From: Mobula hypostoma
Taxonomy: Eukaryota
DNA: 64,000 nt
Direction: 5' to 3'
Assembly (NCBI RefSeq): GCF_963921235.1
Contig: NC_086097.1
Span: forward strand, 83,330,001-83,394,000
The notes beneath the pieces are model-generated. The model ran no database searches and was not told the origin of the DNA. It worked only from the letters and a program-made list of their open reading frames with translations. Below, one piece after another: positions 1-64,000 of this stretch (its first letter is position 1; every line of letters begins with the position of its first letter). The position numbers were made by a program, and so were the translations under genes.

Positions 1-134
1 GGTGCTTCTCGTCTCAACAGCCTCGCATAACTATGAGTTTTGGACGCACATAAGGAGAAGTTGGTAGAAATAGGTTTGACGCATAACTGTGAGTCCGCAT
101 TGTCTGAAGACGCATATAACGAGGATAGGGTGTA
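1..134. mobile_element. Terminus of a probable Tigger/pogo-like DNA transposon or MITE, cut by the window edge
   Basis: CpG-rich segment with repeated (a)cgcataact...gagt sub-terminal units, ending in gaggatagggtg-TA. The partner TIR is not visible. Confidence 0.4.
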
Positions 135-739
135 ATTATTGATTTCTTCATGCGCAAGAACAAACAACTTAGCTAATTTGTTAGATGTGATTCCATTCAC
201 CTTAATTTTCTCACATTCAAGACATAGTTTAAAAAAATGCACCATTAAATGAAACAACTACTTTTCAATTTGGATAGCAATGGTTTCTGCTTATGTGGTG
301 ACTTCCATGCATAAAAGTATCCCGAGATGGTCCAGTGGTTCAGGAAAAAAATGAATGCCTGGCCCAAGGGTGGTTGGGGCTTTTTTTTAAGAGAAGTAAC
401 TAAAAAGCTTGGAAAAACAGTGGTGCGGGGGGTGTGGGGAGGTGTTGATGTGTAGACTGGGATTGAGTGAAGAGACTTCACAAGTTACTTGTAGTGAAAA
501 GAAGGGAAAGGACCAAGATAATAGAGTTGTGAAATTGGGGGTAGAATTGGGCAGATGGTGGAGCTTATGGTAATGGGAGAGGTTATATGTAGACAGTTAC
601 AATTTTAAGAGGCTTTTAAAAATGAAGAAAAGATAATAGGCTTCAGCTACCGTTCTAGGAGCTGATGTAGATCTGGGTGGTGCGGAAGTGTGGCATAGTT
701 TGGAAAATCTGTGGTTATCAGAACTTTAAGAGGGCTACA

Positions 740-1265
740 GATTTAGAATTGGTTTTAATTTATTATTGTCACATACACTGAGCTACAGTGAAAAGCTTGT
801 CTTGCATACTGTTCAGACAGATGAAATCATAGCAAAATGCATTAAAGTGAAAAAGAATGCAGAATAACGTGTAATAGCTACAAAGAAAGTGCAGTGCATG
901 TAAACAATAAGGTGCAAGAGCATAGTGAGGTAGGCTGTGAATTCAGTGGTCATCATACCATACTAGGGAGCTACTTAATAATCTTATAACTGTGGGCTAG
1001 AATCTGTCCTTGAGCCTCAGGGTAGGTTCTGCCCAGTGGAAGAGGGGAGAGGAGAGAATGTCCAGGCTGGGTGATGTCTTTGATTATGCCGACTGCTTAA
1101 CTGAGGTAGCGAAAAATGCAGGCAGAGTCCACGGAGTGGAGCTGGTTTCTGTGATGTACAGAATTGAGACCACAACTCTCTGCACTTTCTTATGGTCTCC
1201 AGAACAGCAGTTGCTATACCAACCTATTAGACATTCAGATAGGGTGCTTTCAATAGTCATTCGGG
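740..1265 (-). mobile_element. Degraded Rex1/Babar-like LINE 3' fragment
   Basis: Begins with a tttattattgtcacat 3'-tail motif. Similar architecture to the 42905 and 46050 fragments. Confidence 0.45.
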
Positions 1266-4200
1266 TGTGAATTAAATGGAATATATTGTGAATTTGATTA
1301 GAGTGCGTATGAGGGTTTTACAATATCACCGGATAATAGTTAATTTGAAGAAGGAAAGAACTGATGGAAGCTCAGTTCTTTATCAGATAAAACACTGAGT
1401 TGGAAATGGTCCAGTTCAGCAGATGTCAGTAGCTGGAGAGAGTTTGGAGTAGCTGACAAAAACTTGGAATTTAGCTGAAGAATGTGCTTCCCTGACACTG
1501 AATGTCTAATTTGGGTATCCACATACAGGCAGTCAGGGGCTCGAAAGTAGCAGTGGAGGGAGACTGGGATATCTACAAGAATGACTGCAGATGCTAGAAA
1601 TCTGGAGCAAAACACACAAAAAAAAAAGAAAGTAATGTAGGAATTCATCAGGTTAAGCAGTGTCTGTGAAGGGAAATAAACAGTCACTGTTTTCAGCTGA
1701 GGGTGATTGTTGGAGCTGGGGAATGGCAAAGACAAATGTAAAGAATATAAAACATGTTTCTGGAAATAAGTTTGCCAAAGCGTAACATTGTCTGTGAGAA
1801 TCTGATCATTATCGCTGTACTTGAACCAGTTCGGGTAAATAGCGGTCAGTTAGTCTTTCCCTCTTTCTTTCCAGGTCTGATAGTTTTGCCATCCTTTTAT
1901 ACCTTGCCAGATGGCTGGTTTTAATAAATACATTTTATTATTATTGCTTGTGTACTCTTTCACAAATTAGCACAGTAGAAAAAAATTCTGTCCTTTTACA
2001 TACGTCTAATAATTGCCCATCACAACTCCAGCTCACTTGACCTACATCAGAGGGAGAACAGTGTATCTTTCTCACTTCTGTGACATAATGTCATGAATTT
2101 ATTAAATTAATATATAGAATGTTCTTCAAAATCTGGTTTTTAAACTATTGTTCTATTGATCACAAATACCGTGGAGGCACAAGAAACTGCAGCTGCAGAA
2201 ATCTGGAGTAACAGTCTACTGAAAGAATTTGGGATTAAGCCATATCCGCGTGCGTGCGTGTGTGTGTGGTGGGGGGGGGAGCGGTTAGGAATTGACGACT
2301 TTTCAGGTCAAATGCCTGAATCAGGACGTTTACACTTTGTTACAGGTGTTGTTCAATGGTTAATTGTTAACCCTGGTGTTTTGTTTCAGTGATATTTGAG
2401 AAATAGCCCATTATAACCTTCTGGCTAAAAAAATTCAGGCAGATTAAATGTAGCAAATAATGCACATAAATTGGACTCAATTACTCAAGCTTCAGGAGGC
2501 AGATTGCCAGCCTTGGGCGCCACAGTTTGGATATGTCTGCTTTACAGCAATTCTGCTAAAATATTGTTCACTGGTTTAACAGAAATGTATACCTTGGCCC
2601 TAAATTCATGTACAGTGCAAAAATATTTGTAAAGAACAGTCATTTTTTAATTGTTTCTTAGAAATCCCCTTCTTTTTCCCCACTTTGAGTGAGGTCAATA
2701 TTTAGACTTTTTTTAATTAAAAGTGGTTAAAAGTTGGAAAGTGTGCCAATGCTGAAAGCCACACTTCCCTGTTGAACTGCTAAAATTGGAGTAAGGTCAA
2801 GTCCCTCTATATGTCACTGATGCTGGATTGTTAGGTTGCCCTCTGAATTTGGTTGGGCTGATAACCAGCTCACTAAAGAAAGCAGGGCCTGCTTTGGCCT
2901 GAGTTCAGGACAGATGCTTTACACATTCTAAGCATAATGCTAGTCGAAGCAGGGGATTTATCAATAGGCGCATTGTGTACCTTATGCAAGCAAAAGCAAC
3001 TTGTATGCTGAAGCGTGTTTGCTGGTTAGCAGATGTCATGTCAAAGTTGCAGACCATTTCCTTCATAGATTGTACTTATTTAGAAACAGCAAAAGTATGT
3101 TTTTTTCACTCACTCATAAAATGAATATTATAACCCTGCTTCATGAAGTTTCTAACTGTTCACCCTGTTGTTTAATTAGAATTTATAGCCCCAAAATTAA
3201 TAAGGTCAAATAAAGGGAACTGTAAATCTATACAAGCATACAGGGTGATTAGCAGTTGATGTGGGAGATAAACTGGTGAAAGTCGGTGGGGGTGGGGGGT
3301 GGAAGGATTGTGGGGATGGAAATCACACAGATTTGAATGCAGCTTCACAGGGGATCTTTATCTGAGCTGAAACTGATTTTTTAAAAAGAGAGTAAAAGCT
3401 TCTCTTCCCAAACTTGCCAAATGATTGCTCAGGCTACAGAACTATTTTATATGCTGGGATCAGAAATTTTGTTGCTATGGCGCACATACTAGAGGAATTT
3501 GACAGTCCTGAAGAAATTGCTTTGTGTATATGTAAGGCCCTATACGTTATACACCACAAATACTGTAAACAGTGGTCCGTAATGAATGTGGGTTAAATTC
3601 TCATCACCTACCTTCTGAACCATTTGTTACTTTTTATTTTGTAAATCTACATCAGTTTGGCTCTTGAATACCATATCAACTATTTCCAAGTGCGATTTGA
3701 GTTGGAAGCTTGCCAAATAGCTACAAGTTCAATATTGTGCATTTTTATCTTGCAAAAGAAAATAGCAATTTTTGAACTTGTGCTGCGAATTTTGCTCCAG
3801 GTTATTGAAAATCAGTTTGCATATTTAGCTTCAGAAATTGTTCTGGTGCAATTTTACTCCATTGTTGAAATCTGTCAGCATACTGTATATAGCTTCAGAA
3901 ATTGTTCTGATTGCCAGAGTTGGCCCAATCATTGGCCTTTGAGGTAGAGTAAACATAAAAAGTTCATTCAGTGAAAGAATTTATTATGCTGCTGTGCTGT
4001 TCAGTGGAGTATTTATAGAAAGAGGTTTCTAATCTCTTATTGTATTTGGCCTTCCTTATTTACTAGCTACCCACAGATTCCTATTAGCATAAAATCCCAA
4101 GGAGGAATGGTGTCAAAGTTAACAATAGCCAGGATCCCAGCCTCACTGACCCCAAATGAATGCCATTTAGGAGGTCAGGACTCCAGATGAAGAATCACTG

Positions 4201-4439
4201 TCTTACCAGCTGTAAAATTAGAGGCAGAAGGAAATGTAGAAGGTTGCCGTGGCAGGCTAGCTGGACACCAGTCATCTAATCTTAATTATATTATGTTAAA
4301 AAAGAAAATTATATGCAACAGGGGAAAACAAATTCAAACAGTCTATGCATTTTTCTTTTTTTTGTCTTTTCATTTTAAGCAATATGTATTCAATTGATGC
4401 TTATAATAACAGTAAAGAACAGTAGCAATACTCAACAGA

Positions 4440-4665
4440 ACAGGTAGCATCTGTGTAGAAACAGTCATGGACCTTTCATGACTTCGATATCCAGTAACAC
4501 TCACACCTATCATGATGAAGTGCATCAAGAGGTTAGTCATGGCTAGAATTAATTCCTGCCTGAGCAAGGGCCCTGACTCTGCAGTTTGCGTACCACCACA
4601 GCAGCAGACACAATCTCACTTGCTCTCCGCTCTGGTTTAGAGTACCTAGACAACAGCAAAGCATA
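4440..4665 (+). mobile_element. Rex1/Babar-like LINE reverse-transcriptase fragment
   Basis: Degenerate translation resembles YRPVxLTPIMMKCxxRLVMARINSCL...LQFAY...ISLALxSxLEYLDN. Confidence 0.65.
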
Positions 4666-4700
4666 CAGGAGGTACCAAATAAACTAGCCACTGAGTATAC

Positions 4701-7413
4701 AGAAACATAGAAAACCTTCAGTACAATACAGGCCCTTCGGCCCACAAAGCTGTGCCGAACATGTCCCTACCTCAGAACTTCCTAGGCTTTACTCACCTAG
4801 CCTTCTATTCTTCTAAGCTCCATGTAGCCATCCAGGAGTCTCTTAAAAGTCCCTATCATTTCTGCCTCCACACTGCCGCCGGCAGCCCATTCCACACACT
4901 CACCACTCTCTGCATAAAAAAAACTTACCCCTGACATCTCTTCTGTACCATCTCAGCCCTGGGGAAAAGCCTCTGACTATACACATAGTCTATACCTCTC
5001 ATTATCTTGTACACCTCTATCAAGTCACCACTCATCCTCCATTGCGCTAAGGAGAAAAGGCCAAGTTCACGCAACCTATTCTCATAAGGCATGCTCCCCA
5101 ATCAAAGCAACATCCTTGTAAATCTCTTCTGCACCCTTTCTATGGTTTCCACATCCTTCCTGTAGAGAGGTGACCAGAATTGAGCACAGTACTCCAAGTG
5201 GGGTCTGACCAGGGTCCTATATAGTTGCAACATTACCTCTCAGCTCTTAAACTCAATCCCATGGTTGATTAAGGCCAATGCACCATGCACTTTCTTAACC
5301 ACAGAGTCAACCTGCGTAGCAGCTTTGAGTGTCCTATAGACTCGGACCCCAAGATCCCTCTGATCCTCCACAAGAGTCTTACCATTAATACTATATTCTG
5401 CCATCATATTTAACCTACCAAAATGAACCACCTCACACTTTTCTGGGTTGACCTCCATCTGCCACTTCTCAGCCCAGTTTTGCATCCTACCAATGTCCCG
5501 CTGTAACCTCTGACAGCCCTCCACACTATCCACAACACACTCAACCTTTGTGTCATCAGCAAATTTACTAACCCATCCCTCCACTTCCTCATTCAGGTCA
5601 TTTATAAAAATCACAAAGAGTAGGGGTCCCAGAACAGATCCCTGAGGCACACCACTGGTCACTGGCCTCCATGCAGAATATGACCTGTCTACAACCACGC
5701 TTTGCCTTCTGTGGCAAGCCAGTTCTGGATCCACAAAGCAATGCCCCCTTGGATCCCATGCCTCCTTACTTTCTCAATAAGCCTTGCATGGGGTACCTTA
5801 TCAAATGCCTTGCTAACATCCATATACACTACATCTATGGCTCTACCTTCATTAATGTGCTTAGTCACATCCTCAAAAAAATTCAATCAGGCTTGTAAGG
5901 CATGACCTGTCTTTGACAAAGCCATGCTGACTATTCCTAATCATATTATGCCTCTCCAAACATTCATAAATCTTGCCTCTCAGGATATTCTCCATCAAAA
6001 TACCAACCACTGAAGTAAGACTCACTGGCCAATAATTTCCTGGGCTATCCCTACTCCCTTTCTTGAATAAGGAAACAACATCTGCAACCCTCCAATCCTC
6101 CAGAACCTCTCCCGTCCTCATTGATGATGCAAATATCATTGCCAGAGGCTCAGCAATCTCCTCCCTCACTTCCCACAGTAGCCTGGGGTACATCCCATCC
6201 AGTCCTGGTGACTTATCCAACTTGATGCTTTCCAAAAGCTTCAACACATCCTCTTTCTTAATATCTATATGCTCAAGCTTTTCAGTCTGCTGCAGGTCAT
6301 CACTACAATTGCCAAGATCCTTTTCCATTGTGAATACTGAAGCAAGTACAGTATTCATTAAGTACTTCTGCTATTTCCTCCAGTTCCATACACACTGTTC
6401 CACCGTCACACTTGATTGGTCCCATTCTCTTACATCTTATCCTCTTGCTCTTCACATACTTGTCGAATGCCTTGGGGTTTTCCTTAATCCTGTCCACCAA
6501 TGCCTTCTCATGGCCCCTTCTGGCTCTCCTAATTTCATTATTAAGCTCCTTCCTGCTAGCCTTATTTTCTTTTAGATTCATATCATTACCTAGTTTTTGA
6601 ACCTTTCATAAGCTCTTCTTTTCTTCTTGACTAGATTTACAACAGCCTTTGTGCACCACGGATCTTGTACCCTACCATTCTTTCTGTGTCTCATTGGAAC
6701 GTACCTACTCAGAACCCCATGCAAATATCCCCTGAACATTTGCCACATTTCTTCCGTACGTTTCCCTGAGAACATCTGTTTCCAATTTATGCTTCCAAGT
6801 TCCTGCCTGATAGCCTCATAGTTCCCCTTACTCCAATTAAACGTTTTCCTAACTAGCCTGTTCCTGTCCCTCTCCAACGCTATGGTAAAGGAGATAGAAT
6901 TGTGATCACTATCTCCAAAATGCTCTCTCACTGAGAGACCTGACACCTGATGAGGTTCATTTCCCAATACCAGATCAAGTACAGCCTCTCCTCTTGTAGG
7001 CTTATCTACATATTGTGTCAAAAACCCTTCCTGAACACACCTAACAAACTCCACCCCATCTAATCCCCTCACTCTAGGGAGATGCCAATCAACATTTGGG
7101 AAATTAAAATCTCCCACCACAACAACCCAGTTATTATTACCCCTTTCCAGAATCTGTCTCCCTATCTCCTCCTCAATGTTCCTGTTACTATTGGGTGGTC
7201 TATAAAAAAATGCCCAGTAGAGTTATTGACCCCTTCCTATTCCTAACTTCCACCCACAGAGACTCCGTAGACAACACCTCCATGACTTCCTCCTTTTCTT
7301 CAGCCGTGACACTATCTCTGATCAACAGTGCCATGCCCCCACCTTTTCTGCCTCCTTCCCTATCCTTTCTGAAACATCTAAAGCCTGGCACTTGAAATAG
7401 CCATTCCTGCCCC
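4701..7413 (-). mobile_element. CR1-clade LINE, 5'-truncated, ORF2 (APE endonuclease + RT) broken by frameshifts
   Basis: Minus-strand ORFs 7200-7391 (GFRCFRKDREGGRKGGG), 6590-7120 (VGDFNFP, LDLVL, SDH), 5873-6358, 5689-5886 and 5240-5734 (GVPQGSVLGP, KFADD). Tail (tttctatgtttct) at about 4701. Confidence 0.93.
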
Positions 7414-7720
7414 TGTATGCTTGTGATCTTCTGCTACTGTAGCCCCTCTACTTCAATGATGGACATGTTGTGCATTCAGAAATGCCCTTCTACACACCAC
7501 TGTTGTAACATGTACTTATTTGAATTACTCTCACCTTCCTGTCAGCTTGAACCATTCTGGCCATTCTCCTCTGATCGCTCTCATTAACAAGGCACTTTCA
7601 CCCATAGAAATGCTGCTCACTGGATGGTTTTTGTTTTGTTGCACCATTCTTTGTAAACACTATTGAGACGTACTTGAAATTCCCAGGATATTAGCAGTTT
7701 GTAAGATAGTCAAACCACTT
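7414..7720 (-). mobile_element. Tc1-derived non-autonomous element; its other piece is at about 4668-4700, split by the CR1
   Basis: Clearly homologous to 13565-13855 (ccattctcc..tgatc..tcattaacaag..agaa.tgc.gc.ca.tggatg). The left flank ggtaccaaataaactagccactgagt resembles the TIR-like end at 16002-16029. Confidence 0.7.
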
Positions 7721-9329
7721 TAAGCTATTAATGTAAAAGCTGTATTCTCAGCATTTGCTCTTGGTTAGCTAACAAAGGCCACAGATATTGGTACAGTTTA
7801 ATCTGAGTAAGCTCCTGAGTATTGAGCTGTTCTCCCATTAAACTATGGCTGCAGTATAACAAGTGGTTAGAAAAAGAAAATCTAAAATAATTAATATCTA
7901 AGATGGATGTAGTCATTGAGAAAGATATTGCCAGTGGTTTTCATAACCATTCATTCATCTGTGTTTTAAGCAAGTGGAACGAAATGAATGATACAAATAT
8001 TGATGTAACCTACCATTACTCATTTTAAATGTTGAGGCATGATATACTACCTCTTGACAAACTATTGAGTTAAGTCTGATCTGGATACTTTTAAATCACA
8101 TGTATAATTGTGTAATTGTGTATTGACATAAGTATTAACAAGCCAGTCCACTTTTTCTCTGCAACTTAACTACCAGCAGCTGAACGTGTACTTGCAAGTA
8201 CATGTCCGATGTTACAGCAGACTGGTATTCTATAGAATAAAATATATTATTCTTTAAATATATTCTAAAATGAACTTACTTTTAAATGTTTCTGTTGCTG
8301 TTCCTTTAATGCCAAGGATGTGTGCTATTCATTCACTCAATTATTACAAATGGCCTTCCTATGGTGATTCTCATCCCAGTTATGAAGTTGTACAGCACAA
8401 GAAGTTGCAATTGTGTGTATTTATCATATTTATCAATGTTTCTAATATAAGACTTCTAAGACTTTTAGAAAGATAATGTCTCAAGTTTGGGACTGAGAAT
8501 ACCAATTATTTTTCAGCACATTATATTAGCGCTTTTGTTATTTTTAGACTGAAATATGATTGCATTGATATCCATTTTGAACACTCTAGGAATTGAACAA
8601 GTCCTTCATGGTTGCAAATGCACTTGAGTTCAATACTCTCTGCACATGGAATGGAAACGCCTGTGCAGTGTTCCTAAATATAGGCGTTAATTTAGTTAGA
8701 TCATATAGTTCTGAGATGTACCTGCTATTGCATTCTCTCAGAATAACAATATTTACATTAAAATCAAACTGTACTTTACACAGACCTTACAATCTTAGCA
8801 ACATATTGTACAGACAGGGGAGCTTGATGGTCTTAAGTGGCCACATTATTTCACCATTTCACAGAAAATACCTTTGTTTCAGTTATCATTCTCCACAACC
8901 ACCCCCCAACCGTCTGCTCTGCCACCTAGACTAATTTGTTTCTCTCTCTCTCTCCCAGTTTTGATGAAAGGTCTTTTACCTGCAATGTTAACTATTTCTC
9001 TTTCCACTGATGCTGAAGTTTTCCAGCATTTTCTATTTATATTGTTAATGTGCAAGTACCTCTCCTCCCCAATGTGGAGAGCAGGGAATACCACCATTTG
9101 GGTTGTTTCTTCATTTAGGTCAGCTACTCTTGCCTTGACCCCTGTTTTCGTGATGTTCCCTTCCGCCCATCCCCCGACTGAGTTTGTTGGATCTCGCTCC
9201 TCATTTGCCGACAAGCTAACTAGAACTAAGCTTGGTCGAGAGTTTGCATGATGTTTTGTTTCCAAGCTTGCTAAAGGCACAACGTGCAAAGAGAGATGTG
9301 TGCACACAAAATGCTGAAAGAACTCAGCA

Positions 9330-10330
9330 GGCCAGGACTTATGTCAGAGTACTGTTTCTGGATTTCGACACTTTTGTGTTGAAACAACAGTTTGCCATTC
9401 AGCACTTGCCCCACAGACCTTGGTGAACAAATTCATACTCAGCCTAAATATACCACTCTGCAACTGGGTGTTGGACTTCCTACCCTACAGGCCTCAGATA
9501 GTCAGGCTGCACAACCACTCCTCCTTCCCCATCACTATCAACCCGTATCTCCCCTGGGCTGTGTGCTGAGCCCGCTGCTATACATTCTGCTCACATACGC
9601 TTGCATGGGCAAATACCTGAGTAATCACATTGTCAAGTTCGCTGATGACAAGGCAAAGGTGGGGCTCATCACCAACAACAATGATAGACGGCCAGCAGAG
9701 AGGAGGCAAAAGAGCTAGAGGCCTAGAGCCAGCCAGACGAATAACCTCTTCCTTGATATCAACAAGATGACAGAAATCCGAGCAACACACACAAAATGCT
9801 GGAGGAACTCAGCAGGCCAGACTGCATCTAAGAAAAGCGAACAGTTGACGTTTCAGGCTGAGGTCCTCCAGCAGGACTGGAACCCTTCAGCCCGAAACAT
9901 CAACTATACTCTTTTCCGTTTTTGTTTGTTTGTGATATGATAAAGGAGATAACTTATTGACTTCAGGAGAATTTGCACCACTCACACCCCTCTTTACGTC
10001 GACAGCACAGCAGTGGAAACTGTAAGCAGTTTCAAACTCCTAGGAGTGCACATTTCATGCAACCTCTCATGGTCCCAAGACACATCCTATACATTAGGAA
10101 AGCTGCCTCTACTTTCTGAGGAGGATGAAGAGAGCTGGACTTCGCACATCCATACTCAGCCATTATACAGGTGTGCAGCAGAGAGCATCCTAACGTGCTG
10201 CATTACTGCAAGGTACAGAAACTGCACAGGAAGGCTCTGCGACAGGTCGTCAAAACTTCCCAATACATCACCTGCACCAGCCTACCCACCCTCAAGGACA
10301 TATATACAGAAAGGTGCCAGAAAAAGGCCA
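9330..10330 (+). mobile_element. Degraded Rex1/Babar-like LINE RT region, interrupted at about 9780-9920 by a Penelope-like terminal fragment
   Basis: ORFs 9392-9718 (PLGCVLSPLLYILLT...IVKFADD) and 10013-10423 (VSSFKLLGVHISCNLSWS). Confidence 0.75.
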
Positions 10331-10344
10331 ATAACAGGAGTCAG

Positions 10345-10633
10345 TAGTTACCTTGACTACAGCCTTTCCCTCCCTGTCACTTGCAAGGCTGCTGTTCCCT
10401 TATCTTCACCAACTGCTCCATGAGCCTCTGTGTCCAGCACATCATTCTCCTTAACTTTCACCATCTCCAACATGAATGCCACCACCTGGCACATCTCCTC
10501 CTCTCTGCCTTCTGGAGGGACTGTGCTCTCTGTGACTCTCTTGTCTGCTCATCCTTCCTGACAAACCCCCACCAGGCACTTATCCCCATATAAGTGTTAC
10601 ATCTTCCTCTATACCTGTTCCCTCACCATTCCA
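10345..10633 (+). mobile_element. Penelope-like element fragment, left part; continues at 13068-13420 after the CR1
   Basis: ctcaccattccagg | aaacagtccttccag..gagacag..ttcacctgtgaatc reads as a continuous GIY-YIG-region PLE (FTCES..VIYC.RCSRCG). Ends in a pLTR-like motif near 13335-13420. Confidence 0.6.
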
Positions 10634-13067
10634 GGATTTCTTGGAATGTATGTGGGATGGTTTTTTGAACCAACATGTCGAGGAACCAACCAGAGAGCAG
10701 GCTATTCTGGACTGGGTTTTGAGCAATGAGGAAGGGTTAATTAGCAATCTTGTCGTGAGAGGCCCCTTGGGTAAGAGTGACCATAATATGGTGGAATTCT
10801 TCATTAAGATGGAGAGTGAAATAGTTAATTCGGAAACAAAGGTTCTGAACTTAAAGAGGGGTAACTTTGAAGGTATGAAACGTGAATTAGCTAAGATAGA
10901 CTGGCAAATGACACTTAAAGGATTGACGGTGGATATGCAATGGCAAGCATTTAAAGGTTGCATGGATGAACTACAACAATTGTTCATCCCAGTTTGGCAA
11001 AAGGATAAATCAGGGAAGGTAGTGCACCCGTGGCTGACAAGAGAAATTAGGGATAGTATCAATTCCAAAGAAGAAGCATACAAATTAGCCAGAGAAAGTG
11101 GCTCACCTGAGGACTGGGAGAAATTCAGAGTTCAGCAGAGGAGGACAAAGGGCTTAATTAGGAAGGGGAAAAAAGATTATGAGAGGAAACTGGCAGGGAA
11201 CATAAAAACTGACTGTAAAAGCTTTTATAGATATGTAAAAAGGAAAAGACTGGTAAAGACAAATGTAGGTCCCCTACAGACAGAAACAGGCGAATTGATT
11301 ATGGGGAACAAGGACATGGCAGACCAATTGAATAATTACTTTGGTTCTGTCTTCACTAAGGAGGACATAGATAATCTTCCAGAAATAATAGGGGACAGAG
11401 AGTCCAGTGAGATGGAGGAACTGAGCAAAATACATGTTAGTAGGGAAGTGGTGTTAGGTAAATTGAAGGGATTGAAGGCAAATAAATCCCCAGGGCCAGA
11501 TGGTCTGCATCCTAGAGTGCTTAAGGAAGTAGCCCAAGAAATAGTGGATGCATTAGTGATAATTTTTCAAAACTCGTTAGATTCTGGACTAGTTCCTGAG
11601 GATTGGAGGGTGGCTAATGTAACCCCACTTTTTAAAAAAGGAGGGAGAGAGAAACCGGGGAATTATAGACCGGTTAGCTTAACGTCGGTGGTGGGGAAAC
11701 TCTGGAGTCAGTTATCAAAGATGTGATAACAGCACATTTGGAAAGCGGTGAAATCATCGGAGAAAGTCAGCATGGATTTGTGAAAGGAAAATCATGTCTG
11801 ACGAATCTCATAGAATTTTTTGAGGATGTAACTGGTAGAGTGGATAGGGGAGAACCAGTGGATGTGGTATATTTGGATTTTCAAAAGGCTTTTGACAAGG
11901 TCCCACACAGGAGATTAGTGTGCAAACTTAAAGCACACGGTATTGGGGGTACAGTATTGATGTGGATAGAGAATTGGTTGGCAGACAGGAAGCAAAGAGT
12001 GGGAATAAACGAGACCTTTTCAGAATGGCAGGCAGTGACTAGTGGGGTACCGCAAGGCTCAGTGCTGGGACCCCAGTTGTTTACAATATATATTAATGAC
12101 TCAGACGAGGGAATTAAATGCAGCATCTCCAAGTTTGCGGATGACACGAAGCTGGATGGCAGTGTTAGCTGTGAGGAGGATGCTAAGAAGATGCAGAGTG
12201 ACTTGGATAGGTTGGGTGAGTGGGCAAATTCATGGCAGATGCAATTTAATGTGGATAAATGTGAAGTTATCCACTTTGGTGGCAAAAATAGGAAAACAGA
12301 TTATTATCTGAATGGTGGCCGAATAGGAAAAGGGGAGGTGCAACGAGACCTGGGTGTCATTATACACCAGTCATTAAAAATGGGCATGCAGGTACAGCAG
12401 GCGGTGAAAAAGGCGAATGGTATGCTGGCATTTATAGCAAGAGGATTCGAGTACAGGAGCAGGGAGGTACTACTGCGGTTGTACAAGGCCTTGGTGAGAC
12501 CACACCTGGAGTATTGTGTGCAGTTTTGGTCCCCTAATCTGAGGAAAGACATCCTTGCCATAGAGGGAGTACAAAGAAGGTTCACCAGATTGATTCCTGG
12601 GATGGCAGGACTTTCATATGAAGAAAGACTGGATGAACTGGGCTTGTACTCGTTGGAATTTAGAAGATTGAGGGGGGATCTGATTGAAACGTATAAAATC
12701 CTAAAGGGATTGGACAGGCTAGATGCAGGAAGATTGTTCCCGATGTTGGGGAAGTCCAGAACAAGGGGTCACAGTTTGAGGATAAAGGGGAAGCCTTTTA
12801 GGACCGAGATTAGGAAAAACTTCTTCACACAGAGAGTGGTGAATCTGTGGAATTCTCTGCCACAGGAAACAGTTGAGGCCAGTTCACTGGCTATATTTAA
12901 GAGGGAGTTAGATATGGCCCTTGCGGCTACGGGGATCAGGGGGTATGGAGGGAAGGCTGGGGCGGGGTTCTGAGTTGGATGATCAGCCATGATCATAATA
13001 AATGGCGGTGCAGGCTAGAAGGGCCGAATGGCCTACTCCTGCACCTATTTTCTATGTTTCTATGTTT
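10634..13067 (+). mobile_element. Young CR1 LINE, 5'-truncated in the endonuclease; RT intact apart from one frameshift
   Basis: ORFs 10641-11726 (ILDWVLSN, SDHN, KSPGPDG, NYRPVSLTS) and 11723-12973 (QHGF, YLDFQKAFDKV, GVPQGSVLGP, KFADD, RTRGH). Tail tttctatgtttctatgttt at 13049-13067. Confidence 0.96.
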
Positions 13068-13564
13068 AAACAGTCCTTCCAGTTGAGACAGTCTTTCACC
13101 TGTGAATCCATTGGTGTTATTTATTGCAACCAGGTGTTCCCGGTGTGGCTTCAATGAGACCCAGTGCATAATGGGGATGGCAACATTGATTACCTTCACT
13201 CCGTCCTCCCATTCCATCCCCCACCTACTTATCTTCTCCCCTCACCTAGATCCATCTTTCCCCAGCCAGCTCTCGCTACACATCCCCCCCCCACCACCCA
13301 CCCTTTTGTACTGACTATCTCACCCCTTTCTTTTCATTCTTGAAGGAGAGTCACAACCAAGATGTTGACTGTCCACTTTCCTCCATTGATGCTGCCTGGT
13401 CCAGCATGTTGGGTGCTGTTCCTGCTAATTTCTAGCACAAGTTCAAAATATTTGCAATTGATACTGAGGTCAAGGAGGATAGGAAGAAAGGAATAGCAGG
13501 TCAAAATGGAATTACTTTTTTTTTGTAATTAGCCAATTGCTCAGTTGTGAGCATTGCACACACA

Positions 13565-16029
13565 TGCTGTTGTAATGCATGGTTACTTGAGTTATTGTCA
13601 CTTTCCCAGCAGTTTGAACTAGTCTGGCCATTCTCCCTGATCTCTTTCATTAACAAGACATTTTCATTCACAGAACTGCCGCACATTGGATGCTTTCTTC
13701 TGCATCATTCTCTGTAAACTCTTGAGACTGTTGTGTGTGAAAATCCCAGGATATCAGCAGGTTCTGAGATACTCGTACCACCCCACTGAGATACTGAAAC
13801 CACCTCGTCTGGTACCAACAATCATTCCACGGTCAAATTCACTTAGATCACATTTCAAGTCCAAGGTCAAGTTCAATTGCCATCCAACCATACCTGAGTG
13901 CCGCCAAATGAAACAACATTACTCTGGGGCCAAGGTGCAAAACACATTACCATCAGTCACACACAGCACAAGGCACATATACCTGGTGCACGTATACGAT
14001 GGCAAGCACAGTAAAATACAGTCACACAAAAAAATAGTCCATGAATGTTGCAGAGATCTGTAGCCAATGACAATACAGCTGATTTTCTGCTGAGTGAGCA
14101 CTGGAGACCAGCACCGATTACAGACTGGACACCACAACACACCGTCTCTGGGTGGAGTGCACCAACTGCGCCTCTCTCCTGTGCGGCTGTTAACAGGCAA
14201 CATCACAGTGGCAGCAGGCCTGAAGACAGGACGAAAGCCTGGGCAAATGACTGGAATGTCACCTTTGAGCCTACTAAGTGCAAGGCCATGGTGATGTCTA
14301 GGAAGAGGAATCCATCTAACCCCGACCTGTATTTTGGGAACTACAAGCTGGATTTAAAGAAGGAGCTAGTAATCCTTGGTGTTAATATTGACAGCAAGTT
14401 GGTGTGGGATAAACACCGTTCCACTATTTCAAACAAGGCCAGACAAAGGCTTGGAGCTCTGTGGAAAGTAGCATCCAAACTAGACAAAGAGGGCAGAGCC
14501 ACAGTTTACAAAGCCCAGGTATGAAATTTTATGGAGTATGTCTGCTTATCATGGATGAATGCCTCACAGAGTGTCCTCAGGCAGCTTGACTTCATTCAAA
14601 GAAAGGCTCTCAGGATTATAGGTGTAGATGAAGCCACAGCTGGTGAGAAGCTAGCCATCAGTAGCTTACACCACAGACGACAGGTTGCTGCAGCTACTGT
14701 GCTAAAATACACACCAGCCACAGCCCTGCAGACCTTCGCGCCATGCTGCCTTCATCTTATGAGAAACGGTGCACCGCACGATCAAGTTTATCTGTGCCTG
14801 CTCATGCTGTTTCTATGCCCGATGCGAGAACCTACACACTGGATAGAAGCTTCCTTCACTGTGCTATCAGAATTTGGAACAGCCTTCCAGATGCTGTGGT
14901 TGGAAACATCTGTGACGATGGGGTCCAAGCCTTCGAGAGTCCAGTGCACAAACACCTATCATCTCTGGGAGGGAAGTCACATGCTTCTTCATAAGCTATC
15001 ATGAAGGGGACCAGGATGGCAATGATTGGTTGTTGGTAGGTAGGGTTAATACCTGACTTTCAAGAGCACTTGTGAGTTACGTTCTGGCTGGACTTAATCC
15101 TTAAACTGCTGGAGAACAGTGCAGAAAGAACAGGTGGTGTTTTCTCCCAGTAGGGATTAGTTTTTAGTTCCAAGTGCTCACGCCACGTTTTGTCACCCTG
15201 CAACTTTATCCTTCGATCTCTTTGAATTATGGACAGCATGTGTATAGATGTCTCTCTCCAGCATCTTCATCATGATCATCATGACTCCAGTATTTCTACT
15301 ATTTTTTAATTGTACATAAGAATTTTCTGTGTTCTATTGCTGAGCAGCAGTGAACCATCTGATTGGCCTGTCAGGGTTCTCTTTGGGAACTGGTTGACTT
15401 GATCAGCATTTCTGATCTGGCTATTGTTCACGATTGCACTTACTGAAAAAAAGGCCTAGTCCTTGTTCCAGCCACAGCCACGCAGCTCCCCCGCCATCTG
15501 TCCCTCCCAAATGCAAATAAATCACTGAATCAGACTTGCAGCATTCCATTTTAACAATGTCCAACAGGGTCTTGCGATCACAAGAAAAGCGACTAAGACA
15601 ATCACTCGCTGTTAGACTGCACAGTGCCTTCACGCTCTAATTCCTCTGACACCCTTCCAATGCAGGCAGCAGCATGATCCATACCAAGTCCAGCCCCTTC
15701 AGTTTCTTTGCCAATGAGCAACTCTCTGATGGAGCAAAGCTGCAGTACCTTAAGTTCATCTTGTCCAGCAGGATTTTGTGATCTTAAAAAAAATACGTTT
15801 AAAAAGGGCAATAACACCTTTGGTTAACTCCGTAGCAGCTGCTGCAATTGAACACGCTGCATCTTACTTGCTTGTAATATTTGTTCCACATTCTGATGTT
15901 TGATCTGAACAGCAACTGAACCTCTTGACCATGTCTACGTGCTTTTATGTATTGAGGTGCTGCAATAATTGGTTAAATATTTGCATTAACAAGCAAATAA
16001 AGTGTACCCTACAATCTGGCCACTGGGTG
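13565..16029 (-). mobile_element. Tc1-derived element in two pieces (13565-13855 and 15885-16029) split by nested retroelements
   Basis: The minus strand near 13790-13855 encodes KCDLSEFDRGMIVGTRRGGFSIS (Tc1-type HTH). The element resumes at ccacattctgatgtttgatctgaac and ends in ggccactgggtg-TA (16030-1). Confidence 0.75.
14222..15451 (+). mobile_element. 5'-truncated CR1-group (L2/CR1-like) LINE with A-tail and 6-bp TSD
   Basis: Encodes WANDWNVTFEPTKCKAM...LGVNIDSKLVWDKH...YKAQV*..MEY...LDFIQRKALRII...RIWNSLP (RT C-terminus). A-run at 15446-52. AGGCCT occurs at 14216-21 and 15452-57. Confidence 0.85.
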
Positions 16030-16907
16030 TACAGCATATTGCTTGTAGATTTAAAAAATTGCAATGTCTGTGTTTATGTAGATGTAAAACTTTTCACCCT
16101 TTAATTTGATCATCATCTTCAGCTGAAAGAATAACACTTTACTGTTCAGACAAGCAAATCATTTAATATAATCTTCACAAGACTCCCAAAATTTCTAAAA
16201 ATATAGCTGGCTTTTGCACTTCAGAGAGCATTGTCAATTGAAAATGTCACAAGACTTTGCAACTATTGCAGGAATGTTACTTTGGGGCAACGTTGGAGCT
16301 CAAGATTCAAATGGATTTAAGATGCAAATCTTTTCAAGAATGTATGTTCTCTAACAGTTTCCTTACTTGAGGTTCTGTCTCTACAAATCATAGAAACTTA
16401 GAATAGTGTACTGGCTCCCATACGCCATTGCAGAGTTCTCTACACAATGTTGTCTTTGAATTGTAGTCAGGTCTCTCCAAAATTGTTTAGCTATAAAAAT
16501 CCCTAATATCTAAAATTTAACTACGATTGTGCATATTAAACTTCTGGTAGACTTGTACTCTCTGCTCCCAGCTCAACTAAAAGGGGCCTAGAGATTTTTA
16601 CACCTGAGATAGATATTTATGTGCCCTTGATTCTTACAAAACTATGAAGAGTCTGGGCTGATATTTCCAGCAGCATAGATATAATACAAATGGCATTTGG
16701 AAGAAATATTACTTTACTTTCAGTTATACACGTCTCTGGCCCTCAATATTAATACCGAAGTTTATTGTCTTTTTATCAAACTTGATTATCTCAATCTAAA
16801 TTAGTGAAAATATTATAACCCAGTATTAAAATTGATATTGTATATTGCAATTGCATTACAGTTCAGTAAGATTAATCATCTTGCATTGCTTTTTTTCCAT
16901 TATTTAG

Positions 16908-17150
16908 GGGAAGAATTGGACTGTTCCACTGAGCACTGCCCAGTGCAGTTTGAATCTCTTTGCCCTGAGGATTCGGTACTTGTCAAAGGATACACACGAC
17001 CAGGACAGTGCTGCCCAACGCCTAGTGTCTGCCAGTGTAATAAGGAAACCTGCAAAGAAAAGGACTGTCCTTTTGGTCACCAGCAGTTTCTGCTTTCGGA
17101 AGCGACAGGAATACCAGGAGAGTGCTGTGATGTGTACGAATGCAGACCAG
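16908..17150 (+). CDS. CRIM1: CRIM1-like internal coding exon (equivalent to CRIM1 exon 3), cysteine-rich region
   Basis: Pyrimidine tract plus ttttAG acceptor at 16906-7 and GT donor at 17151. 243 bp, phase 1/1. Encodes EELDCSTEHCPVQFESLCPEDSVLVKGYTRPGQCCPTPSVCQC...GIPGECCDVYECRP, matching the CRIM1 CPEDSVL...PGECCP...PGECCDxYECKP pattern. Confidence 0.9.
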
Positions 17151-18389
17151 GTATATTTATTTTTATACAAGTTACTGTAGTTAAAATTGAGCTAATCCAT
17201 CTGCTATAAAATCGCACTGTGCTATAGTTTAAGACAATGACATGTACTGGTGATTAACTTACAATACCTGAAGGGCCCATTTTTTTCCCTTTGCGCTGTA
17301 CATTTATTACGTATGAAGAAAGCTGAACTTTAAAGCCCATAATTGTTCATCCATCTAGTACCCTGATTCCTCTTAGTCAACCATGCCAAGATACTTTATA
17401 CTATCTAGAATATCTAGAATAGATATCTAGAATAAGTGTATGTGTTTAGCTCCACAATGCTGCTCCCATAATAAGCAATAGCTGCAAGAAGGTATTTATA
17501 GTAGCTATTGAAATCTCTCACTTAAAATCAAGTGTACTTTTCATTATTTCTCATTTGCCTTTCTTTGTCTGCAGCATATCACATACTTGCCAATCTAACT
17601 AATTCACTAAACTAATCTACCATAACCTTTTTAAGAGGGGAATGTTCAAGTGGTGAAAGATCTGTGTCAGCTGTTTTCAAGTGGTAACTCTGATCTCATC
17701 CAGTGCTATTTCAAGCAAGTGCAGGTTTATTTGTTGCTATTTATAAGATCAAAACCCTGTGATGTGACTAATTGACTTATGGTATCTTGTTATCTCTTTG
17801 TATAGGTCATATACATAGTAACAAATGTAATTACAGTGGCCCAAACTTAAACTTCACACATCTAAATTGGTCATACAGTTCAAATAAATTTTCATTGCCA
17901 CAATGAATCAGAATATGTTGTGCAATTTGCCTGGATACTGTGGAGTCAGACAAGATCGACATATTAAGGATGCAGGTTATTTTAGGTTGAAACAAGATCA
18001 TGGTATGGGGTTCACACCCCATTAAGCTGTACTCAGTACATTGTATGCCAAGGCTTTAGTAAATGTTGGTGTTTTATTGCCACTGACTTCCCGTGAAGCT
18101 TGAGTCGTCTTCAACTTCTTCTGTTGTGGCTCTGCTGTTCTTGGGCTGTCATTGTGAATGTTTACTAATTGTCCCTAATTGTTTTTGCAAAGGCAATGGT
18201 TGGTTAGCTTTCTAAACCATTGGGGCATAGGCTCTTCCACAGTGCTCTGGGACTGAATTCCAGTGACAGTGGAACATCTCCAAACTGAGAAGTTCAATGG
18301 CTTGGACAGATGCTGCTACCTTAGTCCTGGGTGATGAAAGTCAAATGTTTGGAAGGATAATGGTAGATGCCACTTAAGCAGACAATTTA

Positions 18390-19918
18390 CAGTGCCTATA
18401 AAAATAAAATTCACCCCCCCCCCAGAAGTTTTCATGTTTAATTGTTTTACAACATTGAATCACAGTGGATTTAATTTGGCTTTTTTGACACTAAACAACA
18501 GTAAAGATTCTTTTGTGTCAAAGTGAAAACAAATTTCCTACAAATTGGTCTAAATTTATTACAATTATTAAACACAAAATAATTGATTGTATAATTACTC
18601 ACCCCTTTCAAGTCAGTATTTAGTAGATGCACCTTTAGAAGCAATTACAGCCTTGATTCTGTGTGGATAGGTCTCAATCAGCTTTGTACACCTGGACACT
18701 CCAAATTTTCACCATTCTTCTTTACAAAACTGCTCAAGCTCTGTCAGATTGCATGAGGGTCATGAATGAGCAGCCCTTTTCAAGTCCAGCCACAAATTCT
18801 GAATTGGATTGTGGTCTGGACTCAGATTCGGCCACTCCAGGACACTAACTTTGTTGTTTTTAAGCCATCCTGTGTAGCTTTGGCTTTATGCTTGGGGTCA
18901 TTGTCTTGCTGGAAAACAAATCTCCCAAGTCGAAATTCTCTTGCAGACTGCTTCAGGTTTTCCTCCAGGATTTCCCTGTTTCTTACTGCATTCATTTTAC
19001 CCTCCACCTTCACAAGCCTTCCAGGGCCTGCTGTAGTGAAGCATCCCCACAGCATAATGCAGCCATCTCCATGCTTCAGGGTAGTGATGCTGTGTTTTTG
19101 ATGATGTGCGGTGTTTGGTTTATGCCAAACATAGCGATTAGTCTGATGACCAAAAAGACCATAGAACCCACATGCCTTCTGGCAAACTCCAGCTGAGATT
19201 TCATGTGATTATTTTCCAAAAGTGGTTTTCACTTTGCCACTCACCCATAACGCTGTGATTGTTGAAGCACCCGGGCAACAGTTGTTGTATGCACAGTCTC
19301 TTCCATCTCAGCCACTGAAGCTTGTAACTCCTCGTTGTAACTAGTCCCCTTCATGCACAGTCACTCAGTTTTTGATCTGCCTGCTCAAGGCAGATTTACA
19401 CCTGTGCCTTATTTTCCCCATTTCTTGATGATTGACTTAACTGTACTCCAAGGCATATTCAGTGACTTGGAGATTTTCTTATATCCATCTCCTGACTTGT
19501 GCTTTTTAATAGACTTCTTGTGGAGTTGTTTGGCGTGTTCTTTTGTCCTCATGATGTAGTTTTTGCCAGGATACTGACTCACCATCAATTGGAACTTCCA
19601 GATTCAGGTGTAGTTTTACTACAAACAATTGAAACACCTTAACTGCACACGGTGATCTCCACTTAACCAATTGGCTGCACCAGTGATGATTTGGTGTGTC
19701 ATATTGAAGGGGGTGAATACTTATGTAACCAATTATTTTGTGTTTTATATTTGTAATTAAATTAGATCACTTTACAGAGATCTGTTTTCACTTTGACGCC
19801 AAAGTCTTCTTCTGTTGACCAGTGTCAAAAAAGCCAAATTAAATCCACTCTGATTCAATGTTGTAAAACAATCAAACATGAAAACTTCCATGGGAGGTGA
19901 ATACTTCTATAGGCACTG
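18390..19918 (-). mobile_element. Tc1-family DNA transposon with long (~220 bp) IR/DR-type TIRs; transposase is pseudogenised
   Basis: TA|CAGTGCCTATA ... TATAGGCACTG|TA. The TIRs (about 18390-18612 and 19704-19918) are reverse complements. Minus-strand remnants include MLWGCF..GPGRL, FVFQQDNDPKH and [16 protein letters not shown]. Confidence 0.93.
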
Positions 19919-21539
19919 TAGTTTGGGTTAATACTGTAGTTCTGAAATGTTGGAGCAAATGGGGTGCATTTCATCCGCATTCCTGACTTATGCCTCAAAA
20001 ATAATGGAAAGTCTTTGGGGAGTGATGAAGTGGGTCACCAACCATAGGAAACCCAGCCTCTGACAACTATTCATGTTGCAGATCTAGGTATTTCTGGTCA
20101 ATGAATCTCCACAGGGTGTTAATGGTGAGAGATCCATTTGTGATAATGTTCCAAAGTGTTTTGAGGAGGTTGGTCAATCTCTTGTCAGAAATAGCCATTG
20201 CTTTGCGCTTGGGTTGCACAAATGTTTGATTCTACTTATTGTCTAATCCAGTATACAGTCCAGGTTTTGCAGCATTGGTCTACAGGCCGCTTTGCAAATG
20301 GAACTGAGTATTGTGTTGTCACCAAGTGTCCCCACTTCTGCCATCTCATTACAGCATGAAGACATTTGAGCCTTTTCTGTGCAACGTACCAGCACGTAAG
20401 ATCACTTGAAGTTGCCAGCATTCATAGTCCCTCATTCATCTTTGCGCATAGCAATGTGAAATCTATAAAGCCCAAGGATAAATATATTGAAATAATGTAT
20501 GAAGAAATGCAGGAATACAGAAATCTAATTGGTAGCCCAATGTACTGGTTTGTAATATGAAACGACCACATCCATGTAAGCAGTAACATGCAATAATTCA
20601 TATTAAGCCATAATTGATGGCCAAAGGGGCTTATTACAAATAGGTAAAATACAGCCAAAGATTGATGAGATGAAGAATTTCAGCTCTGATATGATACATA
20701 GTTTTGCAAGTCCTCGAATTAATTGCATGTCAAAATGTGTAAATTTATTCATACTGCAGCTGTGGGAAGATGCTGTTATGTTTTGTTGAAGAATAAGTTA
20801 ATCTATGCTATTCTAGAAACCCACAAATACTGACAATTGAAGACCATCCTTATTAAAAAAACGTGAGTTGCACAGATCGACGGAATATAATGTTAGCAAT
20901 TACAGAGACTAGTTTTGAAGGGAGAATGAAGCCCATCCAGTGGAGTAGATGAAGAGGACTAGGTCAGGATAACAGCACTGACCTTTGAGAGGAAACGTTG
21001 ACATCCATGTTTGGGAGTGCTGACTGTTCTGTAACTTTGAACTGACTATATATGGAAATTGGCTCTTGTTGTGCTCAACTTCTGATTTATAGAGAATCCA
21101 TTCATCAGTTAGATTTGATTCTCATTTTTTAATCTTCAGTCCTCTTACAAATAAATGTGTTCACACATACATGGATAATTCTACATATGTGTGGCTGATG
21201 GCTGAGTTCCATGGTCCATCAGCACCTACTCAAATGCATATAGCGTTGGCTTACACTCGTTTATCTCTGCAACTTACATGCTACATTGATAGAGACCAAG
21301 AAGGTCTTGTGGGAAAATCCAGAGTCAAAGCTTTATTCTAAATTAAGAATGATTTCAGAGAGGACATGACAGAAGTTCATTTATATATTTGTAGTAGCAT
21401 TCTTAATTCATTTCATTTAGTTGAAAAGTACTACCAAATAAGACAGGAATATGGTCACATCAAGCCATAAGCAACCATCTGGCACAGGCAATGGAGGAAA
21501 CATGATTTAACAAAACGGTTTCAATCTAAAACAATAACA

Positions 21540-21668
21540 TAATTTACTGGCATAATTTACATATTACTGTTTAACTATTTATGGTTTTATTACTATTTAT
21601 TATTTATGGTGCAACAGTAACGAAAACTAATTTCCCCCTGGATCAATAAAGTATGACTATGACTATGA
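21540..21668 (+). repeat. LINE 3'-tail fragment ending gatcaataaagtatgactatgactatgat
   Basis: AATAAA followed by a (tatgac)n tail. The same tail occurs in reverse at about 58088-58130. Confidence 0.55.
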
Positions 21669-22127
21669 TGGAACCTGAAAAAATAAGAAAAGCTGGGCTC
21701 TGCAAACAAATAATACAGAGCAAAAAGTCCTTTTTTTTGATAATAATTGTGTTTTGTGATCGCTCAAAGAGGGAAAGAAAGAACAAAAGAGGACCTGAGA
21801 ATAAACGACAAAGAGAGTAAATGATGAAAATGAATGGAGACTGGAAGAAGAATGAAAGAGACAAAGGGGGTAAAAGTGTTATCTGATGGTGAAAAAGTGG
21901 GAGTTAGATGAGGAAATCATGACCAGCATGGAAGGAAGATGAGCAGCAAAATACATTGAGGATTGAGAAGCAATAAGATGAATAACTATCCACAATGTAA
22001 AGAAATTTCTTGAGCGGAAAAATTATTGCTAATTAAAGCAGCTTGTGTGCATGTTGAGTTCAAAGTAAATATAGAACAACTTGAAAAGAGTTCAAAGTTT
22101 CTTACACAATAAGTGTATCACTTAATA

Positions 22128-23647
22128 CAGTAATCCCCAACGGGGGCAGTTATGTGCCCCAAGGGGGCGTTAAGGAAATAGAAGTCGCTGGGGGGCATTC
22201 AAGATCCTTGGGAGGCAGGGGCAGTAAACAGCACCCTAACTTGAGGCACGAGACCTGACCGACCTTGTCAACTCACTGCCATCGTCAACATCCAGTAGGC
22301 ATTCCCAGTTTGAATTAATGTTTTATTTTAGTTTAGTCCCGTTAATGATGGATAAATACGTACGGCATGATCTATGAATGTGAAGGCGGTGTAGCCTTAA
22401 ATTCTAATCCTGCTAGGGAACAGAAGCGACAGAAAGTACATCAATACAATGTTACATACCAGGAGTGTGGTTTTATTATGTTCCCGTCAGTTCAGCGATG
22501 CACCAAGCGTCTTATCTGTAATACTGCATTGTCTAATGAAGCCATGAAACCATCAAGTTTGCCGGAACACTTCTGCCAAAGCCACCCTGTAAAAGCTACT
22601 TTTGGTATTACTCAGTTCCAGAGGATGAAAGAAGCATTTGAAAAGTGTTGCACACTCAAGTCGTTTGCCAAGAAAGCTAAAAATGACCTTGATAGTGGTC
22701 GCATTGACTCTTATAACATTTCCAAAAGGATAGCCAAGTGTGGAAAATCTCATACAATTGGTGAAAGATTAATAATGTCTTCTGTATCAGACATGCTCAC
22801 CACTGTTCTCAAAATGGATACCAGTATTTTAAGCAACACACCTAAAAGTTGCTGGTGAACGCAGCAGGCCAGGCAGCATCTCTAGGAAGAGGTACAGTCG
22901 ACGTTTCAGGCCGAGACCCTTCGTCAGGACTAACTGAAAGAAGAGCTAGTAAGAGATTTTTACAGATGGTGATTTGCAAGAGTACTGCTTACATCAGTTG
23001 TCATTGAAGAAGGATTTTCAGAATCAATTCAAGGATTTGAATGATCTGGAAATTCTGGGCTGGGTAATTAACCCATTTCTTTGCGAGATGGAAGAACGGA
23101 AGAGAACTTGCAAGAAGATATTATCGAAATTCAGAATGCTGAAGAATGCTTTTCAAGAATGCCGGCTTTTGTGGTATGTGGCTACACTGTCATATGCAGT
23201 TTCCTGGCTTTTGAAGAAGAACCAAACTGCTCCTCATTGCATTTCCATCCTCCTACATTGTTGAAAGAGGCTTCAGTGCAATGAACCACATACTCACAAA
23301 AACACAGAAACCACTTGGACATTGTTACACTTGGGGACTTGAGGCTTTTGCTAGATATTTCAACTCTTGCTAAAAACCATCAAGCTCAAGGATCACATTG
23401 ATATTGAAGCTGTTGTATAGCACACAGGTACTGTGTAAGCTAGGTTTAAAGACAAATTAAATTTTAAAGCAGAACAATTTTTCTCGTGTTAGCATATGGT
23501 AGACATGTTTTTACACTTTGGGCGTGCCAGAAAGTATATTGTGCCTCAGAGGTGCATTGGCAAGTATGAAGGTGATTTGCGGGGGGCACTGGCAAATATG
23601 AAAGTGTTTTAGGGGTGCATTGGGCTAAAAAAGGTTGGGAAACACTG
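22128..23647 (+). mobile_element. hAT (Buster/Charlie-like) transposon, internally deleted
   Basis: TIRs CAGTAATCCCCAAC and GTTGGGAAACACTG. 8-bp TSD acttaata/atttaata (7 of 8 match). ORF 22367-22858 has BED-like LICNTALSNEAMKPSSL..H and IAKCGKSHTIGERLI. C-terminal remnant WVINPF. The central catalytic region is missing. Confidence 0.88.
22896..22931 (-). ncRNA. Minimal type I hammerhead ribozyme motif in a Penelope-like terminal fragment (about 22832-22958)
   Basis: The minus strand reads AGUC-CUGACGA-AGG-GUCUCGG-CCU-GAAAC-GUC-GACU: stem I AGUC/GACU, core CUGANGA, stem II AGG/CCU, GAAA, GUC triplet. Confidence 0.8.
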
Positions 23648-24084
23648 ATTTAATACATAGTCTTTAAAACTATTTATAATTTTCAGGTCATGTCAAACAA
23701 AGTTTAGTGTACATTGGCAGAATTAATCTCATGACCCAGGCTGTAAAATTGAAGTCTTTTTGACTTCTACATTGAAGGACCTGTTTTCTTTAAACTAACT
23801 TGCTAATATATTAGCACATATTATTCTAAATTAACTCAGCAAATTTAATGAGTCTTTTAGCATTGGGCAGATTATGATGTGAAGGATAGCTATCTTTAAA
23901 AAATGTTGAAACAAACTGAGGAAATTATTTGTACTGGCAGATGAGGAATATTTGTAAGAAAACCAAAATATGGCTCTGATTTGCATGATGAAAAAGTGGA
24001 ATTAGTCTTCATTTAATAAAAGTTTCTGTATTCCAAACTCCTCGTACTTTTTCCTTGTAAAAGTGTTCTTATTTGCTCTTCCTT

Positions 24085-24282
24085 TTTGTGCCTTGTGGCG
24101 CATTGAATGGCATTTTGTTTGCCATTTTCTTAGCATTTGTCTGTCTCTCTTTTACAAGGCCAAGTTGCTAGCTCAATGCTTAATCCAGCATGGATAGAAA
24201 GTGTGCAAGGGGCCGGTCGGGTTCAAACTCCGGACTACTTGCCTCAAAGTCCAGCACTGATGCCACTACACCACCAGCCCAC
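24085..24282 (-). mobile_element. Probable tRNA-derived SINE
   Basis: The minus-strand head ggctggtggtgtagtggcatcagtgctggact...ggagtttgaacccgacc shows A-box-like and B-box-like motifs. Confidence 0.55.
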
Positions 24283-27200
24283 TAGTAGTGTTCTTACTAT
24301 GTGCAAAACTCATCTTTCTTACTTAGACACAATGCAGAGGTGTTGCCATGAAACTTTTTTCCTCTTCCATAAATATTTCGTTTCACACCCTTGGGGTATT
24401 TGGATCTCCATGAAAACTTAATATGCTTTTATATTGTGGCTCAGGACAATTACTGCTTGGACTTGTATGGGAGCAGAATCCATCAGAGTCAACTTGACCA
24501 TCACCCTTCATCCTGTCCTTGTCCACATTTTAATGATATCATTTATCAAGGCATGTATGAAATATTTGCACCTGCTTTTCATAGGTTTTCTCCCTGGTTC
24601 ATTTTCAGATCAACTCTTGAGTTAAATAATTGAAGCTCTCATTTGATGCAGATGGAAGCTTTATGCTGAAGAGGTTTATGAAACATATGGCTGCCCTTCC
24701 CAATTCATGATCACTGAAACTAGGTGGAGGTGCTGAGAAGTCCCATGATACCTACATAGCTTAATTCCACCATAATTATTCTCACTGTCCTTACAAGTAT
24801 TTCTCTCTCATTTATTCAAAAACTTTATTTGGTCTTTACTTGGTCTCACAGCTTGTGAGAACTTGCTGTGAGAAGATTGTCTGACAGATTTCTTTATATT
24901 ACAAGTTACAGCTACAGTTCATTAACTGTGGACTATTTTAGAGTGACCTAAAAAGAATATCAAAGGTATGATTATGTATTTTCCCATTATTTATGTACAA
25001 TTGGCTGAACATTGGTCATATCTTTTAGAAACATAGGCTACAGTTAGCAATATTCAGCCCACTTTTCAGTATTAAGTGCTCTTTCATCTCCACTCAGAAT
25101 ATTAGTAAATATCCTATCTTCTATGACCAGCTTCCTGTTTCTCCTTAACATAGTTTATTCCTCCTATCATGTTTGGTTAGTACAATAGTGGCATTTTTAC
25201 ATAGTTCCTTTCAGTCCATGGTCAGCCATATGCTGTTAGATGGACCATATATACCTGTTTCCTTTTGAGTATTTTAGCTTACTCTGCTTCCAATCTAGCT
25301 TAGCAGCTGTGTATTTATCATTTCCTCTGAGATGACTGGAATTGTTTGCTGACTATATTCATTAATTAAATGTACCAAAGTATCTGTTTGCCTCAGGCAT
25401 TAGATATTATCAGTATAACTTTAGTTTCTGTTAGACAAAAAATTCAGTTTAGACTTTGTAATTGGAATTATCTGCAAAAACACTGTTTACTAGAAATTAG
25501 CTTTGATGTTGTACATGAACTAATCCAAGATCCGGCACAGGCAAGTAGCATGAGATGTCGAAATTATTGTTTTGACTTTTTGTAGCAATTTCCTTCCTTT
25601 TTGGACAGGGAAAGGACTACCATTTTATTTTCAGATTTGACAGACTGAAACTTTCAATATCATCTTGCTTTTACATCCCACAAATGTCACATTCGACATT
25701 TGAGGTTTGTATTTGCATGTTTGTGCAAACATGTCCTTTGAAAGAAAAGAAAGGATATTTTGTGTCAGGAGCTGAGGAAATGATGATATGGAACTTGGAA
25801 ACAACACTAGAATGGAAATAATTGAGTTGATGATGCTGATTACGAATACATGAAGCAGTGGGGTACAGTTTGTAAATTTCTTGGAATTCTCAAACAGCAG
25901 CTTGTTTGGAGATCAAAATTGATTCAGAAAAAGAGGGAAATGTAGCTGAAATCCAAATGGAATAGTTTGAAACTGGAGAAAAGTAATATGATTTTGGAAT
26001 ATGAACTGGTCTTGTTTGATGCCACACAGTTATCACCAGAAGACTCTTACAGCTGTAAATTTGTGGCTACAGATGCGTTAGACACTGGGTAATGTGGAGC
26101 TTCACTTGTTGTGGGAGCACAGGGGTAGGAGTATCAAAGTTGGGCTGCAGGTCTGAAGATCAAAGTGATTGGGGCGACATGATCTCAGCCTCAGAATGTT
26201 TTCTTTCTGTGGATATAAATGTATTAACTTGCTGAGCTTTATTAGGTCAGTCACTGTAAAACTGCTTAGACTGTAAAAAAAATTATTGAAATAAAGTGCA
26301 AAGTTAAACAGGTTTTTTTCTCTGGTCACATTCTGGAGATGAAAAGTTCAACAGTTCAATGTTGGGAAAGGTTTTAAAACTTTGTTCCATCTGAAGGGTG
26401 AAAAATAATTCCCTTCGGCGCTTGGTACTAGCTTGATTGTGGCTGACAGGAAAGGGATCAGTGTTTTGATAATAAATGTCTGCTGTTCCTTTCTGACCAG
26501 TATTGAAGTCTTTTGTTTTGGCCTTTTTGAGGCCATTGCAGATTAAATCCACATGAATGCACTGACAGCAAGCTGACATCAAACGCCATTGGTTTGGAGA
26601 AGATGGGTTTTCAGCAGGAGTAGCTCAGGCACTCATCCACAAAAAGCTTTCATTGCCACAAATGTGGTTAGAAAAAACTGAATAGAACAGATTGACAGGT
26701 TCATCAAACATTTTATATAGAACAGCACAGCTCTAAAGAATTGTGCACTTTCCATCCTGAGAACTGCCTGGAATTTCCACACTAACACTTTCTAATTAAT
26801 CACCACAACTTTTAATATTTCATTTAATTGTGTCAGTCAGCACTTTGAAGCTTTGTGATCTTTCGTTTATCCCTTTATTCAAGAGTCAATTTTTGCATGT
26901 GGTTTGACTTCTGCCGGAGAGTAACCAGGATATACATCATTGTTGTGCCTCTGCTCAGTTCCAGATGCTTAATAACTAAATTGATGTTGATGTCTATAAA
27001 CTGATTGCAGCGCTTTATTCAAAACGCTGCAGCTGGTGCTGTAATTTTTTTTTGTCATGAAGAGCAAAAATCTGAACCAAAAACAGAAGCTTGTTTTACC
27101 GAAGATGCTGTGCTGTTTTCTTCCCACAAGTACTGACTGACCCATTTGCGTTTCCAGAATTTTCTATGAATTATGTTACTCCTGCTGAAGAAATAAATCT

Positions 27201-27830
27201 GTTATTGCTCTAACTTCATATTTCTCAGTGAATCCATCTGACTGAATGTAGCTGCTGACACGCAACTCTGATTTCTATTTTGTTTACAATGACAATTCCT
27301 GGCATTATATTTTCAAAATTAAGGAGCAGATTACAATATGCAGCCTTGCTATTCGAGCCAGTTGTAAGCAGTAAATTTGCTTTTCAGAAGTAAGAACATG
27401 GCATTCTGCTTAATGATGACTTAAACCTGGTTATTATCAGAATGATTGCAAAAATTTCTGAAGGTTATGCAAACTGTGCATAAGATTTGATGACTTAAGA
27501 TTCTTTTTTTAATTTTGGTCCCACTCAAGATCTGCATGTGAATATTGCAGATTTTCAATGTCTGTGACCTGAAAAGGACTTCAGGAGAATGTAACAATAT
27601 AAACTGAGAGAGTGACAGCTGCCCCTAATAAACAGATATGCCCATTTGTATCATTGTGCTCAGATATCTATTTCCACATCATCATTAAAGTGCTTATATT
27701 GAACAGATGCACTGGAAAAGAGTGAGATCAAATCTTTATATAGGTACAAATATCTTTGGGTAATTGGGGAACGTTACAGTTGAGTGCAATGTACAAAAAA
27801 AAATTTTGTGTGCCTTTTCTATTTATAATA

Positions 27831-28555
27831 CTGTGGATTCCAGTTAAGTGGGCCATCAATTAATCGATGCAGCTGCTTATTTGGGACAACTCTTAAAGAA
27901 CAAAATATAATCGAGAAAATGGCCGGGATTCCCTTAATTTATTTGGGACACTATCCCACTTAATTGGGAAGGTAGACTGTTGCTGAACAGTCGTAACTTC
28001 AGTCGTAAGCTCTTGTGTGGCCATTAGACACTACACCATGCTGAGAGTGAACAGTTTTTAAATAGAGTCAGTTGTGTGTGTGTGCTCAAAAAGCAGTGAT
28101 TTTCTTCTCACTGATAGCTGGTGAGAAATAAACAGGAAGACAATTCAGAACTGTCTTGCTCACCGTGGTTTCAAGCATTCAGACTTGGAGATGTGAGAAA
28201 CAGCCAGCAGTGAAAATAAAATGATTTCACAACTTTCACAAATTAGGAACTACGAAGAATTTGAAGCATTGTATGAAGGCAGTACATTATCTGCACTAGG
28301 AGTCTGTGCTGATTTTGTTTATTTGCAGTCAAACTAATAACTATTAGGAATTAATACAGTTTTATTGTATTATAGTAGTATTGGTAGTGTTCTATTTTGT
28401 TCTGTATTTTATTGAAATACATAATCTGCTACTCAATTAAATGGTAGGTTGTCTTTATTGTACCTTTATAATTATTTCCATGACATTGGGGGCATCCACT
28501 TAATTGGGCCAAAATGTACGGGTCTCGATGTGTTACAATTAACTGGAATCCATGG
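27831..28555. mobile_element. Tigger/pogo-like MITE
   Basis: TA|CTGTGGATTCCAGTTAA ... TTAACTGGAATCCATGG|TA inverted termini, with repeated (ttaa)ttgggac/ttgggcc sub-terminal motifs. Confidence 0.8.
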
Positions 28556-28772
28556 TATTTGTTAAGTTGGCTGCAACAAATTGCCACGGTAGAGTAGCAT
28601 TTAAAATGGGAAGGTTCTGTAAAACTTGCAGGTTGAGGAAAAACTGTGAACCATCTGTTACTGGACACCCCTTTGACCAAATACTGCATTTCAGATGATG
28701 CTTAAACACAGTTGAGGAAAGACTTCATGAAGTCAGCCCTTGTAATTGATATGTTCTCTTTTTTAATTGCAG

Positions 28773-28955
28773 AAACCACTCGCAAGTGTCTGTTTAATGG
28801 CACTGAGTACACAGATGGAGAGGTGTATCGCATGGAGGCCTGCTGGTTCTGCCGCTGTCGGGGTGGGATCTCATTATGTTCCAAAGTAGAATGTGGAGAG
28901 CTGAAATGTGAGAACTATTACATCCCTGAGGGAGAGTGCTGCCCAGTTTGTCAGG
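28773..28955 (+). CDS. CRIM1: CRIM1-like coding exon, first VWC (chordin-like CR) domain (exon 6 equivalent)
   Basis: ttgcAG acceptor at 28771-2 and GTAAG donor at 28956. 183 bp, phase 1/1. Encodes TTRKCLFNGTEYTDGEVYRMEACWFCRCRGGISLC...PEGECCPVCQ, with VWC CxxCxC and CCPxC motifs. Confidence 0.92.
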
Positions 28956-31444
28956 GTAAGTTTCCATGGACAGGAATGAAGGTCGAGATTATAAACTGGT
29001 GCCTCCAGCTAAAAAATAAGCAATCACCCGGTATATGTTGCATTTAATTTACATTGTTCATACACTGTATAATCTAAGTCTTTGTCTTGGTCTAGCAGTG
29101 ATTTACGAGATGGCCACTGGCAATAGTTTCAGAAAATGAGCAGATGGTATAATTCATCACTAACCTGAAATAATTCTGCATTAATACATAGCCAACGAGA
29201 GAATCCTTCATGCCATGTAATATTGATAAAAGAAAGGGACATCTTTAAATGTAAAGGCTGCGCTCTGTCCTTTGGGAATATGGCAAGGTTGTACAAGAAA
29301 GAGCAGAAGTTGGCTCTTGTGTCATCTGTATTTGTGGCATGTGGAATGTATTAAATACAGTTGATTACCCCACAGCAATATCACAGATGGCTAGAATTTG
29401 TTGTGCATATGCATCAACTTTCAACTAGAAATGGATCACTTCTGACACCTTACAGTGTTAAGTTATGAACAGAAGCAACCATGGAATTAAAATCTGGCAT
29501 ATCACTGTCAATGCATGCACAAAAAAGAACAAAACCTGCCTGTTTTTATACTTAAAATTAATTTATGAAATTGTGTTTGTGGTACATTTGGTTATAAAAA
29601 TGCTGTTTATTGAAAAATTACCAAATGGTTCTGTCCTAATTTGGAGGTTAAAAAATTGTAAGTTGCAATTTTGCATGACACCCAGAAAGCAAAAGTAAAT
29701 TTTGTAATTGATATTTCTCTCAATTAATAATTTGCAGTACTTCCCTTTTTATGAAAAAAAGGAGTTCTTCTAAGCCAATCATTTTGGAGAATTTTTCTTC
29801 CTTGCAGTATTTTGTATTTATTCATAAATTATGTCTACAGAGCATTTCAGGATAATGTACCCTGAATACTTAACTTAGTGCAAGATTAAGACCAAGGAAT
29901 TCTCCAAGCAAGTTGCCTTTATCCCACAGTCTGTCCCTTTCATTCTGTTCTGATTCAGCATGTCAACCCAAAGCATCGATTTGCACCTTTTGCCTCCACA
30001 GACACCGCTTGACTCACTGAGTTCATCCCATGCTCTTTTTTTGCTTTATATATACAATCCAATATCTACAATCTCTTTTTTATCTTCATTTAATCTTTAA
30101 AGACTGGTTAATATTTGTGAACTACATATGGAAAGTATACAAATATTTCCAATCTTTACAAATTTAGGCACTTAGATTTATTCAGAAATGAAATAACCAT
30201 GTGTGGCACCATGGTTGTCATAGAAACCTTGAGCCAAGTGGCCTGTTTCTCTGCGGTACTGTTTTATAGTCCCATGACAAATACGAAATGCAAGCAATAT
30301 AGGCCAATTAATACAAACGGAAAACAATCTAAATCTTGTGAGTAGGATCTTTAGATCATGGGCCTACAGGCTACTGTCTGGATGTCTTACATGTCATTCA
30401 ATATGCAGAAGCCATAAATTATGCTTACTCAGCATCCCCACTTTAAATGTTATATCAAAAACAATGTAATAAAATTATGAAGTTCTCTTTCAGACAAGGC
30501 TGACATGTTAACAAAGCATAACGGCAGTCCTGGAACATCTCAGCACCCTAACTTAAAGATATTGATTCATGTCCTCTATTAGTTACGTCCTAGTCTTGGA
30601 TCTGTTCTAGGCTTTCCATTTGTGTTATCATTGTTCACGACAAAATCTATTTTTGTCCTTTTTTTGTGATTTTTAAAAACACTACTTATACTTTCTCACT
30701 GTATTTTTCCTTCCAGTGTTTGTACAATCACTGCCAATGTGGGTAAATATCGGTCCTTGGCTTAGTATTTCTGGCCTATTTGCCTTGCAACATTGCCATA
30801 AGTTATAAGTGTGGTTGTCATTCAATGTGCTTACCATTAGCCCACAGCTTTACTTCTGCTCTTCTATTCTTGATTCTATGACAACTTTTGTTGATAGACT
30901 CTATTCTTTTTTTTAAACAACTGAACATCTTCAAAACCATTTCTAGTGAGGTATCCTGGACCTAAAAAGTTAACTGTTCCTGTTTCCAGCATTCCATTTG
31001 AATTCCATACGCCAGCCGCTAATCCCCTTCACTCCCATGATGCCCTGCTCTAACTAGGGCTTGACGATGAGCAGCACATACAGCAGACATCAGTCTCTGA
31101 TCTATTGTCTTCCTCCAAACCTCCCCTTCATTCACTGCCAAAGGATTTCTCATGAATGCTGTTGGCTCCAGCATTTCCGGTCCACTGTTTAGTTGTAAGC
31201 ATGCTCCTGAACTATTAGTCACTTCTCATTCTACTTTGCTGCACCAGTCCCTATTTGATAATTGTTCCTGGTATCCTGTACTTATTTCTAGGAGTCTTAA
31301 TGACACCGTAGCACTTTTAACTGAGAGTTTTAACCTTTCAGACTCAATGTTAAGTTCCATAATTTTAGATTGCAACCACTCTCCCTAATTTCTAGTCCCC
31401 AGATAGCAGCTGCTTAGAATGATTTTCCTATTCCCATGTGCTCT

Positions 31445-31730
31445 AGGGTGGTTCATTGGCGCAGCCAGTAGAGCTGCTACACTATTGCACCAGCAGTCAG
31501 GATTTGATGTTGTGTTCTGCTTTGACTCCCCTTTACCTCTCACATTGTAAAATGTGTAGTTTGGTAGGTTAATTAGCTATAAATTGTCTCTAGTGTGTAG
31601 GTGAGTTGTAGAATTTGGGAAGGGGATTGAGCAGACAGTGGGGAGAATAAAATAGATTAGGGTAGGATTAGTGTAAAACTAGGTGCTCAATATCAGCGGC
31701 AGAAGTTCCAGTTTCTGTGCTGTAGCTCTT
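31445..31730 (+). mobile_element. Degraded V-SINE/HE1-like tRNA SINE
   Basis: tRNA-like head followed by ggtaggttaattagctataaattgtctctagtgtgtagg. Related copy at about 59740-60035. Confidence 0.5.
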
Positions 31731-32832
31731 TGGCTTCCTCAAGACCCATTATTTGTTAATTCATGTTATTGTAATTGTAATTAATCCTTTCCTCATTTAT
31801 TTAATCCTGTCATCTATCCCTTATTCTTTATTTCTCCCTTCATTCCCATAAGTCCCACCACAACCCTTTTCCTTCTGTACTCGTTTACTATTTTTTTTCA
31901 TTTCTGAGTTTCACTTTAAAACTTGCTTCACAACCAGACGCTCAGAATGTTTCTAGCATCTTATATTTTAATTATATATTTGTATCATTTGCAGTATTTT
32001 CCAATCATGTGGCATGTCGTATGCTTTCCTTATTGGTCTAACAAATTCAGTCCTTCGTAAAACACATTTCAAACAATCCACTGACTACATCCAATCTAGC
32101 ACCCAATGCAAATAATGCCCTCATTCTAGCCTCCACTGATTCTCTCTGACTATGCAATCTCCTGACCACAAATCATTCTCCTTTCCTTCAAGTCCCTCAA
32201 TGGATTACTCCTTCCCTGTCATCCTCTCCATCCATGACGTATTCCACTCTTTTTTTTCCTATTCTGATCTAACTACAGTCTTCCCTCTTTGTTCATTCAC
32301 CAGTTGCAGAGCTTTTGGGTACTACACCTCATCTGAATGAAACTCTCTTAAACATTTAAATCTCTGTATTTAATTACCCTGCATCTTTTAAAAAAAGTGA
32401 TAGAATTCATCCTCTTAATGTGTCTTTGGCAGTGCTTGCATTGGTTCAGCTTTTGAAATCCCTTGGAATCTTTTGCAAGCATTGTGAATGTTATATTTGT
32501 ACAGTATTCACAATATGTGTGTGAGTGAACTACTAAACAGCTTCCTCCCACAGGCAGTCAGACTGCTAAATAGCTGCTCTACCTGACTCTGCTTTGGACA
32601 CTTTTAACTTGCACTGGACACTTATAACTTGATTTTAACTGACATGTGGCTGTTGTGTTTACTATTTATTGTTATGTTTATTATTTAGTGTTGCGTTTGT
32701 TATGTTATGATTGCACTGCTCCTGGGAAACGCTGTCTCATTCTGCCCTGCAGAGCTGATGTACAGTTAGAATGACAATAAAGTTTTTTGAATCTTGAATC
32801 TTGAATATGTACATAAGTGTGTGTATGTATAG

Positions 32833-32835
<3 letters not shown>

Positions 32836-32867
<32 letters not shown>
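32836..32867. repeat. (TG)n microsatellite next to a LINE 3' tail (about 32550-32805)
   Basis: Uninterrupted TG run, preceded by aataaag...(ttgaatc)n. Confidence 0.9.
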
Positions 32868-32870
<3 letters not shown>

Positions 32871-35800
32871 TGTTATAAATATCACATAGGGGATCAAATA
32901 ATGAAGTCTGACTACTTTTTAGTAATGGCAATCAAATTGAATGGTCAAGTCAAGAATCTGAGCCTTGGGTTTTAAGGGAGTGATCATGTAAAATAAATTT
33001 CAGAAACAATGTGTTAGGTTATAGCTCACATAAACTTCATAAACATTTAACTTTCATCAGATTTCAGTCACTATCTGATGTCAAAACTGATTTTTTTTAA
33101 CATTATCATTTTGCCCTTCATGATGTTGCAACAGAAAGCTGATGTTTTCTGCAAAGACTTGTCCTGATGAGAGATGAGAAATTCTGTTTATTGTTCCATT
33201 TTACTTTACATAAAATACATATCTTGAATGCCACATACTACAGGATCTTCCCTTTTGCAGTTTGAACCAATGCACAAAAGAAATGCTGGGAGCTTTTCCT
33301 TAAGCATTCAGTGAAATGTAACAAACCATATATCAGTAATTTTCATGCAATTGTGATCACAGTCTAGAAATACTACACAGTCAGTCAACCATCATTTGTC
33401 ATCATAAAACTACAAATAATGTGTTGCTTGATTAAAAACTTCTTGTGTTGGTAGCATTTATTCAAAACACCAGTGCTCAGGATTTTGGTGGTGTTGGATT
33501 AGCAGACTTTCTGAACTGCTGGGTGTAATTCCTATTAATACCTTAACCTATTTTAATACACGTTTTTGTTGCACAGTATTATAATACAACTCCATGCGTG
33601 CCCAGTAATTTTAAGGTGAGTGCAGGGACCAGGGTCCTAGTGAGTTGGAGAAAGCACAAAAAGGGAAACCCTAGTTATCCAGAAGACAATATGGGAATCA
33701 GAGCCTGGTGTGTCAGAAACATCACCCGATCACTGAACAATCACTAAATCATCAAGTAGAGGGTTACCTCTAAATTAAACTTTGGCCTCTGATATAACTT
33801 GGCAGCTTTAATAATTAAAGAAATGATATTATAAGGATCTATATGTGAGAAATATGAAAAATGGTGTTGAGCAAATATTGAATTAAAGGGGATGGACTAC
33901 TGAGCGTTCCAGTAGTGGCAATGAATATAGCTTGGGAAGGAAACTTGTCCATGAACAATCACAATAAAGTATTTGGACTCATTGAAAGAATGGAAGTTGC
34001 CAGCGTACTTCTCATGGCTCAGTACCTGGAACATGAACTTGAAGAAGGCTAATATGCGATTGGTTAGATGCTATTTAGTGAATTGTCACAGAAGATGACT
34101 GAATTAACCTTGGTGACCCAGAACAGGCAATAGTGTGGACTCATTCCATTCACTCATTACTGCTGAGCTGGATAAGATGGAGTGACCCTATCATATTCAT
34201 TCAGGGAGTAGAATCAAGGAGACTTTTAAAATGCATCAAGTGAAAATAATGAGCCAGAACTTGTTATCTGGGCAAGCTGCCCACTCCCACTGTGTGACTT
34301 GCGTACCAGCTATGGACTTGATTGTTCCAGATGTCAGTCTGCTGCCTGAAGCTGTCCGTAACCAGAATGGCAAACCTCTTCAAGGCAGCAGGGGCTTGAG
34401 TGGCATGGCGTTGTCATGAGTGGAAGCAGTAAAAGGAGGCAGAGCAGACTCCGCCCTTTCAACAGTTGAAAACGTTTGGCAGCTTCGAAATCTATGCCAC
34501 CAGATTATTCCAGCTGAGCAGGACACTGAACATTTCAGAATGCCCTCGATATTCAGAAGCGTTCAAACAATCAATAAAATAATTATACAAAGAACATCCA
34601 TTTCAAGCATGGGTTTCTGGATGGGTTTCATAAGCCAGTCAGAGAAATCGAACAGCACCATCCCTGTGTCGAACAGGATCAAAATGAATGACTGAACATC
34701 ATGCTGAAAAAAGTGCTTCAATCTCCTAGAGATCCAAAGCATGACCAGCCAGGATCAACAAGACATACACCTACAGAAGGAACAAGGTGAAGTTCAAAAG
34801 ATGAAAATGAGGAAAAAGATGATGAACAAGGTGATGAGGGACAAGTGTCTTTTCAGATTATTGCTTAAGATACCAGGGATGACCTCTTTAATGCAAGGTT
34901 TTCTTGAGTTATACCAGAAGATCCGAATAACAAGAAAATGCAAGAGCTGTTCTTCCCCGTCTCTCACTCCAAACCCCACAGGCAGTGATAAAAATCAGTC
35001 CTTGCAAGTAATCTTGAACCTGCTACACTGTTGGTCTCAGTAAAGGGAGAAAACAGAAAAATGGTGAAAAAACCATACATAACGTATCTGAACAACTGAA
35101 ACACATTAACAAAGCACCTTCTTACAATCCCTGAATATATTCTTGATTTTCCTGCAACTCCAATAATAAAATCTGTGTGGCTTCAGCAGTGGAGGGTGGT
35201 GCTCAGAGTGACCACTGTGTCCTGGAGCCGATAGTACCCTGCCAAAGGTTGTTCTGCTTGCACTTGCGCAGATGCTGACATCTGGGGATGAAGCCAAGTG
35301 ATTGAATTTGAAGGGTGTTAGTAGGAATGTGGGGGAAATTTGTAAAATGGAATTGATATTGGACGGAGAAATGAGTGGATGACCCAAGACCCCAAGGACC
35401 TGTTTTTGTTCAGTTTGTGGGACTGGAAATCCAAGTGGCTGTGAATAACACACACAAGAGATGGAGAGATGAGGAACAAATGTGTAGCTGTTTACTTCAC
35501 TTGTAAGTCATCTACCCAGAACGCTCTCTCACATTATGTTCAGTACGTAACACACAGAGAAACTTGAGTTACCCATAAGAGTCAAAGTATACATGAATAC
35601 ATAATATATCCCAACCCCTTATTTTAACGGTTTCTCCCCCTTCCCCTACCAGACCAAGTGCTGAACTAATAACATTCAATGGCATAATCATCAAATTCAA
35701 CCAACAACAAAAACATTTTTTTCCAAGCTATTGTAGGAAAAGGGAGTAGACTGCCTCTATTCCTAAATATAACCCCAGAGATTATTTTGCCCCACGTGCT

Positions 35801-37446
35801 GAGGGTTAGTTACTGAACTAGAGATTCAATCGGTCGGGAGGCTGCCTGTTCCTGTGAGGGTTCCGACAGCTGAGGATGACGCCAAAGTCATTTTCTCACT
35901 CAGTGGTATATGTATATATCTTGGCTTGTCAGCAGAGGGCTTCTCAGAAAGCACAGGTGATGTGTCATTTGATCTTAGCAGAGGTTCTGCAGTCATTGTC
36001 TCAGAATCCGGTCCCTTTTCTACAATTGGATCTGGATTGGTCTGTTTGTGTTGGTTTTCAGTTGCCTCAGAAGTGGGCAGCAGCAGATCAACATGCCTTC
36101 TCCAGATGTTGTGGTCACTAGTTTCCACTGTGTATAACACAGGACCAGTTTGTGCCACCACTGTCACAGATATCCACTTTGTTCCAGAAATGTCGCTCCA
36201 GGCAAGTACCCTCTCGCCTGCTATAAAAAAAAATCTGTACTTCACTTTGGCACGTCTCTCTGCTTGGGTTTTCTGTTCATTTAGCACAAACTGTTCTGTG
36301 TTTGGGTGTCTAAGCAGGTCCAGCTGGGTGCAAAGCTGTCTTTTCATCAGTGCAGTGGCTGGAGCCATGCTGGTGGTGGTGTGAGGTGTGCTGTGGTATG
36401 TCAGCAAGAAAGTGCGAAGACACTGGTTGAGGGATACACTTCCCACTGAAGTCTTGAGGGCTCATTTCATTGTTTGTACTAATTGTTCAGCAAGGCTGTT
36501 AGTGGCTGGATGATATGGAGCTGACTTGATGTGCTGAATTCCACTTGCTTACAGAAATGCCTTCAACTCTTCAGACTGTCATTGTGTGCCTAAAGATAGA
36601 ACATCGCTCCTCAATGCATTTTTCAGATGTAGTGCTCTTCATGATGGCACACTCGGGCTATTTGCTATGTGCTAAATGTCTGTCCTCTGGCCAATCCTGC
36701 AAAAAGGTCATCAAAGAACAAAAGGGATATTGTTCGGCTGTAAAAGCAGGTTACTGGTTACCTTGAAGTCTCAACAAATCCTTAAAGACCCGTCCCTTTT
36801 TTGGACAGGAACCACCAGGTTTTCCTATTTACTTACCCACACTGGTTCAAGTACCTTACAGCCTCTACCTTTGTTTTGAGGGCATATGGAAGAGTCTTGC
36901 CTTCAGGCATTTGGGTGTTGTGTCAAGTTCAACAGCCAGTTTAACCATGATTACTTTCATACTGCCCAGTTCTCCATTGAATGCTTCTGCGTGTTTTTTC
37001 AAAACCTCGTGTAGACCAGTGCTCCCATCCATCAAGTGTACTTTGTGCCAGTTGAGTTGAAATTGCTCCAACCACATGCTCTAGATAACAACCTTTAACA
37101 ATGTAGAGTGGAAGTTTCTTTCCCTGTTTATTAATCTCCATGGTAACATGTACTACTCCCTTCACTGGAACAACCTCATAACTGCAGGTCTTTAAAGTCA
37201 ACCTGATCCTTTCTGGGGTGAGATGCTGCAGTTTCTCCTTGTAAACTGTCTCTGACACCAGTGAAACCGCAGGATCAATATCCACCTGCAGCCTCACCAT
37301 GACCCCAGCCAAACACAGGGTCACTCACCCAGTAGCCATCTCTGTGTCTTAAAATAGATAAAACATGCAAAGCTTCTTCAACCACAGAGTGAGAGTCACC
37401 CAGTCTGTCCTCAGTAATATGCTCCACCTCATTCACATGTTTCTTT

Positions 37447-37960
37447 TAAGACCTGAAGACATAGGAGTAGAATTAGGCAATCTGGCCCATTGAGTTGGCT
37501 CTGTCATTCATGGCTGATTCTTTTTTCTTCTCTTCCTCAACCCCAGTTCCCGACCTTCTCCCCATAACCTTTGATGCCATGTCCAATCAAGAACCTATCA
37601 ATCTCTGCCTTAAATACACCCAACAACTTGGCCTTCACAGCTGCATGTGGTAACAAATCCCACAAATTCATCACCCTCTGGCTAAAGAAATTTCTCCACA
37701 TCTCTGTTTTGAAAGGGCGCCCCTCTATCCTGAGCCTGCGCCTTCTTGTCCTAAATTCCCCCACCATGGGAAACATCCTTTCTACATCTACTCTGTCTAG
37801 GCCTTTCAACATTCTAAAGGTTTCAATGAGATCCCCCCACCATAATTTTGAATTCCAGTGAGTGCAGATCCAGAGCCTTCAAACGTTCCTCATATGATAA
37901 TCCTTTCATTCCTGGAATCATCCTTGTGAACCTCCTCTGGACCCTCTCCAATGCCAGTAC
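37447..37960 (-). mobile_element. CR1 3' fragment inserted in the Gypsy
   Basis: ORF 37537-37812 (LKGLDRVDVERMFPMVGEFRTR..FFSQRVMNLW), with the tail at about 37447. Confidence 0.9.
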
Positions 37961-38566
37961 ATGTAGTTTTTCCAAAAGTGTTTTTTCTTTATTACAGTGT
38001 TTTTGGTTGACAGTGTCTTTCTACTTTTACTGGTGCATTCAATACGTCCCTTTTTGCCACAGCTTTGGCAACCTAGACCCTTATACCAGCATTATTTTTC
38101 TGCATGCCCAGTTTTGCCACAGTGGTAACGCTGATTGCCAATAGGTGTCTTATTCTTAAGTCAGTAGAAACTTTATGAACTTGGGAAGAGGCGCTAAACA
38201 GCAGTGCTTCTTTAGCTGCCATCTCCATAGTCTCAATTGCCTTCCGTAATGTTAGTCTGTCTTTGGTAAGCAAACATTTCTGAATTGCCATACTGTGCAG
38301 ACCAGGTACAAATCTATCATGGAGCTTATCATTCAGTGAGTGCCCAAAATCACAGTGTTCAGACAATTGCTTCAGCACCACCACAGACTGTGAAATAGAC
38401 TTGCCTTCCTCTTCATTCAATTTTTAAAATCTGAACGTCTCAGCAATAATCAAAGGTTTAGATGAATAGTGGCCCTTTAAGCCTTTAACCATATCCCCAT
38501 AAGGCTTAATGTCAGGCTCAGCAGGTTGCATGAGACTACATAATAAATTAAATGTTTTTGCATCCA

Positions 38567-38944
38567 TGTGGAGAAAAAATTAAGTTTGAGGACTAAAAGT
38601 TAACAGAATCATGGGGATGGCATGATAAGAAGCAGGATTGGTCTATCTTGTACTAACAAATGATAGATCATGTCATTAATGAGGGACTGAGGCAACGTGA
38701 CTGATGTCTTGTTTTATACTCTGATCAATGAGGAACCGATTTTGTGTAAATTGCAGTAAGTGTCTTGAGACCTGCTGACCTAGTGTGATTAGATTTGCTG
38801 TATAAATTTGAACTGTAACCTTGCATTGGCAGAGTCATTGTTCCTTAGAAGGACAGCACCCCATGATGTCACGAAATAAAGGCAGTACAGTAACTAGTTT
38901 CGAGGTCTTTGCCTACCTTGTGTTTGATCCTAAATTCACTAACA
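38567..38944 (+). mobile_element. Solo LTR (378 bp) of an unrelated LTR element inserted into the Gypsy gag
   Basis: TG...CA ends, flanks tcca/ccca, TATAAA at 38801 and AATAAA at 38875. The gag frame (PTFLTVMG | AKTFNLLCSLMQPAEP) rejoins across it. Confidence 0.8.
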
Positions 38945-39122
38945 CCCATCACAGTCAGAAAAGTTGGATATGAATATCATTGGAAATTGGATTTGGCAGT
39001 GCAAAATATTCAAATCTTTCAGTATATGAACCACCTTTCTGTTGCTTAATCATATAAGCCCCATACTTCCAAATATTTTCAAACATAATCACATTCCAGA
39101 AAAGTTAACTATGTAGTCTTAT

Positions 39123-39338
39123 CCCTCTCTCTCTCCCCCTCTCCCTCTCTCTCCCCTCTCCCTCTCTCTCCCCTCTCCCTCTCTCCCCCTCACCCCCTCA
39201 CCCCCTCCCCCTCGCCCTCTCCCCCTCCCTCTCTCCCCTCTCCCCTCTCCCTTTCCCTCTCCTCTCTCCCTCTCCCTCTCCTCCCTCCCTCTCCCCTTCC
39301 CCTCTCCCCCACTTCCCCCTCCCTCTCCCTCTCCCCTT
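39123..39338. repeat. Polypyrimidine (CT/CCCT) low-complexity tract
   Basis: About 215 bp almost entirely C and T. Confidence 0.95.
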
Positions 39339-39518
39339 ATTGATTTTATTTAACCATTGTGTTCTCATTCTCTACCCTCGGATTCTTCACTCACCACACT
39401 TCCGAAGGCCATTTTCAAGCAACCAACAAGAATTCTGCAGATGCTGGAAATTCAAGCAACACACATGAAAGTTGCTGGTGAACGCAGCAGGCCAAGCAGC
39501 ATCTGTAGGAAGAGGTGC

Positions 39519-39554
39519 AGTCGACGTTTCAGGCCGAGACCCTTCGTCAGGACC
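39519..39554 (-). ncRNA. Minimal type I hammerhead ribozyme motif in a Penelope-like insert (39424-39555)
   Basis: The minus strand reads GGUC-CUGACGA-AGG-GUCUCGG-CCU-GAAAC-GUC-GACU; the core is identical to the 22896 copy. Confidence 0.8.
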
Positions 39555-39801
39555 TTTTTCAAGCAACACCTTCTTTTTGCTCACCTGCATTACACAGTGG
39601 TACACTACCGGCATTGCACACCAAAGGGAACAAAACAATAAATATCACATGAAGACTTATCAATTAGTCACCAGTTGTTATGTTTGTGGTACCGGGAAGC
39701 CGATTGACCGTGAATTACACACACGAGAGACGGGGAGGTGAGGAACAAATGTGTGGCTGATTATTTTGCTTGTAAGTCATCCACCCAGAATGCCTTCTCA
39801 C

Positions 39802-41612
39802 CAGGGCCGGACTTTAGGCAGGGCTAGGCTGGGCTGCAGCCCAGGGGCCCAAGCTGCAGAGGGGCCCAAAATAGGTAGCTATCATCATGGCGGACAAAAG
39901 AAAAAGGAGAGCGGAGCACAGAAAAGAAAAAAGAAACAAGAAAAAGAGGACCGTGAGAAAAAAGACATTGAAATTGACAGAATTTTTTAAACCTGTTCTC
40001 GATGATGCAGTAGTACCATCACTCTTGTCACAGTCTGAGACCGGTGGACAAACGGGGACTTGTTCAACAGCTAGCGCCAGCACCAGCGTTAGCACAGGAC
40101 CACCGTCCTTGCCACAGTCAGCAGCTAACGTTGAAGAGGCAGAGAGCATGACTTTGGGATTCCCGACCACAGAGGCCTCCGACAACCATGTTGGGCCGCC
40201 ATTAGTGTTAATGTTACCGCTACTGAGGATCCTTACAGCACTGATCCTGCTCACTGGGGAAAGGAAATGTTAGATGATTCAGTCCGAACGTACTGGGCTA
40301 AGAAAGGGCCAGAGTCCTGCCAGAATAAGGATGTGGATATCAAAGCTTTGGAACAAGTATACAAACAGCAGAGACTTTTTTTTTCTAAATTTCACTTCAA
40401 ACGCAAGCTCGTAAACGGTGAGTACATATCAAGGCAATGGCTCTTATATTCCCCTTTCCACCGGCTGTGTGTTTTGTTTTGCATGCCGCATCTTCAGTGA
40501 TGGTAACTGTCAGTCCATCTTCGAAACTGGCTTAACGACTGGAAACATGCCACTGAGCGCATAGGAGAGCATGAAAATAGCCAACACCACAGGAAAACGA
40601 TACTGACCTATGTTGCACTAGCATCTGACAGCGGAAGAATAGTTACAGAACTGCAAAAACAGTTCGAGTCAGAGTGTGTCTACTGGACCGACGTATTAAG
40701 AAGAGTGTTGGTGGTTGTGAAGTTTTTGGTCGAGAGGGGACTGGCTATCCGAGGCTCCAGTGACATATTTGGCAGGCCTGATAACGGCAACTACATAGGC
40801 TCAGATCCACAATGGGAGAGGACAGGCTGAGTCATCTTACTCTGATGTCACTTGAAAGTGATCTTATTCAGAAACTGGATTTTAGTGATCTGATCAAGGA
40901 CTTTGCTGCGAAGAAATCCAGAAGAACTAGGCTTTAATTTTGAAAAACAAGCATCTGACTTTGTAAATATCTAGGTTTGTGTGTCAGTGCTGTTCCTGTT
41001 TTTGTGGCAATAGGCTAATAGTTGACTGTTTACAAACTTAGTAAGTAATAAATGGTCTTTACTCTGCAAGCCACACAGTACAGCAATAGGTTAGTATGTG
41101 CTAGATCTCATTATTCAATAAGATTATTGGAGTATTGTCAAGTTTCCTGGTTTGCCATAGTGCCACCTCTCTTGGCCTTTTTGTCTCTCATTTCCATTTT
41201 ACTTTCTCAGAACACACGGTTGAGAAAAATACCTGGATAAAATTGCTTTGGCATCGTTTGAGGAATAAGGCCTATGGAATGTGCAGCAATAGCTAAATAA
41301 GGATTTAAGATTGGGTACATAATACTTTGTTCCCTCATGACTTTACTAAGCCAAAAAAGCCTAGGTCAATTTTTGAGTGCTTTAGATGCTGTCCTTCAAA
41401 CTAAGAATCTGCATTACTTTCTGTCCTCCCTCTTAAGGCCTGTAAGTTTATAGCCTACGTATTGTACTAAACCAATGTATTGGCCCACAGCTTTGATATT
41501 TAGACCAGTACGACCTTTGCTCTTGTTCTTGCCTTTTTTTGCTTGGTACAGCAGCATTTTACAGTGTTGGCGGGGGCCCATCAGGGCCTCCAGCCCAGGG
41601 GCTCCGGCCCTG
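39802..41612 (+). mobile_element. hAT (Tip100/ZMYM1-like) transposon, internally deleted, inserted in the Gypsy LTR
   Basis: Perfect 10-bp TIR CAGGGCCGGA/TCCGGCCCTG and perfect 8-bp TSD CTTCTCAC (39794-801 and 41613-620). Remnants: RQWLLYS..VFCFAC (TTF-type Zn finger), NDWKH, RGLAIRG..DNGNY, joined at about 40800 to the C-terminal RSTMGEDRLSHLTLMSLE. Confidence 0.93.
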
Positions 41613-41764
41613 CTTCTCACAGTACGTTCAGTACATACCACACAGAGAGGCTTGACTGCAACCCATAAGAGCCAAAATAGACATGAATACATAACGTTTC
41701 TATACGATATCTTTATGAGACTCAGTGAGGCCAAGGTTAACTTATCTATGAAGTTGTTTATGGT

Positions 41765-41902
41765 GAGAAACCGGGGGAGTTATGGTGAGAAGGTGGGGGA
41801 GTGGGACTAAATGGGAGAATGGATCAGCTCATGATAAAGTGGCGGCGCAGACTCGGTGGGCCGAATGGCTGACTTCTACTCCTTTGTCTTATGGTCTTAT
41901 GG
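41765..41902 (+). mobile_element. CR1 3'-end fragment
   Basis: gggagttatggtgagaagg...gggccgaatggc...(tcttatgg)n tail. Confidence 0.75.
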
Positions 41903-42904
41903 TGATGTAAGGTGGAAAATGTACTATTTTCCAGATTCTAAGTAACCACACTTGAGATGTGTGCCACTTTTTGGATACAATTATTTGACGTTCCATGATT
42001 GTGACTGCAGCATCCAGTCTCAAAACCCTTGTGAAATCAATCCTTTTGTGCAGGAGCTGGCTTCCATTGTCTCAGCAGTCTTCCTCAGAAGGCTCCAAAA
42101 ACTCATCAGTACATCACAGGTTAATGGTCCCAAAGGTTCAGTGTCTGAGCCGAGCTCGGAAGACGGCTCTCCACTTCTGACCTTATCACCATCTGCCCGT
42201 CTTGAATTGCTCAGTGTAAGTCACCAATTGAGAGCTCGATTCTTATGAGATTCCACAACTTTATAAGTATCTGAGCTGGCAAATGGGAACATGCATACTC
42301 AGGCATTCCGTTTCTTCTCATGGATCAACTCCAGATATGATGGACCCGAATGACATGAAAGGCATGTTAGTCTTGTAAGGTGGCCGTATGTTTGGCCATG
42401 ATGCACGGAGCTGTGGTATCTGTCAAAGCTGTGGATTGGACTTTGTTGTCTTTTTGGATCATAGGGAAGATTTGGGGAACAGAAAGAAGAATTTGAAGTC
42501 AGGTTAGGATTTATGGACAGGAATGAAGGAAAGTTAGAGGTCAGGTCAGACTCTAGGTCCTCGCTCGATGCTCCACGATGTGCGTTTGAGAGCCAGCAAC
42601 GTGGGCATGGGAAGAGGACTTTTGTGGTTGGATGTTAGGCTGGCAGACAAGTGAGAAACAGGGCTGGTGCCCCCCTACCCCTGGTCAGCAAGTCATCAGT
42701 GTGTTTTGGGATTGGAGTTCCATGATGGCAAGAGGTATGATGGCCGGTAACTCCCTAGGCACATGAATAGGAGAGACCAAAGATTGAGGCCAAGTGTTCG
42801 GGGTCCCAGTCATCAGAGAATTTGGAGTTCGGTGTTTTTATTCAAGATCCTCGTTCTTTGTCATCAGTGAGTTCTAGAAACACTACTGAAGATTGAACCC
42901 CAAA

Positions 42905-43290
42905 GGTCAAAGTTCAAAGTAAATTACTTGTATGTCACCATATACAACCCTATAATTCATTTTTTTACAGGTATGCTCAATAAATCCAATAGCCATAATA
43001 GAGTGAATGAATGTCCAAACCCCAACAGGGAGGTCAACCAGTGTGCAAAAGATAACAAACTCTGCAAATACAAAATAGAAAAAGAAGAAATAATAATAAA
43101 TAAATAAGCAATAAATATCAAGAACATAAGATGAAGAATCCTTGAAAGTGAGTCCATAGGTTGTGGAAACTGTTCAGTGATGGGGCAAGTGAAGTTATCC
43201 TAACTGGTTCAAGAGCCTGATGGATGAGGATTAATAAATGTTCCTGAACCTGGTGGTGTGAGTCCTGAGGCTCCTGTGCCTTCTTCCTGG
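42905..43290 (-). mobile_element. Rex1/Babar-like LINE 3' fragment
   Basis: Closely similar to 46050-46460 (tatgtcaccatata.aaccct..attcat...tgagtccataggttgtgg). Confidence 0.75.
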
Positions 43291-44154
43291 TGGCCGTAAT
43301 GAGAAGAAGTCAATCAGAAGTCCAGAATTCAAGACCTGATGTTCAAAGCCCTGAGCCTGTGAGTCCACGGGGGAAGTCAAAGGCTTCTGCAATGTCTGCA
43401 AGTCACGAGTCCATTGGTGGTTGGACAGCTGGTATTGGAGTTGAAAGATTGACTATGTGTGTGGATATGTTGATGTCTGGTGTGAGGAAGGAACTGGACT
43501 TGCTTTGCTGTTGTTGTTTTGTTGTTGTTCTGCTGTTGTTGCTGCTGTTGCTTATGTTATTCTGCAAACATGGTGGACGTGTTGGGGCCAGAATGCATGG
43601 CAACACTTGTGGAATACCCCCACTGTAATCTTAGTGGTTGTTAACACAAACAACACATTGCACTGTATGTTTCAATGTACATGTGATAAATAAATGAATC
43701 CAAACTTGAATGTAGAGTGAACTATGCTTGACAATGATTATACTTCACACAGTTGAAGTTGTATCATCTTGACTGGTATATGATGTGAATGATGGACGTT
43801 TAGTTGTGTTGCTGGGATGTCTTCAACTTCATTCCCAAGGTCAATGAAACACTATCAACCTTCATTGCTGTCTCATCTAATTTGTAGCTGCATAATTGCA
43901 GATGCAATCTTCCACCTCTTTCTTTCTTTGTGATGTTGTCTGCAATAAAGAATAGAGCCATGAGCATCGTAATGTGCATGTAACCTGATGTGTGAAATTG
44001 ATTTGGTGAGAATGGAAATGAGTTAAAGGCAAAGCACTGAGAGCTAGTGGGAATGATCAATGGATTTGTTTCTTAAAGATTTAAGGAGAAGGATGTGTGT
44101 ACATCTTGCGTAAGTAGATGTGGAAAATGATAGGAGAAAGTTTGAGTCTAGGGT

Positions 44155-44662
44155 AACAAACACGAAGTGCTGGAGGAACTCAGCATGTCAGGCAGCATCT
44201 ATGGAAATGAATAAGCTGTCGTCGTTTCATACCGAGACCCTTCTTCAGTACTGGGAAGTAAGGGGGAATATGCCAGAATAAAACACTAGGGGGAGAGGAA
44301 GGAGGATAGCTAGAAAGTGATAGGTGAAGCCAGGTGGGTAGGAAATATAAATGGCTGGAGAAAAAGGAATCTGATAGGAGATGCGAGTGAACCACGGGAG
44401 AAAGGGAAGGAGGAGGGGATCTGGGGGGGGGGTGGTGATAGGCAGGTGAGAAGAGGTAAGAGGCCAGAATGGGGAATAAAAGAAAAGGGGAGGGGGAGGG
44501 AATTTTAACCGGAAGGAGAAATTGATATTCAGGCCGCCAGGTTGGAGGCTACTCAGGCGGAATATAAGATGTTGCTCCTCCACACCTAGGCACAAGAGGA
44601 GATCGGGACCGACATGTCGGAATGGGAATGGAAATCGGAATTAAAATGTTTGGCCACTGGGT
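44155..44662 (-). mobile_element. Penelope-like element 3' fragment (GIY-YIG C-terminus plus terminal repeat with a mutated hammerhead)
   Basis: ORF 44245-44595 has EEQHLIFRLSSLQPGGLNINFS. The terminal motif ctgaagaagggtctcggtatgaaacgac is on the minus strand. Confidence 0.8.
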
Positions 44663-45294
44663 CTAGGTTGATGCACACGGCAGTACATGAAATTGTATGG
44701 ATGAATTTACAGAGTAGTACAAGCCAGTTTACAGTTCAGTTTCTTATTTGTATACATGAATATTCTCTTATAGAAGTATAACATGTCTTATCAAAAACAA
44801 CTTAATTTTCTTTCCATGAGCAAGCATGGACTAACCTTTAAGCTCTGTATTCAGCCTTACAAAATCCATTAGAAAGAAGATAATAATGACAAACTTTCCC
44901 AAAGGAATGATAAAATGGGCTGATGCTCTGATGCTGAACTGGTCCCTTTCTGAACTCACAAGCAATGTGACTGATTCGGCTACCACAAAGAAATGTTAGT
45001 GCTGCTTCGTTTCATTTACAATAAGCATAACAGCAAGAAATGCCATATTTCTGTGGGAAAACCAAAAGAAGCGAAATATTGGTAAACCCAGGAGATTCTG
45101 CAGATGCAGATACTGATGCTGGAAATCTAGTGCAGCACACATAAGATGCTGGAGGAAGCTGAGTTACTGCTTGGTTTTATTCTAAGAAGTAATATCAATT
45201 AGAGAAATATACATGCAAATCCATAACTGCAGACATTTCAGAATTCTACAACCAGAAAGGGAAAAAAAGTAATTTTCCAGGCTTTGCAGAGAAA

Positions 45295-45547
45295 CAACTT
45301 GGAGAATATTCTTTAGCCAAAGGGTGGTGAATTTGTGGAATTTGTTGCCACATGCAGCTGTGGAGGCCGGTTTGTTGGCGTATTTAAGGCAGAGATTGAT
45401 AGGACGTGGCATCAAAGGTTACAGGGAGAAGGCCGGGAACTGGGTTGAGGAGGAGATAGAAATAAAGGATCAGCCATGATTGAATGGCGGAGCAGACTCA
45501 ATAGGCCAGGTGGCCTTATTCTGTTCCTATGTCTTATGGTCTTATGG
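45295..45547 (+). mobile_element. CR1 3'-end fragment
   Basis: ttctttagccaaagggtggtgaatttgtggaatttgttgcc...(tcttatgg)n; same family as 37447-37960. Confidence 0.85.
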
Positions 45548-46049
45548 AGAACATTTATGAAATATCGGACTGATTTTTTTTTAAACCAAACTCGGTGAAC
45601 ATGGCATCGTTGATATTTTCATTAAAGTTACTGATTGCACTTTCTTTCATCTGGCTGCCTGTAGGAACTCACTTCCTTTCATCCAGTTACTGCCTTTCTA
45701 TTGCATTGAACACCTTGCTCTCCAGTGCTTCTAATATTTATTCTCTTTTCCTCATCACTTTACCAGGCCTTTGACCACATGCAACCCCATTCTCACACTT
45801 CTGCCTTGCCCCTTCACTTCCCCTGATCCTCAATTTCCAACACACCAGTCTGCAGCACGTAACTTTTCACCTCCGTACAACACAGTCAAGAGCCCCCAGT
45901 GCTACTTCAAAGTAAAACCTGAATACACATAGTTTCAAATACAGGTACCGTACTTTGGCCCAAATAATTTGATAGGATGCTAGTAATTCATTTGGAAGGT
46001 TTACCAAGCCTGTGTAAGTTTTAAAATTTTATGCTTTTGTATAACATTT

Positions 46050-47385
46050 GAAGTAAATTTATTATCAAAGTATGTGTATGTCACCATATATAACCCTGAG
46101 ATTCATTTTCTTGCGGGCATTTGCAGTAAGTACAAGAAACAGAATAGAATTGATGAAAGACTGCACCCAACAGGACGGACAAACAACCAGTGTGCAAAAG
46201 ACAACAAGCCATGTAAATACAGACAGAAAAGAAAGAAAAAAAAGAGAAATAATAAATAAACAAATAAGCAAGCAGTAATTGTCAAGAACATGAGATGAAT
46301 TATGCTTGAAAATGAGTCCATAGGTTGTGGGAACAGTTCAGCGATAGTGTGAGTGAAGTTGGGTGAACTTATCCCCTTGGATTCAAGAGCCTGATTGTTG
46401 AGAAGTAATAGCTGTTCCTGAACCTGGTGCTGTGAGTCCTGCAGCTCTTTACCTTCTTCCTGATAGCAGCAGCAAAAAGAGAGTATGGCCTGGGTTGCGG
46501 GGGTTCTTGATGATAGATGCTTCTTTCCTGCAACAGTGCTCAGTGTAGATGTGCTCATTGGTGAGGAGGACTTTACCTGTGATGGACTGTGCCATATCCA
46601 CTCATTTTTGTATGCTTTTCTATTCAAGTGATGCAGCCAGTCAATGTGATCTCCACCACACATCTATAGAAGTTTGTCAAGGTTTTAGATAACATGCCAA
46701 ATCATTTTAAGCTTCTAACACTGTAGAGGCACTGCCATGCTTTCTTCATAATGGCATGTGTGCTGGATGCAGGACAGAGACTCTGAAATAATAACGCTGA
46801 AGAATGTAAAGTCGCTGACCCACTCCACCTCTGATCACTGGCTCATGGACCTCTGGTTTTCTCCTCCTAAAGTCAATAATCTGCTCCTTGGTCTTGCTGA
46901 GATTGAGTGAGAGGTTGTTGTTGTGGCACCACTCAGCCAGGTTTTCAATCTCCTTCCTATATGCTGATTCGTCACCATCTTTGATTTGGCCTACAGTAGT
47001 GGTGTCATCAGCAAACATAAATATGGCATTGGAGCTGTGCTTAGCCTCACAGTCATAAGTGCAAAGCGAGTAGAGCAGGGGACTAAGGACACAGTTTTAT
47101 GATGCACCTGTGCTGATAGAGATTGAGGGGGAGATGTTGTTGCCAATCCGAACTGACTGGGATCTGCAAGGTGAGAATCCGGTTGTACAAGGAGGTATTG
47201 AGGTCTCAGTCTTAAAGCTAATTGATTAGTTTTGAGGAGGTGACAGTATTGAATACTGAGCTGTAGGCAATGAAGGACATTCTGATGTAGGCATCTTCAC
47301 TGTCCATGTGCTCCAGAGTTGAGTGAAGAGCCAACAAAATGACATCGGCTGTGGACTTGTTGTGACAGTAGGCAACCTGATGGTC
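46050..47385 (-). mobile_element. Rex1/Babar-like LINE, RT to 3' end, degraded
   Basis: Minus-strand ORFs 47218-47439 (STADVILLALHSTLEHMD..YIRMSFIAYSSVFNT) and 46746-47018 (FADDTTTVG..DESAYRKEIENLAEWCHNNNLSLNLSKTKE). Confidence 0.88.
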
Positions 47386-48396
47386 ACTGTCAGTCCCCTG
47401 GGTTGCTCGGCTGGCTTCTTTACGAAGCCAATGATCCAAGTGAACCTCTGAAGCTTCTCAACCATTGTTTTCAGAAACCTACCCTCTGAACTTGCACTTG
47501 CATCAAATCCAATTGCATGGCACGGTTGTGAGGGAGGTTTCAAGTAAAGTTGAACCGAGCACCCCTGTTCCATCTAACTGGGGGATTAGTCAAGGAAGAG
47601 TGGACATAGTCCCATAGAAATTCCAGACCATGGGATTTGCTGCTTGCAATATGTTCTCCTGTACATTGGGAAGTTCAAGTGCAGCCTGACTGATCTATTT
47701 GCTTCCAGTTGAAAAATTGACTTTGTGCTTCTGACAACTGGGCTCTTCAGTTCTCTGGTCCATTATAATCTCTGCATCATGGTCCTCCTATTCTAATGAA
47801 ACTGAAAGGAAGCTTCAGAAGAAACATCTACACCCTTCCCTCCACCCTTTCAAATGAGCACTCTATGAGCTCAACATTGAGTTGACAATTTCTGCTCTCA
47901 ACGCATGCTCCAAGACTCTCGCAGAGCAGAAGTTTGGAATCAGTCTGCTCTGCACACTCCCACTTCCTCTCCATCCTTTCTTGTTTCGTTGCCATGTCAG
48001 AATGTTCCTTTGACTCTAAGTGCCATCTTTTTCTATGTCAAATCATCCCTGCTATCCGCCCTAACATAGGCACACCATGTTGTCCTTATCACCACTGCAC
48101 CCACTGACCACATCCCACCCTGCCCCTGGAAGTGAAAAATCTTACATATATAAAACTATGCAGTTCTGATGAAAGATGGTTGACCTGAAACTACACCTTT
48201 GGCAGGCTGCCCAAAAGCCCCATTCATGAAAATTGCTGAAGAAAATATTTCGAAGCTGATCAAACCACACGGTCCAATTTAGCCATGTGTCAAAGCTGTG
48301 AAACACTGCCAGAAATGCTGTAGAACAATTCTCTTTTTTTAATTTAGAATACTGTACCACAACACAAAGAAAGCTAATTATAGTAGCACATCAATG

Positions 48397-48546
48397 CACA
48401 CAAAATGCTGGAAGAACTCAGCAGGCCAGGCAGCATCTATGGAAAAAAGTACAGTCGACGTTTCGGGCCATGGTCTCAAAAGCATCAGCTGTACTTTTTT
48501 CCATAGATACTGCCTGGCCTGCTGAGTACCACCAGCATTTTGTGTG
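48397..48546. repeat. Inverted duplication (hairpin) of the Penelope-like terminal repeat
   Basis: cacacaaaatgctgg..actcagcaggccaggcagcatctatggaaaaaagtacag pairs with ctgtacttttttccatagatactgcctggcctgctgagt..ccagcattttgtgtg. Confidence 0.9.
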
Positions 48547-48764
48547 TGTTGCTCAGATCTCTTCTTTGTGAAGATACCACGTACTTGAATCCCACATGAC
48601 CATTCTCTGCTCTTAATGAGTGAAAAACTGTCCGCACATTGTCTGGCCTGGTACATATTCTTCATGTGGACCGCTGTTCCACTGCTGCAAATTTTGCACT
48701 GTTGAGAACCAGCAGTAAACAGCTTCCAGCATGTTTTGTGCACATGTACAAATAACCCCAAATC

Positions 48765-49940
48765 ATCTTGCTACCTGTACTCATTGTAGGTTGCCTACCG
48801 TCACAACAGGTCTACAGCGGACACAATCTTACTGACTCTCCACTCTGCTTTGGGGCACCTAGACAACAGCAAAACTTTCATCCGGCCATTGTTAATAGAT
48901 TGCAGTTCTGCATTCAATATCATTATTCCCTCAGTATTAATCACCAAGTTTCTAAACCTGGAATTCTTCACTTTTCTCTGCAAATGGATCTTTAACTTCC
49001 TTATGGGAAGACTATAGTCAGTACAGATTGTTAACCACATCTCCTGATCATCAACACAGCAGACCTCGTGGATTCATGCTTAGCCCCACTGCTGTACTCA
49101 CTCTACATGACTGTGTGGCTAAGAGCAGCTCAAAGGCCATCTATAAATATGCAGATGACACTGCCATTGTTATTGAAATTTCAGATGGTGCTGAGGCATA
49201 TAGGAGTGAGATAGTTCAGTTCAGTAGTTGCACTCAACATCAGACCAAGACCAAGAAATTGATTGTAGACTTCAGGAAAGGGGAAGTCAGGAGAACACTA
49301 GTCCTCATTGATGGCTCGGTGGTGAGAAGGGTAAGCAGCTTTAAGTTCCTGGGTACCAACATCTCTGAGGACCCATCCTGCGCTCAGTGCATTGATGCAA
49401 TCACAAAGAAGATACAGCAGCAGCTCCACTTCATTAGGAGCTTGAGGGCATTTGGTATGTCACCAAAGACTCTTGTAAATTTCTATAGGTGTGCATTCTG
49501 ACTGGTTGCATCACCTTCTGATGTGGAGGCAACAATGCACAGAATTGGAAAAAGCAGCAAAGAGTTGTAGCTCCATCACGAGCATAACCCTCCACACTAT
49601 CAAGGATGTCTTAAGGAGACAGTTTCTCAAGAAGGCAGCATCCACCATTTAGGGACTCTCACCACCGGGACATGCCTCCTCTCATTACTACTATCAGAAA
49701 AGAACTACAGGAGCCTGAGAACCCACACTCAATGTTTTGGGAAACAGCTTCTTCTCTTTCTGCCGTCAGCTTTCTGAACAGTCCATCAACTCATGAAACT
49801 TACCTCGTTATTTTGTTTTGTAATACTTATTTTGTTCTTTATATTAATTTTATGTCTTTGCATTGTACAGTTGTTGCAAAACAGCACATTTCATATAACA
49901 TAAGACAGTGATAATAAACCTGCTTTTGATTTTGATTCTG
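48765..49940 (+). mobile_element. Rex1/Babar-like LINE RT to 3' end, degraded
   Basis: ORF 49028-49501 (HDCVAK..IYKYADDT..KTKKLIVDFRK..VSSFKFLG). Ends with aataaacctg..(tgattc) tail. Confidence 0.85.
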
Positions 49941-50181
49941 ACTGATGTTTTCCGAAAATCTTGAAATCTTTGTTTATATGGGTAGTTGCAGCAATTTTTT
50001 GCTCTATTCTGAAGTGATTTTCTAGAAAGCAGTGAAATGTAGTTTTTCCCATTGGAGAAGCCCAATACTTCTTCTCTTCAAACAGCAACCAGAGTATTTT
50101 TGCAATGACTATTTTTTTTACTCTGATGTACCACTCATACCATCTAACCCTATTCAACCACTTTAACTCTCTCCTGTGCAG

Positions 50182-50379
50182 ACCCCGTTTTTCCAGCCAT
50201 CGGTGGCTTGGGCTGTTTGGCAAGAGGTCAGATTCGAGCACACGGTGATCACTGGCGAGAAGATGACTGTACTTTCTGCCAGTGCGTCAATGGGGAACAT
50301 CACTGCGTAGCTATGGCTTGCAAGCAGACATGTCAGAATCCAGTCAAAATACCAGGGGAGTGCTGCCCTTTCTGTGAAG
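50182..50379 (+). CDS. CRIM1: CRIM1-like coding exon, second VWC domain (exon 7 equivalent)
   Basis: tgcAG acceptor at 50180-1 and GTAAG donor at 50380. 198 bp, phase 1/1. Encodes DPVFPAIGGLGCLARGQIRAHGDHWREDDCTFCQCVNGEHHCVA...PVKIPGECCPFCE; the HGDxWREDDCTFCQCVNGE motif is diagnostic of CRIM1. Confidence 0.93.
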
Positions 50380-50804
50380 GTAAGACTGAAAGGTGGGCAA
50401 TTTGCAATCTTTGTGAAATGTGTTTGTCCTTTTCCGCTTCTCTGAAAATTAGCAATATTATGTCATAAAGATGACTGAGCAGTCACTCGCATTGATGTAT
50501 TCTGGAAAGCAGCAAGCCAGGATGCAAAGCAAGCTTCTCCATGCTGCTAAATGTTTGGAAGTGGTGAAAAACCAACTGGAATATACCATTAGACTAGGTA
50601 CTGTAGTAATACAAGTCCATTGCACAGAATGAGGCCATGGACTTCATCTTGCTTCTGACAATTGAGAAAATGACTTCAAGTTCTACTCACTTCCCAGATC
50701 CCATCTGTTAGCCCTGCAGATTATGCCTTTTAAACTGCTTATCAGGGTAGTTTTTAAATGCTATGAGGGTCGCTGCCTTCAAACTGTCATAACATCATTT
50801 GTTG

Positions 50805-51075
50805 ATCTATTGTACTTTTGATGAGCAAGTCCAGGATCCAGTTGCAGAGGGAGGTTTACAGGGGCCCAGGTTTAGAGGCTTGGTGGTTAATACTGAAGGG
50901 ATGATGTTGGTGGATGCTGAGCTGTAGTTGACAAACAGAGGCCTGGCGTATGTTTTGCTGTTGTCTAGGTGCTCCAAAGCATTGCAGAGAGCCAGTAGAA
51001 TTACATCTGCTGTAGACCCACGGTGGTGGTAGACAAATTGCAGCAGACTGCTCCTGAAACTAACACTAGCCAATA
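50805..51075 (-). mobile_element. Rex1/Babar-like RT fragment
   Basis: ORF 50807-51073 (LQFVYHHRGSTADVILLAL..LEHLDNSKTYAR). Confidence 0.75.
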
Positions 51076-54000
51076 CTGGATTTGCTCCAGTTTTTTATTG
51101 GTCCAGGATATAGAATGCAATTGGTCAGGCTTAGAATGCATTTATTAATTAGGCTTGGCTCCTCTTTCAACGGAGACCCTCAGCTGAGGTGGGTGAAATT
51201 CCAAGAAGGGTAAAAGTACTTGGAATTGTTATCTGAGTAAATTGTCTTCTGCTTTCGGGGAGTAAGTGAATGTACTCAACAGTGAAGAAAAACTGAATGG
51301 AGATATTTTTGTTTTAAAGATTACATTCACTGATTTGTGGATTTTAAAAAAGCTCAAGGCCTTAAGAAAGCATAACATCCTATTATCATTAATGTTTTTC
51401 TTAGAGAGATGAATGAACTTCAATAATATTTGGTGAATTATTATCAAGACATAAAAGAGATTGCATCTTCATCTAAATGAAAATTATGCCAGGATAGTAA
51501 TATTTCCTAACTTTGAATAAATATCCACTCAAGTGAAAACACGACACTTTCATTTTAAAAACAATGGAGCAAATCAATTGACCATAAAGGCTAAATGAGT
51601 TATTCCATTCTGCACACATCACCATGACATGATGCATTATAGGATACATTTTGTTCCTGGATAATTGATTTTCAATTCAATGTGAATCTACAGTTTCACT
51701 TTATATTGGAGGTTTAAACATAATATTAGCAGAGTGTAAAAGTGAGGAAGATTTTTAATGGTGGATACTGCACATGTTTTTCCGTAGATGTAGTAACTAT
51801 GCCAGATCTTGCTGTATCAACCTTCCATCTAGAATCACTGCCTATGATATGTACAGAATACCCATCTTTGAGTGAGCTAAATGCAGAGAGATGATTCTGC
51901 AAGTAGCAAAGTTCATTTAGCAGCTAGACCTTGTGTGGTCTGTGAAAACCCAGCCCCGATTACCTTCTCAGTACAGATGTGTAAATCTGGGGCTTCCATT
52001 CAAGCTGAGTACTAGTGGTTCTCTTTGGGACTGCTCTCCACAGCTGACAGAATTCAACCAAGTGCATCAGAGATAATATTTTGGTGGTAATCTAATGTGC
52101 TGATCTAAATTTGTGTGAACTACAATACATTTACAATAAGATCTTACGGAGGTTATAGATCTCTTTGGGAAGAGCCATGTTTGCCGTCTTCTAAATCCAT
52201 CAAAAATTATTTCTCAGACATAAAACTGAACTTCCACAAGAGAATGTGCAGTTTTTGGAAACTGATTTTCTACAGGCAAAATTACTGATTGTCTTGAAGC
52301 AGAAGAAGCACTAGATACAACAGAGAAATGCCTGACTGTGAAGTTTATATTTCTGTGTGATGAGGGGTAAAATTCTATTTAAAACCATATTGCTGCTCAA
52401 CAATTCAGGTAGCATCTGCAGAAAGAGAAGCCGAGTTGAGAGCCTCATATTCCAGAAAAAAAAGAGTTGTTGCATTACTCCTGGTCTACTGGCACTTATT
52501 TATCCCTCGAAGAACATCACTAAAGTTGACTATCTGGTCATTATCACATTGCTTTTTGAAGGCACATTGGCAATGCATTTCTGATGTGAAGTCATTTAGT
52601 CCATTATACTGGAATAGTACTATTTAGAGCCATTTAAATGAAATACACCAATCCATTCACTCCATAAACTATGCTTTCTTGCTGTGTTTGAAATGTTTAC
52701 TCCAATATCGCTACCTCAACCATTCCCTGAGGGAAAATATCCAGTATTCCAAATATTTTTTTCATAATATATCTTTTCTTGCACATCTGCTCATGACAAT
52801 TTTAAGTTGATGACCCTCTTCACTAGTATGTTACTCAAAACCAGTGACCCTTTCTATTTGCTCCATTGGAGCCTTCAATTTTATTTAAAATCTCCACTTG
52901 ACCTTCACTGTTCCAGCGGAAATAGCTGCAGTATCATTTCAATCATGACAAGTGTTCCTATTCCTAGCGTGTTTTCAGTGACTAAATGGCATTGCTCACA
53001 GATCTTGTTCATTGTATGCAGTTTTGGCTGAAGAACTGCTTAGTTCTTGTGCTTACGGGTTGATGTTTGTGATTTAGAATTAGTTCCTTCTGTGCTTGTA
53101 GAATTTGGTAAAACAAGATAAGCTACCAGCTTTTGTGCAACCAAGAAAGTAAGGCACTGTTGCATTTATATAAATACCTTAACTAATATGAAGAATGTGC
53201 AACAATTGTGTAGTCAAGTGTAATTACTATTACAATGTAGGAAATGTGCAGCCAATTTGTACATGGCATTCAAACAGTACTGTGATAATGAACAGATGGA
53301 TTCTTTTAGTGATATTTGAGACTCAAATGTTGATCAAAACACCAGAGATAATGCAAATAAATTTCATTGAAACAATATTCTTGAATTTGGTGAAGGCTCT
53401 TTGACCTGTGTTGTAAACTGTTTCACTTTCCAGAGATTATGTTCAGTGTTCCTAGAATCTTTTGCTTTAATTTCTGATTTTCAGGATCTCAAGGTTTTAT
53501 CTTACCTTTTACTATGGACCCTTGCATCCCTTCCAAGGGGAGATGGGTATCTCAGTTTGAAATCTGATTCAAAGCATAGTGCCTCCTGAAATGCAGAACT
53601 TCCTTAGTTGTGTTGGAGTGCCAGTTAAGATTATTGTGATCAAATCTCCAGATCTGATTCATCAGAGGCGAGAATACTCCCAGCATGAGCAACAACTAAC
53701 ATCTTTAATGCAGCCGACAGGAAAGGGAGGAAGTGTAGCATTAATGCATTTTCTGCAGTATCCAATTCAATGTTTTTTGAATTAGCTAACAGACCATGCA
53801 GCAGATAGATTACTGCCTTTGTAATGTGCAGATTTGGGCCAAAATAAATTATCCATTGTCAACACAGATGGTAGAGAAAGAGTAAAAACAAAAATTGTCT
53901 GTTTTTCAGATGAAATCATAACTACAATTCAATTTTTTTAACTGCATAAGCTGGCTATCTGAAACAAAATCAGAAATTCTGAAATACCAGAAGGTCAGGT

Positions 54001-56415
54001 AGCATCAGTAGGAATAGAAAGAAAATTAACATTTCATATTGGAGACCTTTTGTCAGACCTTTTGTCAGAACCACAGATGCGACTGGGCCTTGTGAGCTTT
54101 CTGATTTTATCATAATTACAATTAATTCTTAAAGTCCCCAGAGAAATATTTGTGTTTTTTTCTATGGAGTTTTATTTTCTGACCTTTAAAGGTCATATAG
54201 TATCTACTAACTATTGCAGAATTGTTGCAGAGCTTATAACAAGACCACTTGACCTGCTGAGCATGTGCTGACTTCTTTGAAGAATAGCAGAGCTGAGCAT
54301 GGTTCCCATATCCTTCGTTTCCCTGTTTATCAATTCTCTCTTAAGGACTGCTATTGAAGATGAGCCCACATGAAGTCCATGCTTCAATAAAAAAATCAAA
54401 TGCTGTTTCTCCTGAATACTGAATGGTACATAAAGTTATCTTTAGGAATCTAGATTTAAAAGCAGCAAAGGGAATGAGTGAATGTTCTTGTCCCTGCTTG
54501 TTATTCACTGTCTTTTCTTTATTGGTTCACAAAATGGATCTAAGTGTAATCAGTTAGATGTGTTTTCTCTACACTGAAAAATGGCCTTGGTTTAAATTGT
54601 CAGTATTATTTTAAGATGTCATTAAAGGATGCCTCTTGCAAGAAGCAGCTTGTTGCCATGGGGAGTTACTGTATGTGCTTGAAAATGGTGATTATGAGAT
54701 TGATGCTGATTCTGAATTGCAAAGTGTTTTTCTGTCTCCTGGCAGTGACAGAGTTACACCAGATTAGTGATCACAACTCTCATCCTCCCAAGCTCAAAAT
54801 ATTCTTAAAATGCTGAAATATTCTCAAAATCATTTTGGTGACAATGTTTCTACCAGAAGATTAAAAGTATATTAAGATAAATGATAGAGCATCCTAATTT
54901 TACATCTGTTGTTGCATCTTAATTTTGAGCAATGATATTTCTTGAATGGTGTAACATCATATTGGTTTCTTTGAAGTTTACAGGAAAAGATTCTCAAACA
55001 ATAATATGGATACTGTTTGGGGTTCAAATGCACGTCTCTATGTGACCTTCAGAACTTCTTGTGCTGTTGGCTCAACTGTCAGAAGCTGCCAAGTGATATT
55101 AGCTGCAGTTAGGCTCTGCCAGTGGAAGTGACATTTTATTGACTGATACCCTGAGATCCGTTAGAGCACATGGTTAGTTGACAGAAAGATGAGGTATTTA
55201 TTTTAAGGAATTGCTATTAATGGGAGAAGCTCTATCGATGTAGATAATGAAATTAGAATTTCCATCTGGCATTCATATTTTGCCATGATGCGTCTGATGT
55301 AGGTAGTTCATAGAGTCTCAGGTAATTTTTTTTTGGTCAGTTTTGCATACTATTGAAAATGACCATTTTCCTTCCTGGGACTTTTCTGTCACTGCCCCCT
55401 TGCTATTTTCAATTGAGGAAGCAAAACAAGATTTAAGTTTTACTCTTTAGCAACCATCCCTCCTATTCTTCAGTCAGTGTATGTAGGATGTAACTGATCC
55501 ACTGCACTTCCTTCCTTCCCTTCTCCCGAAAACTAACCAACTTCCAGCCAGATATGCTCTCCTAATATTACCGACATGTGCCAGATTGATGTCTACAATT
55601 TGTTGATTTGAAATTCTATACACATAATCAAATTTGACAGGTTTTTATACTGCTTCCAAAGAAATTTATAATTGCCCAAACTACTGAAGTAATAATTCAA
55701 CAGAAAGCTATTAGGCAAAAGGTATCCTTCTTGGTATTGTCATGGTTACTGTATTGTTGTTTTTTATGGATATTCTAAAGATGAAGGTCCAGAAGTTCTT
55801 CAATATGTAAAAACTGTGGTTGAAAGGGATGGTGGTTTGGTGTTGGACCAGTGCTAGCTTTACCTGTGAGGTATTGTGGGCAGCTGGGGTAGTGGGGGTT
55901 GTGCTATCAAGGAATAAGATGGGCCTACCTTAGAATAAACAATCCTAGCCCTTGTAATCAAATCTTGTGATTGGTTTTGTGAAACTGCCTTCACATTGCC
56001 CTGCTATTTAATGAGGCTACTTTGAAGCATAAGTTGTGGGCCCATTTGTTGAAGGGGTTAGGTTGGTAGATGCATGTGCAGTGCACTCCTTGAACAGATG
56101 ATAGGACAATTGACATTGGAGACAGAGACCGAGGCAGGAATGAGCCATAGGAACTTAACCCTGATGAAGAAGGACTTGAGGATTGTTGTGAAGTGCAGCA
56201 TTATTCAAAGTGATTTTTGTCTTTTCAAAAATGAATAGATAATATGTCATTCAAAGTTTAGAAATTCTATCATATTTAAGTGTCTCATTATGTGCCTAGG
56301 CTTGGAGCCTGCTCTGGATTATCCTAGTGTAATCTACGCTGCTGGACAATCCAGTTAGTGAAAATCAAAAGAAGTGCAAATGCTGGAAAAGCTCATCATC
56401 TGTGGAAAGAGAAAC

Positions 56416-56452
56416 AGTCAACGTTTCTGGTCCGGGACCCATCATCAGAACT
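56416..56452 (-). ncRNA. Minimal type I hammerhead ribozyme motif (variant) in a Penelope-like terminal fragment
   Basis: The minus strand reads AGUU-CUGAUGA-UGG-GUCCCGGA-CCA-GAAAC-GUU-GACU. Confidence 0.7.
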
Positions 56453-58530
56453 AAGAAAAAGATGAGCAATGAGCTTATTGGCGAAGAGCAGTGGGTGGGA
56501 TGTAATTCTGGAACGTTTCTAAGCCTGCTCTTGTAGTCAAGATTCACACCATTCACAAGTCACATATAAATAGCAGGAAGTAGCAGGAGTGACCAGGTGT
56601 GCACTTAGATCCCGAGTGATGTCACTTAAACACACCCAGCAGCTTTCACACATCAGTACAAAAAGCACAAAACATTGTGGCAGGCAATTGACGCTTTAGC
56701 CATGGTGTGATAAATGATTAATCATGTATTTTCCCCCAAGATGTACAGCACTTTGAACAATTTCACTTCACTACCCACAGAATATCAAAAGAATGATAGT
56801 ACTTGCTCACAGCAGTTCAAAGTATTACGTATTCCACAGAAAGGTACCGTTTAATCTCCTCCACCTGGATCCTGTATTAAACTTCTACAAAGAGTACAGT
56901 TTAAATTATAGTGAGAGTTACTCAGCTTCACTGAGGTTAGCTATTGAATGAAACAGCAGCCAAGCTAAAAGCACTTCAGTTACTGCAGATGAAGCAATGA
57001 ATAAATTACTCATAAGAGGCTCAACACTTGCTCATTCACCATGCCTTCAAAGCAGTTCAATAGGTTGAATTATCTTTTTCAAGTTATTCTAGATATGAGA
57101 GGCAGATATTCAGAAGTGATCATTTAATGCAGAGACTGCATGGAAACTGAAATTCCCTGACCTACAGCAGTCTCTTCCTAAGTTCTGATGCCAAATATAT
57201 GAACTCTATTTTGAACTCCTGCTGTCATTGCCAGCTCTCCTATTTCTCAAGCCTGGTTCTACAAAGGGAATGTCATTGGTTATTTCTCTATACTGTGCTT
57301 CACACCAGTTCAGACCAACTGAAGAGAATTAATTAGGCATTAAATTGATTACATGTTGTTTAATCAGATGGCAAATAAAAAATTAGTCTGGTTTATTGGA
57401 GTATAAATCTCTAAGCGTACAGTGTAACACAAGTATTTTACTTTTCCAAGATATATTTGACATACTGCATTTTGTGGTGTTGAGCCAGGTGCTATCATCA
57501 TTAAAATCACATACTTTTCCTCATAAAGAGTTAATCCTATTGAATAAAATGCAAATATTTTACTGGCCCCATATGATTCATTCAAATGATGTTCACTTCA
57601 ACAAAATCATACCTAAATGGGAAAATTTAATTTGCTTTGCTTTGGAATGGCAGTTAGCAATGGACTTTGAAATGCACCCTGTTATTTTTCACTAGGTTAC
57701 TTAAACCTGTTTCAGAGCAGGTAAACATCATTCCATTTTGGATATTATTTGGTTTTGTCAGTATTTCTTGTCTTTTTTTTCTATCTCTAGTTTTGTATTT
57801 TTTGTCTCAACTCTTGTAGTTGTTTTTTTTTTGTCATTTCCTGTTTCTTGGATCTCAATTTTCCCTGGGGGCTCTTCCAGGAAAATGATAGCACCTCGTC
57901 TTCATCCTATCCTTTCCTCAGCCTTGTGTTAATGCTTGCTTTGCCTATTGGAAATATCCTGCTCCTTTCCTGGTCACATGTTAACTTGCTCTTTAACTTT
58001 CCAAAATCATTTTGTTAATCTGCCTATACTGTACATTACAACACCTTCCAGCACTTTAAAATATATTTATTCTTTGTTTTAGCTTCTTAGTCATAGTCAT
58101 AGTCATACTTTATTGATCCCAGCGGAAATTGGTTGTTATTAAATTGTTTACCAAAAAAAACACTAGTTTCCTTTCTCTGACTTGCCTCATTAATTGACCA
58201 ACCAGATGATTTCAACAACAGGTTATCCCAGTCCAGGCCTGACCTGCCCTTTGTCCATCTTTCCACAACCTTTTCTCCAACTTTAAACTAATTTGTCTTA
58301 TCTCGTTCCCACTTATCACACAGTCTTTTGACTTGAAACGTTCTTTTACTGCTTCCATAGATGCTGTCTGACCTGCTGCATTTTTCCAGCATTTTGTCTT
58401 CAGTTCACTCAGTGTTGTTCTGAATTTCCTTCAGTTATCAATTAAGCTTCTGCAAGTTTCAAGTAATTTGTCCTTTTCAAATTCAGAATTTTTATTATTT
58501 TATCTTTCTCTTTTTTGTTTTAAAAATGTT

Positions 58531-58813
58531 AAAGTCTGTCCCGAGCCTTATAGGCTCATCAGGCTGGTGTTTATGCCAGTTTCCGTGGTGTGAAGCAACT
58601 GAGAATACGAGACGCCCCCTCAGATAGGATGCCAGTCTATCGCGAGGTTAACCCCCAGCGTTTTGCCGGTACTGTACCCATTTTCAGCTGGGTGGACTGG
58701 AGCATTGTGTGGTTAAGTGCCTTGAAAAAGACACAACATGCTACCTCGGTTAGGGCTTGAACTCACGACCTTCAGATGGCTAGTCCAACGCCCTAACCAC
58801 TTGGCCATGCACC
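58531..58813 (-). mobile_element. tRNA-derived SINE with clear Pol III boxes
   Basis: On the minus strand: A box TGGCCAAGTGG (58797-58807), B box GAGTTCAAGCC (about 58754-58764), then a central gtccacccagctgaaaatgggtac block. Confidence 0.8.
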
Positions 58814-59019
58814 ACACTTATTTGTTTTAAAGTTCATCCTAAACCTTAACAGCAAGCAGACTGAATAAACTTACAATTTCATTTATCAAATCTTAAACTG
58901 AATTAGATTACTTTAATTTCCCATTGGAAGGTTAATTCTGAATAAGAAATCAAGAAAAAACTCTTGTAGAAAGAGTACAGAGCGGAAGCTGGTTAGGAAG
59001 TTCCTGAAGGTGTACAGAA

Positions 59020-59512
59020 GGATTTTGAGGCATTAAAGAGGATACAGAAGAGGTTTACCAGGATGCTGCCTAGTTTAGAGGGCCTGTTCTATCATGACAG
59101 GCTGGACAAACTTGGGTTTTTTTCTTTGGAGAGGCGGAGGCTGATGGGAGATCTGATTGACGTTGATCAGATTATGAGAGACATAGATATAGACAGGGAT
59201 TATCTGTTTCCCAGGGTAGAAATATTTTTACCAGAGGGCATGCATTGAAGGTGAGAGGGAGAAGGTTCAAAGGGGATGTGAGGGGAAAGTTTTTTACTCA
59301 GTGTGGTGGATGCCTGGAATGAGCTGCCTGGTATGGTGGTGGAGGCAAATACGTAAGTAGCTTTTTAGAGATGTTTAGATGGGCACATGGATATGGGCAT
59401 TGTGTAAGTAGGAGGAATTCATTTTTATGTGTTTTTGATCTACTTTTTAGCTAGTTTGGCACAACATTTTGGGCCAAATGACCTATTCCTGTGCTGTACT
59501 GTTCTATGTTCT
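59020..59512 (+). mobile_element. CR1 3' fragment, older
   Basis: ORF 59063-59248 (RLDKLGFFSLERRRLMGDLI), with a gttctatgttct tail at about 59500. Confidence 0.85.
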
Positions 59513-60839
59513 AATCATCCAAACTCATCAGTAATAATAGATGATTCTTACTGGAACATCATCAAGATTAGATTTTTGCTTATTCCCAGCTGCATACCAT
59601 TGATTAGCTGACTCTTGGAGTCATATTGCCACACTATTTCTGTACTCATGTTCTGTTCCTTCTGGAGTCGCAACAATAACTCTATCGTCTTCAAAGGCAC
59701 TGGTGCAATTGGGGAATATAGATTACATGAACTGAGCAGCAACATGGTGTAGCTAGTGGAAATGCTGCTGTACAGTTGGGTTTAACCCCCAACATCCATT
59801 GCTGTTTGTGTGGATTTTACACATTCTCCCTGTGACTATATGAATTTTCACCCACAGTCCAAAAATGCAGGGGTTAGTAGCTTAATCAGCCATGGTAAAT
59901 TGCCCTCATGTAAAGGTAAATGTTTTAGGTTGGAGGAAATTATGGGAAAGTAGTTTAGCATAGAATTGATTCACAAATGGCTTGGACTTGGTGGGATGAA
60001 GGGCCTGTTTAAGTTCTGTATCTCCCTATGACTCTGTGATTGTATGAACAGGGAAATGGAAATTAAGTATTGGAACTATGCAAAGTACAAAACTCTGACC
60101 CCCTCAGTGCCATCAGAACTGAGGCAGAGCTGAACTATTCCCTGCCTTTAGATCGTAGTGATACCCCTGTCAGCAATATTTGTGAAAGTAAAATATTCTT
60201 GGGGTAGGGTTCAGACGATGCATTGTGGTTGTGCAGGGGTGGAGTAGTATATACAGAGTTAGGGTCCAAATTGATAGTGACTAGTAGCAGAGAACAATAA
60301 ATACAGGCAAGGCCACAAAATGTACTCGAGGAGCGTGAGAACCAAGTGTTGCAAATGATTGCTTTTAAAGTCTACCTAAAGCACTGTAGGAACCAGGAAA
60401 GTAGAAGAGTGCCCATCAGGCCACACAAACAGCAAATCCAAAGGCCGTGCCATACCTCCATCTGATGGAGTGGTGAAGCACAAGGAACATAGCCTATGGG
60501 TTAAGTTTGGTGACATACCAAGAAGCTGATATAAGACTTAATCAGAAATGGGTCACTGCTTCTGAAAACAATGAAATCCTGGACAGCTCCACCTCTTTTC
60601 TCAAAGCTCTGTAAGATCTTGCACTGAGGAAACTCTTGCTCAGCTGTTCATGTTTCTCTTTTGGTGGCTTTTTGCTTGATAGTCTCCTCCTGCAGCATAT
60701 TAGGACATGCATAGTGCCATGTGAATGGAACTTTTTGTTGATCTTGTTAATGCTTCTTTGTCCTTACTGCTGCAACACTATATTGTATGCAATATTGAGA
60801 GAGAATTTGTAAAATTATTTAAGATCCCAGTCTCCATAA

Positions 60840-61345
60840 TTATAAAAAATAAGATACAAATGCAGGGGAACTGTGTTAAACCTACATAATGTACCAATTA
60901 GGCCACAACTAAAGAATTGAATCTAATTTTGGTCAAGGCACTTCAGTGATGACATAAAGGTCCCAGAGAGGATGCAAAAAATCTATTAGAAAGGTTCCAG
61001 AGATCGAGGATTATGTATATGAGATTATACAAAGGAAGGTGGATGTGTTCTCCTGAAGCAAAGAAGCTTTGGAAGGGGTTTAATGGAGGTGTATGATATC
61101 ATGATGGGGTCATTTGGTGAAATGAGGAAAATGGCTTTAGCTTGTGAATTTGCGATTTAGTTTGCGAATCGGGGATGTAGATTTAACCTGGTTTGTGAGG
61201 ACTTTGCTGTAACCTGAGAGTAATTATGATGTGGAGCTCGCTGTCCACAAGTGCGATGAAAATGGCCAAGAATTGGACAAGCAGTTGAGGGGAAAGAGCA
61301 GAGGAATCCATTAATAGCTACAATGGGCTTGATGAAGTAGAATGG
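60840..61345 (+). mobile_element. Highly degraded CR1 3' fragment
   Basis: Remnants of RPQLxYCxxFW..LERMQ..RRLxGDLIEVY in broken frames. Confidence 0.55.
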
Positions 61346-61464
61346 TCACCTTCCCTCCTTTAACAACACATGCAGAAGAGTAGCAACAGACATCCTGGTC
61401 ACATGTCATGAGACATTAATATAAAGTAAAATGGTGTGAGAAAGACAGGGAAAGAATCACAGCA

Positions 61465-63015
61465 CAGGTTTCCCCCGCCATCCGAAGGTAGAGCATTCCT
61501 ATGAAACAGTTCGTAAGCCAAAATTTCGTAAAGCGAAGAAGCAATTACCATTTATTTATATGGGAAAAATATGTGAGCGTTCGCGGACCCAAAACATAAC
61601 CTACCAAATCAAGCCAATTAACACATAAAACCTAAAATAACAGTAACATATAGTAAAAGCAGGAATGATATGATAAATACACAGCCTATATAAAGTAGAA
61701 ATACTTCTCCACAATCATTACTGAACTGTTCGCCGAAGCGAAAATCTCACGCAAGCGCTGTTGGCAAGAACACTCTCTCCAGTAACCTTTAAACTATGAA
61801 GCTGCCAAATCTACCAAATAACACGTAAAAATACACAGCCTATATAAAGTAGAAATAATGTATGTGCAGTGTAGTATCACTTACGGGAATCTGGAAGACA
61901 GCGCAGAGCACACTGATGATGGTGTGTTAGACTTGTCGGAGTTTGAGTGGTGCAGTGGCCCCCACCCTCCGGGCTGCTGAGTGATACATTACCGCGAAGA
62001 ACGCAGGGGTCCAGCGGTAGCCGGGAGGTACACAGCACATCTTTAAGAAAAAAGCCGAAACAAACATGCTAATTAATTAGGTGCTGCCCGCAATTGTCGG
62101 CCCAGATCAGTGCCAATTTCCGATTGCGTTGTCTCTGATCTGGGCCGACAATTACGTGTCGGCGGCACCTAATTAATTAGCGTGTTTATTTCAGTTTTTT
62201 TCTTAAAGATGTTCTGTGTGCCTCCCAGCTACCATTGCATTCTCCGCGAATCGGTATCTGTCCGTGGCCTGGGGGTTGGGGTGGTGGGACACTGGGGTGT
62301 CATCTCATCGCCTATTTCCATTAGAGCAGGCAGCTCATCTTCTTCTATGACTGCCCGCCTCGATGTCGAAGGTCGAGGTTCGTGGTCTGCTGTGGCTGAT
62401 ATGGAAGGTTTGCTTGACTGCTGAGCCTCACGCATTTTTCTATCACACAGTTCTTTAATAAGGACTCAAACCATCCTGCAAATATCCCCTAAACCAACGT
62501 ACCCGTTCAAAATTAAAGTCGTACTTTATCATTACTCATTCGGTTTCCATTGTTATCCTTTTTGCTTCCAATTGCATCAGCTTTTCATCTGTCAGTTCTT
62601 GGTGATGGGATGCCAAAACATCATGTTCGTCAGCTTCCACAAGCCAAACTCACGTTGTCCTTACTTCGATCACCACGATCAAAACGCTTAATTATGTCTA
62701 GTTTTATCGTAAGTGTAACACCTTTACGAGCTCTTTCAAGCTTTTCCGATACCATAGAACTCATCTCGCGAACGGCTGCTCACAGGCTCGTGTTAAAGCA
62801 AAGCAGTTCCGAATCCGGGGGAGAGCGGCTGCTCGGGGCGTGCTGCCTTTTATCGCGCACTGATTTTTTTCGCGTGCTGATTTTTTTATCGCGCGCTGAA
62901 TTTTTTTTTCGTAACAGTGAAAACACCTTCTGAAAGCGAAAACAGGGTACTAATGTAGGTCTTTCGTAACAGTGAGGTTTCATAAAGCAAACGTTCGAAA
63001 AGCGGGGGACACCTG
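61465..63015 (-). mobile_element. Tigger/pogo-like transposon, internally deleted, CpG-rich
   Basis: TIRs CAGGTTTCCCCCGC and GCGGGGGACACCTG. A minus-strand ATG at 62764 opens MSSMVSEKLERARKGVTLTIKLDIIKRFDRG (CENP-B/psq-type HTH). No DDE domain seen. Confidence 0.85.
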
Positions 63016-63638
63016 CATTGCCATAACAATTTAGTGATTCTGCATCAGTGTGTTCAAGTAATGAATTTGTTCATTTTGTCAAAAGGGGTGCTAGATTTTG
63101 TTTTCTTTCAGTGGGATAATTCTCTATTTCTCCAAGTTTAATGCAAGAGCCATATTCACCTGTATTCATTTAACTAAATTCAATTGCTGGAATGCAGAGG
63201 GAGTTATTGTTAAATATTCATTCAGCTATATGACAAGATACTGTAACAATGCATCTCAGTTTATTGCTCCAATAAGAAGACAATAGGACAGATATCATTG
63301 TATCCTTCCACTTGAAATGGGGTAAAAATATTCAAATTCCATCCTCGGCATCTTTGTGGGAGCACTGTCTTCAAAAGAGGTGGCCAGGTTGTGTTGTAAC
63401 AATTGATTGAGAAGTGCACAGCACCTTTTCAGAACCTCTAGAGAGATATGATACAATACAGGTTTACCAGTGTCAATCATAATCCCAAGAACAAATAACT
63501 TCAGTAGTACTTTGATCACATTCTTGGCAAATAACAAGTTGTTGGTACAATATTTTTTTTAAATGCATGCTTCTGCTTCTGCAGTGTTAGTGAGTATTCG
63601 TCTGGCAAATAATTTTTCATGTTTTACTTTTCCAACAG

Positions 63639-63767
63639 AGCCAACCTTTGGAACAGTCAGTCCAACACTATGTGAGAGGCTGATAAACTGTACCTTGACA
63701 GTGAAGGATTGTCCGCATGGTTTTGTACAAGATGAGAAGGGATGCCTGATGTGCCAATGTCTACCTA
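63639..63767 (+). CDS. CRIM1: CRIM1-like coding exon, first antistasin-like domain (exon 8 equivalent)
   Basis: caacAG acceptor at 63637-8 and GTAAGT donor at 63768. 129 bp, phase 1/1. Encodes EPTFGTVSPTLCERLINCTLTVKDCPHGFVQDEKGCLMCQCLP, with the antistasin CxxGFxxDxxGCxxCxC motif. Confidence 0.9.
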
Positions 63768-64000
63768 GTAAGTGTTTCAGGATACCAGAAAACATTGAGT
63801 TACTGGGTACTAAAATCCTAAGAAAGTAAAAGTAATTTTCTAATAGATAACACATACCTAAACTGATTATCTCCCTCCCAAAAATCTCCAGAAAATGCAG
63901 AGGAATTTTCATTGCCAATTGTGCTCTGACTTTTAGCTCTTACTTGCTTGAACCCATCATTCTCGGTGTTATGTGCCAGCAATAATGTGCAGTGTGTAAT

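Follow-up and report, generated by a model that had tools for sequence, protein, structure and literature searches.

A genuine minimal type I hammerhead ribozyme motif occupies minus-strand positions 22896-22931 of the 64,000-nucleotide stretch of Mobula hypostoma DNA analysed here (hereafter the window). The most probable reading, to which we assign a probability of about 0.86, is that these 36 bases are the pLTR hammerhead of a Neptune-type Penelope-like element (PLE), that the copy which carries them is a dead, inert, 5'-truncated end, and that the RNA of the parent element would cut as a dimer with the help of protein. This kind of motif has been known since 2014, when minimal hammerheads (min-HHRs) were described in the pLTRs of metazoan PLEs, including the Xena, Poseidon and Neptune elements of fish (Cervera and De la Pena 2014, PMC4209133), and the ray family is a further member of it. 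The flagged copy alone adds little, as it is one more decayed end piece. The family, however, is abundant in a vertebrate and has young subfamilies that differ at a single stem II position (11.1), which would give statistical power to tests of the hammerhead's role that use genomes only.

The hammerhead motif and its second stem

The motif reported in the first-pass annotation matches the minus strand letter for letter, and the core boxes CUGANGA, GAAA and UH are all present in type I order. Stem I pairs 22931-22928 with 22899-22896; the four base pairs that had been claimed for it are all Watson-Crick, and one further U.G pair (22895/22932) extends it. Proceeding along the minus strand, the CUGACGA box (C3-A9) lies at 22927-22921, the stem II region at 22920-22908, and the GAAA box at 22907-22904, in which GAA represents G12-A14 (22907-22905). 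The ACGU palindrome (A15.1-C15.2-G16.2-U16.1) spans 22904-22901 and is followed by C17 at 22900; cutting is predicted at the 22900/22899 junction. C15.2 and G16.2 are adjacent, with no loop to separate them, and stem III is therefore impossible within one molecule. The palindrome permits stem III pairing between two motifs. All four CpGs of the 36-mer have been kept.

Two checks had been suggested for this reading, one with Rfam and one with a structural descriptor, and they gave different answers. The descriptor, whose requirements are the two core boxes, a minimum of 3 bp in each of stems I and II, a self-complementary segment and UH, matched three times in the 64-kb window, always on the minus strand (cores at 22927, 39550 and 56448). 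Dinucleotide shuffling gave 0.0075 matches per shuffle, with 3 of 400 shuffles containing any match; two of the three observed matches are sister copies and hence not independent. Among the Rfam matches, on the other hand, none was to a hammerhead family, whether at E<=1 over the whole window or at E<=10 over 22860-22970, although the motif is real. Each Rfam search returned two weak matches that are unrelated to the hammerhead, and mir-2131 falls on an inverted pair of copies described below. The folding energy of the motif region is not unusual (z of -0.49 and -1.24), and exact-pattern scans for relatives found none in metagenome contigs and none in viral contigs.

Stem II can be drawn in two registers. 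The 3-bp stem of the first-pass annotation corresponds to A-U/G-C/G-C, which is a possible register, but folding slightly prefers another, in which an unpaired A precedes G.U/G-C/G-C/U.G (hairpin energies of -2.5 against -2.2 kcal/mol, with a probability of 0.96 for the G.U pair). The A concerned, at 22920, has no partner in the favoured fold, yet is able to pair with U11.1. Position 11.1 (22908, minus strand) is U in the flagged copy and C in part of the related copies. Where it is C, the A at 22920 must be unpaired, and the stem then consists of three G-C pairs and a U.G pair, with G10.1-C11.1 restored. This G10.1-C11.1 pair is absent from the flagged copy and present in the family.

The frequency of the two forms was obtained from contigs of 4 of 24 public runs (X1, X5, X9 and X15), which were aligned to 22600-23200 and contributed 86,590, 54,267, 19,520 and 3,997 aligned records. 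C at 11.1, seen as A>G on the plus strand, makes up 32%, 37%, 67% and 24% of depth in X1, X5, X9 and X15, respectively. Among 40 of the 142 rows of differences, 22908 is the sole difference inside the 36-mer. Within the window, one of eight aligned copies has C11.1 (the copy at 48450-48469). U11.1 is probably a subfamily trait, because both sister copies carry it while keeping their other CpGs, and because the organism designated C, which is nearly without the subfamily (depth of 688 at 22831-22851), mostly has C at this position. Independent decay of a CpG was judged less likely.

Covariation was assessed in 8 of the 10 window copies (48468-48562 and 53960-54080 were omitted as truncated or too decayed), and the observed scores of the two stem II registers were reached by 439 and 128 of 500 shuffles in this set of only eight decayed copies. 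The free core position N7 is C, A or U among copies of the repeat. It had been proposed that a lack of excess conservation of core over loop positions among genomic copies would refute the ribozyme. Such a comparison would be misleading because dead copies decay neutrally, and subfamily masters are the right material for it.

The repeat family and the endonuclease end

The motif sits in a dispersed repeat, for which the first-pass annotation had given a size of about 130 bp and about ten copies or remnants. Both estimates hold. The flagged copy measures 129 bp by contig ends (22831-22959), and the window contains eight copies by blastn, ten by nhmmer (query included) and roughly 13 copies or remnants when three short ones recognised by eye are counted (~9301-9336, 45100-45160 and 52400-52430, all on the minus strand). 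The sister copy at 39424-39555 (minus strand) is 90% identical, begins at stem I, and has a complete core and a 30-nt tail; a 12-bp direct repeat lies on either side of it (39412-39423 and 39556-39567). An older, diverged copy at 56365-56455 (minus strand) has U at N7 and still matches the descriptor. The remaining copies are decayed: those at 8945-9050 and 58290-58410, both on the plus strand, have broken cores, one lies at 53960-54080 (minus strand), and another, at 9770-9920 (minus strand), has a short inverted 5' piece near 9880-9920. At 48392-48553, two 5'-truncated copies are joined head to head within the stem II region. The copies are thus dispersed monomers or inverted pairs, and no tandem array of the ~130-nt unit was found in the window. 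The inverted pair at 48392-48553 forms a long hairpin with a weak microRNA-like score in Rfam (E of 0.024, far below gathering).

A longer and older copy at 44150-44700 (minus strand) connects the repeat with a coding sequence. Its hammerhead, at 44217-44252 (minus strand), has decayed, and it keeps an endonuclease end, a stop and a pyrimidine-rich UTR of about 260 nt. Upstream of the pyrimidine-rich stretch, a frameshifted frame reads PVAKHFNSDFHSHSDMSV ... EEQHLIFRLSSLQPGGLN, then stops. The endonuclease end (~44660-44515, minus strand), which by motif match is a frameshifted GIY-YIG C-terminus of Neptune type, lies on the same strand as the hammerhead copy and reads PVAKHFN..HS and EQHLIFRLSSLQPGGLN, followed by the stop; of the ORF, no more than the C-terminal ~55 aa remain. 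Its H..H and E..N blocks match those that Craig et al. 2021 (PMC8557442, Fig. S2) show for Neptune endonucleases, namely Penelope1_XT, Neptune1_Nv and Neptune-1_Ac. The spacing from E to N is that of Neptune1_Nv and Penelope1_XT, whereas the Poseidon rows of the same figure are shorter. A single E-N pattern is present in the window, against none in 200 shuffles; the H..H pattern by itself turns up often in shuffled sequence (0.45 per shuffle).

Database searches with the short endonuclease pieces were less informative. The pieces (32-44 aa) had no match in Pfam or PDB, a homology search with them returned one candidate and none that scored, and the best ESM Atlas value (0.80) was uninformative. 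P0001, the sole match of a representative search, is a repetitive adhesin-like protein of 5,539 aa without the PLE motifs searched for and was rejected as a summed-repeat artefact.

Since the copy at 44150-44700 retains its connection to the endonuclease C-terminus, the repeat is read from its sequence as the 5'-truncated 3' end (pLTR) of a PLE and not as a stand-alone module. The parent element probably belongs to the Neptune clade; the PLE and Neptune assignments are both based on motif match to a published alignment, not on phylogeny. The proposal of a minimal type I PLE hammerhead with a palindromic, zero-loop stem III thereby gains a PLE link within the window itself. The idea that the repeat is a mobile module of its own has fared less well, as relatives continue past 22959 and one window copy keeps the end of the ORF. 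The window contains no full-length parent PLE, and neither motifs of the RT and the linker Zn-finger nor those of the N-terminal part of the endonuclease occur in it. Further PLE marks in the window are the optional 30-nt tail and the inversions at 48392-48553 and 9880-9920, and a direct repeat (12 bp) surrounds one of the six insertions checked. Optional tails, inverted 5'-truncated copies and a short TSD have all been described for PLEs (PMC11167929, PMC8557442, PMC3846280).

The PLE end repeat is very abundant. In X1, depth rises to 1.5e7 on the repeat and is 2e3-3e4 in the flanking sequence, itself multi-copy; contig depth is here a sign of abundance and not a copy number. Related copies run beyond 22959 into a common purine-rich upstream sequence (agreement of 0.59-0.69), and extend before 22831 into the tail also carried by the sister copy at 39424-39555. 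Measured from the cut site, the 3' end lies at 69 nt in the flagged copy and at 99 nt in the sister, the 30-nt difference being the optional tail. No pile-up of ends at the cut site was seen among 24 of the 1,415 rows of loose ends. In a few contigs of X1, X5 and X9, the 35-38-nt hammerhead is directly duplicated in tandem (window positions 22893-22931), an arrangement that would permit an intramolecular double hammerhead.

Alternatively, the ~130-nt unit could stand on its own as a non-autonomous element, namely a SINE-like or monomeric, retrozyme-like master with its start at stem I, whose transcripts the PLE enzyme would copy in trans. The sister copy has the shape expected of such an element, since it begins at stem I, ends with a tail and has the 12-bp direct repeat on both sides; the few tandem duplicates of the motif point the same way, as does a preprint that derives non-LTR retrozymes from pLTRs (bioRxiv 10.64898/2026.07.22.740005). 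Loose ends at 22929-22931 are, moreover, the largest 'behind' class among those listed in the four runs (281, 306 and 869 records in X1). However, agreement is low at these ends (0.32-0.42), which are partly similar to the purine-rich sequence upstream in other subfamilies and may therefore mark subfamily divergence from the query. The flagged copy itself includes 28 nt beyond stem I on the upstream side, and its relatives extend further (499 records at 22959 in X1, agreement of 0.65), other copies in the window have varied 5' ends, one of which reaches the ORF, and the unit forms no tandem array there. Taken together, these observations make a short master unlikely and argue for the truncated end of a PLE.

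The insertion, its host gene and the prospects of cleavage

The whole insertion (22831-22959, minus strand) is a 129-bp, 5'-truncated, tail-less pLTR 3' end, delimited by contig ends and a step in depth. Host-like contig pieces end at 22832 and restart at 22958, records that resemble the repeat show loose ends ahead of 22831 and beyond 22959, and at each junction host and repeat overlap by 2 nt. The sequence of the 22828-22832 junction is AT-rich and directly preceded by ATT; no target duplication was found at the junctions. The host is a decayed hAT/Buster-type transposase of the FAM200C-like kind. Its left part (22349-22832, plus strand) corresponds to the N-terminal ~160 aa and is 68-69% identical to a stingray FAM200C-like protein, in an alignment that reaches 22831. 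The right part (22958-23400, plus strand) was read by eye, through a motif, as the frameshifted C-terminal region of a hAT transposase; it had no match in Pfam. The middle of the transposase is missing exactly at the PLE insertion, and no clear hAT terminal repeats were found around the host element. This FAM200C-like host is itself multi-copy in related genomes.

At the sister copy, 12 nt of the flank (39556-39569) are identical to the 3' region of the element (39451-39462, minus strand) and overlap the target duplication, which may reflect homology-guided targeting or chance. Priming of insertions by long microhomology is unsupported, since the flagged copy has only 2-nt overlaps. An empty site for the 39424 copy was sought at 35100-35700 and not found.

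The entire window appears to lie within a CRIM1-like gene, with plus-strand exons at ~16835-17149, 28769-28966, 50175-50447 and 63617-63772 (best match of 94% to a stingray protein). The flagged motif is intronic and antisense to this gene, between the exons at 16835-17149 and 28769-28966, and the nearest possible partner motif is at least 16.6 kb away. All three complete motifs are antisense to the host gene, and the plus-strand copies have broken cores. Counted by eye, nine single-strand insertions are on the minus strand and two on the plus strand, a difference that is not significant (two-sided binomial p of ~0.07, by hand). An antisense bias is common among intronic retroelements. A more far-reaching proposal would have the young ray subfamily be a self-standing, ribozyme-headed mini-element of ~130 nt that starts at stem I, has exchanged the conserved G10.1-C11.1 pair for the U11.1 form and stays locked, its core paired to the cleavage site, until the PLE protein or a second copy opens it; its copies would lie in most introns, and sense copies would cut pre-mRNA in trans and be purged, leaving an antisense bias. 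This proposal is improbable.

Reading the insertion as a truncated PLE end, a course of events can be proposed from published work on PLEs. An intact element would be transcribed from tandem copies, and two motifs in the parent RNA would pair through ACGU, form a double hammerhead and be cut after GUC. The RT-endonuclease would nick AT-rich DNA and start reverse transcription internally on the RNA, downstream of the hammerhead, either ~69 or ~99 nt beyond the cut. Early stops of synthesis would be usual and would leave end pieces of 100-500 bp, sometimes inverted. The flagged copy would then be a young, dead-on-arrival end piece that stands in place of the middle of the hAT transposase, and most likely does nothing at the locus.

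Cutting of the dimer would be slow and would probably require help from the protein of the element, as the core of the monomer is predicted to fold onto the cleavage site, C15.2-G-U-C17. In the predicted monomer fold, G5-A6-C7-G8 pairs with C15.2-G16.2-U16.1-C17 (pair probabilities of 0.98-0.99), and the same pairing is predicted in the sister copy and in the copy with U at N7 at 56448. The modelled double hammerhead, in which 22 of 22 pairs are standard, has an energy of -11.5 kcal/mol, whereas two monomers reach -22.0 and the best dimer -30.3; nearest-neighbour energies ignore the tertiary contacts of hammerheads, and the lock may thus be overstated. The predicted lock fits the weak activity of published PLE min-HHRs even as dimers (PMC4209133) and the protein-assisted cleavage of the PLE hammerhead from Anolis (PMC11167929).

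The opposite view of the flagged copy is that it is functional, and that an antisense transcript cleaves in trans with other copies and thereby affects CRIM1 or antisense RNA. An intact core, four retained CpGs and a wealth of potential partners are compatible with this. Nevertheless, the copy is antisense to the host gene and shows no sign of conservation (the best of the listed public runs contains 0.47 of the locus's words, and no aligned piece spans the locus). No RNA run is listed for the locus; X15 may be one, and its depth profile was left aside. The weakness of published min-HHRs as dimers and the predicted monomer lock also speak against function, and ends at the position of the cut are lacking in RNA-seq of PAc, the Poseidon element of Anolis (Frangieh et al. 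2024, PMC11167929). A function at the locus is consequently regarded as very improbable. Least credible of all is a chance hammerhead-like string in an unrelated repeat: the lack of an Rfam match, the ordinary folding z-scores and the absence of a covariation signal in eight copies would suit it, but there are three descriptor matches (two of them sister copies) where 0.0075 are expected, the free core position N7 varies among copies (C, A or U), and the motif sits where PLEs are known to carry a hammerhead (PMC11167929, PMC8557442).

Relation to known elements

The truncated PLE end resembles the PLE min-HHRs of Cervera and De la Pena (PMC4209133). Both are type I, with a full core, a helix I of 4-5 bp, a palindromic 15.2/16.2 in place of a helix III loop and, in the preferred fold of the flagged motif, an extra A after A9. 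The PLEs described there also occur mostly as solitary copies of truncated elements, with some inverted pairs. The published min-HHRs leave one base unpaired after A9 and keep, typically though not absolutely, the G10.1-C11.1 pair, whereas the flagged subfamily has U11.1 and closes with G.U or A-U; helix II has 3-4 bp in the flagged motif and 7-8 bp in Schistosoma. No shark or ray is named in the passages and two supplement files of that paper that were searched. Diminished stem III and cleavage as dimers are likewise features of the PLE hammerhead variants of Lunse, Weinberg and Breaker (via PMC6765202).

Among individual elements, PAc (PMC11167929) is alike in that a pLTR hammerhead lies shortly upstream of the 3' end of the insertion, and it shares the optional tail and the AT-rich target. 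It differs in clade, being a Poseidon element, while the endonuclease end found here is Neptune-like. The 3' ends here lie ~69 and 99 nt after the cut, compared with RT starts at 85-92 nt in PAc (a value obtained by subtraction from the published positions). Cleavage of PAc has been demonstrated, is assisted by protein and is dispensable for insertion in vitro (PMC11167929).

Neptune-clade PLEs (PMC8557442) share the C-terminal GIY-YIG end with H..H and E..PxGLN blocks, the succession of a 3' UTR and then the HHR, and inverted 5'-truncated copies. Naiads have similar blocks, but their endonuclease is N-terminal and canonical hammerheads are absent. The same paper calls the in vivo role of PLE hammerheads unclear.

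A preprint reports pLTR-derived animal non-LTR retrozymes, along with HHR-bearing repeats and PLEs, in one cartilaginous fish (Chondrichthyes; bioRxiv 10.64898/2026.07.22.740005). These retrozymes resemble the ray repeat in having a type I HHR in pLTR-derived repeats. Retrozymes are, however, defined as tandem units that each have a complete HHR (bioRxiv 10.64898/2026.07.22.740005), while the copies described here are dispersed monomers or inverted pairs and, by this definition, are not retrozymes. No description of this ray PLE family was found in the literature searched, which included few subscription papers and had Repbase and Dfam outside its scope. In the one paper found that mentions shark together with the hammerhead ribozyme and Penelope, 'shark' refers to the origin of the name.

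Several other mobile elements are present in the window. LINE remnants with RT or endonuclease domains lie at 5240-7222 (minus strand), 10536-12973 (plus strand), 46746-47096 (minus strand) and 48956-49501 (plus strand), and the one at 10536-12973 retains two long open frames of 396 and 431 aa. At 18416-19897, inverted arms (86 nt, 90%) enclose a weak DDE_3 match, which is probably a Tc1/mariner remnant. Lastly, 42921-43273 and 46067-46447 are two related copies of another repeat, ~3.15 kb apart.
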